Shown: positions 1 through 64,000 of the stretch, one piece after another
How positions within the stretch are numbered: position 1 is the first letter of the stretch
Layout of the letters: each line of letters opens with the position of its first letter
Assembly: GCA_017449215.1 (NCBI GenBank)
Contig: JAFSJY010000070.1
Span: forward strand, 887-64,886
DNA from: Acholeplasmatales bacterium
Lineage (GTDB): Bacteria; Bacillota_I; Bacilli_A; Acholeplasmatales; Anaeroplasmataceae
Direction: 5' to 3'
DNA length: 64,000 nucleotides
Translations under genes and position numbers: made by a program
The notes under the pieces: model-generated
The model's database searches: none
Seen by the model: the letters and a program-made list of their open reading frames with translations, nothing else
Told to the model about the DNA's origin: nothing

Positions 1-961
1 TTGATTTTCCTAGTGGCACATATTTTATAACAAAATCACTACATATAAGTGAATTTAATGTTTTTGATAAATTTCCACCATTACCAATATTATTTTTCTC
101 AGTTAATTCTTTTCTAGTAAGTCCTACTTTTTTACTACTTAAAGCACGTACAACCTTAATTGTTAATTCAGGATTATCAAAAGCTGAAGTAAACAATCTT
201 AAAAATTCATCCTTAAGCTTTGCTGTATTAGAGAAAAATAGCATATCAATGTTTTGAGGTAAAGAATATCTAGATTCTATATAATTCAAATAATATGGAA
301 TACCGCCTAAAGCCATATAAGCTTGAGTAATATCATAACGTGATAAATTAACATTTTTATTTTTTAAGAATAATTCACATTCTTTTAATTTAAATGGAGC
401 AAGCTTTATCTCATAAGTTACTCTCCCATATAGACCACCATGATTATTTATTAATTCATTAGTCATCCATGATATAGCACTACCACAAATAATTACTATT
501 ATATTTCTACCATTAGCCCAACCATTCCAAAATGCTTCAAAGCCAGTAATAAATAATGATTTTTGTGTATCAAGCCAAGGTAATTCATCAATGAACACAA
601 CTTGCTTAGAACCATCATATTTATTTTGAAGCATCATTTCAAGCATAAAAAATGCTTCAAGCCAATCTTTAGGAACCTTATTTTCTTTCATTCCATATAA
701 TTTTAAAGAATGATAAAAATGTTCTAATTGAATTTCAGTTGCAGTCTTCCCTTTTGATTTGCTCTTTTCTTCTTTATATTCTTTGATTTCAATAGGAGAT
801 AAACCTGTATGTTTAAAACTATACTTATCTTTAAAGACCTCATTAATTAAAAAAGTTTTACCAACCCTTCTTCTACCATAAACAGCTACTAATTCAGATT
901 GACTAGATTCATATAGTCTATTTAATTCTTTTATTTCATCATTTCTACCTATAACATTCAT
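1..961 (-). CDS. AAA-family ATPase (archaeal-ATPase/ATPase_2 type), 3' end runs off the window
   Basis: Not in ORF track; manual translation MNVIGRNDEIKELNRLYESSQSELVAVYGRRRVGKT (Walker A)...VVFIDELPW (Walker B)...CGSAISWM...GGIPYYL; SD-like GAAGGTGA upstream; frame open to base 1. Confidence 0.9.
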   Translation of the reverse strand, partial: MNVIGRNDEIKELNRLYESSQSELVAVYGRRRVGKTFLINEVFKDKYSFKHTGLSPIEIKEYKEEKSKSKGKTATEIQLEHFYHSLKLYGMKENKVPKDWLEAFFMLEMMLQNKYDGSKQVVFIDELPWLDTQKSLFITGFEAFWNGWANGRNIIVIICGSAISWMTNELINNHGGLYGRVTYEIKLAPFKLKECELFLKNKNVNLSRYDITQAYMALGGIPYYLNYIESRYSLPQNIDMLFFSNTAKLKDEFLRLFTSAFDNPELTIKVVRALSSKKVGLTRKELTEKNNIGNGGNLSKTLNSLICSDFVIKYVPLGKS

Positions 962-1001
962 GAAATCACCTTCTTATCTATCTTAATTATATGCGTTTTT
1001 C

Positions 1002-1100
1002 GGGCGATATTCAATATAAAATACCTTAATATCGCCCAAGAAATGACGTTTTTTGGTATTTTCAGGGCGATATTCGATACAAAACACCTCAATATCGCCC
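1002..1100. repeat. Two 36-bp inverted-repeat units GGGCGATATT-N16-AATATCGCCC upstream of the ATPase
   Basis: Units at 1002-1037 and 1065-1100 read directly; operator role is inference. Confidence 0.85.
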
Positions 1101-1441
1101 GAAAACGTAATTTCATTTTTCATAATAACTTAAAAAGCCTAAAGCAATACACATGCTTTATCCCATGTTAATTTATATAAGAACAATCAACACATAATAC
1201 TGAACAAGTCAAAAGGATGCTTCCTATACTGCAACAATATATTGGTATTAAACCATTTTACTATATTTTTATTCCTTTTCAATCTATTCAAACATCTTGC
1301 CACTGTTACCAGGTTCGGTTACGATACCTACTCTTTTTTCTGATAAAGATAAAGAAAAATTTTATGTTTGGTCAAAAGAAAAAGGTGATTCTAACCATAT
1401 TTTTGTCAAAATCACCTATTTTTACCCTATTTTTGCTATTT

Positions 1442-1512
1442 TTAGTCGTTTCTACGATTTAGTAAGCAGACTGTTTCAACATGTGTCTTTGAAACCCACA
1501 AATAAGATATCA
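1442..1512 (-). repeat. att-like site S1 (minus strand encodes HVETVCLLNRRND*)
   Basis: 1476-1512 matches 11871-11907 at 33/37 nt; translation resembles the RlmD C-terminal HVETV motif used as an integration site. Confidence 0.7.
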
Positions 1513-1667
1513 TTTTTTTATTTAAAAAATTTAGTTTATCTAGAGTAACATTACAGAAATATTATAAAAATATAGAAATAAAGGATGCCAGTTTTTGAAA
1601 CAAATATCATTCCCTTCGCTTTTTAGGCATCCTTAAATTATATTAAATCAAAAAATCGTAATTAATA

Positions 1668-3014
1668 TCATTTAAAAACAAAAGACACAATGTAATATGG
1701 GAAAGTATAAATTTTATTTTTGTATCCGATATTATTAGAACTAAATTTTATTAATTGATCAATATGATATTTATCATAATTATCTAATATGTATGATGAA
1801 GATTTTGATTTTCTGGACTTAGCTTTAACCTCAACCAGACAAACTTTAGATTGATATTTCTGAATAAAATCTATTTCAAGACCAGAATCTTTATGATAAT
1901 AATATAATTTATAATTCATTTTTGAAAAAGCATCCGCTATAACATTTTCATAAATTGCACCTTTACCATTCCCCATTTTTCCGTTAATTATCTCGATTGG
2001 AATATCATCATCCAACATTGCAATATATAATCCAGTATCATTAACATATATTTTAAAAATATCATTATTTGAAAATGAATCAAAAGGAATTTCAGGGGAT
2101 GATAAATTATGACATAAAGATATTAAGCCATAATCCTCAAGCCATTCAATTGATGTCTTATATTCTCTCCCCTTTGCATTCTTGGCTATTGTCGAATATT
2201 GAAATTTTTGATTTTCTTTAGCTAATTGTCGTGGAATAGAATGAAAAGTCTCTAATATTTTAGCTTTTGCAAAATCATCAACTATTATTTCATTATTATC
2301 ATTTAGATGTGTTCCAAAATCCGACTCAAAATCCAATAATATTCTTTTTTGAATTTTTCTAACTTCATTAAAATCATTAGATGTAATATACTTATCTACA
2401 ACTTCTGGCATTCCCCCTATACATAAATACTTATTATATAGATTTAACATTTCATTATGAATAAAAGGCTGAATAGGCTTTAAATTAGCTAAACTAATCT
2501 TTAAACTATTAATTATTTCTTCATTAATACTATTTGCCCAAAGAAACTCTTCAAAATCCATTGGTTTCATTTCCAAGAAATCTTCAAAACCAACAGGAAT
2601 ACCTCTTGAAGGTTTCTTTGTAATTCTAAAATTTTTAATTCCTAATAAAGAGCCTGTTGCTATAACATCATATCTACCATCTTCAGCAAAATATTTTAAT
2701 GCTGCCCTTGCATTAGGGCAATCTTGAATTTCATCAAATATAAACAATGTCTTATTAGGTATCAGTTTTGCATCTTTTTTTCTTAATGTTATTGCAAATG
2801 TGATTTGATTTATATCAAAATCACCATCAAATATTGCATGTAAACTAATGTCTTTTCTAAAATCTAAAAAAATAACAGAATCATAATTATTTTTTCCAAA
2901 CTCTTTAACAATTGTAGTTTTTCCAATTTGCCTTAATCCTTTTATTATTAATGGCTTATGTTTGGGAGTATTTTTCCATTTTAATATTTCGTCATATATT
3001 TTTCTTTTAAACAT
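1668..3014 (-). CDS. AAA_14-type ATPase with DUF4143 / PD-(D/E)XK-like C-terminus
   Basis: GLRQIGKT Walker A, LFIFDEIQ Walker B, ATGSLLG, GGMPEVV, DTGL, EIDF...EVK. Confidence 0.9.
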   Translation of the reverse strand: MFKRKIYDEILKWKNTPKHKPLIIKGLRQIGKTTIVKEFGKNNYDSVIFLDFRKDISLHAIFDGDFDINQITFAITLRKKDAKLIPNKTLFIFDEIQDCPNARAALKYFAEDGRYDVIATGSLLGIKNFRITKKPSRGIPVGFEDFLEMKPMDFEEFLWANSINEEIINSLKISLANLKPIQPFIHNEMLNLYNKYLCIGGMPEVVDKYITSNDFNEVRKIQKRILLDFESDFGTHLNDNNEIIVDDFAKAKILETFHSIPRQLAKENQKFQYSTIAKNAKGREYKTSIEWLEDYGLISLCHNLSSPEIPFDSFSNNDIFKIYVNDTGLYIAMLDDDIPIEIINGKMGNGKGAIYENVIADAFSKMNYKLYYYHKDSGLEIDFIQKYQSKVCLVEVKAKSRKSKSSSYILDNYDKYHIDQLIKFSSNNIGYKNKIYTFPYYIVSFVFK

Positions 3015-3035
3015 ATCATCACTTCCTAGCTACAA

Positions 3036-3113
3036 TTTACACCTTTTTCAACCGAAAGTCAAACAAGATTTACACTTTTTTATAGCAAAAAAAGGATTTC
3101 GCTAACACTTTTT
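3036..3113. repeat. Three degenerate direct repeats (TTTACAC(C/T)TTTTT) at exact 33-bp spacing upstream of the ATPase
   Basis: Copies start at 3036, 3069 and 3102. Confidence 0.7.
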
Positions 3114-3213
3114 ATGATTGATATCTAGGTACTATGCAATTCACTATTGTTTGGATTAGATATAAATGATTCGATTCTAGTATTATCACAATTGAACTTG
3201 AACCGTTAACGAC

Positions 3214-3309
3214 CCCCTCGAAATCGATGGGTTTAAAATTAATATTGTTTATTTGCTCCCATAATTTTAAAAACTCTAATGTATCTACTTTTGGCATCCA
3301 ATTTGCAAT
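3214..3309 (-). pseudogene. KilA-N domain protein fragment
   Basis: IANWMPKVDTLEFLKLWEQINNINFKPIDFEG matches the recalled KilA-N motif NWMR..TIEFLGLWE..NNPNFKPIEFDG; no full gene present. Confidence 0.7.
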
Positions 3310-3393
3310 TGAAATCGGCATAGTTAAGCCATTTATTTGGTAGACTTGTCATTTTCGGGGTCGATAGAGCACACTTGAACAACCGTCTCAACG
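3306..3393 (-). repeat. att-like site S2 (core GTTGAGACGGTTGTTCAA = VETVVQ) plus long arm
   Basis: 88 nt closely matching 11791-11876 (few substitutions, one 2-nt indel). Confidence 0.8.
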
Positions 3394-3458
3394 AGTTATC
3401 CAAAAAACACCCTGATTAAGCACATTAAATAAGTCAACTTGAAATGTAAAAAAGCAAA

Positions 3459-4730
3459 TTATTGCTTTAACATATTAATAGGTATAACAAAAATTCCATC
3501 TTTTGTCTTATACAAAGGTCCACATGCAGTTATTACTGCTAAAAAGGAAGGTTCTTTAAATCTACTATAGTCAATTTTATTCTTTATTTTTCTAAGAGAT
3601 TCTAGTCCTTCATTAATTAAGTTTTCACCACCAAGTTTAACTTCCAACGCAGCCCAATTACCATTTTTCATATGTATTACAGCATCACACTCTAATCCAT
3701 CTTTATCTCTATAATGATATAAATTAGCTTTTAATCCTTGTGTATATATTCTTAAGTCTCTAATTACCATGTCCTCAAAGAATAATCCCATTGTATTCGT
3801 ATCATTAATTAAATCATTGGGAGAAATACCAAGTGAGGCAGTCGCTATTGATGTATCGACAAAATGTCTAGTCGGAGTAGTTCTTATAGCTGTTTTAGAT
3901 CTCAAATTAGGATTCCAAGCATCTAAATCCATTAAGACAAACAAGTTTTCTAATTTTTGAATATAACTTGTTAATGTTTCATCATCAATACTGGTATTAT
4001 CTGATTTCTTTATGTCAGATAATATTGTAGTATATGCGGCTTCAGAGGAAATATTTCTAGCAAATGAACGTATTATTAATTCGGCATATTTCCTATTATT
4101 AAAATAATTCTTTTCATCGCGTGATTTATAGTTAACCAATCCTTCATAATAATTATAACTAATTTCTAATGAATCTTTTTTATCAACCATTAAAGATGTT
4201 GGCCATCCACCACGACAAATTAAATATGCAATATCATCTAAAGTAATTCTATCATTTAAATCAAAATAGTCTTTATCAGGATTTTCAAATAAATCATTTA
4301 TTGATACTAAACCATTTGAATCTCCTGATTCATATAACGAAAACGGAAACATAACTACCCTTGAAAATCTTCCCTCGCCAGAATGAATAATTTCATCATA
4401 GTTTGCTGGCTGAACAGAACCAGTAAATAGAAATTGACCAAATTCATTTCTTTTGTCTACTTCATCTCTAACCTCATCCCATATTTCAGGAATATTTTGC
4501 CACTCATCGATAAGAACTGGTGTCTCACCTACAAGTGCTCTCTTTATATTTATACTATATAATTGAATTTGTCCTTTAGTTGAGAAACTATGTTCAGATT
4601 TAGCCATCATCATACACGTGGTTGTCTTACCACAATACTTCGGTCCAGTGACAAGTACTGCACCTGATGTTCTTAATTTTTTATTTATTAATTCTTCAAC
4701 AATTCTTTTTCTATATTTTTCATTATCCAT
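3459..4730 (-). CDS. AAA_14-type ATPase with DUF4143 / PD-(D/E)XK-like C-terminus
   Basis: GPKYCGKT, LIDEWQ, FTGS, GGWP, FVDTS, ECD...LEVK; ATG 4730 preferred over the GTG at 4739. Confidence 0.9.
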   Translation of the reverse strand: MDNEKYRKRIVEELINKKLRTSGAVLVTGPKYCGKTTTCMMMAKSEHSFSTKGQIQLYSINIKRALVGETPVLIDEWQNIPEIWDEVRDEVDKRNEFGQFLFTGSVQPANYDEIIHSGEGRFSRVVMFPFSLYESGDSNGLVSINDLFENPDKDYFDLNDRITLDDIAYLICRGGWPTSLMVDKKDSLEISYNYYEGLVNYKSRDEKNYFNNRKYAELIIRSFARNISSEAAYTTILSDIKKSDNTSIDDETLTSYIQKLENLFVLMDLDAWNPNLRSKTAIRTTPTRHFVDTSIATASLGISPNDLINDTNTMGLFFEDMVIRDLRIYTQGLKANLYHYRDKDGLECDAVIHMKNGNWAALEVKLGGENLINEGLESLRKIKNKIDYSRFKEPSFLAVITACGPLYKTKDGIFVIPINMLKQ

Positions 4731-4779
4731 AGACTTCACCCATCATTATTTTACTATAATTCGGTGAGCAAATCAACAA

Positions 4780-4844
4780 AAAACCGAAAGATTGGCTATA
4801 GCAAAACCGAAAGATTGGCTATAGCAAAACCGAAAGATTGGCTA
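4780..4844. repeat. 23-bp tandem repeat (AAAACCGAAAGATTGGCTATAGC) x2.8
   Basis: Units at 4780, 4803 and 4826 (last truncated), perfect identity, no spacers. Confidence 0.95.
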
Positions 4845-5009
4845 AATTTATGCATTTTTCCAACCTGTTTCAACGACAAAAATTGCATTTTTCTAACTAT
4901 TTTTTGCCGTTTATATTGCATTTTTCAATACTTTTATAATACTTATTAAGTATATATTCAATTAATCTATAATTACTTACTCGACTTATTTTCAAAATCT
5001 TTCCGCGAA

Positions 5010-5146
5010 AGGCAGCACCATTTGAAATTGCCGAAATATATTCACCTATTTCATCTTTCGAAAACCAATTTTCTTTAAAAACAAAACCACTCATATTCAT
5101 CATTAAAAGTTAACAAATTTTCTAGAATATCTATATATCTATTCAA
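5010..5146 (-). pseudogene. N-terminal relic of a Schlafen/AlbA_2-domain protein
   Basis: TTG start with AAGGAG SD; LNRYIDILENLLTFNDEYEWF then frameshift to FKENWFSKDEIGEYISAISNGAA, like recalled AlbA_2 N-termini (EWxEFKxN...IGEYISA.SN). Confidence 0.6.
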
Positions 5147-5169
5147 ATTAATTCAGCTCCTTTAAAAAT

Positions 5170-5537
5170 TCATAGTATAGAAGGACTTGACCCCTTTGTA
5201 TACATCCATGCAATTTCATCTAAAAAGATAACTTTCTTTTTTTGGCTGCTATTTTTAATTAATTCTTTTAGGCAACTAAATGCTTTGAACCAATCATTCA
5301 AGTCCTCTTCAGGTTTTAAACCATACTCTTTTAAAGATTCAGAAAAAGCATAAAGTTGTTCATTTTTCTTTCCATTATAAATACCTGCATATCTAAATAT
5401 AATACTTTCATTAAATAATTCATTAATTAAATATGTTTTCCCAATTCTACGTCTTCCATATATTGCTACAAAAGATGATTCTAATGAATTATATTTTTCC
5501 ATTAATTCTTAATCTCATTTTCTCTACCAATTAACAT
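5170..5537 (-). pseudogene. Truncated, frameshifted AAA ATPase (same subfamily as 1-961)
   Basis: MLIGREK* then frameshift into MEKYNS...AIYGRRRIGKT...VIFLDEIAW; ends shortly after Walker B. Confidence 0.85.
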
Positions 5538-5551
5538 AGCTGTCACCTTTT

Positions 5552-5586
5552 CCGCGAAAACTTATAAAAACTAGTCTTTTTCGCGG
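5552..5586. promoter_or_regulatory. Inverted repeat CCGCGAAAA-N17-TTTTCGCGG upstream of the ATPase pseudogene
   Basis: Read directly; operator role inferred. Confidence 0.55.
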
Positions 5587-5637
5587 TTTTGTAATTTAAA
5601 TATCTGCTTATGAATATTTCTATTTTTTATTAAAACC

Positions 5638-5808
5638 TTTATTTGGTAGACTAATTTCATTTAATTATCGTTTAACTAAAAGAGCAACCATCTCAATATG
5701 CATCGTTATTGGCCTTGTAATATCTAAAAATATAGGTCGTTTTTTAGTTAATATTTGACTTGTTTTATTTAATAAAAATGGGGTGTTTTTTCAACAGACC
5801 GTCTCAAC
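5638..5808 (-). repeat. att-like sites S3 (HIEMVALLVKR*, 5665-5700) and S4 (VETVC*, 5791-5808)
   Basis: TTTATTTGGTAGACT shared with S2/S5; ACCGTCTCAAC core shared with S2. Confidence 0.6.
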
Positions 5809-5922
5809 AGTACCATAGATGGTCAGCAAACCCCAAATTCTTTTAATATATAAATCTACTTCAAAAAAGATCAAGAAATTATTTATTCTTGACCTTATTT
5901 TATCATATTAAATTATAATATC

Positions 5923-6040
5923 TCAATGCTCTTCAATTGCTTTGGCTTTTTCAGGTGGACAACTAATATGTCTAGCATTTATCATCTTTGTTAACAACTG
6001 TTAATTTCATTGCTACATAAATCTTACTTAAATCAACTAA
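5923..6040 (-). pseudogene. Relic of the alternative RlmD C-terminal extension (..SxLYIA..CPPEK..AI.E..)
   Basis: Fragments LSKIYVA and MINARHISCPPEKAKAIEEH* in different frames; similarity recalled, not computed. Confidence 0.45.
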
Positions 6041-6136
6041 ATTATTTTTATCATTAAACCTTGTAAAGAAAATGGATGCTGTTTCGTGTAATAAGAAAAA
6101 GCACCTCAATTAAGAGATGCTACAAGAGAAAAATTA

Positions 6137-7081
6137 TTACAATACAATAACTGTTTTTCCATCAACCTTATGATTATCAATATCAATTAAAGCTTGCTTT
6201 ATATCAGCAAAGTTATAGACCTCACCATATGTTGGATTGATCTTATATTTATTGATGTAGCCCATCATACTATCTATGATTTCCTGTGATGGATAATTAG
6301 AAAAGAATCCAGTTAAATAACAGCCATTCGGTATTTCTTTAATAGGATCAAATCCATCCATTAAGTAAACTTTACCAAGAAGCCCTGTTTGACATACAAT
6401 CCCATCTTTATTCAAGCATTTAAGAGAATCTCTTAGTGTTTTTGGTCCTATCAATTCTAGAATTTTATCAGCTTTTACTCGTTTTGATAAATTGCCATCA
6501 TCAATAATTGCCTTATCACATTCATCTAGTAATGATAGTTTTTCTTCGTTATGTGTTGTTCCTATCACTTTGCATCCTAAAGCTTTTGCTAGTTTTATAG
6601 TTGCATATCCTAAGGCGCACGTTGCTCCTCTAATTAACAATGTGTCTTCTTTTTTTAATTTCAAGCATTCAAATAATGAACCATATGCAGTGAAATATGT
6701 TTCTGGTATTGCACCTAACTTATCCCATGACAAATCTGATTTAATTTTAAAAATAGTTTTTCTTGGCAATAAAGCATATTCGGCATAACTTCCATTAAAG
6801 CTTCTACCCATTCCGCCCATTAGTGCCATTACTTTATCGCCTTTTTTTAAGTCAGTATTTGAGGGATTAAAAACCTCACCAACACATTCAATTCCTGGAA
6901 TGATAGGCTTTTTTATGTAATCATTATTGATTTCAAATGTTCTTAGAAGTTTTTCACTATGGTTTATTCCAAAAGCCTTAACCTTAACTAACACCCAGTC
7001 GTCTTTAACTGATGGTATAGCTACTTCAGTTAATTCTATATCTTTTGAATCAGTTACTTTATCTATTAATACTGATTTCAT
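6137..7081 (-). CDS. Medium-chain dehydrogenase/reductase, quinone-oxidoreductase-like (zinc-binding ADH family)
   Basis: VKVKAFGINHSE, IPGIECVGEV, LLIRGATCALG, GKTVI; lacks the Zn-binding Cys cluster. Confidence 0.85.
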   Translation of the reverse strand: MKSVLIDKVTDSKDIELTEVAIPSVKDDWVLVKVKAFGINHSEKLLRTFEINNDYIKKPIIPGIECVGEVFNPSNTDLKKGDKVMALMGGMGRSFNGSYAEYALLPRKTIFKIKSDLSWDKLGAIPETYFTAYGSLFECLKLKKEDTLLIRGATCALGYATIKLAKALGCKVIGTTHNEEKLSLLDECDKAIIDDGNLSKRVKADKILELIGPKTLRDSLKCLNKDGIVCQTGLLGKVYLMDGFDPIKEIPNGCYLTGFFSNYPSQEIIDSMMGYINKYKINPTYGEVYNFADIKQALIDIDNHKVDGKTVIVL

Positions 7082-7962
7082 AATAGTCTTTCGCTCCTTC
7101 TATGAATTAATCTTTTTCTATCTTTTTGGACTCCTCTTGCGTATTTTATTTCAGGATAACCGAATCCAACTATTAAAGGCATGCAGTGATTATTTGGAAT
7201 ACCTAACATATCTTTTGCTTCAGGTGATAATTCATTTAATACTTCAGCTGAATATGACATAATTAAAGTTCCAAGTCCATATGCATTAGCGATTATTTCA
7301 AAATATGTTGTTGCTATTATACATTCAACTTTTGCATCTTCTGCCCATTTGCCTTCAGCTCTTTTATGCGCAATAAACAAATGAGGTGCTCCACAAAATA
7401 GTAAATCATCTTTTCTAACTGTCTTTTCGCTTTCTTTCATCTTTGAATAATAAAAATTAGAAAAAGATGATGTATAAATCCCTTTCTTTGCTAAATCATC
7501 CATCTTTTTATATGCAACCTGTCTTATTTCATCTACAGCATCTTTATCATCAATAACTGTATATTCTACACTCATTGAATTACCACCAGTTGGAACACTT
7601 TCCATACAAGATAATATTTTATCTACTATTTTTGAATCGACATTCTTATCTAAATATCTTCTACAACTTCTTCTAAATTTAACAAGTCTTTCAATATCAT
7701 CGGATATTTTATCGCTTGGTGGCAAAGTTGAATCTTCAGGTTGTTTATTAAATATAGAAATAGCACCAGTTGGACAAACCGAAAGGCAGTGTTCACATTT
7801 CCAACATCCACGCCATCCAAATCTTTCAAATGGTTTTATATATGGGTATCCTTCATTATCATATTCAATGACCATACCATTACATACATTTTTGCATTTG
7901 CCACATTTTATACATTTATGTTTATCAACTATAAAATTGCATTTATATGATATATCTTCCAT
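7078..7962 (-). CDS. Nitroreductase family protein with N-terminal 2x[4Fe-4S] ferredoxin domain
   Basis: CIKCGKCKNVC and CWKCEHCLSVCP motifs; RRSCRRY, PTGGN, GLGT, GYP. Confidence 0.9.
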   Translation of the reverse strand: MEDISYKCNFIVDKHKCIKCGKCKNVCNGMVIEYDNEGYPYIKPFERFGWRGCWKCEHCLSVCPTGAISIFNKQPEDSTLPPSDKISDDIERLVKFRRSCRRYLDKNVDSKIVDKILSCMESVPTGGNSMSVEYTVIDDKDAVDEIRQVAYKKMDDLAKKGIYTSSFSNFYYSKMKESEKTVRKDDLLFCGAPHLFIAHKRAEGKWAEDAKVECIIATTYFEIIANAYGLGTLIMSYSAEVLNELSPEAKDMLGIPNNHCMPLIVGFGYPEIKYARGVQKDRKRLIHRRSERLL

Positions 7963-8792
7963 TATTCTTTTATCTCCTTAATAATTTTTGATATGTCATC
8001 ATTTATTAATAATGATTTATCTTTTATTTCATCAGGTACTTGATTAAAACCTTTATTAATGCATACATAAAAAGCATTCTTAAAATTATAGGTCATTCTT
8101 ATGAATGGATATTTAATTATTACAGGTGTATTAAACCCAACGCCAAGTTCTAAAAATAGCACTTTTTTATCTTTGTTTTTATTTAGAAAGTCTTCATATC
8201 TTTTAGAAGCTTCCTTCCATCCATCATCTTCTACAAACCTATCATCACTTCTTAAATTAGGCATCATTTCACGTCCACAAACAGGACATTTAGGAATTAA
8301 TGCTTGAGGTATTAGTCCATCTTTTAAATTATCAAGCATATTAAAAATTGCCTCTTTATTATCATATGTTTTATTATGACAAGGCTTGCTACATTGAAAT
8401 AGTCCATAATCCCCTTGTGTATAAAATAATCTTTTCTTATCAAAGCCTGAAAGTTGAAATTGATGATCAACATTGGTCGTAATGACAAAATAGTCCTTAT
8501 TTTTAACCAATTCAAATAATTCTTTATACAAAGGTTTAGCGCCTTCTTTATATCTTTGTAAATATATAAATCTTGACCAGTATCCCCATTTTTCTTCTGA
8601 TGTTTCAAAATTATGAAATGATGCAGAATACATATCGGTGTATCCATATTTTTTATTTATATCTTTAAAATTATCTAAAAAAAATTCTCCATCATATATA
8701 AAACCAGCCGCTGTAGATAATCCAGCCCCTGCGCCAATTATGATAACTTCAGAATCATTTATTAATTTCTTTAATCTTTCTATTATAGACAT
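7962..8792 (-). CDS. Class M sirtuin (SirTM-like, macrodomain-linked protein ADP-ribosyltransferase)
   Basis: GAGAGLS, TTNVDHQF, QGDY (Gln in place of the deacylase His), FQC..CH / CPVC Zn site, ELGVGFNTP; ATG 8792 with AGGTGA SD. Confidence 0.9.
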   Translation of the reverse strand: MSIIERLKKLINDSEVIIIGAGAGLSTAAGFIYDGEFFLDNFKDINKKYGYTDMYSASFHNFETSEEKWGYWSRFIYLQRYKEGAKPLYKELFELVKNKDYFVITTNVDHQFQLSGFDKKRLFYTQGDYGLFQCSKPCHNKTYDNKEAIFNMLDNLKDGLIPQALIPKCPVCGREMMPNLRSDDRFVEDDGWKEASKRYEDFLNKNKDKKVLFLELGVGFNTPVIIKYPFIRMTYNFKNAFYVCINKGFNQVPDEIKDKSLLINDDISKIIKEIKE

Positions 8793-9501
8793 CAAAATCA
8801 CCTTCACTAAATAAATCAAATATTACTTTTTTGATATTCTTATTATCTTCTTTTAAATATTTATTTACTGTACTTATTGCAATTAAACTTGCTTTTTCAA
8901 TTGGAAAACCATATAAGCCTGTTGAAAGTGAACAAAAACAAATTGATTCTAATTTCATTTCATCTGCCTTTTTCAAGCAAGATAAATAGCAATTTTTTAA
9001 ATCAATTTCATCTTGTATGCTTCCTTTATATATTGGTCCAACTGTATGGAAAATAAATTTAGATGGTAAATTATATCCTTTTGTCACTTTACATTTACCA
9101 TTTGGTTCATCATATCCTTGAATGAGCATCATATTCATCATGTCACATCTAACCTGAAGTCCGGCAAATGAGTGAATGGCATTATCGATGCAATGGTGTC
9201 CTGGTACAAAGCAACCTAACATTTTATTATTACAAGCATTAACTATCGCATCAGCATTTATTAATGTAATATCACCTTTAAATAAACTTATACCGTCATT
9301 AAATTCTTTAACATCAACTATTTTCTTTTTTGATAATGTTTTTTTTAATACATTATCTTGTTTATTATAGAATTCAGTAGATAAATTAGAAGGCATAGTA
9401 ATATTAAGCAATGCCCTTAATGTATCAAAATCATATCTAAGTTCTTGATTAATATTATTAACTTCTTTTAAATAATCAATACACCATTTTAAATCATCCA
9501 T
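8755..9501 (-). CDS. Zn-containing macrodomain protein (protein-ADP-ribose hydrolase)
   Basis: GDIT, AIVNACN, CFVPGHHC (CX4HXC Zn loop), IDNAIH, IFHTVGP, STGLYGFP. Confidence 0.92.
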   Translation of the reverse strand: MDDLKWCIDYLKEVNNINQELRYDFDTLRALLNITMPSNLSTEFYNKQDNVLKKTLSKKKIVDVKEFNDGISLFKGDITLINADAIVNACNNKMLGCFVPGHHCIDNAIHSFAGLQVRCDMMNMMLIQGYDEPNGKCKVTKGYNLPSKFIFHTVGPIYKGSIQDEIDLKNCYLSCLKKADEMKLESICFCSLSTGLYGFPIEKASLIAISTVNKYLKEDNKNIKKVIFDLFSEGDFDVYNRKIKEINK

Positions 9502-9503
9502 TA

Positions 9504-10532
9504 TTATTTCACCTCATACCAGCATTCAGGATCCACTGCATACATATTGCCACCGCTATAGCCGTATGCTACTGCAGGACATCCTCTACAAAATCTTAAA
9601 AGTGGGCATTTAGAACATTTTTCAAATTTTTCATAAATCCTATATTCATCCATTTTTGGTCCTGTAAATAAATCATATAAATCATCTTCTAAAGCATTGC
9701 CGACTTTAGATTCCATTCTTCTGCATGCATAACATGACCCATCTGATAAGATAGTAAAATGGGCATTACCACAATTGCATCCATCATAAACATAATCATC
9801 ATCAGGATAATCCTTAGGATTAAAACGACCTTGCTCATATAAATACAAAGTCCACAAATGATCTTTATAAGAAAAATATGTGTTTGAATCTTTATATTGC
9901 ATAAATTTCTTGTCACATTCAGAAAGTAGCCACTTATATTCTTGTGGTGCGCAACATACATCTCTATCTTTAAACGAAGGGCAATATCTAGCAAAGGCAA
10001 ATATATCGAAATTAGCTTTTACTACTTCGTCTACTAAATCTGGAATTTCTTTATAATTCCATTTTGAAACAGTAGTCATACATGCAACTTGTATACCTGC
10101 TTGTTGAAGCACTTTTACTTTAGATATAGTTTCATCATATGACCCGATTTGTCTTATTCTATCGTGTGTTTCTTTTAGTCCATCTAAAGACAATTGATAT
10201 TTTCTAACGCCACATTCATACATTTTTTTAGAGTTCTCTAAAGTTATATGAAATGGATTACCGAGTATGGCGATTTTCCAACCTTTTATTTTAATTTTCT
10301 CTAATAAATTCCAAAATTGTGGATGTAATATTGGATCACCACCAGTTATATATAAATATGGTTCTCTATTTGATTTCTTTTTGAAAGTTTCAATATTTTC
10401 GATAACCTTATCCATTTGGTCTAAAGTCATCATTTTAAATTTAGCATGGCTACCAAGCGCATATATATAGCAATGCTTACATCTTTGATCACATTCTTCT
10501 GTGATATGCCATTGAAATGAAAAATATTTCAT
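9504..10532 (-). CDS. Radical SAM/SPASM maturase, ACGX system
   Basis: QWHITEECDQRCKHC (CX3CX2C), TGGDP, SPASM cysteines CNCG..C and CSKC..CRGC..C; adjacent to an ACGX peptide; ATG 10532 with AGGA SD. Confidence 0.92.
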   Translation of the reverse strand: MKYFSFQWHITEECDQRCKHCYIYALGSHAKFKMMTLDQMDKVIENIETFKKKSNREPYLYITGGDPILHPQFWNLLEKIKIKGWKIAILGNPFHITLENSKKMYECGVRKYQLSLDGLKETHDRIRQIGSYDETISKVKVLQQAGIQVACMTTVSKWNYKEIPDLVDEVVKANFDIFAFARYCPSFKDRDVCCAPQEYKWLLSECDKKFMQYKDSNTYFSYKDHLWTLYLYEQGRFNPKDYPDDDYVYDGCNCGNAHFTILSDGSCYACRRMESKVGNALEDDLYDLFTGPKMDEYRIYEKFEKCSKCPLLRFCRGCPAVAYGYSGGNMYAVDPECWYEVK

Positions 10533-10539
10533 AATAAAT

Positions 10540-10585
10540 CCTAAAATAAGGAAAAGGTGCACTATATTTCAAGCACACCTTCAAA
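10540..10585 (-). terminator. Hairpin plus U-rich tract between peptide and maturase (probable leaky terminator)
   Basis: Minus strand AAGGTGTGC-ttgaaatata-GTGCACCTT followed by TTCCTTATTTT. Confidence 0.55.
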
Positions 10586-10589
10586 ATCC

Positions 10590-10790
10590 TTACTTCTTGT
10601 CAGGAGCGCCACAGGCTGAACCGCATGCGCTTGGTTTTGGTTCTTCTTCCTTTTTGTCAGGAGCACCGCATGCACTACCACATGCTGATGGTGTTTCCTT
10701 CTTTTCTTCTTCTGGTTTGTCGTTTGATCCACATGCAGATCCACATGCTGATGTAGCAACATCTTTACCAAATAAATTTTTAAGTGCCAT
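10590..10790 (-). CDS. ACGX-repeat peptide (putative RiPP precursor, 66 aa)
   Basis: Three SACGSACG units with acidic/Lys linkers; GGAGG SD; matches the recalled ACGX-repeat peptide family. Confidence 0.9.
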   Translation of the reverse strand: MALKNLFGKDVATSACGSACGSNDKPEEEKKETPSACGSACGAPDKKEEEPKPSACGSACGAPDKK

Positions 10791-10830
10791 GGTTAATACC
10801 TCCTATAAATATTTGTAGCTTAACTACACT

Positions 10831-10904
10831 TATATTATATCAATGAGATTTTATATTCTTCCCAACAAAATCAAACAAAGTGTCGGAATTTGTGATATAA
10901 TATA
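10831..10904. promoter_or_regulatory. Divergent promoter region, mirror-image -10 boxes (12-bp inverted repeat)
   Basis: TATATTATATCA (10831-10842) and TGATATAATATA (10893-10904), each containing TATAAT. Confidence 0.5.
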
Positions 10905-10929
10905 ATATATTTAATTTGAGGTATAAAAT

Positions 10930-11517
10930 ATGAAGCAATATGAAAAAGCAAGAAACGAAATGAAAGAAAGAATCAGGAAAGCATTTTGGACACTTTATAA
11001 AAAATATAATTATCAAAACATAATGAACGTTAAAGAAGTTACAGACTTAGCTAATGTTAATCGTTCAACATTCTATTTTTATTATCAGCATACGGGTGAA
11101 ATATTAAATGAACTAATAGAATGGCTAAAAGATGAAATTGTTACAATTTATTCTTCTAGAAAAAGACAAGATGGAGATTTTAATGATTTTTATAAAGAAA
11201 TATATGAACATTTTAAATTAAGAAAAAAATACCTTGTCCCTCTTGTATGTGAATCAAGACATCCTGAGTTTGCATTATGGTATAGAAATAATCAAAGAGA
11301 AATGTTTAAAGAGGATATCGGCTTAGCTCATTATCATTTAGATAAAAAGAAAAATAAAATTATCGATATAGCATTAGCTGGTATTATAGAAGAGCAGATT
11401 CAAACATTTGGATATGGCGAACTAACAATTGATGATTCTTTTTACCTTGAATTAGGAACTTTACAAAATGGTTTATTAACTACATTAGAAAAAAGATTTG
11501 ATATAAGAAAAAAATAG
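10930..11517 (+). CDS. TetR/AcrR family regulator, divergent from the ACGX-SirTM operon
   Basis: N-terminal HTH VKEVTDLANVNRSTFYFYY; GAGG SD. Confidence 0.88.
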   Translation: MKQYEKARNEMKERIRKAFWTLYKKYNYQNIMNVKEVTDLANVNRSTFYFYYQHTGEILNELIEWLKDEIVTIYSSRKRQDGDFNDFYKEIYEHFKLRKKYLVPLVCESRHPEFALWYRNNQREMFKEDIGLAHYHLDKKKNKIIDIALAGIIEEQIQTFGYGELTIDDSFYLELGTLQNGLLTTLEKRFDIRKK

Positions 11518-11790
11518 TCAATACTTACGTATCAGCTATGCTTAACTCTGATGGAGGCTCCAAACTGATATAAACCAATCGTTAAAAAGTGTAAGAAAAC
11601 GTTAAAAGGTGTGCGGTTGCAAATTTATGGACCGCACCAGAAAAACAAAAAGGTGCTTATTTTTGCATTTTTGAAGCATTAATAAACACCTTAATTATTC
11701 GATTTATGGCTTAACTAAGCCACTTTTATATAAAATACCTTAATACAAAATTGTATCAAAATATACTATTCATTATGGGGGACCAACAAA

Positions 11791-11907
11791 CAATTGAAAT
11801 TGGCTTAGTTAAGCCATTTATTTGGTAGACTTGTCATTTTTGGGGTCGGTAGAGCAATTGAACAATCGTCTCAACGTGTGTCTTTGAAACCCATAGAAAA
11901 GATATCA
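11791..11907 (-). repeat. att-like site S5 (HVETIVQL), composite of the S1 arm and the S2 arm
   Basis: 11871-11907 matches S1; 11791-11876 matches S2. Confidence 0.8.
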
Positions 11908-12016
11908 CTTTTATAAATATGTATATGGAAATTGGTTACATACATGTCGATTAAATACTAAAAGTTTTCAATTGCTTTTGGAAATAACTTTTTAAAAGTA
12001 TCAATATAGCCATGTA

Positions 12017-12862
12017 TTATTTTTCTTCATATGTAATTTTCCAATTCAAATAGTTTACTAATGCTTCATCAGATCTTATATATCTTCTTTGATGTTTATT
12101 TAATTTTAAAATTTCATTCATATCTTCATTAGACAAACAAAAATCAAATATATCAATATTATCCTTGATATGTTCCACATTTTTGCTCCCAGGAATAACG
12201 ATAAAACCCATTTGTGTGTGCCATCTTAAAACTATTTGAGCAGTTGATTTATGGTATTTATTTGCAAGATTTATAATTATTGGATTATTTAATAATTCAC
12301 CTGTCATATCTTTTCCACCTAGTGGATACCAACTCATAATTTTAATTTCTTCTTTTTTAGTTATTGTTCTTAATTCATCTTGAGGAAAAAATGGATGGCA
12401 TTCGACTTGAATAACTTGAGGTTTAACATCAAATTCAGCCAACACTTCGTTTATTTCACTTTCGAAATTAGAAATACCAATGGCTTTTATTTTTCCCTTT
12501 TTATAAGCATTAACTAATTGTTTATATCCTTCTCTCCAATTTTTAGTTGGCTGATGAATAAATAATAAATCGATATAATTAGTGCCTAATCTTTCTAGTG
12601 TTTCATCGACTGCATTTGGATTTTCATATTCCGTTGGCCATAATTTTGTTGATAAGAAAATTTCTTTTCTATCAACACCTGATTCTTTTATTCCTCTACC
12701 TACTGCACGCTCATTCATATAAGCATTAGCTGTATCAATTAATCTATATCCAAGTTTTAAAGCTTCTTTTACACTATTTTCAGCATCTTTTGGTTCAAGT
12801 AAAAAAGTACCAATACCAACTGATGGCATTGTTATGCCATTATTTAATTTAAATTCTTTCAT
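12017..12862 (-). CDS. Aldo/keto reductase (2,5-diketo-D-gluconate reductase-like)
   Basis: GYRLIDTANAYMNE, STKLW, YIDLLFIHQP, GISNF, IPGS. Confidence 0.93.
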   Translation of the reverse strand: MKEFKLNNGITMPSVGIGTFLLEPKDAENSVKEALKLGYRLIDTANAYMNERAVGRGIKESGVDRKEIFLSTKLWPTEYENPNAVDETLERLGTNYIDLLFIHQPTKNWREGYKQLVNAYKKGKIKAIGISNFESEINEVLAEFDVKPQVIQVECHPFFPQDELRTITKKEEIKIMSWYPLGGKDMTGELLNNPIIINLANKYHKSTAQIVLRWHTQMGFIVIPGSKNVEHIKDNIDIFDFCLSNEDMNEILKLNKHQRRYIRSDEALVNYLNWKITYEEK

Positions 12863-12864
12863 TC

Positions 12865-13590
12865 TTATTCTCCTATCTTATTATATTCTTCGTCACTAAC
12901 TTCTTCTAGCCATTTAGTTTTAGTATCGACACCTGATACTTCAATTGCTAAATGCTGAAACCATGAATCTTTTGTTGCACCATGCCAGTGTTTAACATTT
13001 GCTGGTATATTAACTATATCACCAGGCTTTAAAAATCTAGCTTTTTTACCTTCTTCTTGGTACCAACCATTTCCAAAAACACAAATTAACATTTGGCCTC
13101 CACCAGATTTAGCTTCGTGGATATGCCAATTATTTCTACATCCAGGTTCAAATGTGACATTAAATAAAGGTACTTGTGTAGTTGATAATGGATATAAATA
13201 ACTTTGTCCTTTAAAATAATCAGCAAATGGATTCTTTTCACCAACTGGGAAGATAGATAATTCTAATTCATTATCATCTTTTCCATACACTTCTTCAATT
13301 AATGGAAATGTTGACCATGCTTTTGGCCATCCTGAGTAAAATGCAAGTTGCGTTATTGCTACAACAACTTCAGTTTTTGTCAAACCATGTTTCTTTCCTA
13401 ATTCTAAATGAGCTTTTAATTGTGGATATAATCCTGCGCTAAATAGGGCTGATATAGTTATTAAACTTCTATCTCTTAAATTTAATTTATCTACTCTATC
13501 CCATACTTCACCAAATAATACATCATCATTTAGTTCTGCAAATTTAGGGGCTAAATTACCTAAATATTTTCTTCCAGCGTCTTGTTTCAC
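12865..13590 (-). CDS. Carboxymuconolactone decarboxylase family domain fused to cupin
   Basis: DDVLFGEVW..RDRSLIT..LAFYSGWPKAW; FEPGCRNNWHIH, KHWHGA. Confidence 0.88.
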   Translation of the reverse strand: MKQDAGRKYLGNLAPKFAELNDDVLFGEVWDRVDKLNLRDRSLITISALFSAGLYPQLKAHLELGKKHGLTKTEVVVAITQLAFYSGWPKAWSTFPLIEEVYGKDDNELELSIFPVGEKNPFADYFKGQSYLYPLSTTQVPLFNVTFEPGCRNNWHIHEAKSGGGQMLICVFGNGWYQEEGKKARFLKPGDIVNIPANVKHWHGATKDSWFQHLAIEVSGVDTKTKWLEEVSDEEYNKIGE

Positions 13591-13598
13591 ATTATCAC

Positions 13599-14225
13599 CT
13601 ATTCCTCTATTGATGAAAAATGAGTAAAATATTTTAATTCTTTTTTAGGCATTCCATTTTTTAATTTCTCATTATTTATTGCTTTAATTAAAAAAGCCAT
13701 ATTATACCCAAGATTTCTCATCGTTTGTAATCCTTCTAAATCTCTTTCTACATCTTCCTTTGTAAAACCATGAACCTCATTCCAATATGTAGAAGATACT
13801 ATTGGCATAGAAGAAATGGTAAAATACTTATTAATTTCATCAAATGCAGATGTTGAACCTGCCCTTCTAGATGATATAACTGCCGCTCCAACCTTCATTG
13901 TTTTATCAAAATTTGTACTATAAAATAATCTATCTAGAAGTGATAATAAAGTCGAATTACAACCAGCATAAAATGTTGGAGATCCAATTATTAAGCCATC
14001 TGCTTTTTCAAATTTTACGGCTATTTCATTTACTATATCATTAAAAATGCATTTCCCTGTTTTAGAACAGCTATCACAAGAAATACAACCTCTAATGTCT
14101 TTATTTCCAATATGAATTATTTCAGTTTCGATTTTTTCTTTATTAAGAATATTTTCTACCTCATTTAATGCTCTAAAAGTACATCCATTTGAATGTGGAC
14201 TTCCATTTATAATCAATACCTTCAT
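13599..14225 (-). CDS. Flavodoxin-like / NADPH-dependent FMN reductase family protein
   Basis: INGSPH..GCT, GCISCDSC, GSPTFY, RRAG; TGATG overlap with the upstream gene. Confidence 0.88.
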   Translation of the reverse strand: MKVLIINGSPHSNGCTFRALNEVENILNKEKIETEIIHIGNKDIRGCISCDSCSKTGKCIFNDIVNEIAVKFEKADGLIIGSPTFYAGCNSTLLSLLDRLFYSTNFDKTMKVGAAVISSRRAGSTSAFDEINKYFTISSMPIVSSTYWNEVHGFTKEDVERDLEGLQTMRNLGYNMAFLIKAINNEKLKNGMPKKELKYFTHFSSIEE

Positions 14226-14815
14226 CACCATATCTCCTTTTGTTCATTTGGATCTAATTCTTTAATTATTTTTGCAGGACATCCTCCAACAACCGCATTA
14301 TCCGGTACATCTTTAGTGACAACTGCCCCTGCTGCAATAACAGCGTTTTCACCGATTGTTACACCTGGGCAGATTGTGGCATTCATGCCAATCCAAGCAT
14401 TCTTTTTTATAGCTACTTTTCCATACGTATAAATTGTATGTCTATTGTTAAAATCATGATTAATTGTGGCGATTCTAACTCCTGGGGCAACACTTACACC
14501 ATCTTCAAATTCAATTCCACCAGATGCTGACAGAATTGCTGAATGATTTATAAATACATTTTTGCCAAATTTGACACGATTGCCAAAATCACAAATGAAT
14601 GGAGTTAATATCCTAATTCCATCTAATTTTCTATCAAATAATTCTTCTAAATATTCTATATATTTAGGATCATTAATTGGTGTTTCATTTGCAAGCTGAC
14701 ATAAGCGTCTTGCCCTTATCATTTCATCTGATGCTTCTTTAAAATATGATTCTCTTACATCAGTTGGACCACCTTCATCCATTAATTTATAAACATATCC
14801 CTTTTCGTATTCCAT
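14225..14815 (-). CDS. Sugar O-acetyltransferase (hexapeptide repeat, maltose/galactoside type)
   Basis: PFICDFG, FGKNVFIN, AWIG...PGVTIG..AVIAAGAVVTKDVP. Confidence 0.9.
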   Translation of the reverse strand: MEYEKGYVYKLMDEGGPTDVRESYFKEASDEMIRARRLCQLANETPINDPKYIEYLEELFDRKLDGIRILTPFICDFGNRVKFGKNVFINHSAILSASGGIEFEDGVSVAPGVRIATINHDFNNRHTIYTYGKVAIKKNAWIGMNATICPGVTIGENAVIAAGAVVTKDVPDNAVVGGCPAKIIKELDPNEQKEIW

Positions 14816-15327
14816 CAATATGACTCCTTTATCCATTTTTCTACTTTAGACTTGGATGAATTAACTTGTGAACCTACTATTGCAAGGCCATCTTTAACAT
14901 TAGCTCCTACACAAATCTTTTTTAAATCTCTAACTACACTACCAAGACCTGAGCCTTCATGTGTTGAAAAAGGCATTATAGTTTTACCATTAAAATCTAA
15001 TCTGCTTAATTCTGTAAACATAGGTTGAGGTAGTGTTCCCCAGTAAATAGGGCCACCAATATAAATAACATCATAATCACTAATATTATCTAAATAATTC
15101 TTTAATTCAGGAAGTTCACCTTTTCTTTGTTCTTCTTTAGCTTCTTCTATACAGGTTCTATAATCAGCTGCATAATCTATTTTTCTTTCAACCTTAAATA
15201 AATCTGCCCCTGTTATATCTTTTATATACTCAGCTACTACTTCTGTATTACCTTTTGTGATATACTTCATAGACCCGCCAAAATAATTTTCATCAACTCT
15301 TGAAAAATAAATAACTAATGATTTCAT
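14815..15327 (-). CDS. Flavodoxin
   Basis: YFSR...GNT, YDVIYIGGPIYWG, PFSTHEGSG. Confidence 0.9.
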   Translation of the reverse strand: MKSLVIYFSRVDENYFGGSMKYITKGNTEVVAEYIKDITGADLFKVERKIDYAADYRTCIEEAKEEQRKGELPELKNYLDNISDYDVIYIGGPIYWGTLPQPMFTELSRLDFNGKTIMPFSTHEGSGLGSVVRDLKKICVGANVKDGLAIVGSQVNSSKSKVEKWIKESY

Positions 15328-15330
15328 TTT

Positions 15331-15858
15331 CTATTCCTCCTTAAATTTTTCAATATAATTTAAAACAATTGCTTTTGGATCAATCTCTCCATCAGTAAAA
15401 CACCATAAATTAAGCGCTCCATAATAAACACCTATAATTTCGTTTGAAATCCTTACATCATATAATTCTTTAACATATCCCAAATCGTATGCTAGTTTGC
15501 TTTTACCATAAAAGCTTCCCTGTACTGAGTGACTAAACCATCCCTGACACATCTTAAGACCAGAATCCATGATATGTTTTAATGAATTAATTAAGAAATG
15601 TTTTAATTTCTCATATTTAGAATAATCACCTTCAAGCTTCATATCATCATAGAAAAGATTGATTTGTTTAACTATTAAATCTTCTTTAGATTCAAAATGT
15701 ATATAAAACGCTCCTTTCGATACACCAGCTTCTTTTGTAATAGCTGATACTGATACATTATCAAATCCCTTTTCACCGATAAGCTTTAAAGCTACTTCAA
15801 TTATTTTGTTTTTGTTTTCATTAGACTTAGCAAGTCTTGTCTCGTTATTGTATTTCAT
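15331..15858 (-). CDS. TetR/AcrR family regulator
   Basis: GFDNVSVSAITKEAGVSKGAFYIHFESKEDL HTH. Confidence 0.92.
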   Translation of the reverse strand: MKYNNETRLAKSNENKNKIIEVALKLIGEKGFDNVSVSAITKEAGVSKGAFYIHFESKEDLIVKQINLFYDDMKLEGDYSKYEKLKHFLINSLKHIMDSGLKMCQGWFSHSVQGSFYGKSKLAYDLGYVKELYDVRISNEIIGVYYGALNLWCFTDGEIDPKAIVLNYIEKFKEE

Positions 15859-15864
15859 ATTTAT

Positions 15865-15894
15865 ATTGTATCAATTAATTGACCAATAGTCAAT
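15865..15894 (-). promoter_or_regulatory. Sigma-A promoter TTGACT-N17-TACAAT overlapped by operator ATTGAC-N5-GTCAAT
   Basis: Read directly; ATG lies 7 nt after the -10 box. Confidence 0.7.
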
Positions 15895-15946
15895 AAATTA
15901 GATAAAAAAACACCAAAGCAGGAGGATGCCATGGTGTTAGTCATTT

Positions 15947-16066
15947 CTATTTCCTTATTTCTTTTCCGTTATTGAAAATGAACGTGATGCTTCCATCTTG
16001 ATTAACTACTGCTTTTTCAATCAAGTAAGACCAAATATCAATGTCAAATTCTTCAATTAAATTAGG
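15947..16066 (-). pseudogene. C-terminal relic of a large serine recombinase
   Basis: PNLIEEFDIDIWSYLIEKAVVNQDGSITFIFNNGKEIRK* resembles the recalled tail EFD..LW...VE...V..DG.I.F.FK.G.E. Confidence 0.65.
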
Positions 16067-16192
16067 CTTCTTATCCACCTTAATTATATGCATTTATGAG
16101 CGATATTCGATACAAAATACCTCAATATCACATAAAAAAATACAGCTTAAACCCATAAGATAGGTAAAAAAGCCTAAAGCAATACACATGCT
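16067..16192. repeat. Duplicate of the ATPase upstream region (970-1157)
   Basis: 16067-16091 vs 970-994 (23/25), 16100-16129 vs 1067-1096 (29/30), 16167-16192 vs 1132-1157 (26/26). Confidence 0.85.
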
Positions 16193-16198
16193 CTAGGC
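16166..16198 (-). terminator. Intrinsic terminator ending the 16.2-37.7 kb run
   Basis: GCCTAGAGCA-loop-TGCTTTAGGC followed by T6 on the minus strand. Confidence 0.75.
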
Positions 16199-16207
16199 CT
16201 TCTATTT

Positions 16208-17464
16208 CTATTCAGATTCTAATTTGTTTTTTCTTTTCTTTTTTACAACCTTAATGATTATAAATGCAGATATGGCACCTACTAATACTAATGAGCCACA
16301 TATTATTATAATGTATCCCCACATTGGCATTACAAATGGAATACCAGGTTCACATACTATATATGTTCCACATTCAGATACATTTAATCTAACATATCTT
16401 CCAGCACCTTGTGATTCTACTTCTATTAAGTCATTATTAGAATCAATATAATATGCTTTAGTTTTTGTTCTATCAATTGTTAAATTTGCATATACATCAA
16501 CTAACTCATTTTCAACTTTATCTAATTTATTACCTTCATTACTATAAAAACTAATATCAAATATAGAATAATTAATAGATATATTTTCCATTAATTTACT
16601 TGCATTATCAAATGTATCACCATTTTCAATAATACCACCAATTAAATAATAATTAGGATTATCACTTACAAGCTTTACGACATTAGTTTTATCACTTGAA
16701 GCATTAATGACAATCGTTTTTTCTATAAATGTATTATTACCAAGTGATGTTTTATATTTATCGCTTGAAGCTTTATATACTAATTTATAAATACCACTTT
16801 TTTCAATTAATATTTTATTGTCATTAATATCAATTAAATTATCATTATAATAAGCTTTTTTAGTAACAACACATTCAGTATTACCAAGTGTTGCACTTGC
16901 ATCAATAACACTGAAGTAAATATTATTACCAGCTTTAATGCTATATTCATCTGCCAAATCTAATTTTAATTCAGGAATAAATTCTCCAGGTCTTTCACCT
17001 AAATCTTCTATTTCATCACTTAATTTATTAGCATTTACTAAATCTAATTTAATATTAAATTCAGTTCTTCTTTGCATAGCACTTACATATACACTAAATG
17101 GTAATTCATTATTAATAGAATTTTCACTTAATGTATAAGTATATATCATTTGATTATTTTTATTTCTTATAATAGTTCCAACATTTAAATCATTAATTGA
17201 TAATTTTAAATCACTCATTGATGATGAAGTATCATAATTAATAGATAGATAGTAATTATCATTTGATTTTTCTAATTTAAATTTACTTGGAAAATTATTA
17301 GAAATCATGGTTTTACCCATTGATGAGGTACCAGTAACCTCATATGATACTTCATATGTACCATTAGAGTTTAATGTGCTTGCGAAAACATTTGGAATAA
17401 AAGTGATGATAAAAGCTGATAATAATATTAGTGTAATAGAAAACTTTTTTATTAATTTATTCAT
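16208..17464 (-). CDS. Membrane-anchored surface protein with NEAT/Shp-like N-terminal domain
   Basis: Signal peptide; GTYEVSY..SSMGKTM..VYVSAMQRRTEF; C-terminal TM plus KKKRK tail. Confidence 0.6.
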   Translation of the reverse strand: MNKLIKKFSITLILLSAFIITFIPNVFASTLNSNGTYEVSYEVTGTSSMGKTMISNNFPSKFKLEKSNDNYYLSINYDTSSSMSDLKLSINDLNVGTIIRNKNNQMIYTYTLSENSINNELPFSVYVSAMQRRTEFNIKLDLVNANKLSDEIEDLGERPGEFIPELKLDLADEYSIKAGNNIYFSVIDASATLGNTECVVTKKAYYNDNLIDINDNKILIEKSGIYKLVYKASSDKYKTSLGNNTFIEKTIVINASSDKTNVVKLVSDNPNYYLIGGIIENGDTFDNASKLMENISINYSIFDISFYSNEGNKLDKVENELVDVYANLTIDRTKTKAYYIDSNNDLIEVESQGAGRYVRLNVSECGTYIVCEPGIPFVMPMWGYIIIICGSLVLVGAISAFIIIKVVKKKRKNKLESE

Positions 17465-17482
17465 TTTATCATCACTCTCCTT

Positions 17483-20400
17483 TTATATTTCACCAAATAC
17501 TGCATAAAGCGTAATTACACCATTAGAATCACTTAAATAATCTTCTACTGGATTTGACAAATTCCATTCGATTAGATTACCAAATTCATCCTTATAAGCC
17601 CAATATTTAAATTCGTATCCATCTATTTCACATACTATTTCTTTAGTAGGTGTTGGAACTATATCTCCGTTATATACAGAAACACTTGCTAATCTTGTTT
17701 CAGTATATGCTTCTCCATTATCATTTGTAGCACGTAAATTAAATTTAACTGTATATAGTTTTCTAAATACCGCTGTTATTTTATAATAGTCATCTTCTCT
17801 CGATTCAATGATATTATATGCTCCACCTAATTTTACATCATTTCCAACAAAGCCACCTGTAAAGCCTTCAAATACTATTCCATTCTTTTCATATTGTTTT
17901 AATTCGCTAACAAATTTATTTAATAAAACACTATAATAACCTCTATAAACATAATATGAATAATAAGATTCTGTATGTATCAATTGATCTTCAGCTTCCA
18001 TGTAAAATATTTTAGAAATACCACCTACTGGGAATCCATCAATATCTATATTAGTAGTTATTGTTATAGTAACAGGAACATTCCATCTTACATATAAATC
18101 TAATGAATTAGTATTAAATTTAGATACGAAATTAGTTATAGTTTGTCCAGGAACTAAAATTCCTGCATATCTCGCTGTTGCATATTCCTTATCAACTAAT
18201 CCAACCATCTTATCAGATGTTTCAAAATAATTAGAATCTAACACATAAATATTATCTTTCACTAAATTAAATTCTAATGTATAAGTTAGTCCACCACCAT
18301 ATTCCTCTTTAAATGGATGATCATTATCCGTATGGAATGTTATAGATACAATACTATCCTTAGGTGTAACTTTTACAAACTGACTAACAATATATCTAGT
18401 ATCATTTCTTGCAGTTATACCATATCCTTCTCTATCATATATTTGATCACCAAATTCATCATTATATGTATAATATTCTAAATCGATTCTATATACACCA
18501 GGTAGCTTAAAGCGTATCTTATCTTTACCATCTTCACTATATAATTCTACCGCTTTAGTACTTGTGACTTTACCATCCTTAATAGCATAAACTTTATAAC
18601 CATAAGTGGTTGTAATATTATTACCATTTGGAAGTTCTGGTAAAGATTCTTTAAATGTGTATATTGTGTCAGTAAAGATAGTATCTAAATCTAATGGCTT
18701 ATATTCTCTCTTACCACCAAAGTAAGTTTCATATAATGAACTAATCATTATCTTATCACCTAATTCAGTTTTGTAATAAACCCTAATATAACCATATTCC
18801 TCTGTTAATATATAATTTTTAACACTTGTTATGAAATCATCGCTATCTATATAATCCTCTAAATAAAAATACAATTCTTTTTCTTTACCTAAAAAGTTTA
18901 CTTGATATAATTCAAAGCTATATGTTCCTGTTTTTTCTTCAAGTGTATAATTAAAATCTAATAATTCTTCATAATTATCTTTATACACCGAAGAATAATC
19001 ATAACTACCACTTGTATAATTTAAACGTACAGGTGAACCATTCTCTGCTTTTAATAAACCTTTTTGTATTTCTATTCCATCTCTATATAGTACATAGCTA
19101 TCGCTAACACCTAAATTATATTTAGCTTCAACAAAATAGAATTCTCGATAACGATTCACCAATCCAAAAACATAAACAATATTATAATCAGGCATATAGA
19201 ATGCGCCCTCTTTAGTATAATTAACAGATACTGATGCATAACCCTCATCTGTAACCTGATATACCTTCATATAAATATGATTAAATGTTATATAATCTGG
19301 ATCATACAAACCAGCAACATATTTAAGGCCATAAATATCTCCACCACAATAATTAAATGTAGTACCACCTTGCATCCAAGTGTATTCTATATTTGGAAGT
19401 GCTATTTCTTCTCCACTATTAAATGTATTATTAGCCTCATCATATAACACTCCATTATTTGTTACAAAATTATAATTTGGGGCACTATAAAGTGCAAGCT
19501 CATAAACACATGTTGATATATCACCATTAGCTTCAATATATTTATATACTATTGCAGATGATCTACTAAATGCAAAACTTGAATTAACAGTTTGTTCACT
19601 TGAATAATCAATTTTATAATTATTCATATCATATACTTTATATGACATCTTATTAATATCTTTATTAATACCAAATGTATTATTCCAAATATTAATTACA
19701 TCAACATTTTCACCAACTTTATAGCTTTTACCTGTTGTAATAAGAGTTCTTTCTCTTAATCCTCCACCAGTTAAATTAGTTGTATAGCTATCAGCATATA
19801 AATCTTTTGTGCCATCATATCCATAGATTCTAGCATTCATATTAAAATGAACTATATTATATCTATTAGAAGCTATATCAACATCATTATTAATTGGTGT
19901 TATTTCTATTCTATGACTATATATTGTACATTTATCAGTATTTGCTTGAATATTATCAGCTGAATAAAAGAAATTAACATTTATGTTAGTCATTCCATTA
20001 TTCTTTTCATAATCATATATCGCTGAAGTATTTGAAAAATCAGCCATTGTTCCTGGATAGAATGATAATTCATCATTATATTCATATGAATCACCACTTA
20101 ATGGTTTATATGATACAGTAGATTCATCTATAGCTAATATATGATCAAAATCTAATGACATAATTAAATTAACATAATTATATGAACCTAAAGTCATTAA
20201 TTCCATCATACCTGTTACACAGCATTCAAGCATATAATTTTTTAGTAATTCATCACCTAAATCAAATATATGATAATATTTCTTTTCTTCACTGTTAAAT
20301 TCAACTGCCATATTATAATATCTTTTGGCACCATATTCTCCAGGATACCAATCTGATTCAACCGAACCTTCTGGTAAATCATCACCAAGTCCATAAATAT

Positions 20401-21445
20401 ATCTTATTGGCGCGAATGTCATTGTTCTATCATAATAATAATCATCTTTATCACCATTACCAATAAAGATTTTGGGTTTAAAATTAGTTATTAATGAATA
20501 ATTACCATTTTCTAATTTTAAATAAGCATATGCTGAAAAATAAGAGCTCATTGATGTTTCGTCATTCTTCCCTGAATGAAATATTGTTCTTATTGAATAG
20601 ATACCATCATCAAGACCTTTTTTGAAATTTACATATGATTTAGAAAATCCTAAAAACTCGGTAACATTAAATTCTAATGTGTATTTTGTTCTAGTTTTTT
20701 CTAAATCAGATACTGGTATATCTTCATTTGAAGCATTATACCAATTGATATCAAAATATAGTGGTGTATCTAGGGCATTATCCTTCCAGTCTATATAGAT
20801 AGTTCTATTAGTTTCAGTTCCTACAGCAATTGTTTTTTCACCATCTAATTTAAATTTAGATCCATTAGATGAAGATAATGTGACAGTGAATACTTCAGGG
20901 GATGCAAAATATTTATTATCATAAGTTAATCTTAAAAATAAACCATCCTCACTTTTTTCAAAATATGTTTCATTTAAATCAATAAAATCATAAAAGTTAG
21001 CATATCCACCATAAGTATCAGTAAGTTTTCCTTTTTCTACAGTATCTTCTAATATTTTAGTTTCGTAATTAACTAAATATATTCCATTTTTAGTAAATTT
21101 TTCTTGTTCCCACTTCGCATATAAAGTCACATTTTTCATTTTTAAATATAAGCTTTCACTTGTATAAGGATATACATAATTAGAGTCAAAATACCATCCT
21201 TGGAAAATGTAACCTGTTCTTGTAGGAGTTGGAAGTGTTGGAATATTTTTAGCAGTATAAGAAATAGAAGGTATTGGATCTTTTAAAGTAGTATTACTAA
21301 ACTCAATTTTATATTCTTTATTACCATATTGTTCTGCTATTATATCCTTTGGATCTTTTAAGCTATCATTTGCACATGACACTAAAGAAAACGATATAAA
21401 TATTATCGATAATATTATTAATAAATTTAATAATCCTTTCTTCAT
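17483..21445 (-). CDS. Large lipoprotein with InlB B-repeat-like units and a NEAT-like domain
   Basis: Lipobox LVSC; PTPTRTGYIFQGWY..LYAKW; GIYSI..ETSMSSYF..LKLENGNY..VTGMMELM..LDFD. Confidence 0.7.
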   Translation of the reverse strand: MKKGLLNLLIILSIIFISFSLVSCANDSLKDPKDIIAEQYGNKEYKIEFSNTTLKDPIPSISYTAKNIPTLPTPTRTGYIFQGWYFDSNYVYPYTSESLYLKMKNVTLYAKWEQEKFTKNGIYLVNYETKILEDTVEKGKLTDTYGGYANFYDFIDLNETYFEKSEDGLFLRLTYDNKYFASPEVFTVTLSSSNGSKFKLDGEKTIAVGTETNRTIYIDWKDNALDTPLYFDINWYNASNEDIPVSDLEKTRTKYTLEFNVTEFLGFSKSYVNFKKGLDDGIYSIRTIFHSGKNDETSMSSYFSAYAYLKLENGNYSLITNFKPKIFIGNGDKDDYYYDRTMTFAPIRYIYGLGDDLPEGSVESDWYPGEYGAKRYYNMAVEFNSEEKKYYHIFDLGDELLKNYMLECCVTGMMELMTLGSYNYVNLIMSLDFDHILAIDESTVSYKPLSGDSYEYNDELSFYPGTMADFSNTSAIYDYEKNNGMTNINVNFFYSADNIQANTDKCTIYSHRIEITPINNDVDIASNRYNIVHFNMNARIYGYDGTKDLYADSYTTNLTGGGLRERTLITTGKSYKVGENVDVINIWNNTFGINKDINKMSYKVYDMNNYKIDYSSEQTVNSSFAFSRSSAIVYKYIEANGDISTCVYELALYSAPNYNFVTNNGVLYDEANNTFNSGEEIALPNIEYTWMQGGTTFNYCGGDIYGLKYVAGLYDPDYITFNHIYMKVYQVTDEGYASVSVNYTKEGAFYMPDYNIVYVFGLVNRYREFYFVEAKYNLGVSDSYVLYRDGIEIQKGLLKAENGSPVRLNYTSGSYDYSSVYKDNYEELLDFNYTLEEKTGTYSFELYQVNFLGKEKELYFYLEDYIDSDDFITSVKNYILTEEYGYIRVYYKTELGDKIMISSLYETYFGGKREYKPLDLDTIFTDTIYTFKESLPELPNGNNITTTYGYKVYAIKDGKVTSTKAVELYSEDGKDKIRFKLPGVYRIDLEYYTYNDEFGDQIYDREGYGITARNDTRYIVSQFVKVTPKDSIVSITFHTDNDHPFKEEYGGGLTYTLEFNLVKDNIYVLDSNYFETSDKMVGLVDKEYATARYAGILVPGQTITNFVSKFNTNSLDLYVRWNVPVTITITTNIDIDGFPVGGISKIFYMEAEDQLIHTESYYSYYVYRGYYSVLLNKFVSELKQYEKNGIVFEGFTGGFVGNDVKLGGAYNIIESREDDYYKITAVFRKLYTVKFNLRATNDNGEAYTETRLASVSVYNGDIVPTPTKEIVCEIDGYEFKYWAYKDEFGNLIEWNLSNPVEDYLSDSNGVITLYAVFGEI

Positions 21446-21485
21446 AAAATGTACCTCCTATTCCTATACTATAAATTAATTATTT

Positions 21486-24400
21486 TTAAATATATGCACA
21501 TCTATCAGCAAAATTATATGCATGTTGCATAGCATCAACTAGCTTAGCATAATTTTCTGTATCAGCTGATGTAATACCACACCACCAGCCTTCTTCAAAG
21601 ATTTCTGAATCCATAGTTTTTACTTGTTCTTCTGTTGTCCAATAATCTTCTAGATTATAAGTTTCTGATGTATATTGACCCCTGTGGAAGCAGAAATTAC
21701 TTTGATAATATACTTCTGTAGAGCCATCTGTATTTGTCTTTGTTCTTTCGTTTAATGTGAAGAAATATTCATTATCACAATCAGTAAATCCATTTGTATG
21801 AATCTTCTTAACAAGACCAAATGTAAGTGGCTTTTTAGGATAACTACTTGTAGTTCTATCGACATTTAAATAATACATAGAGCCAGTCATAATCTCATAT
21901 CTTGTTACATTTTTTACTGCATAAATGATACCTTTAACATTAGGATACATTGGATCACTTTCATCTAAATCTGCATATTGAGCCGCAGTTGCTGCATATT
22001 TACTTCTATATGAGTTACCAACGGCATAGCTAAACCAAATATTAGCCTTAGGAGCCATTGCATATACTTGTACATCAAATACATTTACATCTACTGCAGT
22101 TGATGCATCATGTGTTGCATCAGTATATTGCTTCTCAACTGATTTACCCATATATTTAACTAATAATTTACCTGATTCAATTGAATAGAATCTACCAACT
22201 ACTGCATTTTCAAAGTTTGATAAAGATGTGTTATTACCATCTTCTTCAAGCGTAGTAATATTTTCTAATGTTCTAATCTTAAATGCGTATGGTCCAACAT
22301 ATTCAAGATTATCAGTTCTTAATACAATATGAGCAATATTTGTATTTTCAAATGCACTTTCACCAATATATGTTAAATTACCATATTCAAATTTAACATT
22401 CTTTAGATTAATACAATTCTTGAATGCATTAGCACCAATCTTTTCTAAGTTTTTACTTAAGAATACATGAGCTATAGCTTGCTTATTCATAAATGCACCT
22501 TCAGAAATTTCAGTAACCTTTTTACCATCAATTTCTTCTGGGATATAAACAAGAACATAACCATCACCAATTTCTGCTGCACCATCTTCATCAAAGCCTG
22601 TAATTACATAGTGATCATCTACAAGCTTTGCAGTATAACCACATGGTTTAAATTCATAATTAATAGTTAGATACTTATTACTATCAATAGCACCTGCTTC
22701 AAATTCTTTACCACTATCAAGAATACTTGTAATTTGAGTATTATTTCCAAATCCTAATTCACTCTTTAAAACGGCTTCTGTTAAATTTGTACCACTTGTT
22801 AATGTTAATGTTCTTGTTGAAGTTTGTGATAACTGAGTTTGATTTAACTTAACATAAATCTTTGCATCATTACCTGATTCAATCTTTCCAACAAGTTGAA
22901 CCTTACCAAAGTTAGAATCTAATGTATAATCACCACCAAATACCTTGTTATAAATACCTGAAGGCATTTCAGTCTTATCAATAATTACTGCTTCAAAGAT
23001 AGCATCCATAGTATACTTAACACCATTAACATACATGTTTCCGTATTTAGTGCCATTAAAATTATCATAAATAGTTGTACCTTGAAGTGCGATTAAATCT
23101 GGGTTTTCGTCTGATTCAGGAGTATGAAGTACACAATTTGTAAATGCTGTTACTCCTTCTTTTCTAAACCAATATGATAAATAATCACATTGTTCTGCAT
23201 TAGGATTAATGAATTCCCATGTAGATGGTAATTTAATATATTTAATCTTTGGATTATCAAAGAATGCACCAACCTGAATACCAACTACTCCTTCTGGTAC
23301 AATTATCCAGCCATTTTCATCAACATTAGTATCTGCAATTAATACTAATCCCTTATCACTATTCATAAAAATTCTATTTTCTGAATCTTTATAGAATTTA
23401 GAATTTTCACCAAATGTAAAATTAGTTGGAACCTGAGATAAATTCTTAATTGAATCTGGTAATTTAATTTCATAATCATAACCAAACTTTGGTTGATTAA
23501 ATCCAATTACTGTCATCTTTGTCGAATCAGTTACATAATCTTGGTTATAATTTCTTCCAGCCCAGAATGAATTAATTATTACTTCTACTTTGCTTGGAAT
23601 TTCAAATTTAACATTTTTAAAATTATTAAAAGAACTATAAATCATTTTTAAATTTTTTGGCATTTCAATTTTTGTAATATTATTCAAACTACCACCATTA
23701 AATTGGCCAATGAATTCAACATCGTCACCAAATAAAATTGTGTTAGCAGATGTTGCTTTATCAAGATTTTCACCATCAATAAATCCATCAACCTTCATTA
23801 CTTTAGTTTCACCATCAATTGTTACACGAGCTCTATCTGCAAATCTAACAACTGGCCATGATGAGATTATATCCTTAATACTATTATATGTACCTTCAGT
23901 TCCTCCAATTGTTGTAACTGCTCGTGCAATTCTTTTTGGTGACCAACCATCATGTGTTAGATTACCGCTTTCTTGGTTGATTCTATAATCAAGACCTGGA
24001 CTATTCCAATCAACAAAAATTGTTTGACTTTTTGTAATAGGCTTAGAAAAATCAAAATCATTTCCTTCTTCATCAACAAAGAATGAATTATTAGGATCCA
24101 TATAATCCTTCATAATTAAATCTAATGCTGTTGTTTCAGTACCATCATCAAGCTCAACAGTTGTTGATGCTGGTTCTCCTAAAATGCTATTAGGTTTAAC
24201 TTTAACCTCATAACATGTTTCATATCCGTTATAGTATGTGATTTTTGCAACACTTCTAGCATATAATGTATTTGCATCATCAGTGTTTTCATATTTTACT
24301 GTACATTCTTCATTTGTATACCAACCATCAAAATCAAGACCCTCACCAGGATTATAAGAACCATTAATTACTTCTGCTATATTCTTCTTTCCTTGACTTT

Positions 24401-24794
24401 CTCCATTAATATAAACATCTACTTGTTTAGCAGAAAATCTAGCATATAATGTTTTGCTTGATTTAATGTTTTCATTTTTAAATGCTTGACCTGTAAAATC
24501 CTTTGTCTCATACCAATCAACAAAAGTGCTATATTCCTTTGTTGGTGGTGTAGGCATTGTGATTTTGCCATCAACTACTTCTTGTGAAGCACCATATTGC
24601 TTCCATTCACCATTTTCTTCTACCAAGAATAAAACATTTAATTGCGCATTATCATTTTTGTTATCAGTTACAGTAGTTTGATTATCAGTACTATCTGTAT
24701 TAGTTGCTGAATCATCGTTACACGCTGTAAGACTAGCTACACATAATGTTACTGCTGCGGCTAAAAGAAAACCTTTAAAGATACTCTTTTTCAT
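21486..24794 (-). CDS. Large lipoprotein with InlB B-repeat-like units and BspA-type leucine-rich repeats
   Basis: Lipobox LTAC; PTKEYSTFVDWY..LYARF; LEKIGANAFKNCINLKNV, IGESAFEN. Confidence 0.8.
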   Translation of the reverse strand: MKKSIFKGFLLAAAVTLCVASLTACNDDSATNTDSTDNQTTVTDNKNDNAQLNVLFLVEENGEWKQYGASQEVVDGKITMPTPPTKEYSTFVDWYETKDFTGQAFKNENIKSSKTLYARFSAKQVDVYINGESQGKKNIAEVINGSYNPGEGLDFDGWYTNEECTVKYENTDDANTLYARSVAKITYYNGYETCYEVKVKPNSILGEPASTTVELDDGTETTALDLIMKDYMDPNNSFFVDEEGNDFDFSKPITKSQTIFVDWNSPGLDYRINQESGNLTHDGWSPKRIARAVTTIGGTEGTYNSIKDIISSWPVVRFADRARVTIDGETKVMKVDGFIDGENLDKATSANTILFGDDVEFIGQFNGGSLNNITKIEMPKNLKMIYSSFNNFKNVKFEIPSKVEVIINSFWAGRNYNQDYVTDSTKMTVIGFNQPKFGYDYEIKLPDSIKNLSQVPTNFTFGENSKFYKDSENRIFMNSDKGLVLIADTNVDENGWIIVPEGVVGIQVGAFFDNPKIKYIKLPSTWEFINPNAEQCDYLSYWFRKEGVTAFTNCVLHTPESDENPDLIALQGTTIYDNFNGTKYGNMYVNGVKYTMDAIFEAVIIDKTEMPSGIYNKVFGGDYTLDSNFGKVQLVGKIESGNDAKIYVKLNQTQLSQTSTRTLTLTSGTNLTEAVLKSELGFGNNTQITSILDSGKEFEAGAIDSNKYLTINYEFKPCGYTAKLVDDHYVITGFDEDGAAEIGDGYVLVYIPEEIDGKKVTEISEGAFMNKQAIAHVFLSKNLEKIGANAFKNCINLKNVKFEYGNLTYIGESAFENTNIAHIVLRTDNLEYVGPYAFKIRTLENITTLEEDGNNTSLSNFENAVVGRFYSIESGKLLVKYMGKSVEKQYTDATHDASTAVDVNVFDVQVYAMAPKANIWFSYAVGNSYRSKYAATAAQYADLDESDPMYPNVKGIIYAVKNVTRYEIMTGSMYYLNVDRTTSSYPKKPLTFGLVKKIHTNGFTDCDNEYFFTLNERTKTNTDGSTEVYYQSNFCFHRGQYTSETYNLEDYWTTEEQVKTMDSEIFEEGWWCGITSADTENYAKLVDAMQHAYNFADRCAYI

Positions 24795-24851
24795 TTAATT
24801 CTCCTCCTAAACTTTATATTTATTAGCACCATTTTGGTGGTAATAACATAA

Positions 24852-27299
24852 TTAAATATCATATCCTGCAATAATTTCTGCAGGTGTCTTATATAAGACG
24901 AATAAATAAGGTATTAAAGATATACCTATCATCAATAATGAACTTGCTGTAAACATTCCTAAATTCAATAATACAAATCCTCCAAATTGGTGATTCATAA
25001 CTACATACCTAGAAATAATTAATATCGATACAATAAGTCCAAATACAAAATAAGATATTATGTTATTTGCAAATGATATAACTGTTTCTTTATAAATAAG
25101 ATTGCTTCTATTAACACCAATTGCTCTATAGATTCCATATTCCTTACTATTCTTAATACTTCCTGATTTTTCAATAAAGAAATAAATTAAATATAAAAGT
25201 ATTAAGCTTAATCCAAAAATCATTAACACTCCATATGAATTTGAAACTGTATCACTATTTTGATAATCATATATTTCCTCAATATTTTCAGTTGGAATTC
25301 CACCAGTTACTGAATTTATTATTTTATTCATATCTTCACTATTTTTAGTATCAATCTTGAAATATGAATCAGTTGCAGTTAAAGGACAAATATTAACAAA
25401 AATATCATCTAGCACATCTTCAGTAACAAGTATTTTAATATCTGTAGACATACTAGTTCTTACGATAGAAAAATCTCTAACATATAATGGTTTACTATTT
25501 TTAATTGATATAGCAGTTGTTAATTTTACTAATTTATTATTTGCATAATCTATATTCTTATCTGCCTCAGATACATCAGACATCATCTTATAAAGTGAGT
25601 TTCTATTAATTTCTATTCTTACCTGATTATTATTTATGTTTACATTTTTAGGTGCTACGTCAATCTCAGCTGAGAAATAATTATAAATGTAGTCATCACT
25701 TAAGAATAATGAGTTTTTATCATTAAATGAAATCTTAGAATAAATACCTAAAAAGTTTATATAATCCTTCTTGTTCATATAAATAGCAGGCTCATCATCT
25801 TCTATAATTCCACTAATTTTATAATCACTATTAAATGTCATTAGTAATAAAGATTTATCATTTTGAACATCTTGTTCCCTTAAATCATCCTTCAATCTTT
25901 CAGCTAATTCTCTAGAAACTAATACTTCTTTTTCTTTTGGCATATTACCAAAGATATTTTCATAAGTTTTATTCTTATCAATTGATTTAGGTGTATATTT
26001 TTCTTGTATTCCTGATAGAGATGCTACATTGTTGAAAGAAAATATACCTTCTCTCATATCAAGCTCAAAATAATCGATATTGTCATACGAATATCCGTCA
26101 TCCTTTAAGCTTCTTATCATTTCATATGTACCGTTATTTACTTTTACATATGCACTATTTTCATTAATTTGCTTGTGTTCTATTTGACTGCTTGCTATCT
26201 CAAAAATAAAGAATGAAAAGAAACAAATAACACAAGCCATTACACATATAAATATTTGCTTAAAAATATTGGCACTTGAATAAAATTTTTCTTGCGAAGA
26301 ATTACTTTTAAATACATTTTTTAGATTAAACAATCTACCATTCTTATTAGAATCAGATTTCTTTAATCCTTCTAAGTCACCTTTAAAATCTTTCTTTTTT
26401 TCATTTTTTTCTTCAAATACTATTTTCTTTTCGCTTTTAGAATCAATAATCGAAATATTATCACTTGATTCTAAATACATATTTCCTTCATTTGTGATTA
26501 TTTTTATAGTTCCATTTATTGGTTTGCCATAATATTCAATTGAAAAATCACCTTTAGTTTCGACTTCTTTATTTGATTCATCAATGATAATTCGATTATC
26601 ATCATAGCTATAATCAATGCTATCTTTTATTTCTTCTTTTTCTACTAATTCACCATCAACAAGCTTTATATGGTTATCAGCATATTTTTCAATTAAGGAT
26701 AATTCGTGTGTAACTATTACAACTAATTGCGTTTTAGATATTTCCTTTAAAATATCCATAACCTTTGTTGTATTTTCAGCATCCAAATTACCTGTAGGCT
26801 CATCAGCTAATATTACATCAGATCCCTTAATCAAGGCACGAGCTATCGCAACTCTTTGTTTTTGACCACCTGATAAGGCATCACCTTGCTTGTTTTTAAA
26901 TCTATCCATTTCAACAAGCTTTAATACAGCTTCAGTTCTTCTTTTTATTTCTTCTTCATCCTTAAATCCTGCAATAGTCATTTGATTATGCATTATTTCA
27001 GAGATTGTATAACCCTTTTCAAGATAATAATTTTGGAATATAAAACCTATTTTAGCATTACGAATTTTATCTACCTTACCAGATGTACATTCATCATCAA
27101 TATAGATTTTTCCGCTATCTTGCTTATCTAGACCACCAATAATATTTAATAATGTTGTTTTACCAGAGCCTGATTTACCAAATATAGCAATCAGTCCTTT
27201 TTCAGGTAATTCAAAAGAAACATTTTTAAGTACTTGATTCTTATTTCTAGAATGAGGATTAAATACTTTACTAACATTTTCTACTCTAATTTTAGACAT
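24852..27299 (-). CDS. MacB-like ABC transporter (ATPase fused to FtsX-type permease)
   Basis: GKSGSGKT, LSGGQKQRVAIARAL, LADEPTG; C-terminal TM block with KEYGIYRAIG. Confidence 0.9.
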   Translation of the reverse strand: MSKIRVENVSKVFNPHSRNKNQVLKNVSFELPEKGLIAIFGKSGSGKTTLLNIIGGLDKQDSGKIYIDDECTSGKVDKIRNAKIGFIFQNYYLEKGYTISEIMHNQMTIAGFKDEEEIKRRTEAVLKLVEMDRFKNKQGDALSGGQKQRVAIARALIKGSDVILADEPTGNLDAENTTKVMDILKEISKTQLVVIVTHELSLIEKYADNHIKLVDGELVEKEEIKDSIDYSYDDNRIIIDESNKEVETKGDFSIEYYGKPINGTIKIITNEGNMYLESSDNISIIDSKSEKKIVFEEKNEKKKDFKGDLEGLKKSDSNKNGRLFNLKNVFKSNSSQEKFYSSANIFKQIFICVMACVICFFSFFIFEIASSQIEHKQINENSAYVKVNNGTYEMIRSLKDDGYSYDNIDYFELDMREGIFSFNNVASLSGIQEKYTPKSIDKNKTYENIFGNMPKEKEVLVSRELAERLKDDLREQDVQNDKSLLLMTFNSDYKISGIIEDDEPAIYMNKKDYINFLGIYSKISFNDKNSLFLSDDYIYNYFSAEIDVAPKNVNINNNQVRIEINRNSLYKMMSDVSEADKNIDYANNKLVKLTTAISIKNSKPLYVRDFSIVRTSMSTDIKILVTEDVLDDIFVNICPLTATDSYFKIDTKNSEDMNKIINSVTGGIPTENIEEIYDYQNSDTVSNSYGVLMIFGLSLILLYLIYFFIEKSGSIKNSKEYGIYRAIGVNRSNLIYKETVISFANNIISYFVFGLIVSILIISRYVVMNHQFGGFVLLNLGMFTASSLLMIGISLIPYLFVLYKTPAEIIAGYDI

Positions 27300-27300
27300 A

Positions 27301-28332
27301 TTATTTAGACCCCCTTCTTAAAGAGGTACGGATTGATTTTCCAATAATACTCTTATTAAATCTATAAGCTACAAATTCTACGATTATTAAAATCATTATT
27401 TCAATAAATATATAATTACCTAATGATATAAAGCTCATTATACTTCCAGGCCATATTGTTGTTACTAAAGATATGATTGGAAGTAATATAACAGTAGGCA
27501 AGAATATAAATAGCATTTGAATATATAAAGACATCGATGATATTTTTTGTGATATACCTAATGTTTTATATACTGCAAAATCCGAAATAAATACTTTAAC
27601 AGTTCTACTAAATATCACGCTTATTAACGCAGCGAATAATAAACTAATACATATCAATAATGAATAATAAACGATATTCATACTAAAGATATCGCCCGAA
27701 TTATCTAAATAGATAGTACCTGTTGATAACATACCTATATAATCATCAGAAAGCATATTTAATGCGTCCTTAGCTATATCAGTATTTGAAAAATACAAGC
27801 ATGCTTGTGATGAACTATTACTCATATCATTAAAATATAAATCATAATCGTCACTAGATAATTGAACAGTCAAATCGCCATTTCCACTTTCAGAACCCGC
27901 GATTTTAAATGTCTTATCATTTTTTATCGAGAATACTGCATTATATTTTTCAATATCATACAGATTTGAATTCTTTAAAAATATAGTCCCGTTTTCAAGC
28001 TCGTTATTCTTTTCGAATGTATAAATAGTCCAATCAACTTCGCCTAATGACATCATTGATTCATTGTACCACTTTGTTACATCTTCTAATGTTGGCTTTT
28101 CTTTTAAATTAGATATAAATGAGGCAAACATAGCACATGAAACTATATTCATTTTAAATCTATCATTCTTTTCAAATTCAGGTAATTTTTTAATTATATT
28201 TTTATATTTTATTTTAGCTTTTTTAGTTATTATTTTAGCTTCTTTTTTATCTATATTGAAAATATTTAAATTCTTTCTAAATGATTTTTTAAATAATAAC
28301 CACATTCCAAATGGCATTCCATTATATTTCAT
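27301..28332 (-). CDS. Chimeric ORF: ATC-hydrolase-family N-terminus fused to an FtsX-type permease C-terminus
   Basis: Residues 1-94 (MKYNGMPFGMW..LPEFEKNDRFKMNIV..ESMM) resemble L-2-amino-thiazoline-4-carboxylate hydrolase family N-termini; remainder has DFAVYKTLG and 4 TM segments. Confidence 0.65.
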   Translation of the reverse strand: MKYNGMPFGMWLLFKKSFRKNLNIFNIDKKEAKIITKKAKIKYKNIIKKLPEFEKNDRFKMNIVSCAMFASFISNLKEKPTLEDVTKWYNESMMSLGEVDWTIYTFEKNNELENGTIFLKNSNLYDIEKYNAVFSIKNDKTFKIAGSESGNGDLTVQLSSDDYDLYFNDMSNSSSQACLYFSNTDIAKDALNMLSDDYIGMLSTGTIYLDNSGDIFSMNIVYYSLLICISLLFAALISVIFSRTVKVFISDFAVYKTLGISQKISSMSLYIQMLFIFLPTVILLPIISLVTTIWPGSIMSFISLGNYIFIEIMILIIVEFVAYRFNKSIIGKSIRTSLRRGSK

Positions 28333-28342
28333 ATGATACCTC

Positions 28343-29167
28343 TTAAAAATCTAATCTTATGATTCTTCCTTTAACTATTTTATCCATAATAATATTACAT
28401 ATTTTATGAATAAATATATATTTTAATTTCCTATATCCATGCATATATGATTTTATACTTATATTTTTATAAGGTATTTGCATCAAATCTAATTCCTTTT
28501 TAGGTTTAGACAATCCAAAATAAGCACCAACATCTTTTATTCCGGCTTCCTTTAACCATGTTTTTAACATTAGCTTTAATCCTTTTTTATTACATGTATC
28601 GAATACTAAGCTAGAATTTTTAAATCTTTTAGATATTTCTAAAAATAAATTTTTAGCATCTTCTCTTTTAAAATAATAAAACACACCTGCAGCTATAAAT
28701 ATTACACCATTATTCTTATTTATTTTATCAATCCATGAATAATCATTTAAATCTGATGATATATTTATTTCTCTATCTCTAAGAGGTATTAATTTATTTC
28801 TAACATTAATAACAGATTCAAAATCTATATTATATACACTACATTTTTTATTATCAATTTCTATATAAATATCAAGTAAACCACATCCTAAATTAACTAC
28901 TGATGTATATGGATATTTTTTTAAATATTCTAATATTTCACATTTTAAATCATATTCTCTTTGGATACATTCAAGTGTCCCATATAAACCAATTTTAGAT
29001 GTCATTTTCTTTTCTTTAGATTTAAAATCATAATCAATTGAATCTATTATTTTTTTAGTATTTCTATTTCCTTTTAAATTAGGATATTTTAATTCTGCAA
29101 TATATCTTGCATAAAGTGGTAATATTAATGTTTCTTCTACAGTATTATGTTCTATTTTATATTTCAT
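28343..29167 (-). CDS. Class I SAM-dependent methyltransferase (LCM/TcmP-like)
   Basis: ETLILPLYAR, VVNLGCGL, IAAGVFYY. Confidence 0.88.
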   Translation of the reverse strand: MKYKIEHNTVEETLILPLYARYIAELKYPNLKGNRNTKKIIDSIDYDFKSKEKKMTSKIGLYGTLECIQREYDLKCEILEYLKKYPYTSVVNLGCGLLDIYIEIDNKKCSVYNIDFESVINVRNKLIPLRDREINISSDLNDYSWIDKINKNNGVIFIAAGVFYYFKREDAKNLFLEISKRFKNSSLVFDTCNKKGLKLMLKTWLKEAGIKDVGAYFGLSKPKKELDLMQIPYKNISIKSYMHGYRKLKYIFIHKICNIIMDKIVKGRIIRLDF

Positions 29168-30344
29168 TATTTATACCTTCTATCCATGAATCTATAAAAT
29201 CCAATACAATCTTACCATTACCTACATTGCAGTGATTTTCTGCTTCTTCTAATTCTTTAAATAATCTAAATGTTAATGATTTAGTGTTAGTTAACATATC
29301 TAATTCTTTATTAATTAAATGATAATCAATAAAATGATCTTGGCTTGCCCCAATAATTAGCATATCTTGTGTTATTTTTTCTGCGACTGGTGCTATATCA
29401 TATTCTTTTAATTTATTTGCATATTCATATGCATCCTTTGCTTCATATGCATAGCACCCATGCTTTAAACCCCAATCGATTATAGGGCTTTTTTTAGCTC
29501 TTTTTTTGAATGCTTTATTAATAATAGGCTTTAAATGAAGCTTCATCGCAAATTTAAATAATTTCTTAGTTTTATTATTTAATTGACCCATAATTACATC
29601 TAAAAAACATGGAAAAACACTCCAAGCTACTACTTTAGTTATTCTTGAATCAAATGCGGCAGCTCTAGGTGCTAAATAGCCACCAAGTGATATACCAATA
29701 ATCGTTATATTATCTAAATTATAATAATCTAATACTGCCTTTACTGGTTCTTCCCATTTATATGTAAAATGCATATTTTGGACTCTTACAACACCGCCTT
29801 GGCCTGGTCCTTCAAACATATAAACCTCATATCCTAAATCTTTCAAATATAGGACTGTAAATAAGAATTCTTCAAAATATGAATCATTTCCTCCATGAAT
29901 TAATATTTTACCTTTAGGAATTCCTTCTGGTTTTAAATGCATTACAGGTAATTTTACATTTTTATAATCTATATAATCTAATTTAATTATTGGATTATCT
30001 CCATTAAAATAATCTTCATAATATTCATAAAATAGCTTAGTTGCTAATTCGTAATATTTTTTCTTATCAGGATCACCATCATACATAAAGAATTCACTCA
30101 TTCTATAATATGCAATCGCGTTATCTATTCTTTCTTCCTTTAATGCGATATCACCTAATTTAATAAGCTCACGTTTCCAATCATTACTATTTTTAATACC
30201 ATTTGAAATAGGTAAAATATCTTCTAATCTTCCACCATCCCAATTAATTATTCTATTTAATTGATAATTGAAATTTGGCTCATCGTTTAATTTATATACA
30301 CCTTTTTTTAATTTGTAAGGCGTATTAACATCATATTTTTTCAT
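29157..30344 (-). CDS. Alpha/beta hydrolase (FrsA/dihydropseudooxynicotine hydrolase-like)
   Basis: HGGNDS, FEGPGQG, GISLGG nucleophile elbow, HCNVGN. Confidence 0.85.
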   Translation of the reverse strand: MKKYDVNTPYKLKKGVYKLNDEPNFNYQLNRIINWDGGRLEDILPISNGIKNSNDWKRELIKLGDIALKEERIDNAIAYYRMSEFFMYDGDPDKKKYYELATKLFYEYYEDYFNGDNPIIKLDYIDYKNVKLPVMHLKPEGIPKGKILIHGGNDSYFEEFLFTVLYLKDLGYEVYMFEGPGQGGVVRVQNMHFTYKWEEPVKAVLDYYNLDNITIIGISLGGYLAPRAAAFDSRITKVVAWSVFPCFLDVIMGQLNNKTKKLFKFAMKLHLKPIINKAFKKRAKKSPIIDWGLKHGCYAYEAKDAYEYANKLKEYDIAPVAEKITQDMLIIGASQDHFIDYHLINKELDMLTNTKSLTFRLFKELEEAENHCNVGNGKIVLDFIDSWIEGINNEI

Positions 30345-30356
30345 TATATAACACCC

Positions 30357-30854
30357 CTAAAATAAAATACAAATCCACGCAATTATAAATGCTGCTATTA
30401 TATAAATAATAAAATGTCTAAAATGAACCCATTTATTATAACCAAATAAATGTGGTCCAACTATATTTTTTACCTCAGGATAATAATGAGGGAAAAAGTT
30501 AGAATGACATAAAAGAATATAATCAAATAGAATAATATCAAATAATTCTAATCCAAATAGCATAATTATTATTCTTATAACAATAAACCAATAAAAAACA
30601 TCATTTTTAATTGAATAATATATTTGATAGCCTATTGGCGATAATAATAAAATAAAAGCTAAAATAAGCATTATATAGCCTAATATATGTTGGTGCTTAA
30701 ATCTTTCCATCTTTTCTGTTACAGCATCCTTTATTTCTTTTGGTGCTGATGAAAAGAATTTCTTATTTTGAACAAATCCTACAGCACCCCAAAGTAATAT
30801 AAAATAGCCAAAGCACATAATTAAAGTTAAAAGAATTGTAATTAACCAACCCAT
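30357..30854 (-). CDS. Hypothetical membrane protein
   Basis: About four hydrophobic segments, FDIILFDY..HSNFFP motif, in operon context. Confidence 0.7.
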   Translation of the reverse strand: MGWLITILLTLIMCFGYFILLWGAVGFVQNKKFFSSAPKEIKDAVTEKMERFKHQHILGYIMLILAFILLLSPIGYQIYYSIKNDVFYWFIVIRIIIMLFGLELFDIILFDYILLCHSNFFPHYYPEVKNIVGPHLFGYNKWVHFRHFIIYIIAAFIIAWICILF

Positions 30855-30857
30855 ATG

Positions 30858-32246
30858 TTACCTTCTAAAGAATTCATCAATTAATTCTTTATTACCTATT
30901 TTTAATTCATCATCTAAAATAATACATTTATCACATAAGCTATTAGCACATCTAATATCATGGCTAATAGTTATAATTGTTGTATTATGTTTATTTCTAT
31001 ATTCGTTAATGATATTTATCATATTTAATAAATTATCATAATCCTGACCAACTGTAGGCTCATCTAAAAATAATACTTTAGGTAATCTTGCTAAAACTAA
31101 GGCAACAGTTAATTTTCTTTTTTCTCCTTCAGATAGACTTAAAGGATGTCTATTTTTATATTTTTCTAAATCAAATTTATTTAATAATTCATATGCTAAT
31201 TCTTTAGATTTAGCATTATATAATATTTCCTTTTCAACAGTTGGCATAAATAACTGATAATTAGGATTTTGATAAACAATACCAATTTCATCAAACCAAT
31301 GTCTTTTCTTAGTTGTTATATATTGCTTTATTTCACCATCTGTTGGCTTTATCATTTTTGATAATAATCTTATTAATGTTGTTTTACCTTTACCATTTTC
31401 TCCAAGTAATAATAATCTTTCACCTTCATTAATATCGAATGAAATATTATTTATAATCGTTCTATCCTTAATCTTATAAGTAAGATTATTTACTTCAAAT
31501 ATCTTTTTATTTGAATCTATTATTATTCCATTATCGTTGATGATATTCTTCTCATCATCTAAATATTTATTAATATCTTCTATTTCATTTATAATTCCAT
31601 TTTTAATATCATATATTTTATCGATATATTTAATTAACATATCTAATCTATGCTCAATAATGATTATTGTATAATCATTATTCTTTAAATCAGTTAGTGC
31701 ATCTAATAATAGCTTAGCTCCAAACTTATCTATATTTGCTAGAGGTTCATCTAATATTATTATTTTAGGATTCATTGCTAGAATCGCACCTGACATTAAT
31801 CTTTGCTTTTCTCCACCAGACAATGTTTTTGATTTAGCATTTTTATTTAAAGATAAAATATTGCATATATCATTAATCTTAGATTCTATTTCTTTTCTTG
31901 CTAAATTAATATTTTCTAAACCAAAAGCTATTTCTTCTTCAACATGAGGCATAACAATTTGACTATCCGCATTTTGAAGTACAACACCAACATTTTTAGA
32001 TATTTCTGAAATAGATTTACCAATTACATTTTCACCATTAATTAATATCTCACCCTTTATATCACCTTTAATAATATTAGGTATTATTCCAGTAATTAGA
32101 TTTAATATAGTAGATTTACCAGAGCCTGACATTCCAGCAAGCAAAGTAATCTTTCCATATTCAGCAGTCATATTAATATTTTTTAAAATTATTTCTTTAA
32201 ATCCTTTATATCTAAAATAGATATTTTTTAATTCTACTGCCTTCAT
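30858..32246 (-). CDS. ECF transporter duplicated ATPase (A-A')
   Basis: GMSGSGKS and GENGKGKT; LSGGEKQR, LSEGEKRK, DEPTVGQD. Confidence 0.9.
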   Translation of the reverse strand: MKAVELKNIYFRYKGFKEIILKNINMTAEYGKITLLAGMSGSGKSTILNLITGIIPNIIKGDIKGEILINGENVIGKSISEISKNVGVVLQNADSQIVMPHVEEEIAFGLENINLARKEIESKINDICNILSLNKNAKSKTLSGGEKQRLMSGAILAMNPKIIILDEPLANIDKFGAKLLLDALTDLKNNDYTIIIIEHRLDMLIKYIDKIYDIKNGIINEIEDINKYLDDEKNIINDNGIIIDSNKKIFEVNNLTYKIKDRTIINNISFDINEGERLLLLGENGKGKTTLIRLLSKMIKPTDGEIKQYITTKKRHWFDEIGIVYQNPNYQLFMPTVEKEILYNAKSKELAYELLNKFDLEKYKNRHPLSLSEGEKRKLTVALVLARLPKVLFLDEPTVGQDYDNLLNMINIINEYRNKHNTTIITISHDIRCANSLCDKCIILDDELKIGNKELIDEFFRR

Positions 32247-32248
32247 AA

Positions 32249-32905
32249 TTACCCCTTAAATATTATTAATAAAGCAATTGAAGCTCCTATTAATAACACA
32301 TAAAATAAATCTAATAATTTTAATCTAATAGGCTTATATATTGAATAATCATTACCTGTCATCTTAAAGCCTCTAGTTTCAAGTGACAAAGATAATGTAT
32401 CTGATATTTCAGTTATTCTCATAATAAGTGGTATTATAAATGCTCTATATAATATCTTAGGATTATATAAAGCAATACCTCTTGATTTCATGGCCTCTCT
32501 TATTCTTTTCATTTCAATTTTTAAAATTGGAATAAAAGAAAATGTAATCATTAATCCTATTGTTATAAATCTAGGGCAATGTATTTGATTTAGAGATGTC
32601 GTAAAATCAACAATATAAATACTAGCTGCAGGGATTAAAGATATAAATATAGCTAAAAATCTAATAGTCATTCTTAGCATCATATCTGTATCCTTAGTTG
32701 ATAGATATATTATTAATGTAAATATACCTATAAATAAGCAGGCAGGTATAATCATCTTTAGGGCACTCTTATGCATTCCAAATAATATAAATAAAACATA
32801 AAGAGAAGCTAACCAATATAACGTATTAAAATTTTCAGCATATATAAGTCCAAAAATCATTATTACGATTGACGATAATAATGACATTAAAGGATGTATT
32901 CTCAT
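32249..32905 (-). CDS. ECF transporter T component
   Basis: AMKSRG and LETRGF X-R-X motifs, TM segments. Confidence 0.88.
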   Translation of the reverse strand: MRIHPLMSLLSSIVIMIFGLIYAENFNTLYWLASLYVLFILFGMHKSALKMIIPACLFIGIFTLIIYLSTKDTDMMLRMTIRFLAIFISLIPAASIYIVDFTTSLNQIHCPRFITIGLMITFSFIPILKIEMKRIREAMKSRGIALYNPKILYRAFIIPLIMRITEISDTLSLSLETRGFKMTGNDYSIYKPIRLKLLDLFYVLLIGASIALLIIFKG

Positions 32906-33522
32906 TAATTAAATTTACCTGCTTTTCTTAATTCTCTTGATATTTTAATACCTAAAAATGAACCTAAAGCACAAACAAGTATAATGCATCCACTTATAAC
33001 AAATACTTGCCATAGTTCTGGATTCATCATCGCATTAATTGCGCTCTTAGGATTATCGTTATGATACATTGTATTTAATATTAAGTATAAAAATGGAATG
33101 GTAAGTGGTGTATAGATTACACCTGCAAAAAAACATGCTTTATCACTATATTTTCTAAATATAATTAAAACTAATATTTCTGTAATTAATCCACATGAGG
33201 CAATACATATAAACATTGGCCAAAACATAAATGCGAGTATTCCACCTAATAACAATGACATAAATGTTAAAGCACCAATCTTTTTAACCTTCATTAATGC
33301 TATTACTGGAATAATAGAAAATTGAAAACCAATACAAAGTGGAATAGCACCAAAGATTGGTAGCCCTAATGCTAGTGGCATAATACCACCAGTTAATAGC
33401 ATTAAGGCTGCCATTATAGCTAAAAATACAATATCTGATATTTTGAATTTCTTAAAGATTTTATTATCTTCTTCCTTTGATTCATCTATATCATCAAAAG
33501 GATTTATCTCCTTATCTTCCAT
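32905..33522 (-). CDS. MptD-family putative ECF S component
   Basis: KISDIVFLAIM, KVKKIGAL, ISRELRKAG C-terminus; adjacent to EcfT/EcfA. Confidence 0.7.
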   Translation of the reverse strand: MEDKEINPFDDIDESKEEDNKIFKKFKISDIVFLAIMAALMLLTGGIMPLALGLPIFGAIPLCIGFQFSIIPVIALMKVKKIGALTFMSLLLGGILAFMFWPMFICIASCGLITEILVLIIFRKYSDKACFFAGVIYTPLTIPFLYLILNTMYHNDNPKSAINAMMNPELWQVFVISGCIILVCALGSFLGIKISRELRKAGKFN

Positions 33523-35176
33523 ATTCTATAATCCTTCCCTTATCAATCTCATATATTCTATCAGCAATAGCCATTGTAGATTTCCTATGAGAAACCAATA
33601 TAATTGTTTTTTCATTTTTTAAATCCTTCAAAGATTTTAAAATAATACCTTCATTTATCGCATCTACATTAGATGTAACTTCATCTAATAAGATTAATTC
33701 TGATCCTCTTAAGAAGCATCTTGCTAAACCAATACGCTGTTTTTCACCAGCTGATAAATTATTTAAAGTTGGTCCAACCTTAGTATTATAACCATCAGGT
33801 AATGACATAATAAAATCATGAATAGATGCTTTTTTGCATGCCTCTATTATTTCTTCTTCACTCGCATCTTCTTTAGCAATCTTTAAATTATATAAAATAG
33901 TATCATCAAATAGATATGTAGTTTGAGATGCCATTGTTACATTTTCATATAATGAATTAGTATTAATTTCATTAATATCTATGTCATTATATTTAATGCC
34001 TTTAGATTCATAAAATCTTAATAATAGCTTTAATAATGTTGATTTACCACAGCCAGATTCTCCAACTATTCCAACTATTTCTCCCTTATTAATATTTAAA
34101 TTAATATCCTTTAATATTAATTCATTATCATATTTAAAATCTAAATTATTAACATCTAGCTTTTCATATTTAAAATCATTCTTATTAGATACATCTATAA
34201 CCTGTGGTGCCTCTTCCATTAGATTTAATACTCTATCTCCTGATGCGAAGGTTTGAGTTAAATTTGAAGGTAATGAAGATATAGCAATAATAGGTCCAAA
34301 TGATGATGTAATAGCTACAACACCAATTATCATAAATCCTAAAGTTAATTCATTATTATTAACTAATATTATTCCTACTATTAAAGACACAATAATAGAT
34401 AAAGAAACTAATACCTCAGTAATACCAAATGATATAGATGATTTTCTTTTTATTAATGTTGTATTATTAAATAATTTAGTACTTCTTTTATTTATTTCTT
34501 CTTTTCTTCTATTTTCTGAATTATTTAATATTATTTCCTTTACACCCTTAATTGAATCTAAGAAATAAGCACTGAAGCTAGCAAATTCATTTCTATATTT
34601 AACACCAGTAGATTTTAATGCTTTAGATGAAATAATTGGTAATAATACTCCAATAATCAAATACGAAATTAAAGCAACTAATCCTAAATAAATACTAGAT
34701 ATTATTGATACAAATATAATTATTGTAATAGATGATATTAAAGCTATCGCAATAGGTGATATTGTGTGAGCATAAAATACTTCAAGTGTTTCAATATCAG
34801 CAGTTAATAAGGATATAATAGAACCTTTCTTTTTAGATTCTAATTTAGCAGGTGCTAATATTCTTAATTTAGTAAATATTTTATCTCTTATAATAGCAAG
34901 TAACTTAAATGCTATATAATGATTAGAATATTGTTCAAAATATCTAAGTATTCCTCTTAATATTCCACAACCTATTGTAAGTGCTATAATCCATCCAAAA
35001 GGTAATACTACATTTTCACCAATCACCTTAGCTACACCTAATGATGCAAATATCATTACACCACTAGCACATAAATTACCAATAGCGCCATTTAATATCG
35101 CAAGAACCATAACAAAGAAAAATGATCCAACTAAAGTGATTAATTTAAGCATAATTAAAAGTCCATTTCTACGCAT
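33512..35176 (-). CDS. ABC exporter-type half transporter (TMD+NBD, CydC/IrtB-like)
   Basis: GESGCGKST, LSAGEKQRIGLAR, LLDEVTS. Confidence 0.9.
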   Translation of the reverse strand: MRRNGLLIMLKLITLVGSFFFVMVLAILNGAIGNLCASGVMIFASLGVAKVIGENVVLPFGWIIALTIGCGILRGILRYFEQYSNHYIAFKLLAIIRDKIFTKLRILAPAKLESKKKGSIISLLTADIETLEVFYAHTISPIAIALISSITIIIFVSIISSIYLGLVALISYLIIGVLLPIISSKALKSTGVKYRNEFASFSAYFLDSIKGVKEIILNNSENRRKEEINKRSTKLFNNTTLIKRKSSISFGITEVLVSLSIIVSLIVGIILVNNNELTLGFMIIGVVAITSSFGPIIAISSLPSNLTQTFASGDRVLNLMEEAPQVIDVSNKNDFKYEKLDVNNLDFKYDNELILKDINLNINKGEIVGIVGESGCGKSTLLKLLLRFYESKGIKYNDIDINEINTNSLYENVTMASQTTYLFDDTILYNLKIAKEDASEEEIIEACKKASIHDFIMSLPDGYNTKVGPTLNNLSAGEKQRIGLARCFLRGSELILLDEVTSNVDAINEGIILKSLKDLKNEKTIILVSHRKSTMAIADRIYEIDKGRIIEYGR

Positions 35177-36917
35177 TTAAATCACCATCCTTAAATCCTT
35201 CTTCTAAGGATTTTTGAGTATTAAATAATTTATTATATCCACCATTTAATTTTAATAATTCATTATGATTTCCAGATTCTTTAATTAATCCATCCTCTAA
35301 ATAATAAATAATATCTGATTCAATTACATTTTTTAATCTATGAGATATTAATATGACTACCTTATCCTTAGATAATTCTTTTATGTTATCCATAATTATC
35401 TTTTCAGATTCAATATCTATATTTGATGTTGCCTCATCAAAGATATAAATATCCTTATTAGTAACTAATGAAATAGCTAAAGAAAGTCTTTGTCTTTCTC
35501 CACCTGATATATTTGTAGAATCCTCATTAATTACCTTATCTAAGCCACCATTATCCTTAATGAATTTATCTAAATTAACTAATTTTAATGAAGCCCATAT
35601 TTCATCTTCAGTTACATCTAGCTTTGCATTTTTAAAATTATCTAATATTGATTCATTGAAAATATATGAATCATATGAAACTACTGATAGATGATTGTAA
35701 TAATCAATTCTAGATAATGATTCTAATTCCTTATTACCTATGGTAATAGAACCAATATTAGATCTTTCACTACCTGTTATTAGTTTTACAATTGTAGACT
35801 TACCACAACCTGATTCACCAACTATTGAATTTAAACCCTTATTAAACTCCATATTGATGTTCTTTAATACATCACGAGTTCCATCATATGTAAATGTTAA
35901 ATCATTAATTTTAATATCATATGATGTAAGCTTATCTTCATTCCATTTATATTCGTCTATATTTAATAAAGATAATATCTTTCTTCCAGCAGAGGCACCA
36001 TTCATACCAACATGGAAGGCACTACCAAATCTTCTCATTGGTAAGAAGAATTCTACTGCCACTAAAATCATAAATATAATCGCAAATAATGCAGGTAAAG
36101 CTCCACTATTATAAAGACCATCCTTATAATTTAATAAAGCTATTGTTATACCGATACCAGCACCACCATAAGCAACTAAATCCATGATAGTTGTCGATGC
36201 TAGCTGCATAACTAGCACCTTCATTGTTATTTTTCTAAATTCTTCTGCAGATTCATTCATTTTAATTTGTCTTTTAGCATCTGCTCTAAATATTTTTAAT
36301 TCCTTTAATCCATTAACTGAATCTAAGAATGAATCACCCATTGAAATATATTTACCCCAATATTTAGCAAAGACTTTTTTTGCATATTTTGAAACAAAGA
36401 TAATAGAAGCAGGAATTAAAGGGACAAAGCATATTAAAGCAACTGCAGGTCTAAAATTCATCCATACAGTTAATCCAAATAATACAAATGGAGCTAGCAT
36501 TGCATAAAAGAATTGTGGAAGATATTCACAATAATATAAATCTATTTGCTCTACACCCTCCATTAATACCTGTGTTAAGCCTGCAACACCAATTTCTTCA
36601 TTAGTTTTACCATTTAAGGCTATGATTTTTTCATAACCCTTTTCTCTTAAATCTTTCTTTACATTTTTACCTAATAAATCCTTCAATTCAACAGTCATTC
36701 TATGAATAAAATATCTAATTATAATACAGCCAATAGCTATACCAATAGGCATTATGTATGTATCTAAATCACTATCAATAGATGCATAATAAATAGATAG
36801 TGCAACCATCGCACTAAAGCCTAGATTAGCTAGTAAGCCTACTATCATTAAAATGACAATAATTATTAGATACTTCTTATTCTTACCTAATAATTTAAAT
36901 AAATTCTTATCTATCAT
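35169..36917 (-). CDS. ABC exporter-type half transporter (TMD+NBD, CydD/IrtA-like)
   Basis: GESGCGKST, ISGGERQRL, FDEATSNID. Confidence 0.9.
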   Translation of the reverse strand: MIDKNLFKLLGKNKKYLIIIVILMIVGLLANLGFSAMVALSIYYASIDSDLDTYIMPIGIAIGCIIIRYFIHRMTVELKDLLGKNVKKDLREKGYEKIIALNGKTNEEIGVAGLTQVLMEGVEQIDLYYCEYLPQFFYAMLAPFVLFGLTVWMNFRPAVALICFVPLIPASIIFVSKYAKKVFAKYWGKYISMGDSFLDSVNGLKELKIFRADAKRQIKMNESAEEFRKITMKVLVMQLASTTIMDLVAYGGAGIGITIALLNYKDGLYNSGALPALFAIIFMILVAVEFFLPMRRFGSAFHVGMNGASAGRKILSLLNIDEYKWNEDKLTSYDIKINDLTFTYDGTRDVLKNINMEFNKGLNSIVGESGCGKSTIVKLITGSERSNIGSITIGNKELESLSRIDYYNHLSVVSYDSYIFNESILDNFKNAKLDVTEDEIWASLKLVNLDKFIKDNGGLDKVINEDSTNISGGERQRLSLAISLVTNKDIYIFDEATSNIDIESEKIIMDNIKELSKDKVVILISHRLKNVIESDIIYYLEDGLIKESGNHNELLKLNGGYNKLFNTQKSLEEGFKDGDLNA

Positions 36918-37260
36918 TATTTTTCCTTTCTACCCTTTTGTTTTCTCTTTTAACCTTTATTGTTTTAAATAAATGATTAAAAGACATAATAGGATGAGTA
37001 AACATTAATCTTGGTCCTGAATATCTCATTACTTCTCTTATTTTTTCCCTCATTATTGTATTTGATTTATAGCAATGAATTCTACAATTAGCACAGAACC
37101 CCTTCTCATCACCAAAAGGACATTTATTTCTTTTCATTTCAACAAATGAATATAAATTATTACAATCATCACATAAATTATTTTTCTTAGTTTTATGCTT
37201 CTTATGACAATACATCTTAATCATTGTATTGACTATCTTTAATTCTTTTTCTTTTTTCAT
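36907..37260 (-). CDS. YgbA / nitrous-oxide-stimulated-promoter family Cys-rich protein
   Basis: MIKMYC..H..CDDC..CPF...FCANC.IHCYK..MRYSGPRLM..HP. Confidence 0.85.
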   Translation of the reverse strand: MKKEKELKIVNTMIKMYCHKKHKTKKNNLCDDCNNLYSFVEMKRNKCPFGDEKGFCANCRIHCYKSNTIMREKIREVMRYSGPRLMFTHPIMSFNHLFKTIKVKRENKRVERKNNDR

Positions 37261-37688
37261 TTGTTAAGTCTCATATTATTTTCTAATTCTTTTAATGTGA
37301 TATGCTTTTCTTTTAAATCATTTAAGTGAAGATTAATATGATTATCTATAATCTCTAGCATTTCATCAGAAATATGGTTTTCCATATTATAGGCTTCCTT
37401 TTCTGCTAGGGCTTCACTCGCACCTAGACCAATAAATGCCATCTTTAAAACCTTATGTCTGTTTGCAATTAAAGATGCAATTCCCCTTCCTTCTTCTGTT
37501 AATAATATTCTTTTCTTCTCACCAAATGTTATTAATCCCTTATCCTCTAGCTTTCTTAATAACCCAAGAACGCTTGGTCTAGAATAATTCAAAGTTTTAG
37601 CAACATCTGCTGATTTAACATATTCCCATTTTAAGGATAAATTATAAATTGTTTTCAAATATAATTGTTCAGATTTTGTAGTTTCCAT
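37257..37688 (-). CDS. DtxR/MntR-family metal-dependent regulator
   Basis: SEQLYLKTIY, DVAKTLNYSRPSV, RHKVL, MENHIS; ATG 37688 with GGAGG SD. Confidence 0.9.
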   Translation of the reverse strand: METTKSEQLYLKTIYNLSLKWEYVKSADVAKTLNYSRPSVLGLLRKLEDKGLITFGEKKRILLTEEGRGIASLIANRHKVLKMAFIGLGASEALAEKEAYNMENHISDEMLEIIDNHINLHLNDLKEKHITLKELENNMRLNK

Positions 37689-37753
37689 ATAACCCTCCAA
37701 ATGTTAGTTAACAAATAAAAAATCATAAAAAACGGCTCAATTATTATTCAATT

Positions 37754-37836
37754 TTTGTTAGGAACACCTAACAAAGTTAGTTATAACTAACTAATCTAAA
37801 ATAATTATATATCTTATAGTTAGGTATGTCAAACTA
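37754..37836 (-). promoter_or_regulatory. Consensus promoter TTGACA-N17-TATAAT with DtxR/SirR-type operator boxes
   Basis: -35 at 37832-37827, -10 at 37809-37804; TTTGTTAGG-N4-CCTAACAAA (37754-37775), GTTAGTTATAACTAAC (37776-37791), partial box 37817-37836. Confidence 0.8.
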
Positions 37837-37859
37837 ATGTACAATTTTTTGTTGTAAAT

Positions 37860-37930
37860 AAAAACACCTTAAGATTATCTCCTAAGGTGTAATTAAACTA
37901 CTTCTTTAATGTTAAAGTTGTTACTGATTC
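37860..37930. repeat. Exact 71-bp direct repeat of the rlmD 3' end plus terminator (copy 2 at 40152-40222)
   Basis: Base-by-base identity; encodes ESVTTLTLKK* and the hairpin ACACCTTA..TAAGGTGT. Confidence 0.95.
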
Positions 37931-37968
37931 GACGATGCAACTAAAGTTTTGTGGTTGAGAGAATATGT

Positions 37969-38784
37969 CTACAATAATTTACTGATATGTGCAGTTAAAT
38001 AATGTGGATATTTATCTTCAACAAATCCACATTTTTTATATACTTTTATAGCTGCAATATTATCAATATCTACTAAAAGCATCATATCATTATCTTTATT
38101 CTCATATAGTGCTTTTGCTAATAGTTTCTTTCCATATCCTTTATTCCTATATTCTTCTTTAACGTAATTATCATATGGTTCATTTTCTTTAAAACAATTA
38201 GTAACATCAATGTATCCAATCACTTTATCATTATCTAATGCCACATAAACACTAAACCTATCTTTAGCTTTTATTACTTTCTCCCCTGTCCAATAAGTAT
38301 CTTTTTCATGAATATTTAGATATTCATCACAATACTTATCTTCTAAAGGCTTTATTTCATCAAATGACATATCTAATTTTTTAGGAATATATATCATTTT
38401 CATTTGTTCAGTTTCGAATGTAGCATCATATCCTTTTAGTATGTTTTTCAATAAATAATTCTTAGCATTAAAAACAAAATCACAGTTATACCCTTTATAA
38501 TTGCTTTTTAGATACTCAAACAATTCTAAATATGCTTTCTCTTCTTTTGATAATCCAAGGAGCATTTCAATATATAATTCATCTGGTAACACTAGCAAAA
38601 CGAATGCACCTATCACTTTATTACCTGATAAAATCACAAGAGATTCTCTTGTTTCTCTTTTTTGTGTTAGTAAATTTATTTTATCTTCTTCACTAATAAT
38701 GTGCGGATCAATAAAATCACCTTTAGCATAAAAGGAATCAACAAATTCAGTATAATCTTTTAATGTTTCAACTTTTTTAATCAT
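37969..38784 (-). CDS. GNAT family N-acetyltransferase
   Basis: C-terminal YVKEEYRNKGYGKKL and NIAAIKVYKKCGF. Confidence 0.88.
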   Translation of the reverse strand: MIKKVETLKDYTEFVDSFYAKGDFIDPHIISEEDKINLLTQKRETRESLVILSGNKVIGAFVLLVLPDELYIEMLLGLSKEEKAYLELFEYLKSNYKGYNCDFVFNAKNYLLKNILKGYDATFETEQMKMIYIPKKLDMSFDEIKPLEDKYCDEYLNIHEKDTYWTGEKVIKAKDRFSVYVALDNDKVIGYIDVTNCFKENEPYDNYVKEEYRNKGYGKKLLAKALYENKDNDMMLLVDIDNIAAIKVYKKCGFVEDKYPHYLTAHISKLL

Positions 38785-38788
38785 ATTA

Positions 38789-39385
38789 TTACCTCACAAA
38801 CAAAAGATAACTTATATTAAAATACTGAATTAATTTTGCAATATTTTGAAATGAAGCATTATATAGAATATCATCGCTAGAATTATACTTTCTTAATGTA
38901 TTTAAGCTTAATGAAGTAGCTTTACATAAATCATTTAAGGAACATCTCTTTTCTTCACATAGTATTCTTAATATTGTTTTTCCGTTTTCCTTTTTATGGA
39001 AGTAATCAACCAATGACGAAAAATCCATTTCGTGATAAATAGAATATATATTCATCATTTCTTCAAAAGGTAATTTTAAGAAAAGATACACAAATGGCTT
39101 TTTTGTTTTAATATGCAAATCAAAATAGTTTTGACCGCACCAATATGCATCATTGTATACACCATAGCTATTATCTTCTTTTGGTTCATAGCCAGTAATA
39201 GAAAATAATAACTGTTCTATTGGCTTATTAAATAATTCATTATATTTATCTTTTTCAATTGCATCTATAAAAGAGCTATTTGAAAGCATATTTGTAAATG
39301 ATTTAAAATTAATCTTATTTCTAACTGCTAATACAAATAACCTAGAAAAAGTTTCTCTTAAATTATCTAATTCATAATCATTCAT
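38789..39385 (-). CDS. DUF3990-associated protein with C-terminal XRE-like HTH
   Basis: AYWCG..IYHEMD; SLNDLCKATSLSLNTLRKY. Confidence 0.7.
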   Translation of the reverse strand: MNDYELDNLRETFSRLFVLAVRNKINFKSFTNMLSNSSFIDAIEKDKYNELFNKPIEQLLFSITGYEPKEDNSYGVYNDAYWCGQNYFDLHIKTKKPFVYLFLKLPFEEMMNIYSIYHEMDFSSLVDYFHKKENGKTILRILCEEKRCSLNDLCKATSLSLNTLRKYNSSDDILYNASFQNIAKLIQYFNISYLLFVR

Positions 39386-40034
39386 TATCCATCACCAAAT
39401 CTCTAAGTCTAATTCCTTTTTTATACCTATCAGCTTCTAATAAATCAGTAAAAATCTTATCTGCATCACTTTTTCTTTTATAATAATCCTCTTGGCTTTT
39501 TTCAGACACTTCTTGATAATCAATAAACTTTATCAGTTTGAACGCTCTTTCAGATATTAGAACATATTGTTTACCTAAATCTCCTGCTGTAAAAATCGAA
39601 TTCAATGATTCAAGTGTTATTTCACTTCTAACAAAAGCTTCAGGAAAATGGAAATAACTATCATCAGCACGATATCCAATTACAACATCATAATCACTAA
39701 CTTTAAGTAAATATTTGTCTTCAAGATATTTTAATTCTCTTGGATAATTATTTCTTAAGCTACTTGATAATTCTCTATTATGCATTAATAAACTAACCCA
39801 ATATAAAACATCATTAAATGGAGGCTTCGTCAAATCAAGAATTTTTAATCTATCATCTCTTAAACTATATTTATTGATATATCCTTTACCACTTCTTTTT
39901 GCAGCCCATTCTTTTGCAAGTCCTTTATTAGTTGTGCAATAAAAGCCAAGCCCATAATCATTGTGAATATTACCTTTTAAATATTCTGGTTCTTTTATTA
40001 TAAATTCACTACCATGATATAAAATTCTTTCCAT
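39378..40034 (-). CDS. DUF3990 family protein (ADP-ribosyltransferase-like motifs)
   Basis: LYHGS..DYGLGFYCT..AKEWA..DVVIGYRADD..GKQY. Confidence 0.8.
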   Translation of the reverse strand: MERILYHGSEFIIKEPEYLKGNIHNDYGLGFYCTTNKGLAKEWAAKRSGKGYINKYSLRDDRLKILDLTKPPFNDVLYWVSLLMHNRELSSSLRNNYPRELKYLEDKYLLKVSDYDVVIGYRADDSYFHFPEAFVRSEITLESLNSIFTAGDLGKQYVLISERAFKLIKFIDYQEVSEKSQEDYYKRKSDADKIFTDLLEADRYKKGIRLRDLVMDNE

Positions 40035-40189
40035 AATCTATATTGTGTACATTTTTTGCTGTTTTGATGTACTACAATACACCAAAATACATTTTTTACA
40101 TACACGTTCCTTTCGTTTTTATTATAGCAGTAAATATTGAATAATGCAAGAAAAAACACCTTAAGATTATCTCCTAAGGTGTAATTAAA

Positions 40190-41554
40190 CTACTTCTTTA
40201 ATGTTAAAGTTGTTACTGATTCTACTAAAGCAGTATTTGGGAACATATCTACAGGTGTAATAGAATTAACATTATATTTTTCAGTAAGTCTATTTAAATT
40301 CTTTGCTAGTGTTGCAGGATTACATGAAACATAAATTAATCTCTTTACATTAGATTCTAATATAGCATTAATGAATTTATCATCAAGACCAGTTCTAGGT
40401 GGATCTACTACTATTACATCAAATGTAATACCATCCTTTATTAACTTAGGCAATAGCTCATGAGCATTACCTTGCATAAATTTAGCATTGCTAATCTTAT
40501 TTAATTTAGCATTTTCTGTAGCGGCAATTACTGAATCCTTATTATATTCAATACCAATTACCTCTTTAGAATTATGAGCTAAATATAAACCAATTGAACC
40601 AACACCACAATAAGCATCTAATACTCTTTCCTTAAAGCTTAGCTTACAAGCCTTTAATACAACATCATACATTGCTTCTGCTTGTGCTGAGTTTAATTGG
40701 AAGAATGTATTAGGATAGATTTGATATTTAATCTTACCTAATGTTTCAATGATATAAGGCTTACCCTCTAATAATTCGATATCCTTACCAATGATTTCAG
40801 CACCAGAATCTAATGAATCATTAACTGATCTATAAACACCAATTACATTCTTAAGCCCTGCTACCTTCTTGGCTAATTCCTTAACCTTATCATTCTTTTC
40901 GTAGCATACCAAGCATACTAATGCCTCATTCTTCTTATTTACTCTTATAGTTATATATCTAATAATTCCTCTATTAGTTTTATAAGAGAAAATAGATAGC
41001 TTTAATTCATCAATAAGCTTACAAATCTTATTATTTAAATCATTAATAGTATCCTTTTGTACTAAGCAATTATTAATAGATACAGCAATATTTGAATTAG
41101 CCTTTGTCATGGCTACGCTAGCACCACTAGCATTCTTTACAACCTGAAGCTGACTTCTATTTCTATATTTGAAGCATTCAGATTCTAAAGTTGGCTTTAT
41201 TTCAAATTGTCTTGTATTTATCTTTGTATATCTATTGATAGATTCAATTAGAATCTCTCTCTTTAATTCCTTCATTAGTGATGGTGCTATATGCATTGTA
41301 TTACATCCACCACATTCATTATAATATGGACATTCAGGTTCCTTTCTATCACTTGATGCATGCTTTATTTCTAATGTTTTAGCAAAAGCCATCTTATCTA
41401 AAACCTTAGTTATTTCAACATTGTGTCCCTCTCCTGGAATCGCACCATCTACAAATACAGCAACATGATTATAAAAACCAATACCTTCTCCATTAATACC
41501 TAATCTTTTAACATCTAGGATAAAATTATCTCCTACCTTAAGATTATTTGCCAT
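40190..41554 (-). CDS. rlmD: 23S rRNA (uracil-5)-methyltransferase RlmD
   Basis: TRAM domain, CPYYNECGGC 4Fe-4S, FFQLN, LDAYCGVG, VVDPPR, YVSCNP, VDMFP. Confidence 0.95.
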   Translation of the reverse strand: MANNLKVGDNFILDVKRLGINGEGIGFYNHVAVFVDGAIPGEGHNVEITKVLDKMAFAKTLEIKHASSDRKEPECPYYNECGGCNTMHIAPSLMKELKREILIESINRYTKINTRQFEIKPTLESECFKYRNRSQLQVVKNASGASVAMTKANSNIAVSINNCLVQKDTINDLNNKICKLIDELKLSIFSYKTNRGIIRYITIRVNKKNEALVCLVCYEKNDKVKELAKKVAGLKNVIGVYRSVNDSLDSGAEIIGKDIELLEGKPYIIETLGKIKYQIYPNTFFQLNSAQAEAMYDVVLKACKLSFKERVLDAYCGVGSIGLYLAHNSKEVIGIEYNKDSVIAATENAKLNKISNAKFMQGNAHELLPKLIKDGITFDVIVVDPPRTGLDDKFINAILESNVKRLIYVSCNPATLAKNLNRLTEKYNVNSITPVDMFPNTALVESVTTLTLKK

Positions 41555-43025
41555 CTTTCTTCACCGCCTTAAAATCATTAAATTTGGCAAAGCCATTTGA
41601 ATTTGCATTACCTCTAGCAAATAGACCATATTTACCACCAATCCATCTTCCAGGTAATCCAACAAATTCTTTATTAATTTTCTTACCATTTATGCCAAAT
41701 TTATAAACACCAGGATATTTAAAATATAAATTAAATACAACATTATCATTATCATATTCAAATTCTTCTAATACATTATCCTGATTATTAAATGAGCCTT
41801 CACTCAATAATATATAATTCTTATTATTTTTTCTTTTTACACTAATATATGCATATTCCCTACCCATGAAGCATAAGCCAGCCTCATCACCTTCATTTTT
41901 TAGGCTCAAAACGATTTTTACACTTACATTGAATGAGAATGCATTTATCTTAGTTAAGAATAAATTAGGGCACAAATTTAAGCTATTAGCTGATTCTAAA
42001 TCATTTACACATTTTAAAATTAATCCCTTATCCAATTTATACCATTCTTCTTTTAAATATGCAGGAGTTTGCCACATAAGTGATAGTTTATCATTTTTAA
42101 ACTTATCACTCATTAATAAATCATAATTAGATTCCTTATCAACTAAATAATCATAAGAATCTACTGGAGTACCTGCAAGTAGTGGATCCTTCACACTACC
42201 ACATAATGGCCAGCCATCACTCCAAGTAACTGGCTCTAAGTTAACAATTCTTCCATATACACCCATATCCTGGAAATGAATAAAGGCATAATTACCATCA
42301 GGTAAATCTATTAAAGCTCCCTGATGTGGTCCATTTATTTTAGAATCATTTTGTAGCATAATGATTTTTTCTTCATATGGACCATAAATATTTTTACTTC
42401 TTAATGCTGTTTGCCAGCCTGTTTTAACTGAACCTGCTGGAGCCAGAATATAAATATAATCATCTATTTTATAGAACTTAGGACCTTCAATTGTAGGCTG
42501 AGTATTATGACCATCATAAATAAATTTATAATCAGTTAATCTCTTCCTACAATCCTTAGTTATTTCAAATACAGCAAGCTTAGAATTAAATCCAATTCTA
42601 GATTTAACAAAGCCAATAACTACATAGCATTTATCATCTAACCAAATTGGACATGGATCCTCATAGCCCTTTCCTTCTAGAATAGGCCAAGGCTCACTCC
42701 AATCTCCCTTTTCAATATCTGTACATTCAGATACATAGATGCCTTCATCAGGAAATGGAATAAATGCGTAAAATTTACCTTCATTATATCGAATTGAAGG
42801 TGCCCAAGCACCTTCACCATGACATACCTTATTAAATTTATCAAATGGAAGCTTATCAAATATATAACCTATTTGTTTCCAATTAACTAAATTTTTAGAT
42901 TTTAATACAGGAACACCTGGAAAGTGATTAAATGATGATGCAATCATATAATAATTATCTTTATGTCTAATTACATCTGGATCTGAATAATCAGATACAA
43001 TAATTGGATTATTATATTTCATCAT
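41544..43025 (-). CDS. Glycoside hydrolase family 43 with C-terminal beta-sandwich (beta-xylosidase/arabinofuranosidase-like)
   Basis: SDPDVIR, SSFNHFPG, GAWAPSIRY, EDPCP, IEGPK, GPHQG; no signal peptide. Confidence 0.9.
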   Translation of the reverse strand: MMKYNNPIIVSDYSDPDVIRHKDNYYMIASSFNHFPGVPVLKSKNLVNWKQIGYIFDKLPFDKFNKVCHGEGAWAPSIRYNEGKFYAFIPFPDEGIYVSECTDIEKGDWSEPWPILEGKGYEDPCPIWLDDKCYVVIGFVKSRIGFNSKLAVFEITKDCRKRLTDYKFIYDGHNTQPTIEGPKFYKIDDYIYILAPAGSVKTGWQTALRSKNIYGPYEEKIIMLQNDSKINGPHQGALIDLPDGNYAFIHFQDMGVYGRIVNLEPVTWSDGWPLCGSVKDPLLAGTPVDSYDYLVDKESNYDLLMSDKFKNDKLSLMWQTPAYLKEEWYKLDKGLILKCVNDLESANSLNLCPNLFLTKINAFSFNVSVKIVLSLKNEGDEAGLCFMGREYAYISVKRKNNKNYILLSEGSFNNQDNVLEEFEYDNDNVVFNLYFKYPGVYKFGINGKKINKEFVGLPGRWIGGKYGLFARGNANSNGFAKFNDFKAVKKDGK

Positions 43026-43036
43026 CTAACCTCCCA

Positions 43037-44770
43037 TTATATTCTCATAATATCATTTACAGTAACGAAGATCATTAAACCTAATAATAGAATCATAAAG
43101 ATACCATTAATAATAGCTTCCACCTTCTTAGGAACCCTCTTCTTTGTTATAGCCTCAATAATAACAAATAATATCTTACCACCATCTAATGCAGGAATAG
43201 GTAATAAATTAACAATACCTAAATTTACAGATAACATAGCAGCGAATGCTAATAATGGAATAATACCAGCATTAACATAAGATTTAATTTGACCAAAGAT
43301 ACCAACTACACCACTTAAATTAGATACTCCAACCTGTCTTACATCTGATGGAGCGATTAATAGCTTTAATGTTCTAAAGATAACTGTGAAATCTGTCCAG
43401 AACATTTCAAATGCTTGACCAATACATGGGAAGAAATCGAAATGTGTTGTTGAGCTTACACCAATTAAATGAACAATCTTAGTAACATTTTGGCTTTCTA
43501 ATAATTCGTCTGTATATGGTTCTATTTCTTTTGATTCAGAATATGAAATTAAATTATATTCATCATCAGATTTATCTTCAGTATTTTTATTATCTAAATG
43601 ATAATATTGGAATTTAATTGTAGGAGCACCTTTTCCAACATGCTCGCTAACTAAATATGCTAAATAGCCATAACCACTTAATGATTTACCATCAACCTCA
43701 TATGATGATTCATTTAATGAATATTCAGTACCATCAATTGAAATGCCTACTAAATAATCACCCTTAGCAATCTTATTAGCAAAATTTGAATCATCCTTAT
43801 TCTTATAAACAGGATTTACATTACCAACCTCTAAACCATAGATTCCACTCTTTGTTGGTACTTCTACTAATCCTTTTGTTGTAGCACCATAATCAGATAA
43901 GCCAAATGAATTAAATGCAGTACGTGAATAAATCACATATTCAAATTCTTCATTATTTCTTGAAACCTTAATAGTCGCACTTGTTTGATAGTTTTCATAT
44001 ACCTTACTCATTTCTGATGAGAAGCTATCCCAGCTAGATGTAGCTACACCATTTACAGAAATGATTTTATCTCCTGCCTGTAATACCTCACTTGCAGGGA
44101 AGTTTTCTGTAATACCACCAATTTCATTTGATGATGTATTAGCTACACCTGAAGCAAATGAAACAATGAAATAAATAATTAATGCTAATATAAAATTCAT
44201 AAAAGCACCAGCGAAGAATACAATTAATCTCCAAGGCTTAGATTTAGAATCAACTGTTCTTTCATATGGTGGAATACCTAATCTTTGATTCTTTTCAAAG
44301 ATGTATGTTGCATTATCAGAAACGAAATATTGATTTACATTACCACTTTCGTCCTCTAATGTAATATACATAGGCTCACCATTATCGCCTAATAAATCTA
44401 ATTCAATAGCTTTACCTCTTACACTAGATTCTCTTGATGGGTCTAAGACTACCTCTGTAATCTTACCCTCCTCATCAAAATTAAGACCTATTTCAGGTTG
44501 CTTCTTAATGTCAGATGATAAATCAATCATACCTGCCATTTGAACAAATCCACCAATTGGAATTGCTCTTATAGAATATTGAGTTTCACCCTTTTGCTTT
44601 TTATAAATAATAGGACCAAATCCAATAGAGTAATCATAGCATAATACTCCTGCCTTTTTAGCCGCTACTAAATGTCCAAGCTCATGTAATGAAATACTTA
44701 AACCAATTATAATTACAAAAGCTAAAATAGCTATTATAGTAAGAAATGGTTCACTTAATGCTAATATCAT
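43037..44770 (-). CDS. rseP: RIP metalloprotease RseP (with PDZ and extra insertions)
   Basis: HELGH, PIGGFV, FAGAFMN, NLLPIPALDGG. Confidence 0.93.
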   Translation of the reverse strand: MILALSEPFLTIIAILAFVIIIGLSISLHELGHLVAAKKAGVLCYDYSIGFGPIIYKKQKGETQYSIRAIPIGGFVQMAGMIDLSSDIKKQPEIGLNFDEEGKITEVVLDPSRESSVRGKAIELDLLGDNGEPMYITLEDESGNVNQYFVSDNATYIFEKNQRLGIPPYERTVDSKSKPWRLIVFFAGAFMNFILALIIYFIVSFASGVANTSSNEIGGITENFPASEVLQAGDKIISVNGVATSSWDSFSSEMSKVYENYQTSATIKVSRNNEEFEYVIYSRTAFNSFGLSDYGATTKGLVEVPTKSGIYGLEVGNVNPVYKNKDDSNFANKIAKGDYLVGISIDGTEYSLNESSYEVDGKSLSGYGYLAYLVSEHVGKGAPTIKFQYYHLDNKNTEDKSDDEYNLISYSESKEIEPYTDELLESQNVTKIVHLIGVSSTTHFDFFPCIGQAFEMFWTDFTVIFRTLKLLIAPSDVRQVGVSNLSGVVGIFGQIKSYVNAGIIPLLAFAAMLSVNLGIVNLLPIPALDGGKILFVIIEAITKKRVPKKVEAIINGIFMILLLGLMIFVTVNDIMRI

Positions 44771-44772
44771 AA

Positions 44773-45915
44773 TTAATCACCATATTTTTTATAAATATTA
44801 TTCATAATTTCCTTACTTACAGAAATTATATTATCAAGATTATATTCAATGCCTTGATATTTTGTGTTAGTAATCTCTTCATAAATAATATCTTCTATTT
44901 GTAAAAACTTAATTTTCTTTTCTAAGAATAATTTAACAGCAGCCTCATTAGCTGCATTTAATACAGCATAATAAATACCACCTGATTTAGCTGCCATATA
45001 TGCATATAAAAGACAAGGATATCTTTTATAATCTAGCTTTCTAAAATGTAAATCTAAACCAAATATATCTAGATTATCAGACTCTAAATTATTATGAGAT
45101 GGATATCTTAAAGCATAAGATATTGGAGTATGCATATCTGCAGTACCAAGCTCAGCCTTAATAGTACCATCATTATATTCAACCATAGAGTGAACAATAG
45201 ATTCAGGATGTAATACAGCTTCTATCTTGTTATAAGGCATATCAAATAAATAATGTGCCTCAATAACCTCAAAGCCCTTATTCATCATAGTCGCTGAATC
45301 AATAGTTATCTTAGCACCCATCTTCCAATTAGGATGCTTTAGGGCATCATCAACTGTAACATCAACTAGCTCTTCTCTTTCCTTATTTCTAAAAGAACCA
45401 CCAGATGCTGTTATTAATAATCTTTTAACCTCAGTTTTTTTCTCACCCTGTAAGCATTGTAAAATAGCAGAATGCTCTGAATCAATAGGAACTAAATCAA
45501 CATTATTTTCCTTTACTAATGATTTAATGATATCACCAGCAACAACTAATGTTTCCTTATTTGCTAAACAAATAGTCTTTTTAGATTTAATAGCATAGAC
45601 TGTAGGTAATAATCCAGAAATACCAACTAAGGCATTAACAAATACCTCATCTTCATATTTATCATTATGATAAGAAGATACCTCTAATAAGCCCTCATCA
45701 CCATAAACAATTTTAGGATTATATGATAAATCACATTTATTTTCTCTAAAGCATACAATTTCAGGCTTAAATTCTTCTATTAATTCCTTAGCTAGCTTTA
45801 AATCTCTACCAAGTGATAAGCCTACTACCTTAAATTCATTTGGATTTGATCTAACAATATCTAATGTTTGTCTTCCTATAGAGCCTGAAGCTCCAACAAT
45901 ATATAAATATCTCAT
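44773..45915 (-). CDS. dxr: 1-deoxy-D-xylulose-5-phosphate reductoisomerase
   Basis: GASGSIG, LANKETLV, PIDSEHSA, TASGGSFR, HPNWKMGAKITIDSATMMNKG. Confidence 0.97.
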   Translation of the reverse strand: MRYLYIVGASGSIGRQTLDIVRSNPNEFKVVGLSLGRDLKLAKELIEEFKPEIVCFRENKCDLSYNPKIVYGDEGLLEVSSYHNDKYEDEVFVNALVGISGLLPTVYAIKSKKTICLANKETLVVAGDIIKSLVKENNVDLVPIDSEHSAILQCLQGEKKTEVKRLLITASGGSFRNKEREELVDVTVDDALKHPNWKMGAKITIDSATMMNKGFEVIEAHYLFDMPYNKIEAVLHPESIVHSMVEYNDGTIKAELGTADMHTPISYALRYPSHNNLESDNLDIFGLDLHFRKLDYKRYPCLLYAYMAAKSGGIYYAVLNAANEAAVKLFLEKKIKFLQIEDIIYEEITNTKYQGIEYNLDNIISVSKEIMNNIYKKYGD

Positions 45916-45929
45916 TTATAACACTTCCA

Positions 45930-46889
45930 TTATGCAAATAGACAAAGAATAATTACTAAAATTAATAAGAACATCGCAGATGCGAAGAATGCAGAATCGA
46001 ATCTATCTAATATACCACCATGTCCTGGGAAGATATTAGAATAATCCTTTATACCATAAGCTCTCTTAAGCTTAGAAGCTACTAAGTCTCCAATTTGAGA
46101 ACAAATTGATAAGAATAATGTTAATACAATAGCTACTATAATATTACCGAATGTTGAGAAATCCTCTTTAATAATTCCATCAAAGAATTCAATAGATTCA
46201 CCATGGAATGCAGGTGAAATTAATGAATACATTGAAATAATAACTGTACCTAATACTAATGCTGTAATTGTACCACCAATAGCACCCTCCCAGGTTTTCT
46301 TAGGAGAAATAGTTGGCGCCATCTTATGCTTTCCAAATAACATACCAAACACTAAGGCAAATGTATCAGTGAATATTGTAATTGCAAGTAAATATACAAT
46401 GAATCTTAATCCGAATGAATATAATACTGTAAATGCTCCTACGCAAATACCAGAATATAATACGGATAAGAACAAACGACCTACATCAGAAACCTCAAAA
46501 TCAGGAACTAAAACCATCATTGTCATAAATGCTAAGAACATAAGGATGATTGCAGTAAATGGAGTTGTAAATTTATCGAATAAGATACCCTTTAATATTT
46601 TATGAATCATAGGGTCTTCTCTAAATTTAGAACCAAACGAAGACATATAGAACCAGTTAACAACTGAGAAATACATAACAATTGTTAAAAATACTGTAAA
46701 AATCTTAACCCATAAAGGAATCTTTTTAGACTTGTCATACATATTTAATAGTTCTATTTCAGCTCCGACAGCTACGAACATTAAAAGAACCTCTAATATC
46801 CTTCTACAAATAACAAATTTTACAGAAAGAATTAATAAAGGCAAAGCTATCATTATTAATATACTTGCAGTGACAAAACGTTTTTTCAC
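45930..46889 (-). CDS. cdsA: Phosphatidate cytidylyltransferase
   Basis: SPKKTWEG, GDLVASKLKR..GIKD..PGHGGILDRFDS; GTG start. Confidence 0.95.
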   Translation of the reverse strand: MKKRFVTASILIMIALPLLILSVKFVICRRILEVLLMFVAVGAEIELLNMYDKSKKIPLWVKIFTVFLTIVMYFSVVNWFYMSSFGSKFREDPMIHKILKGILFDKFTTPFTAIILMFLAFMTMMVLVPDFEVSDVGRLFLSVLYSGICVGAFTVLYSFGLRFIVYLLAITIFTDTFALVFGMLFGKHKMAPTISPKKTWEGAIGGTITALVLGTVIISMYSLISPAFHGESIEFFDGIIKEDFSTFGNIIVAIVLTLFLSICSQIGDLVASKLKRAYGIKDYSNIFPGHGGILDRFDSAFFASAMFLLILVIILCLFA

Positions 46890-47035
46890 GATTTTAGCCT
46901 CCCTTTTTAAGGATTATTATCAATAATCCTACAAAAATTCATTTTATTATATCATTTTGAATTATAAAAATCTAGATATTAGAGCCAAATGAGGGCTTTA
47001 TTAAGAAAAAATGATTGGATATAAATCCAACCAAT

Positions 47036-47164
47036 TTATTTCTTCTTTTTATTTCTAACAACAAAGAATAGAACCAAGCATAATATAACTATAATTGCCG
47101 CAGCAACACTAGCTATTATTATAGCAGGTCCATAAACACCCATAGGAGCTACATCTAAAAGCAT
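47036..47164 (-). CDS. 42-aa single-pass membrane peptide B
   Basis: MLLDVAPMGVYGPAIIIASVAAAIIVILCLVLFFVVRNKKKK*, own AGAAAGGA SD. Confidence 0.7.
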   Translation of the reverse strand: MLLDVAPMGVYGPAIIIASVAAAIIVILCLVLFFVVRNKKKK

Positions 47165-47192
47165 AACTAAAATATCCTTTCTATAAATTTTC

Positions 47193-47351
47193 TTATTTTT
47201 TATTTTTCTTTTTATATCTAATAACAAAGAATAAAAGTAAAACTAACGCAATTACAACACCAGCAGCAATACTAGCAATAACTAAGCTATTACTACCATT
47301 GTTTTCTGTTATTGGATTATCAAAATTATCAACTATAACATCTAAGAACAT
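47193..47351 (-). CDS. 52-aa single-pass membrane peptide A (not in ORF track)
   Basis: MFLDVIVDNFDNPITENNGSNSLVIASIAAGVVIALVLLLFFVIRYKKKNKK*, own AGAAAGGA SD. Confidence 0.7.
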   Translation of the reverse strand: MFLDVIVDNFDNPITENNGSNSLVIASIAAGVVIALVLLLFFVIRYKKKNKK

Positions 47352-47365
47352 AGCTTAATTCCTTT

Positions 47366-47725
47366 CTATATACTTATATTTGCTAAAGCCAATAGGCTTG
47401 TTAATAAAAGCCCAATTGAAAAGCTAAATGCATTACAAAAGAATCCATATAAAAGACTCTTCTTTTTATCTTTGATAATTAAGTAATATAAGAATGCTTC
47501 TATAAATACTATTAATATTTCTAATCCTGTAACTACCAAATAATATTGTAGCATAGAATCAAAAATATAATACTTCAAGAATAAATTAAGAGGTATATTT
47601 GTTGCTGCATTAATAACTAAAGAAGCAAATAATACCTTCATTCTTCTTTCAGATAGTATAAGTAATACAATCACTTCTATTAAGCATGTAAGTAAATAAT
47701 ATATTAAGATATCTATATCAATCAC
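47366..47725 (-). CDS. Small 4-TM membrane protein with intramembrane Glu/Asn motifs
   Basis: TCLIE..NAATN and IVFIE..NAFS, an internal duplication. Confidence 0.7.
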   Translation of the reverse strand: MIDIDILIYYLLTCLIEVIVLLILSERRMKVLFASLVINAATNIPLNLFLKYYIFDSMLQYYLVVTGLEILIVFIEAFLYYLIIKDKKKSLLYGFFCNAFSFSIGLLLTSLLALANISI

Positions 47726-48758
47726 CTAGCCTTGCTTTATTAATTTTTATATTAACAAATAACACTAGGAATAATGATAATAGGCTACCTATACCTATCA
47801 ATATTTTAGTAGCTATATCTGGATAATTAATCATACCAAATAAATAACCAGGAACTAAGAAGGCAGCTAGTAAGCCAAAGGCAAAGCCTTCTTTTTCCTT
47901 TAATAAATCATTTATTAAATATAATGTTAATGGCATTGAGCAGTTAAATAATAAAATGCCTAGTAATGCCAAATATAAATATGAATTAAAGAATATTAAT
48001 AATATAGCAGATAATACCATTGTAATAATTATTGTTTTATTGATGCCAATAAATTTAGCTATAACACCACCTAATGCTTTACCAAGCATTGATGCAGCAC
48101 CTATCATTATTAAAACCCATAAAGGCTTTTCAAATTCTAGTGGTATTATTTTGCCTACAAATGATCTTATTAATACAACTACTACGATTAGCAGGATTAG
48201 TACTAAAAGCCAATCCTGGCTCAATTTAATATCATTTAATACAGGTTTATCTTCTACTTCATAATCCTTAGATAATAAAAGAATTAATGTAATTATTACA
48301 GCAAGGCTTATAAATGTAATCCATACTGCTAAATGATGGATATTTGTTCCTATTACTAGACCTAAAGCACCAGTTGAAACAAATACACCTAAATATACAA
48401 TATTGTTATTTGTTTTAGATATAACATATTTACCACCACAAACATGGAAGAATGAATTACCTATACCTAGTAAGATTGCGCTTATTATATATTGGAATTT
48501 AAATATAATTCCTAATATAAGAGATGCGATTGAGATTATTAAGAATAATCTTTCCTTATCCTTATATCTATCAATTAATAATCCTACAAATGGCTGTGTG
48601 CAAAAGGCTATAATATTATACATTAAAAATATGATTAATGATTTATTATCATTACCATCATACAATGATGAGAATATAACTAAGGCACAAATGCCATCTA
48701 CTAAAAAATGTAGGGTTGTAAATAGAATAGTTGCGATAGTAGGCTTAATCTTAAACAT
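47718..48758 (-). CDS. MFS-like membrane protein
   Basis: About 12 TM; HFLVD, QPFVGLLIDR, GNSFFHVCGG, KALGGVIA. Confidence 0.7.
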   Translation of the reverse strand: MFKIKPTIATILFTTLHFLVDGICALVIFSSLYDGNDNKSLIIFLMYNIIAFCTQPFVGLLIDRYKDKERLFLIISIASLILGIIFKFQYIISAILLGIGNSFFHVCGGKYVISKTNNNIVYLGVFVSTGALGLVIGTNIHHLAVWITFISLAVIITLILLLSKDYEVEDKPVLNDIKLSQDWLLVLILLIVVVVLIRSFVGKIIPLEFEKPLWVLIMIGAASMLGKALGGVIAKFIGINKTIIITMVLSAILLIFFNSYLYLALLGILLFNCSMPLTLYLINDLLKEKEGFAFGLLAAFLVPGYLFGMINYPDIATKILIGIGSLLSLFLVLFVNIKINKARLGD

Positions 48759-48844
48759 AAAAACTCCAAAAATAACTTATTTAATAATTAAGTACGATTT
48801 TATACTTCGAATCAATTATAGCACACAGAAAAATGTTTTTGTAT

Positions 48845-48877
48845 AAAAAAACAATTTGCGCAAAATGCGCAAATTAT
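48845..48877 (-). terminator. Terminator after frr
   Basis: AATTTGCGCA-aaa-TGCGCAAATT with adjacent T-tract on the minus strand. Confidence 0.75.
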
Positions 48878-48880
48878 TAA

Positions 48881-49432
48881 TTACATAGACATTAATTCGT
48901 CTTGCTTCTTCTTTGTTACTGCTTCAACTTCTTCAATCTTCTTATCAGTAAGCTTTTGGCAGTCCTCTAAAGCACTCTTCTCATCATCCTCAGGTAACTC
49001 TAGCTTCTTAATTTGATCATTTAAGTCACGTCTAACATTTCTAACGTTAACCTTTGCAGCCTCACTCATCTTAGCAACAAGCTTAGCAAGCTCACGTCTT
49101 CTTTCCTCTGTCATTTGAGGTAATACTAATCTAATACCATTACCATCAGATTGAGGAGTTAATCCTAGAGGTGATGCATAAATAGCTGATTCGATAGCCT
49201 TAATTGATGACTTATCGAAAGGCTTAATATATAGCTGATTAGCTTCAGGAATAGTAATTGAAGAAATCTGCTTAATTGGTGTCATAACACCATAATAATC
49301 AATTGAAATAGAATCTAATAAAGATGCATTAGCTCTACCAGTTCTAACAGTAGTTAATTCTCTTTCGTATGCGGCAATTGCCTTGTCCATTCTTTCTTCA
49401 GCTTCAAGCTGAGCCATTTCTAATTCTTCCAT
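48881..49432 (-). CDS. frr: Ribosome recycling factor
   Basis: RTGRANASLL, YYGVMTP, TEERRRELAK, RNVRRD. Confidence 0.97.
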   Translation of the reverse strand: MEELEMAQLEAEERMDKAIAAYERELTTVRTGRANASLLDSISIDYYGVMTPIKQISSITIPEANQLYIKPFDKSSIKAIESAIYASPLGLTPQSDGNGIRLVLPQMTEERRRELAKLVAKMSEAAKVNVRNVRRDLNDQIKKLELPEDDEKSALEDCQKLTDKKIEEVEAVTKKKQDELMSM

Positions 49433-49446
49433 TTTCTTCCTCCTAA

Positions 49447-50166
49447 TTAAAACTTAACCTTAGTTCCAATATTTTCGCCCTTTACAGCTCTTAAGATATT
49501 ACCATCCTTATTCATGTTGAATACGATAAGTGGTAATTTATTATCTCTACATAGTGAAGCAGCTGTTGAATCCATAACTGCTAAACCCTTTTCTAATATT
49601 TCATTAAATGTTAATTCACTATACATATGAGCATTAGGATTCTTTCTTGGATCAGAATCATAAATACCCTCTGTACCATTCTTAGCCATTAATACAATCT
49701 CAGCACCGATTTCAGTAGCACGCAATACACATGCTGTATCAGTTGAGAAATAAGGGCTACCAAGACCACCAGCGAAGATACAAACTCTTCTCTTCTCTAG
49801 ATGTCTAATTGCCTTTCTTCTAATATATGGTTCAGCAACTGTATCAATAGGAAGTGCTGTCATACATCTTGTTGGAACTCCCATTCCCTCAAGTGCATCC
49901 TGGATTGATAATCCATTCATAATAGTAGCTAACATTCCCATATAATCAGCTTGAGCTCTTTCCATTCCAAGCTCCTCACCAATTTTACCTCTCCAAATAT
50001 TTCCGCCACCAACAACGATACCAATTTCAGTACCTAAATCATAGATTTGCTTAATTTGGGCGGCTATACCTTTAACAGTTTCAGGATCAATGATTGCATT
50101 TGAATCAGCCTTTAGAGCTTCACCTGAAAGCTTTAATAATATACGCTTATACATATTTAAATCCAT
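49447..50166 (-). CDS. pyrH: Uridylate kinase
   Basis: [31 protein letters not shown]. Confidence 0.97.
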
Positions 50167-50266
50167 CCTTTATACCTAATAGACAAGCTATTATTTTTTC
50201 AAAGATTATTTTACCATATTGTTTTAATTAATACTAATACTTTTTGATAAAACATTGATTTGTTTC

Positions 50267-50300
50267 AAAAAAAATAACCGCAAAATTTTGCGGTTATCAA
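50267..50300 (-). terminator. Terminator after tsf
   Basis: ATAACCGCAA-aa-TTTTGCGGTTAT hairpin with A/T tract. Confidence 0.75.
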
Positions 50301-50303
50301 TTA

Positions 50304-51212
50304 TTACTTATTGAATGCAGCAGATTGAGCAGCAACTTCAGCAGCGAAATCTACTTCTTGCTTTTCAATACCTTCACCAACAGCTAAACGGATGAATGTA
50401 ACAACCTTAGACTTAGCACCAGCAACATATGCCTCAACTGTTTGATCAGGATTCTTAACGAATTGTTGAGATAATAAGCAAATTTCCTTTAAGCTCTTCT
50501 CAAGTCTACCTGGAACAATCTTGTCAGCAATGATTTGCTCTGGCTTTGGTTTAGGTGATGTAGCATTCTCATTTAAAGCTGTAGCTAAGATGATTTCTCT
50601 TTCCTTAGCAACTTCTTCAGCTGGAATATCATCCTTAGATACATATCTAGGACCCATAGCAGCTACATGCATAGCAACGTCCTTAGCAACAACCTCATCG
50701 TTACCATCTAATACAGTAACAACAACGATTCTACCACCAGCATGCTTATAAGCACCGAATACTTGTGCGTCAGTCTTCTCTAATACTGTAACTCTTCTTA
50801 AAGAAATCTTTTCACCAATTACACCTGAAGCCTCAAGAATAATTGTATTTAAATCCTTGCCTTCTGCCTCTACCTTTAATGCACATTCAGTACACTTAGC
50901 ATCAGAATTAACAATGATTTCACCAACCTTGTTTAATAAGTCAACGAACTTAGCGTTTTGAGCAACGAAGTCTGTTTGAGAATTTAATTCAAATACAACA
51001 GCCTTATTACCCTTGATTGCATATGAGCAAAGACCTTCAGCAGCGATAGCGCCTTCCTTCTTTACAGCCTTAGCAATACCCTTTTCTCTTAACCAAGTTA
51101 CAGCAGCTTCCATATCGCCGTCTGTAGCAGTTAATGCCTTCTTACAGTCTAACATACCTGCAGAAGTCTTTTCACGTAAATCCTTAACCATTTGCGCAGT
51201 AATATTTGCCAT
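50304..51212 (-). CDS. tsf: Elongation factor Ts
   Basis: VKDLREKTSAGMLDCKKAL, ELNSQTDFVA, GEGIEK. Confidence 0.97.
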   Translation of the reverse strand: MANITAQMVKDLREKTSAGMLDCKKALTATDGDMEAAVTWLREKGIAKAVKKEGAIAAEGLCSYAIKGNKAVVFELNSQTDFVAQNAKFVDLLNKVGEIIVNSDAKCTECALKVEAEGKDLNTIILEASGVIGEKISLRRVTVLEKTDAQVFGAYKHAGGRIVVVTVLDGNDEVVAKDVAMHVAAMGPRYVSKDDIPAEEVAKEREIILATALNENATSPKPKPEQIIADKIVPGRLEKSLKEICLLSQQFVKNPDQTVEAYVAGAKSKVVTFIRLAVGEGIEKQEVDFAAEVAAQSAAFNK

Positions 51213-51232
51213 CTTTTTATCCTCCGAATAAA

Positions 51233-52105
51233 TTATTCAGCCTTAGCTTCAGCAGCTGGCTTCTTTGCAGCTGGCTTCTTAGCTGGCTTCTTGTCGCCAT
51301 CCTTCTTAGGAGCAGCAGCCTTCTTAGCAGCTCTTTCTTCCTTCTTAGCAGCGTCTTCCTTCTTGATTTCTTCTGCTTGGTTGATACCTTCTGCAGCGTC
51401 ATCAAACTTTTCAACAACACCACCGTTAGCCTCGATTACAGCGTTAGCCATAACCCATGTAACTAACTTAACAGCACGGATTGCGTCATCATTTGCTGGA
51501 ATAACATAATCAACATCATCAGGATCACAGTTTGTATCAACAATACCAAATACTGGGATGTTTAGCTTTCTAGCTTCTAAAATTGCATTGTGTTCCTTGT
51601 GTGGGTCAACGATGAATAAAGCATCTGGAAGCTTCTTCATATCCTTAATACCACCTAAGAACTTCTCTAACTTATCTCTTTCAGCCTTAACTTGAGCAGC
51701 TTCCTTCTTAGTAAGCTTATCGAAAGAGCCATCCTCTTCCATCTCATATAGGCTTTGTAACTTTTGAATTCTCTTTCTAATTGTCTTGAAGTTAGTTAAA
51801 GTACCACCTAACCATCTTTGGTTAACATAGTACATACCACATCTAGCTGCTTCTTCCTTAACAGCCTCTTGTGCTTGCTTCTTAGTACCTACGAAAAGTA
51901 CCTTTCCTTCATTCTTTGCGATTTCAAATAGAGCTGCATAAGCCTTTTCGATTTCATTTGCAGTCTTTTGTAAATCGATGATGTAAATACCATTTCTAGC
52001 TGTAAATACATACTTAGCCATCTTAGGATTCCATCTACGAGTAGCATGTCCAAAATGAACACCTGACTCTAATAATTGTTTCATTGAAACTACTGATTCA
52101 GACAT
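51233..52105 (-). CDS. rpsB: 30S ribosomal protein S2 (Lys/Ala-rich C-terminal tail)
   Basis: [38 protein letters not shown]. Confidence 0.98.
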
Positions 52106-52129
52106 TTTTAATTTTCCTCCATTTTATTT

Positions 52130-52225
52130 TTGTTTTCTGTCCTCTGCCTTCTTCAACGTTCGCCTCCAACAACTAAGTGCACACGACGGCAAACTCCAAA
52201 AGCATGTGTATTTTTTGTGCCTTTT
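52130..52225 (-). promoter_or_regulatory. rpsB 5' leader (S2 autoregulatory RNA structure)
   Basis: Minus strand AATACACATG..GGAGTTTGCCG..GTGCAC..GAAGAAGGCAGAGG resembles recalled Bacillota rpsB leaders. Confidence 0.6.
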
Positions 52226-52308
52226 AAATATTATCATAATGACTGTCAATTTTCAACACATTTTTAAAAATAAAGAAAAAATGAGGACTCGCCTCATTTT
52301 ATAATTAA

Positions 52309-53082
52309 TTATAATTCCTTAACTTCTTTTCCAGTAGCTACATAATTTTCATCAAATTCAATAGTTACCTTATTAATAGATGAAATCTTAGAATCTACCA
52401 AAGTTCCATCTGTATCAATTTCCTTATCACCAGTTGTTAATTGACAATAGATAGGTGCGAATACAACCTTCTCAAGAATCTTTTGCTTTTGCATATTCTT
52501 TTCGCCATAGTTTCTAACAACAAATGTAGGAACATAAACTACATCAACAGTAATATCTCTACTACCAGCCTTATATGCTGCTACTGCACCCTTAGCAGAT
52601 TTAGTGAATGATAATGAAGAAACAGTATTTATTTCAAAATCAAATAAATCATTATATTGGTGAAGACCCTTTTCAGTATCAAATAACTTAGCGGCTACCT
52701 GGGCTTGCTCAGATTCATAAATAGAATTTGATGTTCTAAATAATAATGATTTAATAGCATAGCTTTGTACTCTTTCACCTAATGTTTCTAAATCACTATC
52801 GATATTAATAGAATATACAAATGCTGTACTCTTAATATCATTAGATACATAAGCAGTATAGTAATCAGCTGATTCATCTAAATCAACAGTTGAATCTAAT
52901 CTCTTAGCCTTATTATTTAAATCATAGATGAAATCTAAATTATATTTATCTTTAACTTCTGATAGGTCTAATGCTAAATCACTTCTAACAATTGTTAAAT
53001 CACCATCTGAACTAGATGAACATGCAGCTAGTGTAGCTAAAGCAACTAAACCAACAGTAACTGAAATCACTTTCTTTTTCAT
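52309..53082 (-). CDS. Hypothetical lipoprotein
   Basis: MKKK..LATLAAC lipobox; terminator AAAATGAGG..CCTCATTTT downstream. Confidence 0.75.
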   Translation of the reverse strand: MKKKVISVTVGLVALATLAACSSSSDGDLTIVRSDLALDLSEVKDKYNLDFIYDLNNKAKRLDSTVDLDESADYYTAYVSNDIKSTAFVYSINIDSDLETLGERVQSYAIKSLLFRTSNSIYESEQAQVAAKLFDTEKGLHQYNDLFDFEINTVSSLSFTKSAKGAVAAYKAGSRDITVDVVYVPTFVVRNYGEKNMQKQKILEKVVFAPIYCQLTTGDKEIDTDGTLVDSKISSINKVTIEFDENYVATGKEVKEL

Positions 53083-53145
53083 ACAATAATTTCTCCTTAC
53101 TTTGAACAAAAAGAATTATAACAAAATCAAATAAATATTACAAGA

Positions 53146-54093
53146 TTAACTTTTATTCTTTGAAGGTTTTATGGCTCTAGGATGAGCCTTTGTATAATCC
53201 TCTCTCATCTTCTCAATTGAGACATGAGTGTAAATTTGAGTTGTTGATAAATTCTCATGACCTAATAATTCCTGAACAGTTCTTAAATCCATTCCGTTAT
53301 TTAAAAGTGCTGTTGCGAAGGAATGTCTTAGCATATGAGGTGAAATATGGAATGTTTCACCAGCATCCTTAACAAGCTTTTCTAATATCTTTCTTACACC
53401 AACTCTTGATAAAGTAGTACCATTTTTATTTAAGAATACATACCTATTTTCAGTATCCTTAGAATTATATAATATTTCAGGTCTAAATACAGAAATATAA
53501 TGCTTAAGCATTTCACCTAAGCCCTCATACATAATTACATCTCTATCCTTTCCACCCTTACCGCCTCTTACTCTAATAATTCTTTCAGAAAAGTCGATAT
53601 CTCTTATTTGCATATTACATAATTCAGAAACTCTTAATCCACATCCATATAAGCATCCTAGAATACAGAAATTTCTATAGCCTAATTTATTTTCTAAATC
53701 ACATGCATCAAATAACATTACTATTTCACTTTCATTTATAACCTTTGGTAAATGTTTAGGAATCTTTGGAAGCTTTTCTAAATCCTTAAAATAGTTTTCC
53801 TTAAAAAGATCATTTTTTACACAAAAGCTATAAAATGATGAAAGGCTAGAAATATGACGTCTAATGCTAGTGCTTTTATACTTTTGATTAGTCATATATG
53901 AAACATAGTTTTCAGGATGTCTCATAGAAATATGTAGTATATCTTTAGCCATTTTTTCAGTTTTAATAAAAGCACTAAAATCATTTATATCATGTAAATA
54001 ATTAGAAATAGTATTTTCTGAATATCCCTTTTCATTTACTAAATATGAAATAAATTCTTGTACTGCCTCATCAGGTGTAACTTTAATTATCAT
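53146..54093 (-). CDS. xerC: Tyrosine recombinase XerC/CodV type
   Basis: YGCGLRVSEL, GKGGK, HISPHMLRHSFAT, LLGHENLSTTQIYTH; directly downstream of trmFO as in Bacillus. Confidence 0.88.
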   Translation of the reverse strand: MIIKVTPDEAVQEFISYLVNEKGYSENTISNYLHDINDFSAFIKTEKMAKDILHISMRHPENYVSYMTNQKYKSTSIRRHISSLSSFYSFCVKNDLFKENYFKDLEKLPKIPKHLPKVINESEIVMLFDACDLENKLGYRNFCILGCLYGCGLRVSELCNMQIRDIDFSERIIRVRGGKGGKDRDVIMYEGLGEMLKHYISVFRPEILYNSKDTENRYVFLNKNGTTLSRVGVRKILEKLVKDAGETFHISPHMLRHSFATALLNNGMDLRTVQELLGHENLSTTQIYTHVSIEKMREDYTKAHPRAIKPSKNKS

Positions 54094-55384
54094 TTATTTT
54101 CTTTAGCTCTCTTTCAAAATCTGCAAATGCTCTATCGCGATATAATTCCTTTCTATTAGCCTTTTTATGTGGCATATTTAAATCCTCCATAATACCAAAA
54201 TTAGCATTCATTGGTTGGAAGTCATTTTCATTTGCTTCACATATATAATGGCTTAAAGCACCAAGTACTGTTGTTCTTGGTAAATAAATAGGATCTAATC
54301 CCTTTAAATATCTATCCATACTTACCGCAGCGTAAATGCCAGATGCTGCAGATTCAACATATCCTTCTACTCCAGATAATTGTCCTGCAATAAATAAATT
54401 AGGATATGCTCTAGTTTGGAAATTAGGATTTAATATCTTAGGTGCGTTAATATAAGTATTCTTATGCATTCTTCCATATTTAGCAAATCTTGCATTTTCA
54501 AGACCTGGAATCATTTGGAATACTCTTTTTTGCTCAGGGAATTTCAAATGAGTTTGGAAGCCTACAATATTATACATAGTCTTTGCAGCGTCATCCTGTC
54601 TTAATTGAACAACTGCATATGGCTTACCACCATCTGGTGTTCTTAATCCAACAGGCTTCATAGGACCAAATGTTAATGTCTGAGGTCCTCTTTTTGCCAT
54701 AATTTCAACTGGCATACAGCTTTCAAATACCTTAAGCTCAAAATCATGAGTCTCAGCACATTCAGCATTTATTAATGCATCATAGAATGCATCAAATTCT
54801 TCCTTTGTCATTGGACAATTATAATATGATGGTTCACCCTTATCATATCTACTTTTTAAATATGCCTTTTCATAATTAATTGAATCAGCATAGATAATTG
54901 GTGCTTGTGCATCAAAGAAATAAAAATCATCTAATCCAAATAATCTTTTTATTTCATCACATAAAGGCCCTGATGTTAATGGACCTGTTGCGATAATAGT
55001 AGGAACATTAACATCTATTTTAGATACCTCTTCATTTACTATCTTTACATTAGGTAATGATTTAATTGCCTTTGTAATAGCATCAGAGAATCCCTCTCTA
55101 TCTACAGCTAAGGCACCACCAGCCTCAACCTTATTCTCATGTGCGCATTTAACAATTAGTGAACCTAATAGCTCCATCTCACGCTTTAAAATACCACAAG
55201 CATTAGTATCAGAATCACTCTTTAGTGAATTTGAACAAACAAGCTCACCAAATTTTTCTGTTTTATGAGCAGGTGTCATTTTAACTGGTCTCATCTCATA
55301 AAGAGTAATATCATATCCTTTTTTTGATAAATACCAGCAAGCCTCACATCCAGCTAAGCCCGCTCCAATAATATTAATATTCAT
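54083..55384 (-). CDS. trmFO: tRNA (uracil-54)-methyltransferase, FADH2/folate dependent
   Basis: IGAGLAGCEA, ELVCSNS, GALAVDR, YNIVGFQTHL, GVEGYVESAA. Confidence 0.97.
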   Translation of the reverse strand: MNINIIGAGLAGCEACWYLSKKGYDITLYEMRPVKMTPAHKTEKFGELVCSNSLKSDSDTNACGILKREMELLGSLIVKCAHENKVEAGGALAVDREGFSDAITKAIKSLPNVKIVNEEVSKIDVNVPTIIATGPLTSGPLCDEIKRLFGLDDFYFFDAQAPIIYADSINYEKAYLKSRYDKGEPSYYNCPMTKEEFDAFYDALINAECAETHDFELKVFESCMPVEIMAKRGPQTLTFGPMKPVGLRTPDGGKPYAVVQLRQDDAAKTMYNIVGFQTHLKFPEQKRVFQMIPGLENARFAKYGRMHKNTYINAPKILNPNFQTRAYPNLFIAGQLSGVEGYVESAASGIYAAVSMDRYLKGLDPIYLPRTTVLGALSHYICEANENDFQPMNANFGIMEDLNMPHKKANRKELYRDRAFADFERELKKINDN

Positions 55385-55389
55385 AACAA

Positions 55390-55890
55390 CTACCTATATT
55401 CTACAATTTCTTTTATATCTTTTCTTGTATTATGCTTCTTAACCTCGTTAGGATATCCAGTAGGAAGTAAGGCTAATACCTTAATATTTTCAGGTAATCC
55501 TAATATCTCTTCTACCTTATCCTCGTGCATACTACATACGAAGCATGAACCTAATCCTAATGCTGTAATAGCATTCATCATATTTGTTGTGACTATAGTG
55601 GCATCTACCATACCAAAGCCTCTATCATCACTTTTTCTTACCCATGCTTCTTTAGTATTATAAGCAATTACAAAAATTAATCCAGCATTAAATGTATATT
55701 TACATGCAGTCTTTAATTTTTCTAATATTTCCTTAGATTTACATACATATATTCTTTCAGGCTGAAAATTAACCGCAGTTGGTGATAATCTTCCTGCCTC
55801 TAATATTTTATCTATTAATTCTTGCTCTACTTCCTTATCCTTAAAATCACGACAAGAATATCTTTTTTCTAATACCTCAAAAAATTCCAT
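55390..55890 (-). CDS. Nitroreductase family protein
   Basis: KRYSCRDF, SPTAVNFQP, ALGLGSCFV, PTGYP. Confidence 0.88.
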   Translation of the reverse strand: MEFFEVLEKRYSCRDFKDKEVEQELIDKILEAGRLSPTAVNFQPERIYVCKSKEILEKLKTACKYTFNAGLIFVIAYNTKEAWVRKSDDRGFGMVDATIVTTNMMNAITALGLGSCFVCSMHEDKVEEILGLPENIKVLALLPTGYPNEVKKHNTRKDIKEIVEYR

Positions 55891-56511
55891 CTAGTCCTCC
55901 ATAAATAGGTCACTTGCAAATTGTTCTAAAAATTCATTAACAAATGCCTTTTTTTCATCCCAATATTTTCTTGCTATAGGAGTTACCATATAATCCTGAT
56001 TTAAAATATGGCCAGAATGCTTCATTATTTCTGATAGGGAATCCTCATAATTATTACAGCCTAGGGCACCCTTAGAAAGTAAATCCCAGACAATTCCCAT
56101 GCAGCCTTCCTCATCTAATAAATCAGCCTCTAATAATAATATTAATTCATCAGTACTATTCTTATCCTTTAATAATGTTTTATCAGAATGTAAGGAAATG
56201 ATTCTTGCTACCTCATTAGAAAAATCAACATCGAAATTATTTTCCTTAGCATAATCTAAAAACATCTTAGCTGATTCCTCTGCGTGATTTTCCTTGCCAT
56301 GAGAATAACCAATATCATGGAAAATCGCTGCTGTATATAAAATATCAGTATTACAATTTGGCTTATCAGCTACTAACCTCTTACACCACTTATAAATTCT
56401 TATAGAATGTGTATATCTAGATCTAAAACAATGATTAGGTTTAGGTGGCTTAATAGCATTATTTTCCTCTAATGTTTTTTTAACATATTCTAGCATCTTA
56501 TCGAAATCCAT
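55891..56511 (-). CDS. HD-domain phosphohydrolase
   Basis: RYTHSIR, AAIFHDIG, HAEES, EADLLD. Confidence 0.88.
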   Translation of the reverse strand: MDFDKMLEYVKKTLEENNAIKPPKPNHCFRSRYTHSIRIYKWCKRLVADKPNCNTDILYTAAIFHDIGYSHGKENHAEESAKMFLDYAKENNFDVDFSNEVARIISLHSDKTLLKDKNSTDELILLLEADLLDEEGCMGIVWDLLSKGALGCNNYEDSLSEIMKHSGHILNQDYMVTPIARKYWDEKKAFVNEFLEQFASDLFMED

Positions 56512-56576
56512 AATATCACCCACTTTAAAAAATATTATAACAAAAAACAAGCGGAAATAAAATCCGCTTGTTAATC

Positions 56577-59500
56577 TTAATATGTATGAATTTCACCAAT
56601 TTCGTAATTATAATTATTAAAATAATTAATATATTCACTCATATCAACATCAGTAAACATTAAATGGCCATCAACTTCCTTAACATTAGGTAATGTAATT
56701 GGATTATTTAATGTAATTTCTAATATATCAAACATATCTAATGATAATGAGCTAATTGATATAATCGCATCTACATTAATATCATTATATAAAATCTCAT
56801 CTAATGAAATTGTAGTAGATAATGTACCCATACCAGAAATACCACTTAATTCACCAATATTTAATGCAATATTATAATCCTTACCATTTGATGAATAAGC
56901 CTCTAATACTAGGCTCGCATCTATAACATTATCATTAGTTGTACTACTATCCATAGAATCTAATATTAAATCAGATAATCTCATACCAAAATCAAAGATG
57001 TAATATTTAATATCTCCTAAGAATTCTTCTACAGTAACCTTAACTGACTCATGGTAAGTAGAAAGATTCATGAAACCACCCTTATATTTAGCATCAATAA
57101 TTATATATCCATCCATATAATAGAATGATGTTTCCTTACCCTTAATCACTGTGCTTGCAAGTAAAGACTTATCATAATTTAAATTAGCATATAATGCAAA
57201 GCTACCATCATCAAAAACATTTACCTTAACAACAAATGGTATTGATAATGCATTAAAGAAGCCTCCTGCCTCTAATGTTACCTCACCAGATATTTCATAT
57301 GATTTATTAGATGCTGTAACTAAAAGTCCAGCAACTAATTCATCAATTGATGATATATCATACCAGCTACTATCAACAGTAGGTAATGTAATATTTACAC
57401 TATCATTTAGTAAGCTAACCTTATTTATATCTAATCTTGTATCTTCCTTAATATATAAATCATCTAAACTTATATATGCTTTATAATTATCTTTTTCTTC
57501 TACTGATAATACTAATTTAGTGCTTGCATTAGAAGTATTTAATAATTCACTTAAATTTAAATCTAATTCTAATTTATTATTTCCAATAATCATTTCATTT
57601 AATAATTTATTGAAATCTATATTAGTTAAACTAGTATTATTACTAAATAAATTCTTAATTTGTTCAGTATCAATATCATTAAAATCAAATGTTGAATAAT
57701 TATTTAAGAAGCTTAAATCAATATCTAATAATTTAGTTAATGTTCCAATAACACTTAATAAATCCTCTGCCGGAGTATACATCTTAATTAAATTATTAGG
57801 ACTATTTGGATTAGTACCATATGTAATGAATAAATAATCCTCATTATATTTATCTATGTTATTCTTTATAAAGTATTCCTTAGAAATTAATTTTAAATCA
57901 ATAGAATGAACCATCTTAATAGATGAATCAGTATTATATTCAGTTATTGTTCCAATAATTTCTAAATCAAATCTGCCATTTTCATAAATATAGAATAGGA
58001 TATTACCATTAACATCTAAATGCTTTATATCATTATCATAAATAGACAAATCTAAATTAATATTGAATTCCTTTTCCTTTGCGATAGAAATTACTTTTTT
58101 AACAATATTAATTAAATCATCTTTATTATCCTTATTAATTGATTCAGATAATTTATCAACAAGACCTGATAAATCCATATAATTTGAATCATCAAATTCT
58201 TTATTAACGTTAATATGATTAATATCTAATTCTAAATTTAATTTATCATATTCGAATAGAATATTTGTAATATTCTCTGTAGCATTTATGTCAATATTTT
58301 TAATGCTATTGATAATATCTAATATATTAACTTCTCCAAGTAATGGCTTAATTACATTGACAATATTATCAATATTTAATTCATCAATATCGAATAATGA
58401 ATTAATTACTTTTAAAATACTACCCTTAACTACCTTAATCTTTAAGCCATCATATTTAACATAAACATTATTATTTGTATAGCATACATTTAATAACATA
58501 TCTAATTCATTATATTTAATATCTAAATCTAAATTGATGAATAAATCTTCCTTAAAAGATATAGCACCATTAGCCTTTATATCTAATGAATCATAGCTTA
58601 AATCTAAATCAAATGCTAATTCCTTTTCGTTAATAATCTTCTTTACATTATCAACTAAGTTATTAATGTCATCTTTAGTAATATTTTGCTTCAATAATTC
58701 AAATATACTAGCTAAGCTATTATATTTAGTCTTATCAAATTCCTTATTAACGCTTCTATTTAAAGCATTTAATGATATATTAATATCCTTATAGCTTACT
58801 TCAATAGTAGTTTCATCCTTAACTGGATTTAAATTTAAATTATGGATATTTGAAATAATTTCAAAGATGTCATAATTCTTTAATATATCCTTTATCGAAT
58901 CCAAATTAAAATCAATTGAATCAGTAAATAAATTAACTATATATAGGATATCATCCTTATTAATTGATACATTAATATCATCATATGAAATATAAATAAT
59001 ATCATTATCATAAATAGCATTTAATTTAATATCTAAATTATTATAGTTAATATCTAAATTTAGATTCATAAATAGAGTATCTTTAAATGATATATCTCCA
59101 TATGCGTGGATATTAATATCCTTATATTCTAAATTTAAATCAATACCTAATTCCTTATCATTAACAATCTTTGTAATGTTTTCTATTAATGCATTAACAT
59201 CAAAATCACTAAATGTACTATGATCAATTACATCAATTGTTGAATCTGTCTTTTCTATTGATAATTCAACATTAAATCCATTTAAATCAATATTACCTGT
59301 TGCGTAATTTAATGAATAATTGCCACTATTATTAGTTATATCGAAGAATAAATTTAAATCTACTCCAAATAGATTAATAGCTGATGTTATTTTTATATTA
59401 TCTCCATCTTCTACTATAGTACCTGAATTTAAGTCATTTACTATTTTATCTACATCTAATTCAGCGTCAGCGTCTAAAATTAAATCAGATAAATCTATTT

Positions 59501-60662
59501 TATATTTAGCATCATTAATTCTTACATAGAAGGTATTATTGTAATAATCCTCATAGAAATAATCACCTAAAGTAGCCTTTACTCTTACATTTTTTAAATC
59601 ATTTATATTTAAAGCTACTAAGCCATCTAATTTAATTAAATCATTTAGGTTAACATTTAATTTTAGATTTAAGTCTCTATTACTTTCAGTTTGAAGTGAT
59701 GACACAACCATAGTCATTATGTCATCCTTTTTAGCTTCTAATTTATCAGATAGGGAATCAGCCTTAGGAGCTAAATCTCTATATTTCATAAACCAATCAT
59801 AATATTCTTGATTAAATTTAACATCATCATATGTAAATACATCAGTTACGTCAGTATCTGTTGTTGCCTCAACACCCATAGTTCTCACTGTATAGGTTTC
59901 TTTTATATTTTGAGATAATAATCGATAATTCTTATCAATAGTAAATGTTATTTCTATTGATGAGAAAATAGGTACTATTGTACTTCCAGATGAGGTAATG
60001 ATTTCTCTTCTATACCAAAATGGAGCCTTTTCTCCATCTGGGTCTAAGCTAAATGTAATATTATAGGTGCCATCATTATTATCAATTACATTTATGTTTT
60101 CTTTATTAAGGAATGTTGAATCACAAATAATATAACCATTAGCTTGGAACGGATACCATCCATATCTCTTCTTCATTTCCTTATATGTTACACATTCAGG
60201 ATCATGTTCAGAATCCCATGTAGCTATAGCATCCTTAACCTTAGTAGCTCCTCTTACTAATACCTTATTTTCTTCTTCCTTAAAGAAATATCTTTGAGCC
60301 GCAACTGATACCATTCCCGATGATACTGTAGATATCATAGCCTCACCATTTTTAACAACACGCTCATTAGCTACTTGTTGCTTAGCGATACCTGCATCTG
60401 CTATACCTGTAGTTGTAACACTAAATTCCTTTGCATTAGCAACACTCCATAATGCATATGCAATAACATTTGTTGCCTCATGTTCAGTTGGAAGACTTCC
60501 ATCAGTTGGAGCCTCTAGCAATGTTGTAGTAAATTGTGCTTCTGTTTCCTCTAACTCTACTGGTGCCTTATTTCCTTCTATTATGAAATAAGTTGCCACT
60601 AGTCCACCAGCAGTCAAAATGAAGCCTAAAATACTAAATAGAATAATTAATTTTTTCTTCAT
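56577..60662 (-). CDS. 1361-aa membrane-anchored hypothetical protein with internal repeats
   Basis: N-terminal TM anchor; repeated DKELGIDLNL..GDISFKD..NLDINYN units; Asn/Asp/Ile rich. Confidence 0.8.
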   Translation of the reverse strand: MKKKLIILFSILGFILTAGGLVATYFIIEGNKAPVELEETEAQFTTTLLEAPTDGSLPTEHEATNVIAYALWSVANAKEFSVTTTGIADAGIAKQQVANERVVKNGEAMISTVSSGMVSVAAQRYFFKEEENKVLVRGATKVKDAIATWDSEHDPECVTYKEMKKRYGWYPFQANGYIICDSTFLNKENINVIDNNDGTYNITFSLDPDGEKAPFWYRREIITSSGSTIVPIFSSIEITFTIDKNYRLLSQNIKETYTVRTMGVEATTDTDVTDVFTYDDVKFNQEYYDWFMKYRDLAPKADSLSDKLEAKKDDIMTMVVSSLQTESNRDLNLKLNVNLNDLIKLDGLVALNINDLKNVRVKATLGDYFYEDYYNNTFYVRINDAKYKIDLSDLILDADAELDVDKIVNDLNSGTIVEDGDNIKITSAINLFGVDLNLFFDITNNSGNYSLNYATGNIDLNGFNVELSIEKTDSTIDVIDHSTFSDFDVNALIENITKIVNDKELGIDLNLEYKDINIHAYGDISFKDTLFMNLNLDINYNNLDIKLNAIYDNDIIYISYDDINVSINKDDILYIVNLFTDSIDFNLDSIKDILKNYDIFEIISNIHNLNLNPVKDETTIEVSYKDINISLNALNRSVNKEFDKTKYNSLASIFELLKQNITKDDINNLVDNVKKIINEKELAFDLDLSYDSLDIKANGAISFKEDLFINLDLDIKYNELDMLLNVCYTNNNVYVKYDGLKIKVVKGSILKVINSLFDIDELNIDNIVNVIKPLLGEVNILDIINSIKNIDINATENITNILFEYDKLNLELDINHINVNKEFDDSNYMDLSGLVDKLSESINKDNKDDLINIVKKVISIAKEKEFNINLDLSIYDNDIKHLDVNGNILFYIYENGRFDLEIIGTITEYNTDSSIKMVHSIDLKLISKEYFIKNNIDKYNEDYLFITYGTNPNSPNNLIKMYTPAEDLLSVIGTLTKLLDIDLSFLNNYSTFDFNDIDTEQIKNLFSNNTSLTNIDFNKLLNEMIIGNNKLELDLNLSELLNTSNASTKLVLSVEEKDNYKAYISLDDLYIKEDTRLDINKVSLLNDSVNITLPTVDSSWYDISSIDELVAGLLVTASNKSYEISGEVTLEAGGFFNALSIPFVVKVNVFDDGSFALYANLNYDKSLLASTVIKGKETSFYYMDGYIIIDAKYKGGFMNLSTYHESVKVTVEEFLGDIKYYIFDFGMRLSDLILDSMDSSTTNDNVIDASLVLEAYSSNGKDYNIALNIGELSGISGMGTLSTTISLDEILYNDINVDAIISISSLSLDMFDILEITLNNPITLPNVKEVDGHLMFTDVDMSEYINYFNNYNYEIGEIHTY

Positions 60663-60735
60663 ATTTGCACCTTAATTTAAAGTAAAACAAACTTTACATG
60701 ATATCATTATATACCATTTTTTATAAAAAATAAAC

Positions 60736-60762
60736 AAAAAGACCTAACTTAGTAGTTAGGTC
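60736..60762 (-). terminator. Terminator after ackA
   Basis: GACCTAACT-tagt-AGTTAGGTC with T-tract on the minus strand. Confidence 0.75.
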
Positions 60763-60781
60763 AAATTTAACAAAGATTTAA

Positions 60782-61975
60782 TTACTTAATATTGGCAATT
60801 CTTACAGTGTCACGAGCAATCATTACTTCCTCGTTTGTAGGAATAATCCAAACCTGAATCTTAGAATCTGGTGTAGAAATGATTCTTTCATCAGAGAATG
60901 TATCATTTAACTTTTCATCTAACTTAACACCTAATACACCTAAACGGTCAATGATGTTCTTTCTTAAATGCTTTAAGTTTTCACCCATACCTGCAGTGAA
61001 TGCAATTACATCACAGCCACCCATGTATACATAGTAAGCAGCGATATAGTCAACGATTCTCTTAGCTTGTACGTCGAATGTTAACTTACATCTATGATCT
61101 CCAGCGTTCATACCAGCTGTTACATCACGTGCGTCATTAGAACGACCAGACATACCTAAATATCCAGACTTCTTATTTAAGATATTAACAACCTCAGCAG
61201 CTGTCTTGTTTTCCTTTTCGCAGATGTATGAAACTACAGTTGGATCTAGATTACCAGATCTTGTACCCATTGGGATACCTTCAAGTGGTGTAAGACCCAT
61301 AGATGTATCCTTACACTTACCACCATCAACTGCAGAAATTGAAGCACCGTTACCTAAATGACATACGATAGTCTTAGTCTCTTCAAGTGGCTTGCCGATT
61401 AATTCAGCAGCTCTTTGTGATACATACTTATGAGATGTACCATGAGCACCATACTTACGAATACCATACTTTGTATACCACTCATATGGTGTAGCATACA
61501 TATAAGCCTCTTCTGGCATTGTTTGATGGAATACTGTATCAAATACAACAACCTGTGGAACATTTGGAAGTGCAGCTTGGAAAGCCTTAATACCAATGAT
61601 ATGAGCAGGATTGTGAAGTGGAGCTAAATCAGCTAACTCTTGAATCTTAGCGATAACTGTATCATCAACTAAGCAAGAATCCTTGAAGTATTCACCACCT
61701 TGAACTACACGGTGACCAACACCAGTGATTTCATCAAGTGACTTAACGATACCCTTCTCAATTAAAGTCTTTAATAATAATTCTACGCCTTCCTTATGAG
61801 TAGGTAAAACTGGATGAGTTTCTTCCTTCTTACCATTGTATTTTAATGTGAAGATACCTTCAGCTAAACCAATTCTTTCCATTACACCAGATGTAATAAC
61901 CTTTTCCTCAGGCATATCTAATAATTGGAACTTAATAGATGATGAACCTGCATTAACAGCCATAATTTTTGCCAT
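60782..61975 (-). CDS. ackA: Acetate kinase
   Basis: NAGSSSIK, GHRVVQGG, APLHNP, FDTVFH, CHLGNGAS, MGTRSG, PTNEE. Confidence 0.97.
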   Translation of the reverse strand: MAKIMAVNAGSSSIKFQLLDMPEEKVITSGVMERIGLAEGIFTLKYNGKKEETHPVLPTHKEGVELLLKTLIEKGIVKSLDEITGVGHRVVQGGEYFKDSCLVDDTVIAKIQELADLAPLHNPAHIIGIKAFQAALPNVPQVVVFDTVFHQTMPEEAYMYATPYEWYTKYGIRKYGAHGTSHKYVSQRAAELIGKPLEETKTIVCHLGNGASISAVDGGKCKDTSMGLTPLEGIPMGTRSGNLDPTVVSYICEKENKTAAEVVNILNKKSGYLGMSGRSNDARDVTAGMNAGDHRCKLTFDVQAKRIVDYIAAYYVYMGGCDVIAFTAGMGENLKHLRKNIIDRLGVLGVKLDEKLNDTFSDERIISTPDSKIQVWIIPTNEEVMIARDTVRIANIK

Positions 61976-62012
61976 AATTAAAATCTCCTTTTATTTTTTT
62001 CTTTTTTCTCTT

Positions 62013-62939
62013 TTATTTATTCTTCAAAAACCAAGATTCAATTAATTTTAATGAATCATTAAATTCAATAACATTTGAGAAGCTTGGTAATTTGACCATA
62101 AAGCATTGATCCTTTATTTCCTTCTTTTGAAGTACTAGGATACTCTTAGGCTTTCCTACCTTAAACATATCATCAGGTAGCTCACAAATACCAACAATTG
62201 ATATTTTATCTAATAAAGCCTTTTTAAATTTTTGGTCCTTATCATAATCAAAAAAATCATTTTGTATGATACAAATCATTGAACCATTATCATTTAAACA
62301 ATCAACCATATGTAGCATTGCCTCATATGGGAAGAATTTATCATTCTCATATAAGCATGTTGGAATATCAGATACTACAATATCCATATTAGATAAATTT
62401 AAGCTCATCATATCCTGCATGAATATTTCTACATTAGTATCCATTAAATCAGCTGATATTTTAGTAAGCTTAGTCATCCATGGATCTATATCACATGCAT
62501 ATAATGATGTCTTCTTATCTAAATAATTAGATATAGTAAATATTAAATTACCAACACCACACATTGGGTCGAAAACATTTATTTCCTTTTTATCTGTTAG
62601 CTTAGTAATCAAATATGACATAAATATTCCTAGGGTATCAGGAGTAGTATTTCCATTTGGAATTCTCATTTCCTTAAAGCCTCTAAGAATAATAGATTGA
62701 AGTGCCTTTCTAATATCTTCTACTGAAAAATCTACATTATCAAGCTTCTTATAAATCTTCTTTAGCTTTTTAACATATGATTCATCAACATCTGATAAAA
62801 CCTTACCTTCAAGAATGTTATCAGCAGTCATTTCAATTAATTCAAAATAATTTGATTTAGTTGCTTCATATAATAAATTATTTGATTCATCTAATACATC
62901 ATAAAACAATTCTAGATTGCTAATTTTAACATCCTGCAT
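62013..62939 (-). CDS. YtxK-like class I SAM-dependent methyltransferase
   Basis: TTPDTLG, FDPMCGVGNL, VVSDIP; conserved position upstream of ackA. Confidence 0.85.
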   Translation of the reverse strand: MQDVKISNLELFYDVLDESNNLLYEATKSNYFELIEMTADNILEGKVLSDVDESYVKKLKKIYKKLDNVDFSVEDIRKALQSIILRGFKEMRIPNGNTTPDTLGIFMSYLITKLTDKKEINVFDPMCGVGNLIFTISNYLDKKTSLYACDIDPWMTKLTKISADLMDTNVEIFMQDMMSLNLSNMDIVVSDIPTCLYENDKFFPYEAMLHMVDCLNDNGSMICIIQNDFFDYDKDQKFKKALLDKISIVGICELPDDMFKVGKPKSILVLQKKEIKDQCFMVKLPSFSNVIEFNDSLKLIESWFLKNK

Positions 62940-62986
62940 ATTTTATTTCACCATAGTGATTATACCATAAATAAATTCAAAGTAAA

Positions 62987-63643
62987 TTATTCATTTAATG
63001 ATTTAATATATTGTAATAACGCTTTTATATCATCAAATACTTTATCACTTTTTTCTAGCAATAATTCCTTATCTCTGTACCCATAAGAAACGAAAGCTCC
63101 TAATATATTTGCGTTAGCAACTGTTTCAATATCAACATCACTATCGCCAATATATAAGACTTTATTCTTATTTTTTACACCAAGCTTATCCATAGCATAA
63201 TAAATGATATTAGGGTCCGGTTTTCTATTTAAGCCGATATTCATTTGGTCACCTAATACTAAATCAAAATAGCCATCAAAATGAGAATCTATCAATTCCT
63301 TAGCTGCCGTATAAACCTTATTAGTAACAACACCCATTTTAATGTTCTTCTCTTTTATATAATCTAATAATTCATAAATATAAGGATAAGGCTTCGTATG
63401 TACATTACAATTCTTAAAATAATATTCTTTAAATTTTTGGTGCATCACATCAATATTCTCTAAATTAAAATTGACACACCTCTTTATAAGCATTAAAATA
63501 CCATTACCGATGTTTTTTCTAACATCCTCTTTTGATATCTTATTATATCCAAATTCGCTTATTGCATAATTAACAGCATCTCTTAAATCTTCTAATGTAT
63601 CTAGGATAGTGCCGTCTAAGTCGAATAAAATTGCATCAAGCAT
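62987..63643 (-). CDS. HAD family hydrolase (phosphoglycolate phosphatase-like)
   Basis: FDLDGT, VVTNK, KPDP, IGDSDVD. Confidence 0.9.
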   Translation of the reverse strand: MLDAILFDLDGTILDTLEDLRDAVNYAISEFGYNKISKEDVRKNIGNGILMLIKRCVNFNLENIDVMHQKFKEYYFKNCNVHTKPYPYIYELLDYIKEKNIKMGVVTNKVYTAAKELIDSHFDGYFDLVLGDQMNIGLNRKPDPNIIYYAMDKLGVKNKNKVLYIGDSDVDIETVANANILGAFVSYGYRDKELLLEKSDKVFDDIKALLQYIKSLNE

Positions 63644-63892
63644 AAAAATCACCTCAATATTTCGAATTTTATTCAAAACAATTCTATCATAGTATAACTG
63701 CTATGTAAAATATTATACAAAAAATCACATTTTTGTCATTTTTTTGGAATAAAATTTGTTAAAAATATATTTTCTTAAATTTTTGTACAAAAAATGCTTT
63801 AATTTTCGAATATAGTGTGCTATACTACATTTGTCGTTGCTCAAGGCAACAATATAACATATAGAAAGAAAACATAGAGAGGTTAAATAATT

Positions 63893-64000
63893 ATGGCTTT
63901 TAAAAATGCTTATGTAAAATCAGTTTATGAAGACCTAGTTAAGAAGAACGAAGGTCAAAAAGAATTCTTACAAGCTGCTCAAGAAATTTTAGAGTCACTT
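63893..64000 (+). CDS. gdhA: NADP-specific glutamate dehydrogenase, 5' fragment (runs off the window)
   Basis: MAFKNAYVKSVYEDLVKKNEGQKEFLQAAQEILESL; GAGG SD. Confidence 0.75.
   Translation, partial: MAFKNAYVKSVYEDLVKKNEGQKEFLQAAQEILESL

Follow-up and report, generated by a model that had tools for sequence, protein, structure and literature searches.

In this uncultured Anaeroplasma genome, a stretch of about 15 kb was found to consist of small mobile gene cassettes chained end to end, where the joints in the chain are copies of the last codons of rlmD, an rRNA methyltransferase gene. The array spans positions 1186-16069 of the window, which is the whole 64,000-nucleotide stretch of DNA that was analysed. 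This region is probably a fossil tandem array of small integrative elements, most of which are now without a recombinase, stacked by site-specific integration at a site of the rlmD-3'-end type. The original prediction had proposed that repeated integration built the array and that the integrase decayed, and this is supported by the exchange of partners at a GA dinucleotide, the dyads formed by the arms, two relics of large serine recombinase (LSR) genes and the lack of an intact LSR.

Every junction in the array falls on the same GA dinucleotide, which belongs to the Glu codon of the H-V-E motif at the end of RlmD. The tails after this GA are 4-13 codons long and in S1 the GA lies 11 codons before the stop. 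All five predicted sites are present and each reads as proposed on the minus strand. S1 (central GA 1477/1476) reads HVETVCLLNRRND up to a stop and joins arm A to module C, S2 (3389/3388) reads (L)VETVVQ and joins Y to B, S3 (5694/5693) reads HIEMVALLVKR up to a stop and joins G to B', S4 (5805/5804) reads (T)VETVC up to a stop and joins Z to Y', and S5 (11872/11871) reads HVETIVQLLYRPQK up to a stop and joins A to B. S5 had been described as a hybrid and the alignments agree, as its left arm resembles the left arm of S1 (85% over 48 nt) and its right arm resembles S2 (90% over 91 nt, E about 1e-28). In a six-frame translation of the whole 2.05-Mb genome, H[VI]E[TMC][VI] occurs 11 times and RlmD-type tails were observed on five of these (S1, S3, S5, the intact rlmD end on contig C20 and a site on contig C27), while the remaining occurrences have no such tail. 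S3 and S4 are the weakest of the sites in sequence. An independent genome (G012:C63) contains the same 111-bp S4-to-S3 unit, both ends of which meet other partners there at precisely the GA used here, and the left arm of S3 is joined there at GA to arm A'; the unit with its other partners therefore supports S3 and S4.

The arms and genes of the array lie on the minus strand. Module C (1186..1475) is the left end of a further, truncated element and consists of the RlmD tail (E)TVCLLNRRND with its stop and about 260 nt. It matches the 3' end of rlmD-1 and the downstream region in this genome (C20; 88% over 301 nt) as well as the 3' end of a different rlmD paralog (G025:C32; 88% over 309 nt). A native chromosomal origin of the S1 tail and its flank was rejected because this mobile module occurs behind two different rlmD paralogs. 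The ATPase cassette ends on the right in arm A (1478..1605), which is 96% identical over 129 nt to C27:6863-6991, 85% identical to the arm at S5 and the mirror image (14/14) of arm A' in contigs L136 and L175. On the left it ends in arm B (3298..3387), where the tail (E)TVVQ... is followed by a GGCTTAAC..GCC hairpin and the identity to C27:5490-5564 is 91%. Its cargo is a 448-aa ATPase with AAA_14 and DUF4143 domains (Pfam; 1668..3014).

Arm Y (3390..3415; GGGTGTTTTTT plus 12 nt) forms the right end of the Y'...Y element and is an in-register mirror image of the S4 right arm (12/14). Pfam and repeat analysis of the cargo of this element (3459..5502) identified a 426-aa ATPase (3459-4739), 23-nt tandem repeats (4780-4848) and a truncated ATPase (5170-5502). 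The right arm of S3, B' (5630..5692), holds the tail (E)MVALLVKR with its stop and a AGTCTACCAAATAAAGG motif; it resembles a real rlmD-1 3' end (G033:C1; 85% over 72 nt) and mirrors arm H from LSR-bearing elements (12/14). The Y'...G unit (5695..5803) covers the 109 bp between the GAs of S4 and S3 (111 bp from GA to GA), with the tail ETVC and stop, then AAAAAACACCCC, and the end ...GGCCAATAACGATGCATATT. Arm Z (5806..5836; GGGGTTTGCTGACCATC plus 12 nt), a mirror image of the right arm at site 11074 of G025:C46 (13/14), is the right end of the ACGX-operon element. The left end of this element is the arm B of S5 (11773..11870), which has the tail (E)TIVQLLYRPQK with its stop and a hairpin; a genome from another family (G046:C56) shows 93% identity to window 11718-11845 over 132 nt. 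Between these arms (6137..10790), Pfam identified a Cys-rich repeat peptide, a radical SAM/SPASM protein, a macro domain, a nitroreductase-ferredoxin and a Zn-ADH, and a 285-aa protein had no Pfam match. The arm A of S5 (11873..12008) is the right end of the AKR element and is 93% identical over 142 nt to G026:C6 9831-9972, where the upstream cargo is a Fic gene. The AKR element carries AKR, CMD-cupin, FMN reductase, hexapeptide transferase, flavodoxin and TetR genes (Pfam; 12017..15858).

The left arms of the elements (B, B', C and Y') mimic the final 5-13 rlmD codons and the terminator, whereas the right arms (A, Y and Z) are of their own types. Discrete cargo was expected between the sites, and this was observed for the S1-S5 units, but the AKR/flavodoxin block is bounded by S5 on one side only and has at its other edge an LSR gene stub and a 130-nt repeat, with no HVETV site. 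In two of the units, S2-S1 (B, ATPase, A) and S4-S2 (Y'...Y), the arms are cognate or recurrent and a recombinase is lacking. The array contains att-bounded units in tandem that lack integration and transfer genes, as described for elements grown by tandem accretion (CIMEs).

More than 15 Anaeroplasma genomes and metagenome contigs contain the same arms, joined there to other partners and to unrelated cargo. Arm A is joined at GA to B (S5), C (S1), non-rlmD DNA (C27), W' (G026:C6, L134 and L142) and A' (L136 and L149), and arm B has A, Y, E and others as partners on its left. Overall, many combinations that switch at GA were observed for arms A, B, C, W', A', Y', Z and H. Judged from sequence, this reassortment at the crossover would correspond to LSR-type att sites, where each of attL and attR combines an attB half with an attP half. 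No recombination event was observed, and no cargo gain or loss was found within the species when all of its contigs were compared, because they share the same arrangement. The arms of S5 were also expected to lie next to rlmD and LSR genes elsewhere. Arm A was indeed observed in such an rlmD flank (L146), in the order rlmD, GA, 3.2 kb of cargo, arm A, GA and the displaced 11-codon tail, but an intact LSR was found next to an A or B arm in none of about 20 arm-bearing loci (204 kb). Contig C27 carries a 1.5-kb B...A element at a non-rlmD site with only about 6 nt of site identity, and its right junction has TA in place of the expected GA; an A'...A mini-element of 0.7 kb is present in L175. Arrays away from rlmD occur in several genomes, and across the genus the cargo includes DUF4143 and AlbA_2 ATPases, Fic, AbiE and HipA-like proteins and redox operons. 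Conservation of the arms far exceeds that of the host, with 93% identity between this genome and A. bactoclasticum compared to 66% amino-acid identity for RlmD-1.

Two LSR relics were found in the array, both on the minus strand. The first (15957..16069) holds the last ~40 codons (KPNLIEEFDIDIWSYLIEKAVVNQDGSITFIFNNGKEI) of a 527-aa LSR family and shows 95.6% nucleotide identity to the 3' end of a truncated LSR on C20 and 84% identity over 45 aa to the intact protein P0001 (tblastn, 8e-20). The second (about 5907..6030) consists of the last ~40 codons, now decayed, of an LSR family of 620-770 aa, with a terminator hairpin after them. It matches G026:C6 12842-12965 (76% over 135 nt), which in turn matches the last 63 aa of the G025:C11 LSR (tblastn, 68%, 3e-22), although the direct tblastn match to the window is weak (E=0.05). 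These two C-terminal stubs are all that was found of an LSR gene (Resolvase, Recombinase and Zn-ribbon) in or next to the array, and the genome holds no intact LSR, only one 5'-truncated LSR and two small resolvases. Since no intact LSR is present in the genome, the array here is a fossil and is probably immobile unless an outside recombinase arrives. Related elements elsewhere do carry intact LSRs, and the intact relatives of one of the stubs end there at the same core as the junctions of the array. Intact LSRs of 662-673 aa combine Resolvase, Recombinase and Zn_ribbon domains and have an AlbA_2 gene behind them. Arm H and a GTTGAGACGG core come next in contig L178, and the G025:C46 array has a 5'-deleted copy of the LSR/AlbA_2 unit. 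No LSR followed by the core was found in 40 genomes of the genus. For one of the relic lineages, the intact relatives occur as a two-LSR pair.

We consider it rather doubtful that the array still works as a platform for gene capture, comparable to an integron but based on serine recombinases, with arms under selection for this purpose and cassettes that LSRs from co-resident or visiting elements capture, excise and reshuffle in trans. Cassettes as small as 0.1-2 kb with single genes, and arms that are 93-96% conserved across species with core proteins about 65% identical, would suit such a platform, as would the spread of the arms over unrelated cargo and the arrays away from rlmD. However, besides the missing LSR, neither a circle nor an empty site was seen, the cassettes have no promoter or platform gene in common, and several arms have decayed or are non-cognate (B...Z; B is not in register with A). 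Recent horizontal spread alone could also account for the conservation of the arms. With regard to the genus, we only tentatively suggest that Anaeroplasma may possess a serine-recombinase gene-cassette system, in which recombinase-less cassettes of 0.1-4 kb with dyad arms (A/A', W/W', Y/Y', Z/Z' and H/B') would be reshuffled in trans at rlmD-tail sites by LSRs of IME-like elements. Each cassette would supply another rlmD-like target, which could also allow arrays to start and extend at places other than rlmD. Movement of the cassettes in trans, if it occurs, would give cassette arrays a second origin that does not involve integrons, and would explain many orphan 'methyltransferase fragment' pseudogenes in gut Bacillota genomes. 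To our knowledge, integrons are essentially absent from the phylum of the host. For genome-engineering tools based on LSRs, the arm families also provide naturally occurring attP/attB sets.

Left and right arm families were observed to be mirror-symmetric about GA and in register (A/A' 14/14, W/W' 13/14, Z/Z' 13/14, Y/Y' 12/14 and H/B' 12/14). Under a shuffle null the per-pair chance of at least 12/14 is 8e-5 and in 7 of 200 shuffles the best of 400 pairs came to 12, while a mirror control gave at most 10. Arm B is out of register with A and resembles A' with an insertion of 8-9 nt. A central dinucleotide with imperfect inverted half-sites, as suggested by these comparisons, would be consistent with serine-recombinase att half-sites, and the recombinase was most likely of the serine type. 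The conserved mirror blocks are found 12-35 bp away from the centre; the half-sites of studied LSRs lie closer, which counts against an LSR.

It is improbable that another enzyme (a tyrosine recombinase, Xer, or an enzyme of the HUH or integron type that works on folded single strands) made the junctions and that the LSR stubs are unrelated passengers. Both element ends share a ~13-nt core CAYGTTGAGAYGG and its GTT resembles the integron core GTTRRRY, which would fit such an enzyme, and four tyrosine recombinases are present in the genome. None of the four is near the array, however, and no PF00589 protein was found by Pfam within 1-27 kb of the window. A further point in favour of another enzyme is the islet at the window's own rlmD paralog, where a junction lies at 40221/40222 inside the intact gene and the islet is bounded by a 71-bp exact repeat; LSR action requires less identity than this, and the repeat counts against an LSR. 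Single-strand folding of the arms was no better than that of shuffled sequences (z from -1.2 to +0.7), and their identity as integron attC hairpins was rejected on these grounds. The symmetry centre on a dinucleotide with long mirrored half-sites and the short identity at the C27 site also argue against another enzyme, and the published enzymes at the exact rumA position are LSRs (PMC4120198).

Even less probable is an origin without site-specific recombination, in which rlmD ends and terminators were copied by duplication, gene conversion or homologous recombination. The arms to the right of GA do resemble genuine rlmD-1 3' ends and terminators, and the 130-nt repeat around the whole island suggests homologous events. 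Yet the breakpoints fall on one dinucleotide in dozens of independent junctions, the arms to the left of GA are unrelated to rlmD and still mirror the right arms, and two-armed elements occur at non-rlmD sites.

The fossil array is thus best described by repeated site-specific integration, which would stack elements at an attachment site of the rlmD-3'-end type. The rlmD-like left arm of an integrated element would rebuild a usable target, so the next element could insert and give junctions such as A-GA-B. The enzyme would most likely be an LSR, encoded in cis by a few elements and acting in trans on the others; two of the LSR genes would then have decayed to C-terminal stubs and the array would have lost its attachment to the rlmD gene.

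The view that the rlmD (rumA) 3' end is an LSR target in Bacillota is in agreement with published rumA elements, which share the crossover position (PMC4120198, PMC5704250). The vanG and ICE-r elements carry an LSR, insert in rumA at GA and leave an 11-codon rumA 3' segment (PMC4120198), and streptococcal IMEs with serine integrases use one common site in rumA (PMC5704250). These elements, including IME_SpnAP200_rumA, share with the array the target family and the GA about 11 codons before the stop, and in both the element rebuilds the target end, the old tail is displaced downstream and tandems are possible (PMC4120198, PMC5704250). They are, however, ICEs and IMEs of 10-50 kb whose right end carries an intact LSR, fused to the rumA tail, whereas most units here are 0.1-6 kb, have no recombinase, show several arm families and are detached from rlmD. 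Their hosts are streptococcus, enterococcus or clostridium rather than Anaeroplasma. Among the closest systems are the SCC composite islands, pseudo-SCC and ccr-less elements at the rlmH (orfX) 3' end of staphylococci (PMC13739063; bioRxiv 10.1101/336396), where cassettes are likewise stacked behind an rRNA methyltransferase 3' end with internal att sites and many units lack a recombinase. The SCC enzymes are LSRs (CcrAB/CcrC), and the two-LSR pair of one relic lineage resembles ccrAB. SCC differs in its target (rlmH instead of rlmD) and att sequences, and the cassettes here are much smaller, without resistance cargo, in an array unanchored to its target gene.

Another of the closest systems is the CIME model (ICESt1/ICESt3), in which decayed elements also keep attL and attR, and new elements enter the att site bearing the gene end to give tandem arrays with possible mobilisation in trans or cis (PMC5704250). 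That model involves tyrosine integrases at fda or tRNA genes and typically one or two elements, compared to five or more junctions within 10 kb here. The term 'integron-like' used in the original prediction holds as an analogy only, since there is no platform integrase and no attC-like folding. Like integrons and CALINs, the array has co-oriented small, often single-gene cassettes with a standard recombination arm, and some of those arrays also lack a nearby integrase, but here there is no IntI tyrosine recombinase, attI/Pc platform or attC hairpin and each site is a double-strand dyad with a dinucleotide at its centre. Staphylococcal SCC and streptococcal ICE/IME are already known to accrete in tandem at serine-recombinase sites, but as large elements anchored to the target. 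The present array is set apart by its few- or single-gene recombinase-less cassettes, the small set of conserved mirror-symmetric arms throughout the genus and the persistence away from rlmD.

An assembly chimera of the metagenome bin is almost inconceivable and mis-assembly was rejected, since other assemblies do break contigs at the repeated arms but the full block order is contiguous and identical in scaffolds of several independent assemblies, including one of 99.5 kb that runs from AKR to beyond ATPase_2. The array is adjacent to no rlmD gene: none lies upstream of S5 when the rlmD genes of the genome are located, and the nearest paralog (40190-41554) is 28 kb away. The whole island is flanked by a terminator-plus-hairpin repeat of ~130-190 nt on the minus strand. 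The right-hand copy, DR2 (970..1190), abuts the start of the ATPase_2 gene (961 downwards) and matches 16067-16200 at 76-86%, with a weak Rfam match below the gathering score. The left-hand copy, DR1 (16067..16200), directly follows a NEAT-domain gene (16208-17464). The array lies between these two copies of a 130-nt intergenic repeat and its left edge is a deletion scar.

All five HVETV-type sites predicted in the window were found to read as claimed on the minus strand, which carries every gene of window 1-16 kb but one. Each site is centred on one GA dinucleotide: S1 reads HVETVCLLNRRND (GA at 1477/1476), S2 LVETVVQ... (3389/3388), S3 HIEMVALLVKR (5694/5693), S4 TVETVC (5805/5804) and S5 HVETIVQLLYRPQK (11872/11871), where all readings except that of S2 close with a stop codon. 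The host, an uncultured Anaeroplasma, belongs to the same genus as the comparison genome G026 (A. bactoclasticum ATCC 27112), and the window covers C63:887-64886 of its assembly. The host genome (2.05 Mb in 88 contigs, 29.5% GC) is AT-rich and a loose degenerate core pattern was rejected as a site detector because it is unspecific in such a genome (41 matches); homology of the arms flanking the GA was used for detection instead. Rfam and ARAGORN searches of the sites gave no relevant RNA family or tRNA gene, and two pattern scans of IMG/VR gave no match to the arms, which leaves a viral origin of the arms unsupported.

The sites part discrete cargo, identified here with Pfam. An AAA_14/DUF4143 ATPase of 448 aa lies between S1 and S2, a second such ATPase (426 aa) together with a truncated one between S2 and S3, and no cargo between S3 and S4, where the GA-to-GA distance is 111 bp. 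The largest block, between S4 and S5, is an operon (6137-10790) for a Cys-rich triple-repeat peptide, a radical SAM/SPASM protein, a macro domain protein, an unknown 285-aa protein, a nitroreductase-ferredoxin and an ADH, accompanied by an oppositely oriented ORF of 195 aa. The block upstream of S5 consists of AKR, CMD-cupin, FMN reductase, acetyltransferase, flavodoxin and TetR genes.

As predicted, S5 is a hybrid, its upstream arm resembling that of S1 (48 nt, 85%) and its downstream arm that of S2 (91 nt, 90%). Arm A (11873-12008 and 1478-1605, about 130-140 nt) forms the right end of elements whereas arm B (11773-11870 and 3298-3387, about 100 nt), which encodes an RlmD-like tail and a GGCTTAAC..GCC hairpin, forms the left end. 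A 1.5-kb segment on contig C27 of the same genome starts with B and ends with A (96% identical to the S1 copy) and lies between unrelated sequences, with no rlmD (rumA-type rRNA methyltransferase gene) there. B...A is therefore an element, and the arm A, core, arm B order at S5 is what a junction of two elements in tandem should look like. Short tandem repeats (CAGCCGGTATCAGCCACTAT-like; L007 6290-6360) and an ORF of 161 aa that has no Pfam hit are also present in the C27 mini-element. Module C, the part of S1 downstream of the GA (1186-1475), shares 88% identity over 301 nt with contig C20, where it matches the 3' end of the intact rlmD-1 gene and the DNA beyond it, and the same module was found in a related genome (G025:C32, 88% over 309 nt). 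Since it stands behind two different rlmD paralogs, module C is a mobile left-end module and a native chromosomal flank was ruled out. The right arm of S3 shows 85% identity to the true rlmD-1 3' end in genome G033. An origin of arm A from the decayed 3' end of a large serine recombinase (LSR) gene joined to the tail, the situation in vanG elements, is unsupported; no HVE was found at the C-terminal end of the LSRs of the genus, and the reading frame upstream of arm A closes after 19-26 codons.

To map the crossover, twenty junctions were aligned and the homology between contexts was always observed to switch within GTT-GA-GAC, the Val-Glu codon pair of the H-V-E motif near the RlmD end, which in S1 is located 11 codons before the stop. 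The vanG and ICE-r elements also insert in rumA at a GA dinucleotide (PMC4120198), and streptococcal IMEs with serine integrases have one site within rumA (review, PMC5704250). Each left arm was then compared with the reverse complement of each right arm, outward from GA and with no shifting. Five arm families were found to be mirror pairs about GA: A/A' (left arms of S1, C27 and L136, right arms of L136 and L175; best 14-nt window 14/14), W/W' (left G012, right G026 and L175; 13/14), Z/Z' (left arm of S4, right G025:C46; 13/14), Y/Y' (left arm of S2, right arm of S4; 12/14) and H/B' (left arms of L178 and G025, right arm of S3; 12/14), where G and L numbers denote comparison genomes and extracted loci or metagenome contigs. 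Scores of at least 12 were reached by 20 of the 400 pairs, as against 8e-5 per pair with shuffled right arms; the maximum over all pairs hit 12 in only 7 of 200 shuffles and a mirror-without-complement control never rose above 10. Long inverted half-sites around a central dinucleotide are characteristic of serine-recombinase att sites, and a complete A-GA-A' palindrome was found in metagenome contigs L136 and L149.

Judged by these mirror-pair families, the S4-to-S2 segment is an element with cognate ends (Y'...Y) and the S2-to-S1 segment a B...A cassette. The S5-to-S4 unit, whose ends are non-cognate (B...Z), probably arose by fusion or deletion. Some features fit less well. The strongest mirror blocks are located 12-35 bp from the centre whereas the half-sites of characterised LSR sites lie closer, arm B resembles A' interrupted by 8-9 extra nt and does not align in register with A, and the right junction of C27 has TA where GA is expected.

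Profile searches of the whole genome (PF00239, PF07508) found no intact LSR; PF00239 matched two small resolvases and PF07508 one 378-aa protein on C20 that has no catalytic domain. The only LSR-like gene of the genome (C20 35.3-38 kb; L053 7335-10905) is 5'-truncated, has no Resolvase domain and adjoins a tyrosine recombinase gene and genes for type I restriction specificity (HsdS), a layout typical of a phase-variable R-M shufflon. Two C-terminal LSR stubs were observed in the array. Relic 1 (15957-16069) represents the last ~40 residues of the C20 LSR lineage; its nucleotide identity to C20 is 95.6%, and P0001, an intact protein of 528 aa, matches it at 84% over 45 aa. Intact homologues that are more distant (P0005, 63%) form a two-LSR module, and no rlmD-type site was seen in the contexts of P0001 and P0005. 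Relic 2 (~5907-6030) is more decayed and lies ~90 nt upstream of S4, with a terminator hairpin behind it. At nucleotide level it is 76% identical to a segment of an array in Anaeroplasma bactoclasticum ATCC 27112 which tblastn places on the C-terminal 63 residues of LSRs of 620-770 aa (68%, 3e-22); compared directly at protein level, the window gives a weak match (E=0.05).

Intact members of the relic-2 family (P0122 from metagenome contig L178 and P0123 from L175; 662-673 aa) are found in IME-like units consisting of Rep_trans, a UvrD-type helicase, the LSR and AlbA_2. In L178, such an LSR unit ends in arm H joined to GTTGAGACGG and the AbiE cassette that comes next has arm H and this core at its end as well; LSR-bearing elements therefore terminate at this core. 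The array on G025:C46, with AlbA_2 and AbiEii as cargo, carries the same Rep_trans-to-AlbA_2 unit with its LSR reduced to the 3' end. The pairing of a specific LSR with the A/B arms is unproven: when 21 arm-bearing loci (204 kb) were searched with 10 LSRs by tblastn, C-terminal relics alone came up, with no intact LSR by an A or B arm, and no LSR with the core after it was seen among the LSR loci of 40 genus genomes.

Of 60 related genomes searched, 20 have the arms, and almost all of these 20 belong to the same genus; eight metagenome contigs have them as well. The canonical form was observed in L146, where an intact rlmD paralog is followed by the core, 3.2 kb of cargo (HipA-like, Ham1 and a KAP fragment), arm A, the core and the displaced 11-codon tail. 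The A. bactoclasticum array is co-oriented (scaffold 6, about 58.4-66.4 kb; sites at L030 8484, 9961, 12549 and 16379) and carries Fic, TetR-flavodoxin and TetR-esterase-Phd cargo, with neither rlmD nor a recombinase present. Its arms are 93% identical to those of the window genome whereas the RlmD-1 proteins are only 66% identical, and therefore the arms have either spread horizontally or are strongly constrained. The 111-bp unit between S4 and S3 also occurs in contig C63 of G012 with a different arm as left partner and A' in place of B' on the right. Both switches fall at the same GA, which validates S3 and S4, the two weakest sites.

One match came from another family, a stretch of 132 nt with 93% identity to window 11718-11845, which covers arm B and continues past it. 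It is located on G046:C56 (L037 4031-4738), 180 nt downstream of a tmRNA gene, and indicates cross-family transfer or a different landing site. In G020:C23 (L102) the rlmD-1 contig stops exactly in the H-V-E codons (...FPRTSH/GT), an assembly break at the att core that is presumably due to repeated tails following. Exact-protein look-ups were made with four proteins (NEAT, ATPase_2, 448-aa ATPase, C27 VanZ-like). The contigs retrieved either had an unchanged layout or were interrupted at the repeated arms, and none showed an empty site or the cassettes in a different order.

The original prediction, that the sites are junctions of repeated integration left behind by a decayed integrase, is supported with these corrections. 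Its integron-like accretion is acceptable as a description of the outcome, a cassette array, but not of the mechanism. A tyrosine, Xer or integron-type recombinase is unlikely to have made the junctions, as no such gene is found near the array and attC-like folding was ruled out, the arms having no single-strand folding. Spread by homologous recombination alone cannot explain the fixed breakpoints and the mirror-image left arms. Assembly error is excluded because independent metagenome assemblies, one of them with a 99.5-kb scaffold, show an identical and contiguous order of the blocks, and the arrangement is therefore no binning or assembly chimera.

The observed junctions, arm reassortment at one GA, mirror symmetry, LSR stubs and absence of an intact LSR most likely reflect serial integration of elements via an LSR. 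The rlmD-like left arm of each element would have recreated the target for the next, producing A-GA-B-type junctions, and most units may have shed their recombinase, or lacked one from the start and moved in trans. The connection of the array to rlmD would have been lost later; its left edge is a truncation inside relic 1. The closest mechanistic relatives of the array are the rumA-targeting LSR ICEs/IMEs. In architecture it is closest to SCC composite islands, where units lacking ccr stand behind rlmH (PMC13739063), and to CIME accretion (PMC5704250); integrons resemble it in outcome only. In the literature searched, no recombinase-less cassette arrays on LSR sites were described and nothing was found on LSRs in Anaeroplasma.

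The whole 14.9-kb island lies between two direct copies, diverged to 76-86% identity, of the NEAT/ATPase_2 intergenic region (16067-16200 and 970-1190). Each copy contains a terminator-like stem and a GGGCGATATT...AATATCGCCC hairpin, which is doubled in the left copy, and a related hairpin was observed upstream of the G025:C46 array. These repeats suggest a possible insertion or rearrangement of the island by homologous recombination. A 2.2-kb recombinase-less islet (37860-40222; GNAT, HTH protein and DUF3990) is located behind the rlmD paralog of the window (40190-41554). An exact direct repeat of 71 bp encloses the islet and starts precisely at the GA of the L-V-E codons of the paralog (40222/40221 and 37930/37929), the position homologous to S1-S5; a repeat of this length exceeds the identity an LSR needs. 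A bolder reading, an active serine-recombinase cassette system, is possible but less likely than not.

The operon at 6137-10790 travels with a decayed LSR element (B...Z) as a passenger, and this status may account for a patchy distribution of the operon. In addition, window 11509-11554 resembles the last bases and downstream hairpin of the A. bactoclasticum tRNA-Leu(CAA) gene (85% over 46 nt), and three 23-nt tandem repeats (4780-4848) match G012 DNA ~100 nt downstream of tRNA-Leu(CAA). Both may have been left behind by a second class of integrative element, one with tRNA genes as its target.

Follow-up and report, generated by a model that had tools for sequence, protein, structure and literature searches.

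An ACGX-repeat peptide/radical SAM operon with an embedded class M sirtuin/Zn-macrodomain pair in a gut Acholeplasmatales bacterium

The extended operon of the class M sirtuin (SirTM) in Staphylococcus aureus and Streptococcus pyogenes encodes GcvH-L, a Zn-dependent macrodomain protein (Zn-Macro), SirTM and LplA2, with LLM and OYE (Rack 2015, PMC4518038; Acosta 2025, PMC12440151). 'Minimal' SirTM/Zn-Macro pairs, such as that of Methanobrevibacter oralis with its macrodomain protein MorMacro (PDB 8RSI), were described as standing alone, their targets, MorMacro's included, were stated as unknown, and radical SAM (rSAM) enzymes went unmentioned (Ariza 2024, PMC11490716). We found no paper in the literature that links SirTM with rSAM enzymes. 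The ranthipeptide system PapA/PapB (freyrasin) forms Cys-X3-Asp/Glu thioethers (PMC9413430). The ACGX system, consisting of a precursor peptide (TIGR04341) and an rSAM/SPASM enzyme (TIGR04340), is catalogued in NCBIfam, and our literature search revealed no published chemistry for it. As far as visible, the NCBIfam definitions cover this peptide/enzyme pair only; the reductase, regulator and SirTM/macrodomain context described below comes from our own surveys.

In this study, we analyzed a window of 64,000 nucleotides from a gut bacterium of the Acholeplasmatales, in which six open reading frames on the minus strand encode an ACGX-repeat peptide, an rSAM/SPASM enzyme, a Zn-macrodomain protein, a SirTM, a ferredoxin-nitroreductase (Fd-NTR) and an MDR-family reductase, with a weakly TetR-like gene divergent from them (Table 1). 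This layout and the domain assignments of the six genes had been proposed in an earlier note on this DNA, and both were borne out, the latter by profile and structure-sequence matches. The last five genes overlap or abut. The rSAM and macrodomain genes are separated by 2 nt, the macrodomain gene lies immediately 5' of the SirTM gene and overlaps it by about 38 nt, the stop of the SirTM gene and the start of the Fd-NTR gene have 1 nt in common, and the Fd-NTR and MDR genes share an ATGA overlap. Between the peptide stop codon and the rSAM ATG there are 57 nt, which contain a terminator-like hairpin. A strong stem-loop of other sequence was present at the equivalent position in most of 61 related loci, with a median fold energy of -22 kcal/mol over the first 70 nt. 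Because the hairpin follows the peptide gene, peptide and enzymes are probably made in unequal amounts, which weakens the switch proposed in the earlier note.

Table 1. Features of the operon and its surroundings, with positions in the window
Feature	Position	Strand	Evidence
Terminator-like site closing the operon	6100..6121	-	8-bp stem, then TTTTTCTTATT, 16 nt past the MDR stop codon
MDR-family NAD(P)H (quinone-type) oxidoreductase	6137..7081	-	ADH_N + ADH_zinc_N; TIGR02824 140 bits, under cut-off
2x[4Fe-4S] ferredoxin + nitroreductase-family flavoprotein fusion (Fd-NTR)	7078..7962	-	Pfam Nitroreductase 6.7e-20; Fer4_9/Fer4_7 1e-8
Class M sirtuin (SirTM), predicted ADP-ribosyltransferase	7962..8819 (probable start 8792)	-	SpySirTM 5A3A, 2.1e-61
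Zn-dependent macrodomain, predicted ADP-ribosyl hydrolase	8755..9501	-	Pfam Macro 1.3e-30; 8RSI 3.4e-64
Radical SAM/SPASM enzyme of the ACGX system	9504..10562 (probable start 10532)	-	TIGR04340, 546.1 bits vs cut-off 400
Terminator/attenuator-like hairpin, peptide-rSAM intergenic	10553..10582	-	11-bp stem, then T-run
ACGX-repeat precursor peptide, 66 aa	10590..10790	-	TIGR04341, 51.5 bits vs cut-off 28
Divergent promoter region with possible operator	10791..10929		Inverted pair + promoter-like site
Divergent regulator, weakly TetR-like	10930..11517	+	PDB TetR entries 3KKC 1.9e-7, 2EH3 6.5e-6

The peptide and rSAM genes belong to the ACGX system, both families scoring over their cut-offs on adjacent genes in one orientation. 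The peptide has a leader (MALKNLF) and no signal sequence, and continues with three units of SACGSACG(S/A)(N/P)DK; leader and repeat were kept in 53 of the 57 peptides compared. Each repeat unit has the form C-x3-C-x3-D/E, which resembles the ranthipeptide Cys-X3-Asp/Glu motif. Among the 356 Cys residues of the compared peptides, 91% have Cys or Asp/Glu at position i+4 (Asp/Glu for 172, the next Cys for 153), so that the PapB-type ranthipeptide motif is present. The enzyme matches both Pfam Radical_SAM and SPASM, and its probable start is the ATG at 10532, because the family alignment opens at residue 12. Its closest solved structures, SkfB and CteB, matched at only 1e-8 to 1e-11. The ACGX system is similar to PapA/PapB in its repeated Cys-X3-Asp/Glu after a leader, its rSAM/SPASM maturase and its interchangeable Asp/Glu (PMC9413430). 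However, the enzyme scored only 62.9 bits against the PapB-family model NF047865 (cut-off 340) and thus falls outside that family, the ACGX locus has no transporter or protease, and most of its units carry an extra Cys four residues upstream. Next to ACGX itself, the highest score among characterised rSAM families was that of the thio(seleno)oxazole maturase SbtM (TIGR04082, 189 bits over the rSAM/SPASM part), which also acts on peptide Cys/Sec; this score is under the cut-off of 350, the peptide family is different, and the ACGX enzyme lacks a region corresponding to the first ~196 N-terminal positions of the SbtM model.

The Zn-macrodomain protein resembles the minimal pairs most closely. 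MorMacro was its best solved structure, the alignment starting at residue 12 and covering the N-terminal extension (three-helix bundle), and the Zn-loop Cx4HxC that replaces catalytic loop 1 (CFVPGHHC, aligned with CFIPMHNC of MorMacro) and the D/H dyad (CIDNAIH) are both present; against NCBIfam NF003163 (protein-ADP-ribose hydrolase) it scored 266.3 bits, just short of the cut-off of 272. The sirtuin, in addition to its linkage to a macrodomain gene, has the catalytic HG replaced by QG (YTQGDYGL vs HIQGEYGL of 5A3A, Gln137 of SpySirTM), and equivalents of Asn118 (ITTNVD aligned with ITTNAD) and Arg192 (NLRSDD aligned with NKRNEE). The organisation of the pair is also that of the minimal pairs, but here it is embedded in a six-gene operon, between the rSAM maturase and the reductases. 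A second macrodomain/SirTM pair of the same genome shared 66% (SirTM) and 62% (macrodomain) identity with that of the window.

The parallel that the earlier note drew with the staphylococcal operon is real: a sulfur-bearing acidic small polypeptide is encoded alongside an adjacent and overlapping ADP-ribose writer and eraser, with flavin oxidoreductases in the cluster and a link to oxidative stress. On the other hand, the window's candidate carrier is built of repeats and comes with an rSAM maturase, the reductases are of nitroreductase/ferredoxin and MDR types, and the operon encodes neither a GcvH-L carrier nor an LplA2 ligase. The lack of GcvH-L and LplA, first noticed in the window, extends to the whole genome (98.7% complete), which showed no GCV_H match over the cut-off and no LplA catalytic domain. 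LLM and OYE are likewise absent from window and genome, and tblastn of the genome with Mycoplasma GcvH-L, LplA, OYE and LLM found nothing. The sole weak GCV_H match was rejected as GcvH-L, being a biotin carrier protein with an EAMKVM motif. In addition, the SirTMs of GcvH-L operons formed a separate clade in the SirTM tree (support 99).

To count co-occurrence, we used unbiased species samples of Clostridia and Bacilli. Among 299 Clostridia, ACGX occurred in 7, SirTM in 27 and both in 6 (Fisher p = 2e-6), and in all six the two were in the same operon on one contig, 1.6-3.7 kb apart. Among 399 Bacilli, which included the window's own genome, all 5 ACGX-positive species were among the 46 with SirTM (p = 1.7e-5); without that genome the figure was 4/4 (p ~1.4e-4, calculated by hand). 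Thus, the combination is far commoner than chance in other gut Firmicutes, and the conserved linkage, whose failure in other genomes would have spoken against the earlier note, was strong. As it recurs in many species, the gene arrangement is well beyond chance. The reading that the modules are unrelated, neighbours by chance or hitch-hiking on one mobile segment, is very improbable: both modules are mobile, and the 64-72% identity of the ACGX rSAM enzyme across domains indicates that it has passed horizontally between gut anaerobes, but the enrichment (p ~1e-5 to 1e-6) appeared in two independent species samples, linkage changed at least eight separate times across well-supported branches of the SirTM tree, insertion points differ between operons, and the genes of the window are translationally coupled.

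Gene order was also compared in 80 ACGX loci. A regulator precedes the peptide and rSAM genes, which are followed by a nitroreductase (31), a PNPOx-ferredoxin (24), an MDR (24) or an Fd-NTR (3) gene, and the macrodomain and SirTM genes follow the reductases in 23 of the 80. The MDR homologues adjoining the rSAM gene include those of Methanomassiliicoccales and Prevotella. When the count was restricted to loci followed by 5 kb or more of sequence, SirTM was found in 14/22 Bacillota, 1/7 Thermoplasmatota and 0/19 Bacteroidota; Bacteroidota and most archaeal ACGX systems thus have no adjacent SirTM. In Firmicutes, 11 of 12 ACGX-positive genomes carried SirTM, usually in the same operon, and ACGX was present anywhere in the genome of only ~20% of SirTM-positive Firmicutes and lacking in ~80%, Mycoplasma-type GcvH-L operons being left out of both figures.

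It is possible, but only tentatively so, that the rSAM-matured peptide is itself the ADP-ribose acceptor, a repeat-built ribosomal sulfur carrier in the role of lipoyl-GcvH-L. SirTM would mark the conserved Asp/Glu four residues after Cys, only after rSAM modification, and Zn-Macro would remove the mark, which would gate access of the Fd-NTR and MDR reductases. Operon membership, the one-directional co-occurrence, the spacing of Cys and Asp/Glu in the repeat and the lack of GcvH and LplA are all consistent with this, as is the constancy of the peptide and rSAM enzyme against a changing set of reductases. In SpyGcvH-L the modified residue is Asp27, near the lipoyl dithiol, and the modification requires prior lipoylation; Asp/Glu-linked ADP-ribose is cleaved by all Zn-Macros tested, and MorMacro, to which the window's macrodomain is closest among solved structures, is inactive on GcvH-L. 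If true, a RiPP-type sulfur/redox carrier would replace lipoyl-GcvH-L in gut anaerobes without any lipoylation system, and it would be the first ribosomal peptide natural product to carry a reversible ADP-ribosyl mark. However, the large ACGX-free majority of SirTM-positive Firmicutes argues against it, and close SirTM relatives (60-67% identity) lie in ACGX-free operons, including the paralogous pair of the same genome. Moreover, Bacteroidota and archaea that have no SirTM conserve the Asp/Glu of the repeat to the same degree; if used for a thioether, this residue may serve maturation rather than ADP-ribose acceptance. The peptide switch proposed in the earlier note is only partly supported: it keeps the support of the conserved Firmicutes linkage and the GcvH-L/LplA absence, but most SirTM/Zn-Macro pairs were found in ACGX-free genomes, and the ACGX systems of Bacteroidota and most archaea do without a SirTM beside them.

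The SirTM tree bears on whether the sirtuin is dedicated to the peptide. ACGX-linked SirTMs were scattered among unlinked copies, and the window's SirTM fell in a clade of eight (support 100) whose other seven members were all non-ACGX, the genome's own second copy included. Such interspersion argues against dedication. The nearest ACGX operon, L002, has the rSAM, MDR, Fd-NTR and TetR-like genes in common with the window at 70-83% identity, but for the macrodomain and SirTM the identity drops to 43% and 53%, and this pair occupies a different place in the operon. Orthologues of the Fd-NTR occurred only in L002 and L004, the closest ACGX loci (70-75% identity).

Non-ACGX pairs were organised as HxlR-controlled macrodomain-SirTM operons or as HxlR- or Rrf2-controlled PNPOx(-ferredoxin)-macrodomain-SirTM operons, and a Cys-repeat peptide, looked for beside them, was not found. 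The acceptor might instead be an Fe-S/flavin enzyme of the operon, namely the reductase with the ferredoxin domain or else the rSAM enzyme, with ADP-ribosylation as its off/on switch, although we consider this unlikely. Such switching would resemble the way in which DraT/DraG regulates the nitrogenase Fe protein. In ~40% of non-ACGX pairs, and likewise in many ACGX operons, the gene immediately 5' of macrodomain-SirTM encodes a PNPOx-ferredoxin or a small PNPOx-like protein, two PNPOx-type copies occur in some operons as if one per module, the genome's second pair sits after a PNPOx-like gene, and the Fd-NTR start touches the SirTM stop in the window. But the reductase family beside the pair varies (nitroreductase, PNPOx-ferredoxin, MDR, Fd-NTR), several HxlR-controlled macrodomain-SirTM operons have no reductase at all, and there is no known precedent of SirTM acting on such enzymes.

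We favor the explanation that the cluster is a fusion of two mobile redox-stress modules, each of which is also found on its own, and that such fusions were assembled repeatedly. With middling confidence, we suggest that the two are functionally coupled in one thiol/redox-stress response, that SirTM is not dedicated to the peptide, and that its main acceptor is a protein also found in ACGX-free genomes; a partner reductase of the ferredoxin/flavin type or a protein encoded elsewhere would be the likeliest candidate, the peptide being at most an additional client. Gene content, tight coupling, the conserved and enriched linkage and the modularity are observed, whereas the chemistry, the acceptor and the inducing stress are inferred. 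The ACGX module comprises the leader peptide of C-x3-C-x3-D/E units, the rSAM/SPASM enzyme, NAD(P)H/flavin/Fe-S reductases (Fd-NTR and MDR here, nitroreductase or PNPOx-ferredoxin elsewhere) and a divergent redox-type regulator (TetR-like here, HxlR or Rrf2 elsewhere). Its product probably stays intracellular, since no transporter or protease accompanies the module. The rSAM enzyme would modify Cys, as a Cys-to-Asp/Glu thioether or an SbtM-like heterocycle, and the interchangeable reductases would then reduce or recycle the modified peptide. The second module is the minimal writer/eraser pair, found elsewhere under HxlR or Rrf2, either by itself or accompanied by PNPOx-type flavoproteins. ACGX operons appear to have acquired such pairs on many occasions; in the window's lineage the pair sits between the rSAM gene and the reductases and is closest to the genome's second one. 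As the combination recurs in other gut Firmicutes, the operon offers an unproven but testable candidate for the SirTM substrate outside staphylococci and streptococci.

Some observations fit the two-module explanation less well. The one-way dependence of ACGX on SirTM in Firmicutes seems too strong for mere co-regulation, and would be easier to explain if SirTM had a client within the ACGX module. The constant partners in SirTM-bearing ACGX operons are the peptide and the rSAM enzyme, and the operon of the one SirTM system characterised so far encodes its own acceptor. Two SirTM clades were mostly ACGX-linked (6/7 and 9/10 members), and joining the window's and L002's SirTMs was not formally rejected by the AU test (p = 0.053).

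Finally, the divergent gene at the head of the operon, called TetR in the earlier note, may encode a TetR-like but divergent regulator. Its PDB TetR matches agreed with that proposal, but it scored only 14.5 bits against Pfam TetR_N (cut-off 24). Homologues were placed divergently beside ACGX operons in 10 of the 80 loci. The promoter region between regulator and peptide contains a perfect 13-nt inverted pair, TTATATTATATCA / TGATATAATATAA, at 10830-10842 and 10893-10905, which is a candidate operator, and a promoter-like site on the minus strand (10927-10899); a Shine-Dalgarno AGGAGG lies ahead of the peptide ATG.

Six head-to-tail ORFs on the minus strand, running from 10790 to 6137 with limits drawn from consensus scans, make up the operon, in the single orientation described in the earlier note. 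The third product carries the Cx4HxC zinc loop (CFVPGHHC) and the Asp/His dyad, the features that define the Zn-Macro family, and scored slightly below the cut-off of NF003163 (266 vs 272 bits). The fourth shows the hallmarks of class M sirtuins (SirTM), with QG replacing HG together with the Asn and Arg equivalents. The genes from rSAM to MDR are tightly coupled: a 2-nt gap separates rSAM from macro, and the remaining three junctions overlap (about 38 nt for macro/SirTM, 1 nt for SirTM/Fd-NTR and an ATGA overlap for Fd-NTR/MDR), in agreement with the description of the last five genes as abutting or overlapping. The divergent gene that had been called TetR is indeed present, but its likeness to TetR regulators is weak. 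The peptide gene lies a little apart from the other five. Most of 61 related ACGX loci have a strong stem-loop after this gene, with its position kept and its sequence different. Such a hairpin pattern is common where precursor genes are produced in excess over their enzymes, and the conserved position suggests attenuation, with peptide output exceeding enzyme output.

Several other features were observed around the operon. In the promoter region from which the TetR-like gene and the peptide gene diverge lies a perfect 13-nt inverted pair, a candidate operator that may also have arisen by chance because its surroundings are very AT-rich. The stretch that separates the TetR-like gene from an aldo/keto reductase gene holds two copies of a 16-nt palindrome, perhaps a repeat element or terminators acting in both directions. 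Close to the 3' end of the operon are an intact ATPase gene and short AAA-like ORF fragments, the latter possibly remnants of a duplicated ATPase gene. A mobile-island origin of the operon was considered and rejected, as no composition anomaly was seen around it.

Coordinates of the operon and of further features in the window, on other contigs of its genome (C16, C56) and in ACGX loci of other genomes (L118, L148)
Feature	Position	Strand	Remarks
ACGX-repeat peptide, 66 aa	10590-10790	minus	TIGR04341, 51.5 bits (cut-off 28)
Terminator-like hairpin	10582-10553	minus	Parts peptide gene from rSAM ATG
ACGX rSAM/SPASM, gene after peptide		minus	TIGR04340, 546 bits (cut-off 400); Pfam Radical_SAM and SPASM
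Zn-Macro, third gene		minus	Best solved relative 8RSI (Methanobrevibacter oralis), 3.4e-64
SirTM, fourth gene		minus	Match to SpySirTM 5A3A, 2.1e-61
Fd-NTR, fifth gene		minus	2x[4Fe-4S] ferredoxin fused with nitroreductase-family domain
MDR oxidoreductase, sixth gene	ends at 6137	minus	
Second terminator-like site	6121-6100	minus	Downstream of MDR gene
Divergent TetR-like gene	10930-11517		
13-nt inverted pair	10830-10842 / 10893-10905		
Palindrome TGGCTTAACTAAGCCA, two copies	11707-11722; 11801-11816		
Aldo/keto reductase gene	12017-12862		
DUF4143/AAA_14 ATPase gene	3459-4739		
AAA-like ORF fragments	4897-5502		
Stand-alone SirTM/Zn-macro pair	C16:3714-6082		Outside the window
Macrodomain protein locus	C56:62207-65424		
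Insertion in ACGX-SirTM operon	L118, about 7800-9100		
Split SirTM gene of L148	G250:C112:3746-4559		

With an alignment of 15 proteins as the rSAM_ACGX query, the scan gave 225 genomic loci, many of them ending early at contig ends. Neighbour genes were clustered for the 80 loci that were retained. A recurring plan was observed: a divergent regulator (HxlR in 29 loci, TetR-like in 10, or Rrf2), then the peptide, rSAM and at least one reductase (nitroreductase in 31, PNPOx-ferredoxin in 24, MDR in 24 and Fd-nitroreductase in 3), with or without Macro then SirTM, which occupied the 3' end in 23 of the 80. No transporter or protease was recurrent among the neighbours of these loci. Relatives also carry further genes between their reductases and macro, namely a RelB/RelE-like pair, one HD-domain gene and a PPC/DUF296-like gene (all named by eye), which were not recurrent either; three Clostridia (L118, L120 and L121) have the first two of these between PNPOx-ferredoxin and macro. 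At locus L148, the SirTM gene directly 3' of the ACGX rSAM gene is interrupted by a TAA stop that leaves two fragments, and the same genome retains an intact SirTM pair elsewhere.

The ACGX peptide/rSAM family is common across gut and rumen anaerobes of both Bacteria and Archaea, with 3,122 rSAM_ACGX homologues at E <= 1e-20. Identity between Clostridia, Bacteroidota and Methanomassiliicoccales is 64-72% (mean column identity 76%), which is unusually high for a peptide maturase and points to strong constraint together with horizontal transfer among these anaerobes. Two over-long entries (443 and 508 aa), considered as Rosetta-stone fusions, were rejected as low-complexity mis-translations. We found no paper on the chemistry or role of the family (TIGR04340 and TIGR04341).

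The neighbourhood survey revealed that the ACGX-SirTM linkage is conserved in Firmicutes; Blautia schinkii DSM 10518 and Lawsonibacter celer NSJ-47 are two of the species that have it. First, where at least 5 kb follows the rSAM gene, SirTM was present in 14 of 22 Bacillota loci, 0 of 19 in Bacteroidota and 1 of 7 in Thermoplasmatota. Second, two unbiased samples were analyzed with one genome per species. In Clostridia (centre genome left out), ACGX occurred in 7 and SirTM in 27 of 299 species, and both in 6 (Fisher p = 2e-6, kinship ignored); in all six the two share a contig, 1.6-3.7 kb apart. In Bacilli, ACGX occurred in 5 and SirTM in 46 of 399 species, all five ACGX-positive species having SirTM, adjacent in three (p = 1.7e-5 including the window's genome and about 1.4e-4 without it by hand calculation, kinship ignored). 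Finally, 21 of 48 further ACGX genomes without SirTM at the fetched locus, many of these loci being truncated at contig ends, have SirTM elsewhere. That ACGX in Firmicutes is hardly ever found without SirTM speaks for the model of the earlier note, in which the rSAM-matured peptide would itself be the ADP-ribose acceptor, standing in for lipoyl-GcvH-L.

However, the evidence speaks against a SirTM dedicated to the ACGX peptide. ACGX was found anywhere in the genome in about one fifth of the SirTM-positive Firmicutes (Mycoplasma-type GcvH-L operons left out), so that most lack it, and SirTMs linked and unlinked to ACGX are close relatives. The non-ACGX pairs lie in operons of the type HxlR with macro-SirTM, or HxlR/Rrf2 with PNPOx(-ferredoxin)-macro-SirTM, and no hidden Cys-repeat peptide was found beside ACGX-free SirTM pairs. 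In a maximum-likelihood tree of 88 SirTM sequences, those linked to GcvH-L (here from Mycoplasma-type genomes) form a single clade (support 99) separate from all minimal pairs. Among minimal pairs, ACGX linkage is clustered on the tree (16 parsimony changes vs 25.6 in shuffles) and also scattered, with well-supported branches requiring at least 8 changes. The window's SirTM belongs to a clade of eight (support 100), the seven others of which come from ACGX-free contexts and include its own paralogue. The nearest ACGX operon (L002, Erysipelotrichaceae MAG) is 70-83% identical to the window's in rSAM, MDR, Fd-NTR and TetR, whereas identity falls to 43% for macro and 53% for SirTM, and these two genes are placed after the reductases instead of before them; in the next relatives (L003 and L004) the pair is absent. 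This speaks for different pairs having entered one type of operon on separate occasions. An AU test of separate origins of the window's and L002 SirTMs was borderline (delta lnL 85, p = 0.053, with the group picked after the tree), and thus the case for independent insertion draws chiefly on gene order and the contrast in identities.

With regard to the peptide, the leader M-x-LKNLF opens 53 of 57 sequences, followed by core units of ACG[ST]ACG[AST]G[DE]K or the shorter ACGxG[DE]K. Among 356 Cys residues, Asp/Glu stands at i+4 in 48% and the next Cys in 43%, so the unit can be written as C-x3-C-x3-D/E. These D/E residues are equally conserved in lineages with and without SirTM and therefore do not mark an ADP-ribose acceptor. 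Tracking of SirTM presence by the repeat Asp/Glu or the K-K tail was also rejected, since the differences follow taxonomy (Firmicutes have GDKK, Bacteroidota G[DE]KP). Cys-X3-Asp/Glu is the very motif that PapB, a ranthipeptide maturase, cross-links via sulfur to the Asp beta or Glu gamma carbon (PMC9413430), but the window's rSAM falls outside the PapB family (63 bits vs cut-off 340). By score, the characterised enzyme that it most resembles is the thio(seleno)oxazole maturase SbtM (189 bits, below the SbtM cut-off), and solved structures are only distantly related. Thioether or heterocycle formation at Cys would be the two leads for the chemistry.

Three facts have to be reconciled: Firmicutes with ACGX nearly always have SirTM too, mostly within one operon; most SirTMs are found where ACGX is absent; and linked and unlinked SirTMs are close kin. 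The simplest account would be two mobile modules that serve one thiol/redox-stress response and were fused repeatedly, both appearing under HxlR-, Rrf2- or TetR-type regulators and amid flavin/Fe-S reductases. The one-way dependence of ACGX on SirTM argues for more than co-regulation, and some component of the ACGX module probably gains from an ADP-ribosylation switch; that the two modules are functionally unrelated seems very improbable. The SirTM phylogeny speaks for a principal acceptor that ACGX-free genomes also have. Reading function throughout from sequence and gene context, we infer, with about even confidence, an acceptor other than the peptide and not specific to ACGX. The peptide itself appears a rather unlikely acceptor, given a SirTM that does not look dedicated to it and D/E residues conserved regardless of SirTM, and an Fe-S/flavin enzyme of the operon would be an improbable one.

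Both the ACGX pair and the SirTM/Zn-Macro pair are already catalogued, and the extended GcvH-L operon is well studied, GcvH-L being the sole known SirTM substrate. The targets of pairs outside the extended operon were stated to be unknown in a 2024 structural study, and MorMacro, the archaeal Zn-Macro nearest the window's, is inactive on GcvH-L (PMC11490716). No paper dealing with SirTM together with radical SAM was found in the literature. The window adds a TetR-type ACGX core with MDR that is shared with Methanomassiliicoccales, the placement of the pair between maturase and reductases, a stand-alone paralogue of that pair elsewhere in its genome, and a host without any lipoylation machinery. 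The survey tempers the attractive idea that a RiPP replaces lipoyl-GcvH-L: SirTM does not look dedicated to the peptide, and as things stand the likelier reading is not the most exciting one. The repeated and statistically strong ACGX/SirTM fusion narrows the candidate acceptors to the matured peptide and the ferredoxin/flavin reductases; the gene set is small, defined and rebuildable in a laboratory host, where the acceptor and the role of ACGX could be addressed in one experiment.

The reported lack of a GcvH-L or lipoate ligase gene holds across the host genome (2.05 Mb, 98.7% complete). GcvH is absent from the whole genome, its single weak match being rejected as a biotin carboxyl carrier protein; no LplA catalytic domain was found genome-wide, nor any protein resembling Mycoplasma GcvH-L, LplA, OYE or LLM. 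For the second SirTM/Zn-macro pair, on contig C16, identity with the window's pair is 66% for SirTM and 62% for macro, and its genes are arranged as HxlR, divergent from a small PNPOx-like gene, then macro and SirTM. Contig C56 encodes a 451-aa protein that begins with a macrodomain and whose long C-terminal extension looked PARG-like by eye; a PNPOx-like gene lies 1.5 kb upstream, and this may be a third locus for handling ADP-ribose.

Follow-up and report, generated by a model that had tools for sequence, protein, structure and literature searches.

The window analysed here is the whole stretch of 64,000 nucleotides from an Acholeplasmatales bacterium (contig JAFSJY010000070.1), in which a self-contained operon was found at 47012-48823, comprising four ORFs that are all encoded on the minus strand: the gene of an MFS protein, the gene of a 4-TM protein, and two genes for micro-proteins, here called pep1 and pep2. 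Its features and the terminator in front of it are the following:

48850..48878, minus strand: intrinsic terminator of the upstream gene frr, a 13-bp stem followed by a T-run
48815..48823, minus strand: putative extended -10 promoter TGCTATAAT, about 55 nt 5′ of the MFS start, a consensus match only
about 48764-48767, minus strand: GGAG ribosome site of the MFS gene, as read from the sequence
47718..48758, minus strand: MFS protein gene, 346 aa, Pfam MFS_1
47366..47725, minus strand: 4-TM protein gene, 119 aa, GTG start, 8-nt overlap with the MFS stop
47360..47367, minus strand: Shine-Dalgarno sequence of pep1, AGAAAGGA, overlapping the TAG stop of the 4-TM gene
47193..47351, minus strand: pep1, 52 aa, tag MFLDV
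47175..47182, minus strand: Shine-Dalgarno sequence of pep2, AGAAAGGA, within the duplicated TATAGAAAGGA
47036..47164, minus strand: pep2, 42 aa, tag MLLDVAP, ATG at 47164
47012..47033, minus strand: intrinsic terminator at the operon end, directly 3′ of the pep2 stop, a 9-bp stem and a T-run

Since the frr terminator isolates the islet, the latter constitutes its own transcription unit, and the terminator at its other end folds as RNA with -14.2 kcal/mol (z = -4.35 versus shuffles). Within the unit, the 4-TM gene is translationally coupled to the MFS gene through their 8-nt overlap. No cis-regulatory RNA or riboswitch was found by Rfam upstream of the module in the window region or in 55 related loci. 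In the window, the module is neighboured by frr on one side and by cdsA-dxr, a lipid/isoprenoid gene cluster, on the other.

The initial annotation had reported two paralogous micro-ORFs, one absent from the mechanical ORF list and the other mis-started there, and this was confirmed on the minus strand. The discrepancy arose because pep1 falls below the default cut-off of that list (60 aa) and pep2 was listed from a TTG start at 47227, as a 63-aa product, whereas its true start is the ATG at 47164. The common Shine-Dalgarno sequence claimed for them is indeed present, as AGAAAGGA lies in front of each gene, inside an identical 11-nt TATAGAAAGGA, and the shared membrane segment and tail were likewise recovered, both peptides carrying IAS(I/V)AA..FFV(I/V)R and a Lys tail. 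In pep1, the tag MFLDV is followed by a 17-aa acidic/Asn-rich linker, one TM and the tail RYKKKNKK, with a predicted N-out/C-in orientation, while pep2 presents the tag MLLDVAP, a short linker, one TM and the tail RNKKKK. DNA alignment revealed that the two genes arose by tandem duplication and differ by a 24-nt indel in the linker region, and the combination of M[FL]LDV and IAS[IV]AA was found in these two ORFs only in the window's own genome. An orthologous peptide pair is present in the related locus L110, whose MFS and 4-TM proteins are 90% and 92% identical to those of the window, against 57-60% for the peptides, with the changes concentrated in the linker; the closest relatives of pep2 are the single peptides of G012/L029/L111. 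The peptides gave no match above cut-off in Pfam, NCBIfam, PHROGs or PADLOC, and matches to ETRAMP, Rifin, Syndecan, LPXTG and Fst were rejected as sub-threshold and composition-driven.

The 346-aa protein had been called MFS-like, which was upheld by a Pfam MFS_1 match of 37.4 bits, above the cut-off of 33.4; no NCBIfam match was obtained. A total of 230 homologues was found, among them P0105, in which the MFS and 4-TM parts are fused and which scored 44.2 bits against MFS_1. The AF2 model of P0105 (pLDDT 89.8) displays the MFS fold, and Foldseek returned 130 PDB matches at E<=1e-3, of which all 50 matches listed were MFS transporters, in outward-facing states. The window protein contains twelve hydrophobic segments, and its loop charges fit N-in/C-in, with basic residues on the predicted cytoplasmic side; it is predicted to be a compact MFS permease with 12 TMs and a distant relationship to the Fsr family. 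Invariant or near-invariant residues are H17/D21/C24 in TM1, Y47, N48, Q55, G59 and D63 in TM2 and motif A, N101, H105, G108, G109 and K110 in TM4, and further R198, K227 and N272. Motif A, whose consensus G-x3-D-R/K-x-G-R-R/K lies between TM2 and TM3, reads G59-LLI-D63-RYKDKER here, and the alignment of homologues shows no variation at G59, at D63 or at the charged TM residues. Since the gating residues of motif A are kept, the protein probably still cycles as a transporter. Transport of a transition metal was considered, given that H17/D21/C24 resemble D39/H43 of ferroportin, but Fsr has the H-x3-D and FH motifs too, which makes them a family signature and not specific evidence of metal transport.

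The 119-aa protein was modelled by AF2 as four helices (pLDDT 93.9), and its domain counts 4377 cluster representatives at E<=1e-3. No match was found for it in Pfam, NCBIfam, PHROGs or PADLOC, nor in Pfam at E<=1 when 26 relatives were included; moreover, Foldseek of its model against solved structures gave nothing below E = 5.8, and PDB sequence searches with both family profiles gave no match. By sequence and by predicted structure, the 4-TM protein is therefore best regarded as a new domain, without a Pfam/NCBIfam model and without a structural match in the PDB. Its alignment contains ten invariant residues (T13 E17, T42 N43 N47, E69 E76, N98 S101 G105), of which nine are polar (three Glu, three Asn, two Thr and one Ser) and one is Gly. 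The motif TxxIE..NxxT, described previously as occurring twice within the membrane, is approximately right: the first copy is T13-x3-E17 in TM1 with N39-x2-T42 N43 in TM2, and the second is looser, consisting of T66-x2-E69 and E76 in TM3 and N98-x2-S101 in TM4. This buried Glu/Asn/Thr/Ser cluster looks like a cation or proton site, and the alignment holds none of the known intramembrane protease signatures (no His, Ser-His or GxGD).

In order to place the islet in a wider context, 80 related loci from Anaeroplasmataceae, Clostridia and Bacteroidales were compared, 77 of which were uncut. In every one of the 77 the 4-TM domain lies downstream of the MFS gene, and 14 of them encode the two as a fusion. 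Next to it, a tagged bitopic protein follows in 59 of the 77 when a relaxed set is used, which comprises 64 unique peptides, the two of the window included. Members of this family share an N-terminal tag of the form M-x(1-6)-[LF]-L-D-[IV]-x(1-3)-P, a variable linker of 5-130 aa, one TM and a basic tail. Under a strict rule of tag, TM and basic tail, a peptide stands beside the module in 52 of the 77 loci, against one found elsewhere in 617 kb read on both strands, so that the association of peptide and module exceeds chance. Features not used for the selection were strongly enriched as well, namely Leu at -1 (53/64) and Pro at +2 to +5 of the Asp (61/64), and the tag is conserved across Bacillota and Bacteroidota. 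Homologous pairs of the membrane proteins thus proved to be linked to the peptides across three distant lineages, so that the case named as refuting the initial annotation, pairs without linked peptides, did not arise. Since the same trio recurs in all three lineages, the micro-proteins are genuine genes that truly belong with the transporter.

A second class of proteins, of about 120-140 aa and bearing the same tag behind an N-terminal anchor (class B), covers several more loci; 10 of 13 members have a Cys exactly 8 residues after the Asp. No such gene occurs in the window. A tagged partner of any kind is wholly absent in about 10 of the 77 loci and is therefore not obligatory, and in eight genomes with a peptide-less locus a search for dispersed peptides returned only TM-plus-basic-tail matches inside large proteins. 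Where tagged peptides are present, one or two are found per operon, and one natural fusion of the 4-TM domain with a peptide was observed, P0190 of locus L109, encoded in a single frame. When the neighbouring ORFs of the 80 loci were clustered all against all, the parts of the module itself were the only functional neighbours that recurred; the pdxK-like, TtcA-like and ABC neighbour genes were set aside as lineage-specific synteny rather than functional links. A replacement of uppS was discarded, uppS being present elsewhere (contig C12).

The predicted topology agrees over three independent lines. In the Bacteroidales fusions, 11 TMs precede the 4-TM domain, and since the MFS protein is N-in, the N-terminus of the 4-TM domain lies outside. 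The loops of the separate 4-TM protein follow the positive-inside rule and give N-out/C-out. In P0190, the tag comes after TM4 of the 4-TM domain, on the outside, and before an anchor whose Lys tail is inside.

The best reading of these results, though a tentative one, is that the islet encodes a transporter complex of three parts, with the tagged micro-proteins as tethered accessory subunits that would dock at the outer face. Its core would be the compact, 12-TM MFS permease, and its obligate partner the 4-TM protein, which would pack against the C-terminal half of the permease; the Bacteroidales fusion point lies directly after TM11 of the MFS part. Each micro-protein would be fixed in the membrane by its C-terminal TM helix, its Lys tail lying in the cytoplasm, and would expose the short hydrophobic tag (Leu-Leu-Asp-Val/Ile-x-x-Pro) on the outer membrane face. 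There the tag may dock on the MFS and 4-TM proteins and serve as a specificity element, a plug or a tethered ligand, and the linker that joins it to the anchor is free to vary. The complex would transport a small solute or lipid, to whose identity neither the Rfam search nor the neighbour clustering gave a clue, with the micro-proteins in a regulatory or accessory role. The terminator-bounded unit, the overlap between the MFS and 4-TM genes and the strong, identical ribosome sites of the peptides support a complex, as do the strict co-occurrence of the MFS and 4-TM genes with their 14 fusions, the agreeing topology, the faster change of the peptides than of the two membrane proteins, the low copy number of the peptides, the invariant motif A and MFS fold, and the precedent of small TM proteins that act on transporters; fusions of the P0190 type are typical of subunits of one complex, and the conservation of the tag despite a linker range of 5-130 aa would also favour the subunit reading. 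On the other side, about 10 of the 77 loci do without a tagged partner, the same tag recurs in a second class of proteins, as would rather be expected of a client-recognition tag, the fast-evolving linker and the recurrent tandem duplication could fit a diversifying, secreted or displayed product, and the three buried Glu and the Asp of the tag would repel each other unless bridged by a cation or proton.

The initial annotation had proposed a system of peptide processing, modification or display in which the peptides are the substrates of the two membrane proteins. Part of this holds, as the peptides are genuine paralogous genes tied to both membrane proteins and their LDV start is a conserved recognition-type motif. 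Their role as substrates is less well matched, since low copy number, the P0190 fusion, partner-less loci and the lack of a protease signature lean towards a subunit or tethered ligand. A broader version of that proposal, which we consider unlikely, takes the LLD(V/I)xP tag as a sorting or processing signal, by which the 4-TM protein with its buried glutamates and the MFS protein would recognise tagged membrane proteins and cleave them, modify them or carry their N-terminal tail across the membrane, possibly releasing a short peptide. It draws on the sharing of the tag by two unrelated operon protein classes, the bitopic peptides and the N-terminally anchored proteins of about 130 aa, and on the fixed 8-residue Asp-to-Cys spacing of the latter (10/13), which recalls the octapeptide pheromones derived from signal peptides and the SHP peptides beginning with Asp. 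The layout of tag, TM and basic tail in the short versions also mimics C-terminal sorting domains, with weak, sub-threshold NCBIfam matches to LPXTG, PEF-CTERM and GG_III-CTERM; the long charged N-tails of Bacteroidales (<=130 aa) would require assistance in crossing the membrane, and the linker diverges fast between close strains. Against this, a tag-to-TM distance of 5-130 aa is unlike any intramembrane-cleaved sorting signal, the short forms carry no cargo, only operon-encoded copies and no dispersed substrate set were found, P0190 would be a peptide fused to its putative enzyme, and loci without any tagged protein exist. Furthermore, neither a known protease signature nor a His, Ser or Cys nucleophile is present in the 4-TM protein, and the tag is the most conserved part rather than a variable "signal". 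The specific form of this idea, in which the 4-TM domain is a new glutamate-built membrane recognition or catalytic module that, together with the MFS-fold protein, reads LLD[VI]xP at the outer-face juxtamembrane position and processes the tagged membrane protein, translocates its N-tail or releases part of it, appears rather improbable; if true, it would amount to a previously unknown protein sorting or peptide-maturation system of gut Bacillota and Bacteroidota, with the window micro-proteins as minimal clients.

It is doubtful that the module is an exporter of lipids or hydrophobic compounds with hand-over partners, similar to Rv1410-LprG, in which the MFS/4-TM pair would extract a membrane lipid through a lateral opening and the tagged partners would receive or gate it there. 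The Rv1410 homologue MHAS2168 (8pnl) was among the best Foldseek matches of the P0105 model, but these scores are generic for the MFS fold, with a TM-score of about 0.5 and equally good matches to ferroportin and VMAT2. In several lineages the gene of a small anchored extracytoplasmic protein lies upstream of the MFS gene and overlaps it, as in lprG/rv1410, yet the class-B protein has no LprG-like family match (best Pfam E about 0.15 for those of L016 and L050, the two scanned) and the window operon has no class-B gene. The tag is hydrophobic and sits at the level of the outer leaflet, which would suit this reading, as would the position of the module between frr and the lipid/isoprenoid cluster cdsA-dxr; however, the genomic context differs in the relatives L110, L029 and L041, so that the cdsA/dxr neighbourhood is not conserved. 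Far less probable is an ordinary Fsr-type drug or metabolite efflux pump, whose small ORFs would be incidental, that is, unrelated or type-I-toxin-like micro-proteins, or untranslated. A 44%-identical homologue was named 'FSR family fosmidomycin resistance protein-like' by JGI, hhalign aligned the protein to E. coli Fsr with 96% probability, the TM1 H-x3-D and TM4 FH are shared, and dxr, the fosmidomycin target, lies two genes away; since dxr adjacency was not found in the other loci and is thus not conserved, the link to fosmidomycin was rejected as chance. The weak, sub-threshold match of pep1 to the Fst toxin model is set against the absence of any PADLOC or toxin family match, and the reading frame, tag, TM and tail are conserved between phyla directly behind the 4-TM gene. 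In addition, the identical strong ribosome sites, the terminator placed 3′ of pep2 and the existence of a 4TM+peptide fusion speak against incidental ORFs, and a non-coding or incidental nature of the small ORFs is largely refuted.

If the subunit reading is correct, an MFS transporter of bacteria can consist of several subunits, including a 4-TM protein dedicated to it and micro-proteins tethered to the membrane. Such an architecture is known for TRAP/TTT transporters and for some eukaryotic MFS proteins, and no description was found for bacterial MFS, nor for the module itself in the literature searched. Two unannotated families are defined here, the 4-TM domain, which has no Pfam model, and the micro-proteins, which are often missed by gene callers, together with a seven-residue tag conserved between phyla; the invariant residues, three Glu and three Asn in the 4-TM protein and Asp in the tag, offer handles for mutation. 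The 80 loci kept are all from genomes that were assembled from metagenomes or belong to uncultured isolates; where a source is stated, it is gut or rumen, so that the substrate may matter in that niche.

Several known systems were compared with the module. SMR proteins of the EmrE type have as their hallmark a conserved Glu14 in TM1 within the SMR signature; the 4-TM protein gave no Pfam Multi_Drug_Res match and no solved structure at E<1 in Foldseek. For CPBP/Rce1 proteases (EExxxR, FxxxH, HxxxN/D), the 4-TM alignment has no conserved His or Arg, and there was no Pfam match. The type I toxin Fst scored 12.5 bits for pep1 versus a cut-off of 26, without an Rfam match in 46500-49500, and no PADLOC match to anti-phage defence was obtained for the four proteins or two relatives. 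The sorting systems LPXTG/sortase, PEP-CTERM/exosortase and GlyGly-CTERM/rhombosortase also combine a motif, a TM and a basic cluster, there at the C-terminus, with a co-encoded polytopic membrane protein, whereas the motif here is N-terminal, with no upstream cargo, a variable motif-to-TM distance and no dispersed substrate family. The partner proteins carry no sortase, exosortase or rhomboid signatures, no sortase-like gene lies in the operon, and the NCBIfam sorting-domain scores all fell below cut-off (LPXTG 14.4 vs 15.9; GG_III 16.1 vs 22). LprG-Rv1410 resembles the module in that, for part of the family, the transcript of the MFS gene also encodes a small, anchored, extracytoplasmic protein; however, that partner is not LprG-homologous, the window has micro-proteins instead, and the 4-TM domain has no counterpart.

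Small single-pass proteins that bind transporters have eukaryotic precedents in MCT1-basigin and in SLC15A4, which binds the N-terminus of TASL. As in SLC15A4-TASL, a terminal peptide could insert into the transporter here. In bacteria, AcrZ, KdpF and MgtS are small TM proteins that act as transporter subunits or modulators (PMC12648545), and the term MFS is absent from that 2025 review of bacterial small membrane proteins. AcrZ-AcrB, KdpF-KdpABC and MgtS-MgtA are like the window system in that a bitopic protein of 40-50 aa is co-encoded with a transporter and is accessory, not strictly essential. In contrast, AcrZ, KdpF and MgtS act on RND or P-type pumps and the window peptides would act on an MFS partner; none of these proteins, MCT1-basigin and TASL included, is related in sequence to pep1/pep2, and none of the small transporter-binding proteins has a terminal tag conserved across phyla or an extra 4-TM partner.

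A distant, putative sequence relation is seen to E. coli Fsr, a fosmidomycin efflux pump (TC 2.A.1.35), which likewise has a 12-TM MFS fold and aligned by hhalign over 287 columns (96% probability, E 2e-9), while BLASTP gave E = 0.001 over 88 residues. The two proteins share TM1 H-x3-D, TM2 QP..G...D(R/K)Y and TM4 G.G.S.FH, but identity is only about 20%, and the window protein is shorter (346 aa with minimal loops, versus 406 aa in Fsr). Moreover, Fsr has no 4-TM domain, whereas the window family is always paired with or fused to one, and the Bacteroidales core, unlike Fsr, has only 11 TMs before it; we know of no tagged micro-protein for Fsr.

In architecture, a parallel is found in the TRAP/TTT transporters (DctQ/DctM, TctB/TctA), where a large 12-TM permease is accompanied by a 4-TM subunit that is small, conserved only poorly and, in certain lineages, joined to the permease in one polypeptide, and by a third component that is extracytoplasmic or membrane-tethered and encoded in the same operon. 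Neither the 119-aa protein nor its 26 relatives matched DctQ/TctB in Pfam at E<=1, and their partner is an MFS protein; the large subunit here thus has the rocker-switch MFS fold, whereas DctM/TctA are of the elevator type. Likewise, the third component of TRAP/TTT systems is a folded substrate-binding protein, whereas that of the module described here is a bitopic protein of 40-170 aa with a 7-residue tag.

Four co-directional ORFs were found on the minus strand between frr and cdsA, and they encode an MFS-like protein (MFS), a four-transmembrane protein (4-TM) and two micro-proteins (pep1 and pep2).

Features of the islet and its flanks
48881-49432, frr, on one side of the minus-strand islet
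48850-48878, frr terminator, upstream boundary of the islet
48815-48823, putative extended -10 box TGCTATAAT, matching the consensus
47718-48758, minus strand, MFS-like protein, 346 aa
47366-47725, minus strand, 4-TM protein, 119 aa, GTG start, 8-nt overlap with the MFS stop
47193-47351, minus strand, pep1, 52 aa, MFLDVIVDNFDNPITENNGSNSLVIASIAAGVVIALVLLLFFVIRYKKKNKK
47036-47164, minus strand, pep2, 42 aa, MLLDVAPMGVYGPAIIIASVAAAIIVILCLVLFFVVRNKKKK
47012-47033, terminator of the islet itself, directly 3′ of pep2, -14.2 kcal/mol, z = -4.35
45930-46889, cdsA, the other flank

Given the two flanking terminators and an extended -10 box of its own, the islet is a single self-contained operon. An identical TATAGAAAGGA precedes both pep1 and pep2, the pep1 copy overlapping the TAG codon that ends the 4-TM gene. 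DNA alignment showed the two genes, leaders included, to be tandem duplicates, with an indel of 24 nt in the linker, which runs from the N-terminal tag to the transmembrane helix. The initial annotation was right that the ORF track misses one micro-ORF and mis-starts the other: pep1 falls below the default 60-aa limit, and pep2 is listed from an upstream TTG as 63 aa. The host assembly comprises 2.05 Mb at 29.5% GC. The usual gene arrangement is frr-uppS-cdsA; here (45930-49432) the islet occupies the common uppS position, and uppS is found instead on contig C12 (13641-14303). The contexts of the module differ among relatives, which suggests that it moves as a cassette.

Within the order of the window's organism, the MFS protein is patchy (12 of 201 genomes), and the trio stays together at every occurrence, in differing genomic contexts. 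Relatives were sampled at one genome per GTDB species, with 188 confirmed and 80 loci kept from Anaeroplasmataceae/Mollicutes, Eubacteriales/Clostridia and Bacteroidales/Prevotella, all in metagenome-assembled or uncultured-isolate genomes. At the 77 loci that no contig end truncates, hmmsearch on six-frame translations placed the 4-TM domain immediately 3′ of the MFS gene in every case (77/77), fused to it in 14. The linkage of peptides to homologous membrane-protein pairs, set beforehand as a test of the initial annotation, was borne out, a bitopic protein with N-terminal tag, one transmembrane helix and basic tail lying directly behind the 4-TM gene in 59/77 loci. Under a stricter peptide rule, 52/77 were adjacent vs a single match elsewhere (617 kb, both strands). 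A tagged partner of either class, including the class B proteins treated below, was present in about 67 of the 77 loci and absent from ten; eight genomes whose locus lacks a micro-protein had none elsewhere in the genome either. In one Bacilli/Mollicutes clade (L031-L033, L040), a tagged partner is missing from the module, and the gene that directly follows was judged by eye to be pyridoxal-kinase-like. No recurrent functional neighbour was observed among the genes around the module, and an Rfam scan upstream of it, in the window and 55 loci, found no riboswitch or other element. One locus alone, the Ruminococcus-labelled L045, contains a Gut-1 RNA (RF01706; 3734-3808; 50.5 bits, gathering score 50), placed some 50 nt 3′ of its micro-protein gene.

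The MFS protein barely exceeds the Pfam MFS_1 threshold (37.4 vs 33.4 bits). Its twelve hydrophobic segments are joined by very short loops, and the distribution of charges fits N-in/C-in. Across 16 diverse homologues, G59 and D63 of motif A are invariant, and H17/D21/C24 (TM1), N101/H105 (TM4), R198 and K227 are invariant or nearly so. An AF2 model of the fused Bacteroidales homologue P0105 (pLDDT 89.8, pTM 0.79) retrieved only MFS transporters among the PDB matches listed, mostly outward-facing and with a TM-score of ~0.55. The nearest named family is Fsr: an MFS homologue carries an Fsr name in JGI, profile comparison with E. coli Fsr gave 96% probability at 20% identity, and the TM1 H-x3-D and TM4 FH motifs are common to both. 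The target of fosmidomycin is dxr, which lies two genes from the MFS gene in the window; this adjacency was taken as coincidence, since the neighbourhood is not conserved in relatives.

The 4-TM protein belongs to no family in Pfam, NCBIfam, PHROGs or PADLOC, and scanning 27 family members one by one gave no consistent weak match. An alignment of 27 sequences revealed ten invariant residues, T13 and E17 (TM1), T42, N43 and N47 (TM2), E69 and E76 (TM3), and N98, S101 and G105 (TM4), and the buried Glu/Asn/Thr/Ser cluster resembles a site for a cation or proton. The AF2 model is a confident four-helix bundle (pLDDT 93.9, pTM 0.83) with no neighbour below E = 5.8 among PDB structures, and a PDB sequence search with the family found no match. 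The loops behind TM1 (SERRMK) and TM3 (KDKKK) are basic, which puts the two termini outside, in agreement with the fusions, where the position of the domain directly behind MFS TM11 puts its N-terminus outside. Searching 1.84 billion representatives with a profile recovered 4377 proteins with the domain at E<=1e-3, either stand-alone (~110 aa), C-terminal in MFS proteins of 404-481 aa, or in a few ~300-aa architectures with extra domains. The latter occur in related genomes with no MFS partner (L005:892-1839, minus; L006:982-1845, plus; P0263, P0265), in one layout as an N-terminal 4-TM domain followed by a fifth helix and an acidic C-terminal domain, and in the other as a signal peptide, a ~170-aa extracytoplasmic domain and a C-terminal 4-TM domain; the extra domains of both had no Pfam match.

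Anchored on its Asp, the tag reads [LF]-L-D-[IV]-[IAL]-x(0-2)-P, with Leu at -1 in 53/64 and Pro within +2 to +5 in 61/64, two features that both lay outside the selection rule. Linker length ranges from ~5 residues in Clostridia up to ~130 in Bacteroidales, where it is of low complexity, rich in Lys/Glu or in Asp/Thr/Ser. Compared with L110, the closest relative with sequence, MFS and 4-TM are 90% and 92% identical and both peptides only 57-60% (L110:1851-2172 vs window 47036-47351); tag, helix and tail are retained, and nearly all change falls in the extracytoplasmic linker, which could reflect relaxed constraint or diversifying selection. Tandem micro-protein pairs recur independently in Clostridia (L043, L046-L048, L052) and Bacteroidales (L060-L062, L100). 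In one clade of Bacteroidales the micro-proteins come as a tandem of two (L060:1877-2095 and 2135-2272; L100:5268-5661; L062:5343-5651); the tag of the first is a variant, MILLDKVKP, and in L062 the second copy is frameshifted.

P0190 (167 aa) is a natural fusion of 4-TM and peptide, …ILEVKG-MFLDVIAEPENL…TM…KYFKNKEKK, encoded in one frame beside the MFS gene (L109:3001-3504; four member sequences, one 19-kb contig). Since the 4-TM protein ends on the outside, P0190 is an independent line of evidence for an external tag and an internal Lys tail, and it shows that the tag does not have to sit at a free N-terminus. An identical LLD(V/I) tag ends the N-terminal hydrophobic anchor of class B proteins, which are unrelated to the bitopic micro-proteins and of 120-140 aa in several loci, up to 270 aa overall. 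Their gene immediately precedes the MFS gene, with an overlap, in several loci without a micro-protein and some with one, and is absent from the window's genome.

Class B genes
L034:3613-4014
L036:3613-
L038:2853-
L039:2999-3415
L054:3640-4008
L055:3639-4001
L073:3616-
L109:1601-1987
L050:5495-6307

A Cys lies exactly 8 residues past the tag Asp in 10/13 cases (…FLIILDVMIFPFSC…, …LLLDIAPYPRMC…, …LIFDVVPVPMAC…) and is followed by a small beta-rich domain; the residues before it (PFSC, PMAC, PRMC) form no canonical lipobox.

The initial annotation had proposed the peptides as substrates of a processing, modification or display system. A tag common to two protein classes that are unrelated, the constant distance from Asp to Cys in class B and the fast-evolving linker do look like client recognition; however, the tag-to-helix distance is variable, neither cargo nor dispersed substrates were found, the peptide is fused to the supposed enzyme in P0190, and there is no protease signature, so that this model is considered rather doubtful. 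It is likewise unlikely that the module is categorically new, as a tag-directed system of membrane-protein processing or translocation. Lipid export modelled on Rv1410-LprG appears improbable, and a plain efflux pump with incidental small ORFs highly so.

A transporter complex, with 4-TM as obligate subunit and the tagged proteins as facultative tethered accessory subunits whose tag would dock on its outer face, is tentatively preferred. It fits best with the obligatory MFS/4-TM pairing and its fusions, with the conserved tag that faces outward on tethered membrane proteins encoded in the operon, and with the 4TM-peptide fusion, the one or two copies per operon, none dispersed, and the loss of the partner in some lineages. 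That the tag's Asp joins the 4-TM polar cluster is speculation. The module would belong to the multi-subunit secondary transporters.

In the literature searched, no system was described in which an MFS is accompanied by tagged micro-proteins and by a 4-TM partner. Similar logic, with no homology, is seen in MCT1-basigin and in the TASL N-terminus in SLC15A4, which are single-pass or terminal-peptide transporter partners. TRAP and TTT systems are also alike in logic and not homologous, combining a 4-TM small subunit, sometimes fused, with a third tethered component. AcrZ, KdpF and MgtS are single-pass partners of transporters (PMC12648545, a review from 2025 on small membrane proteins in bacteria, in which the term MFS is absent), and in this role, again with no homology, they resemble the islet micro-proteins.
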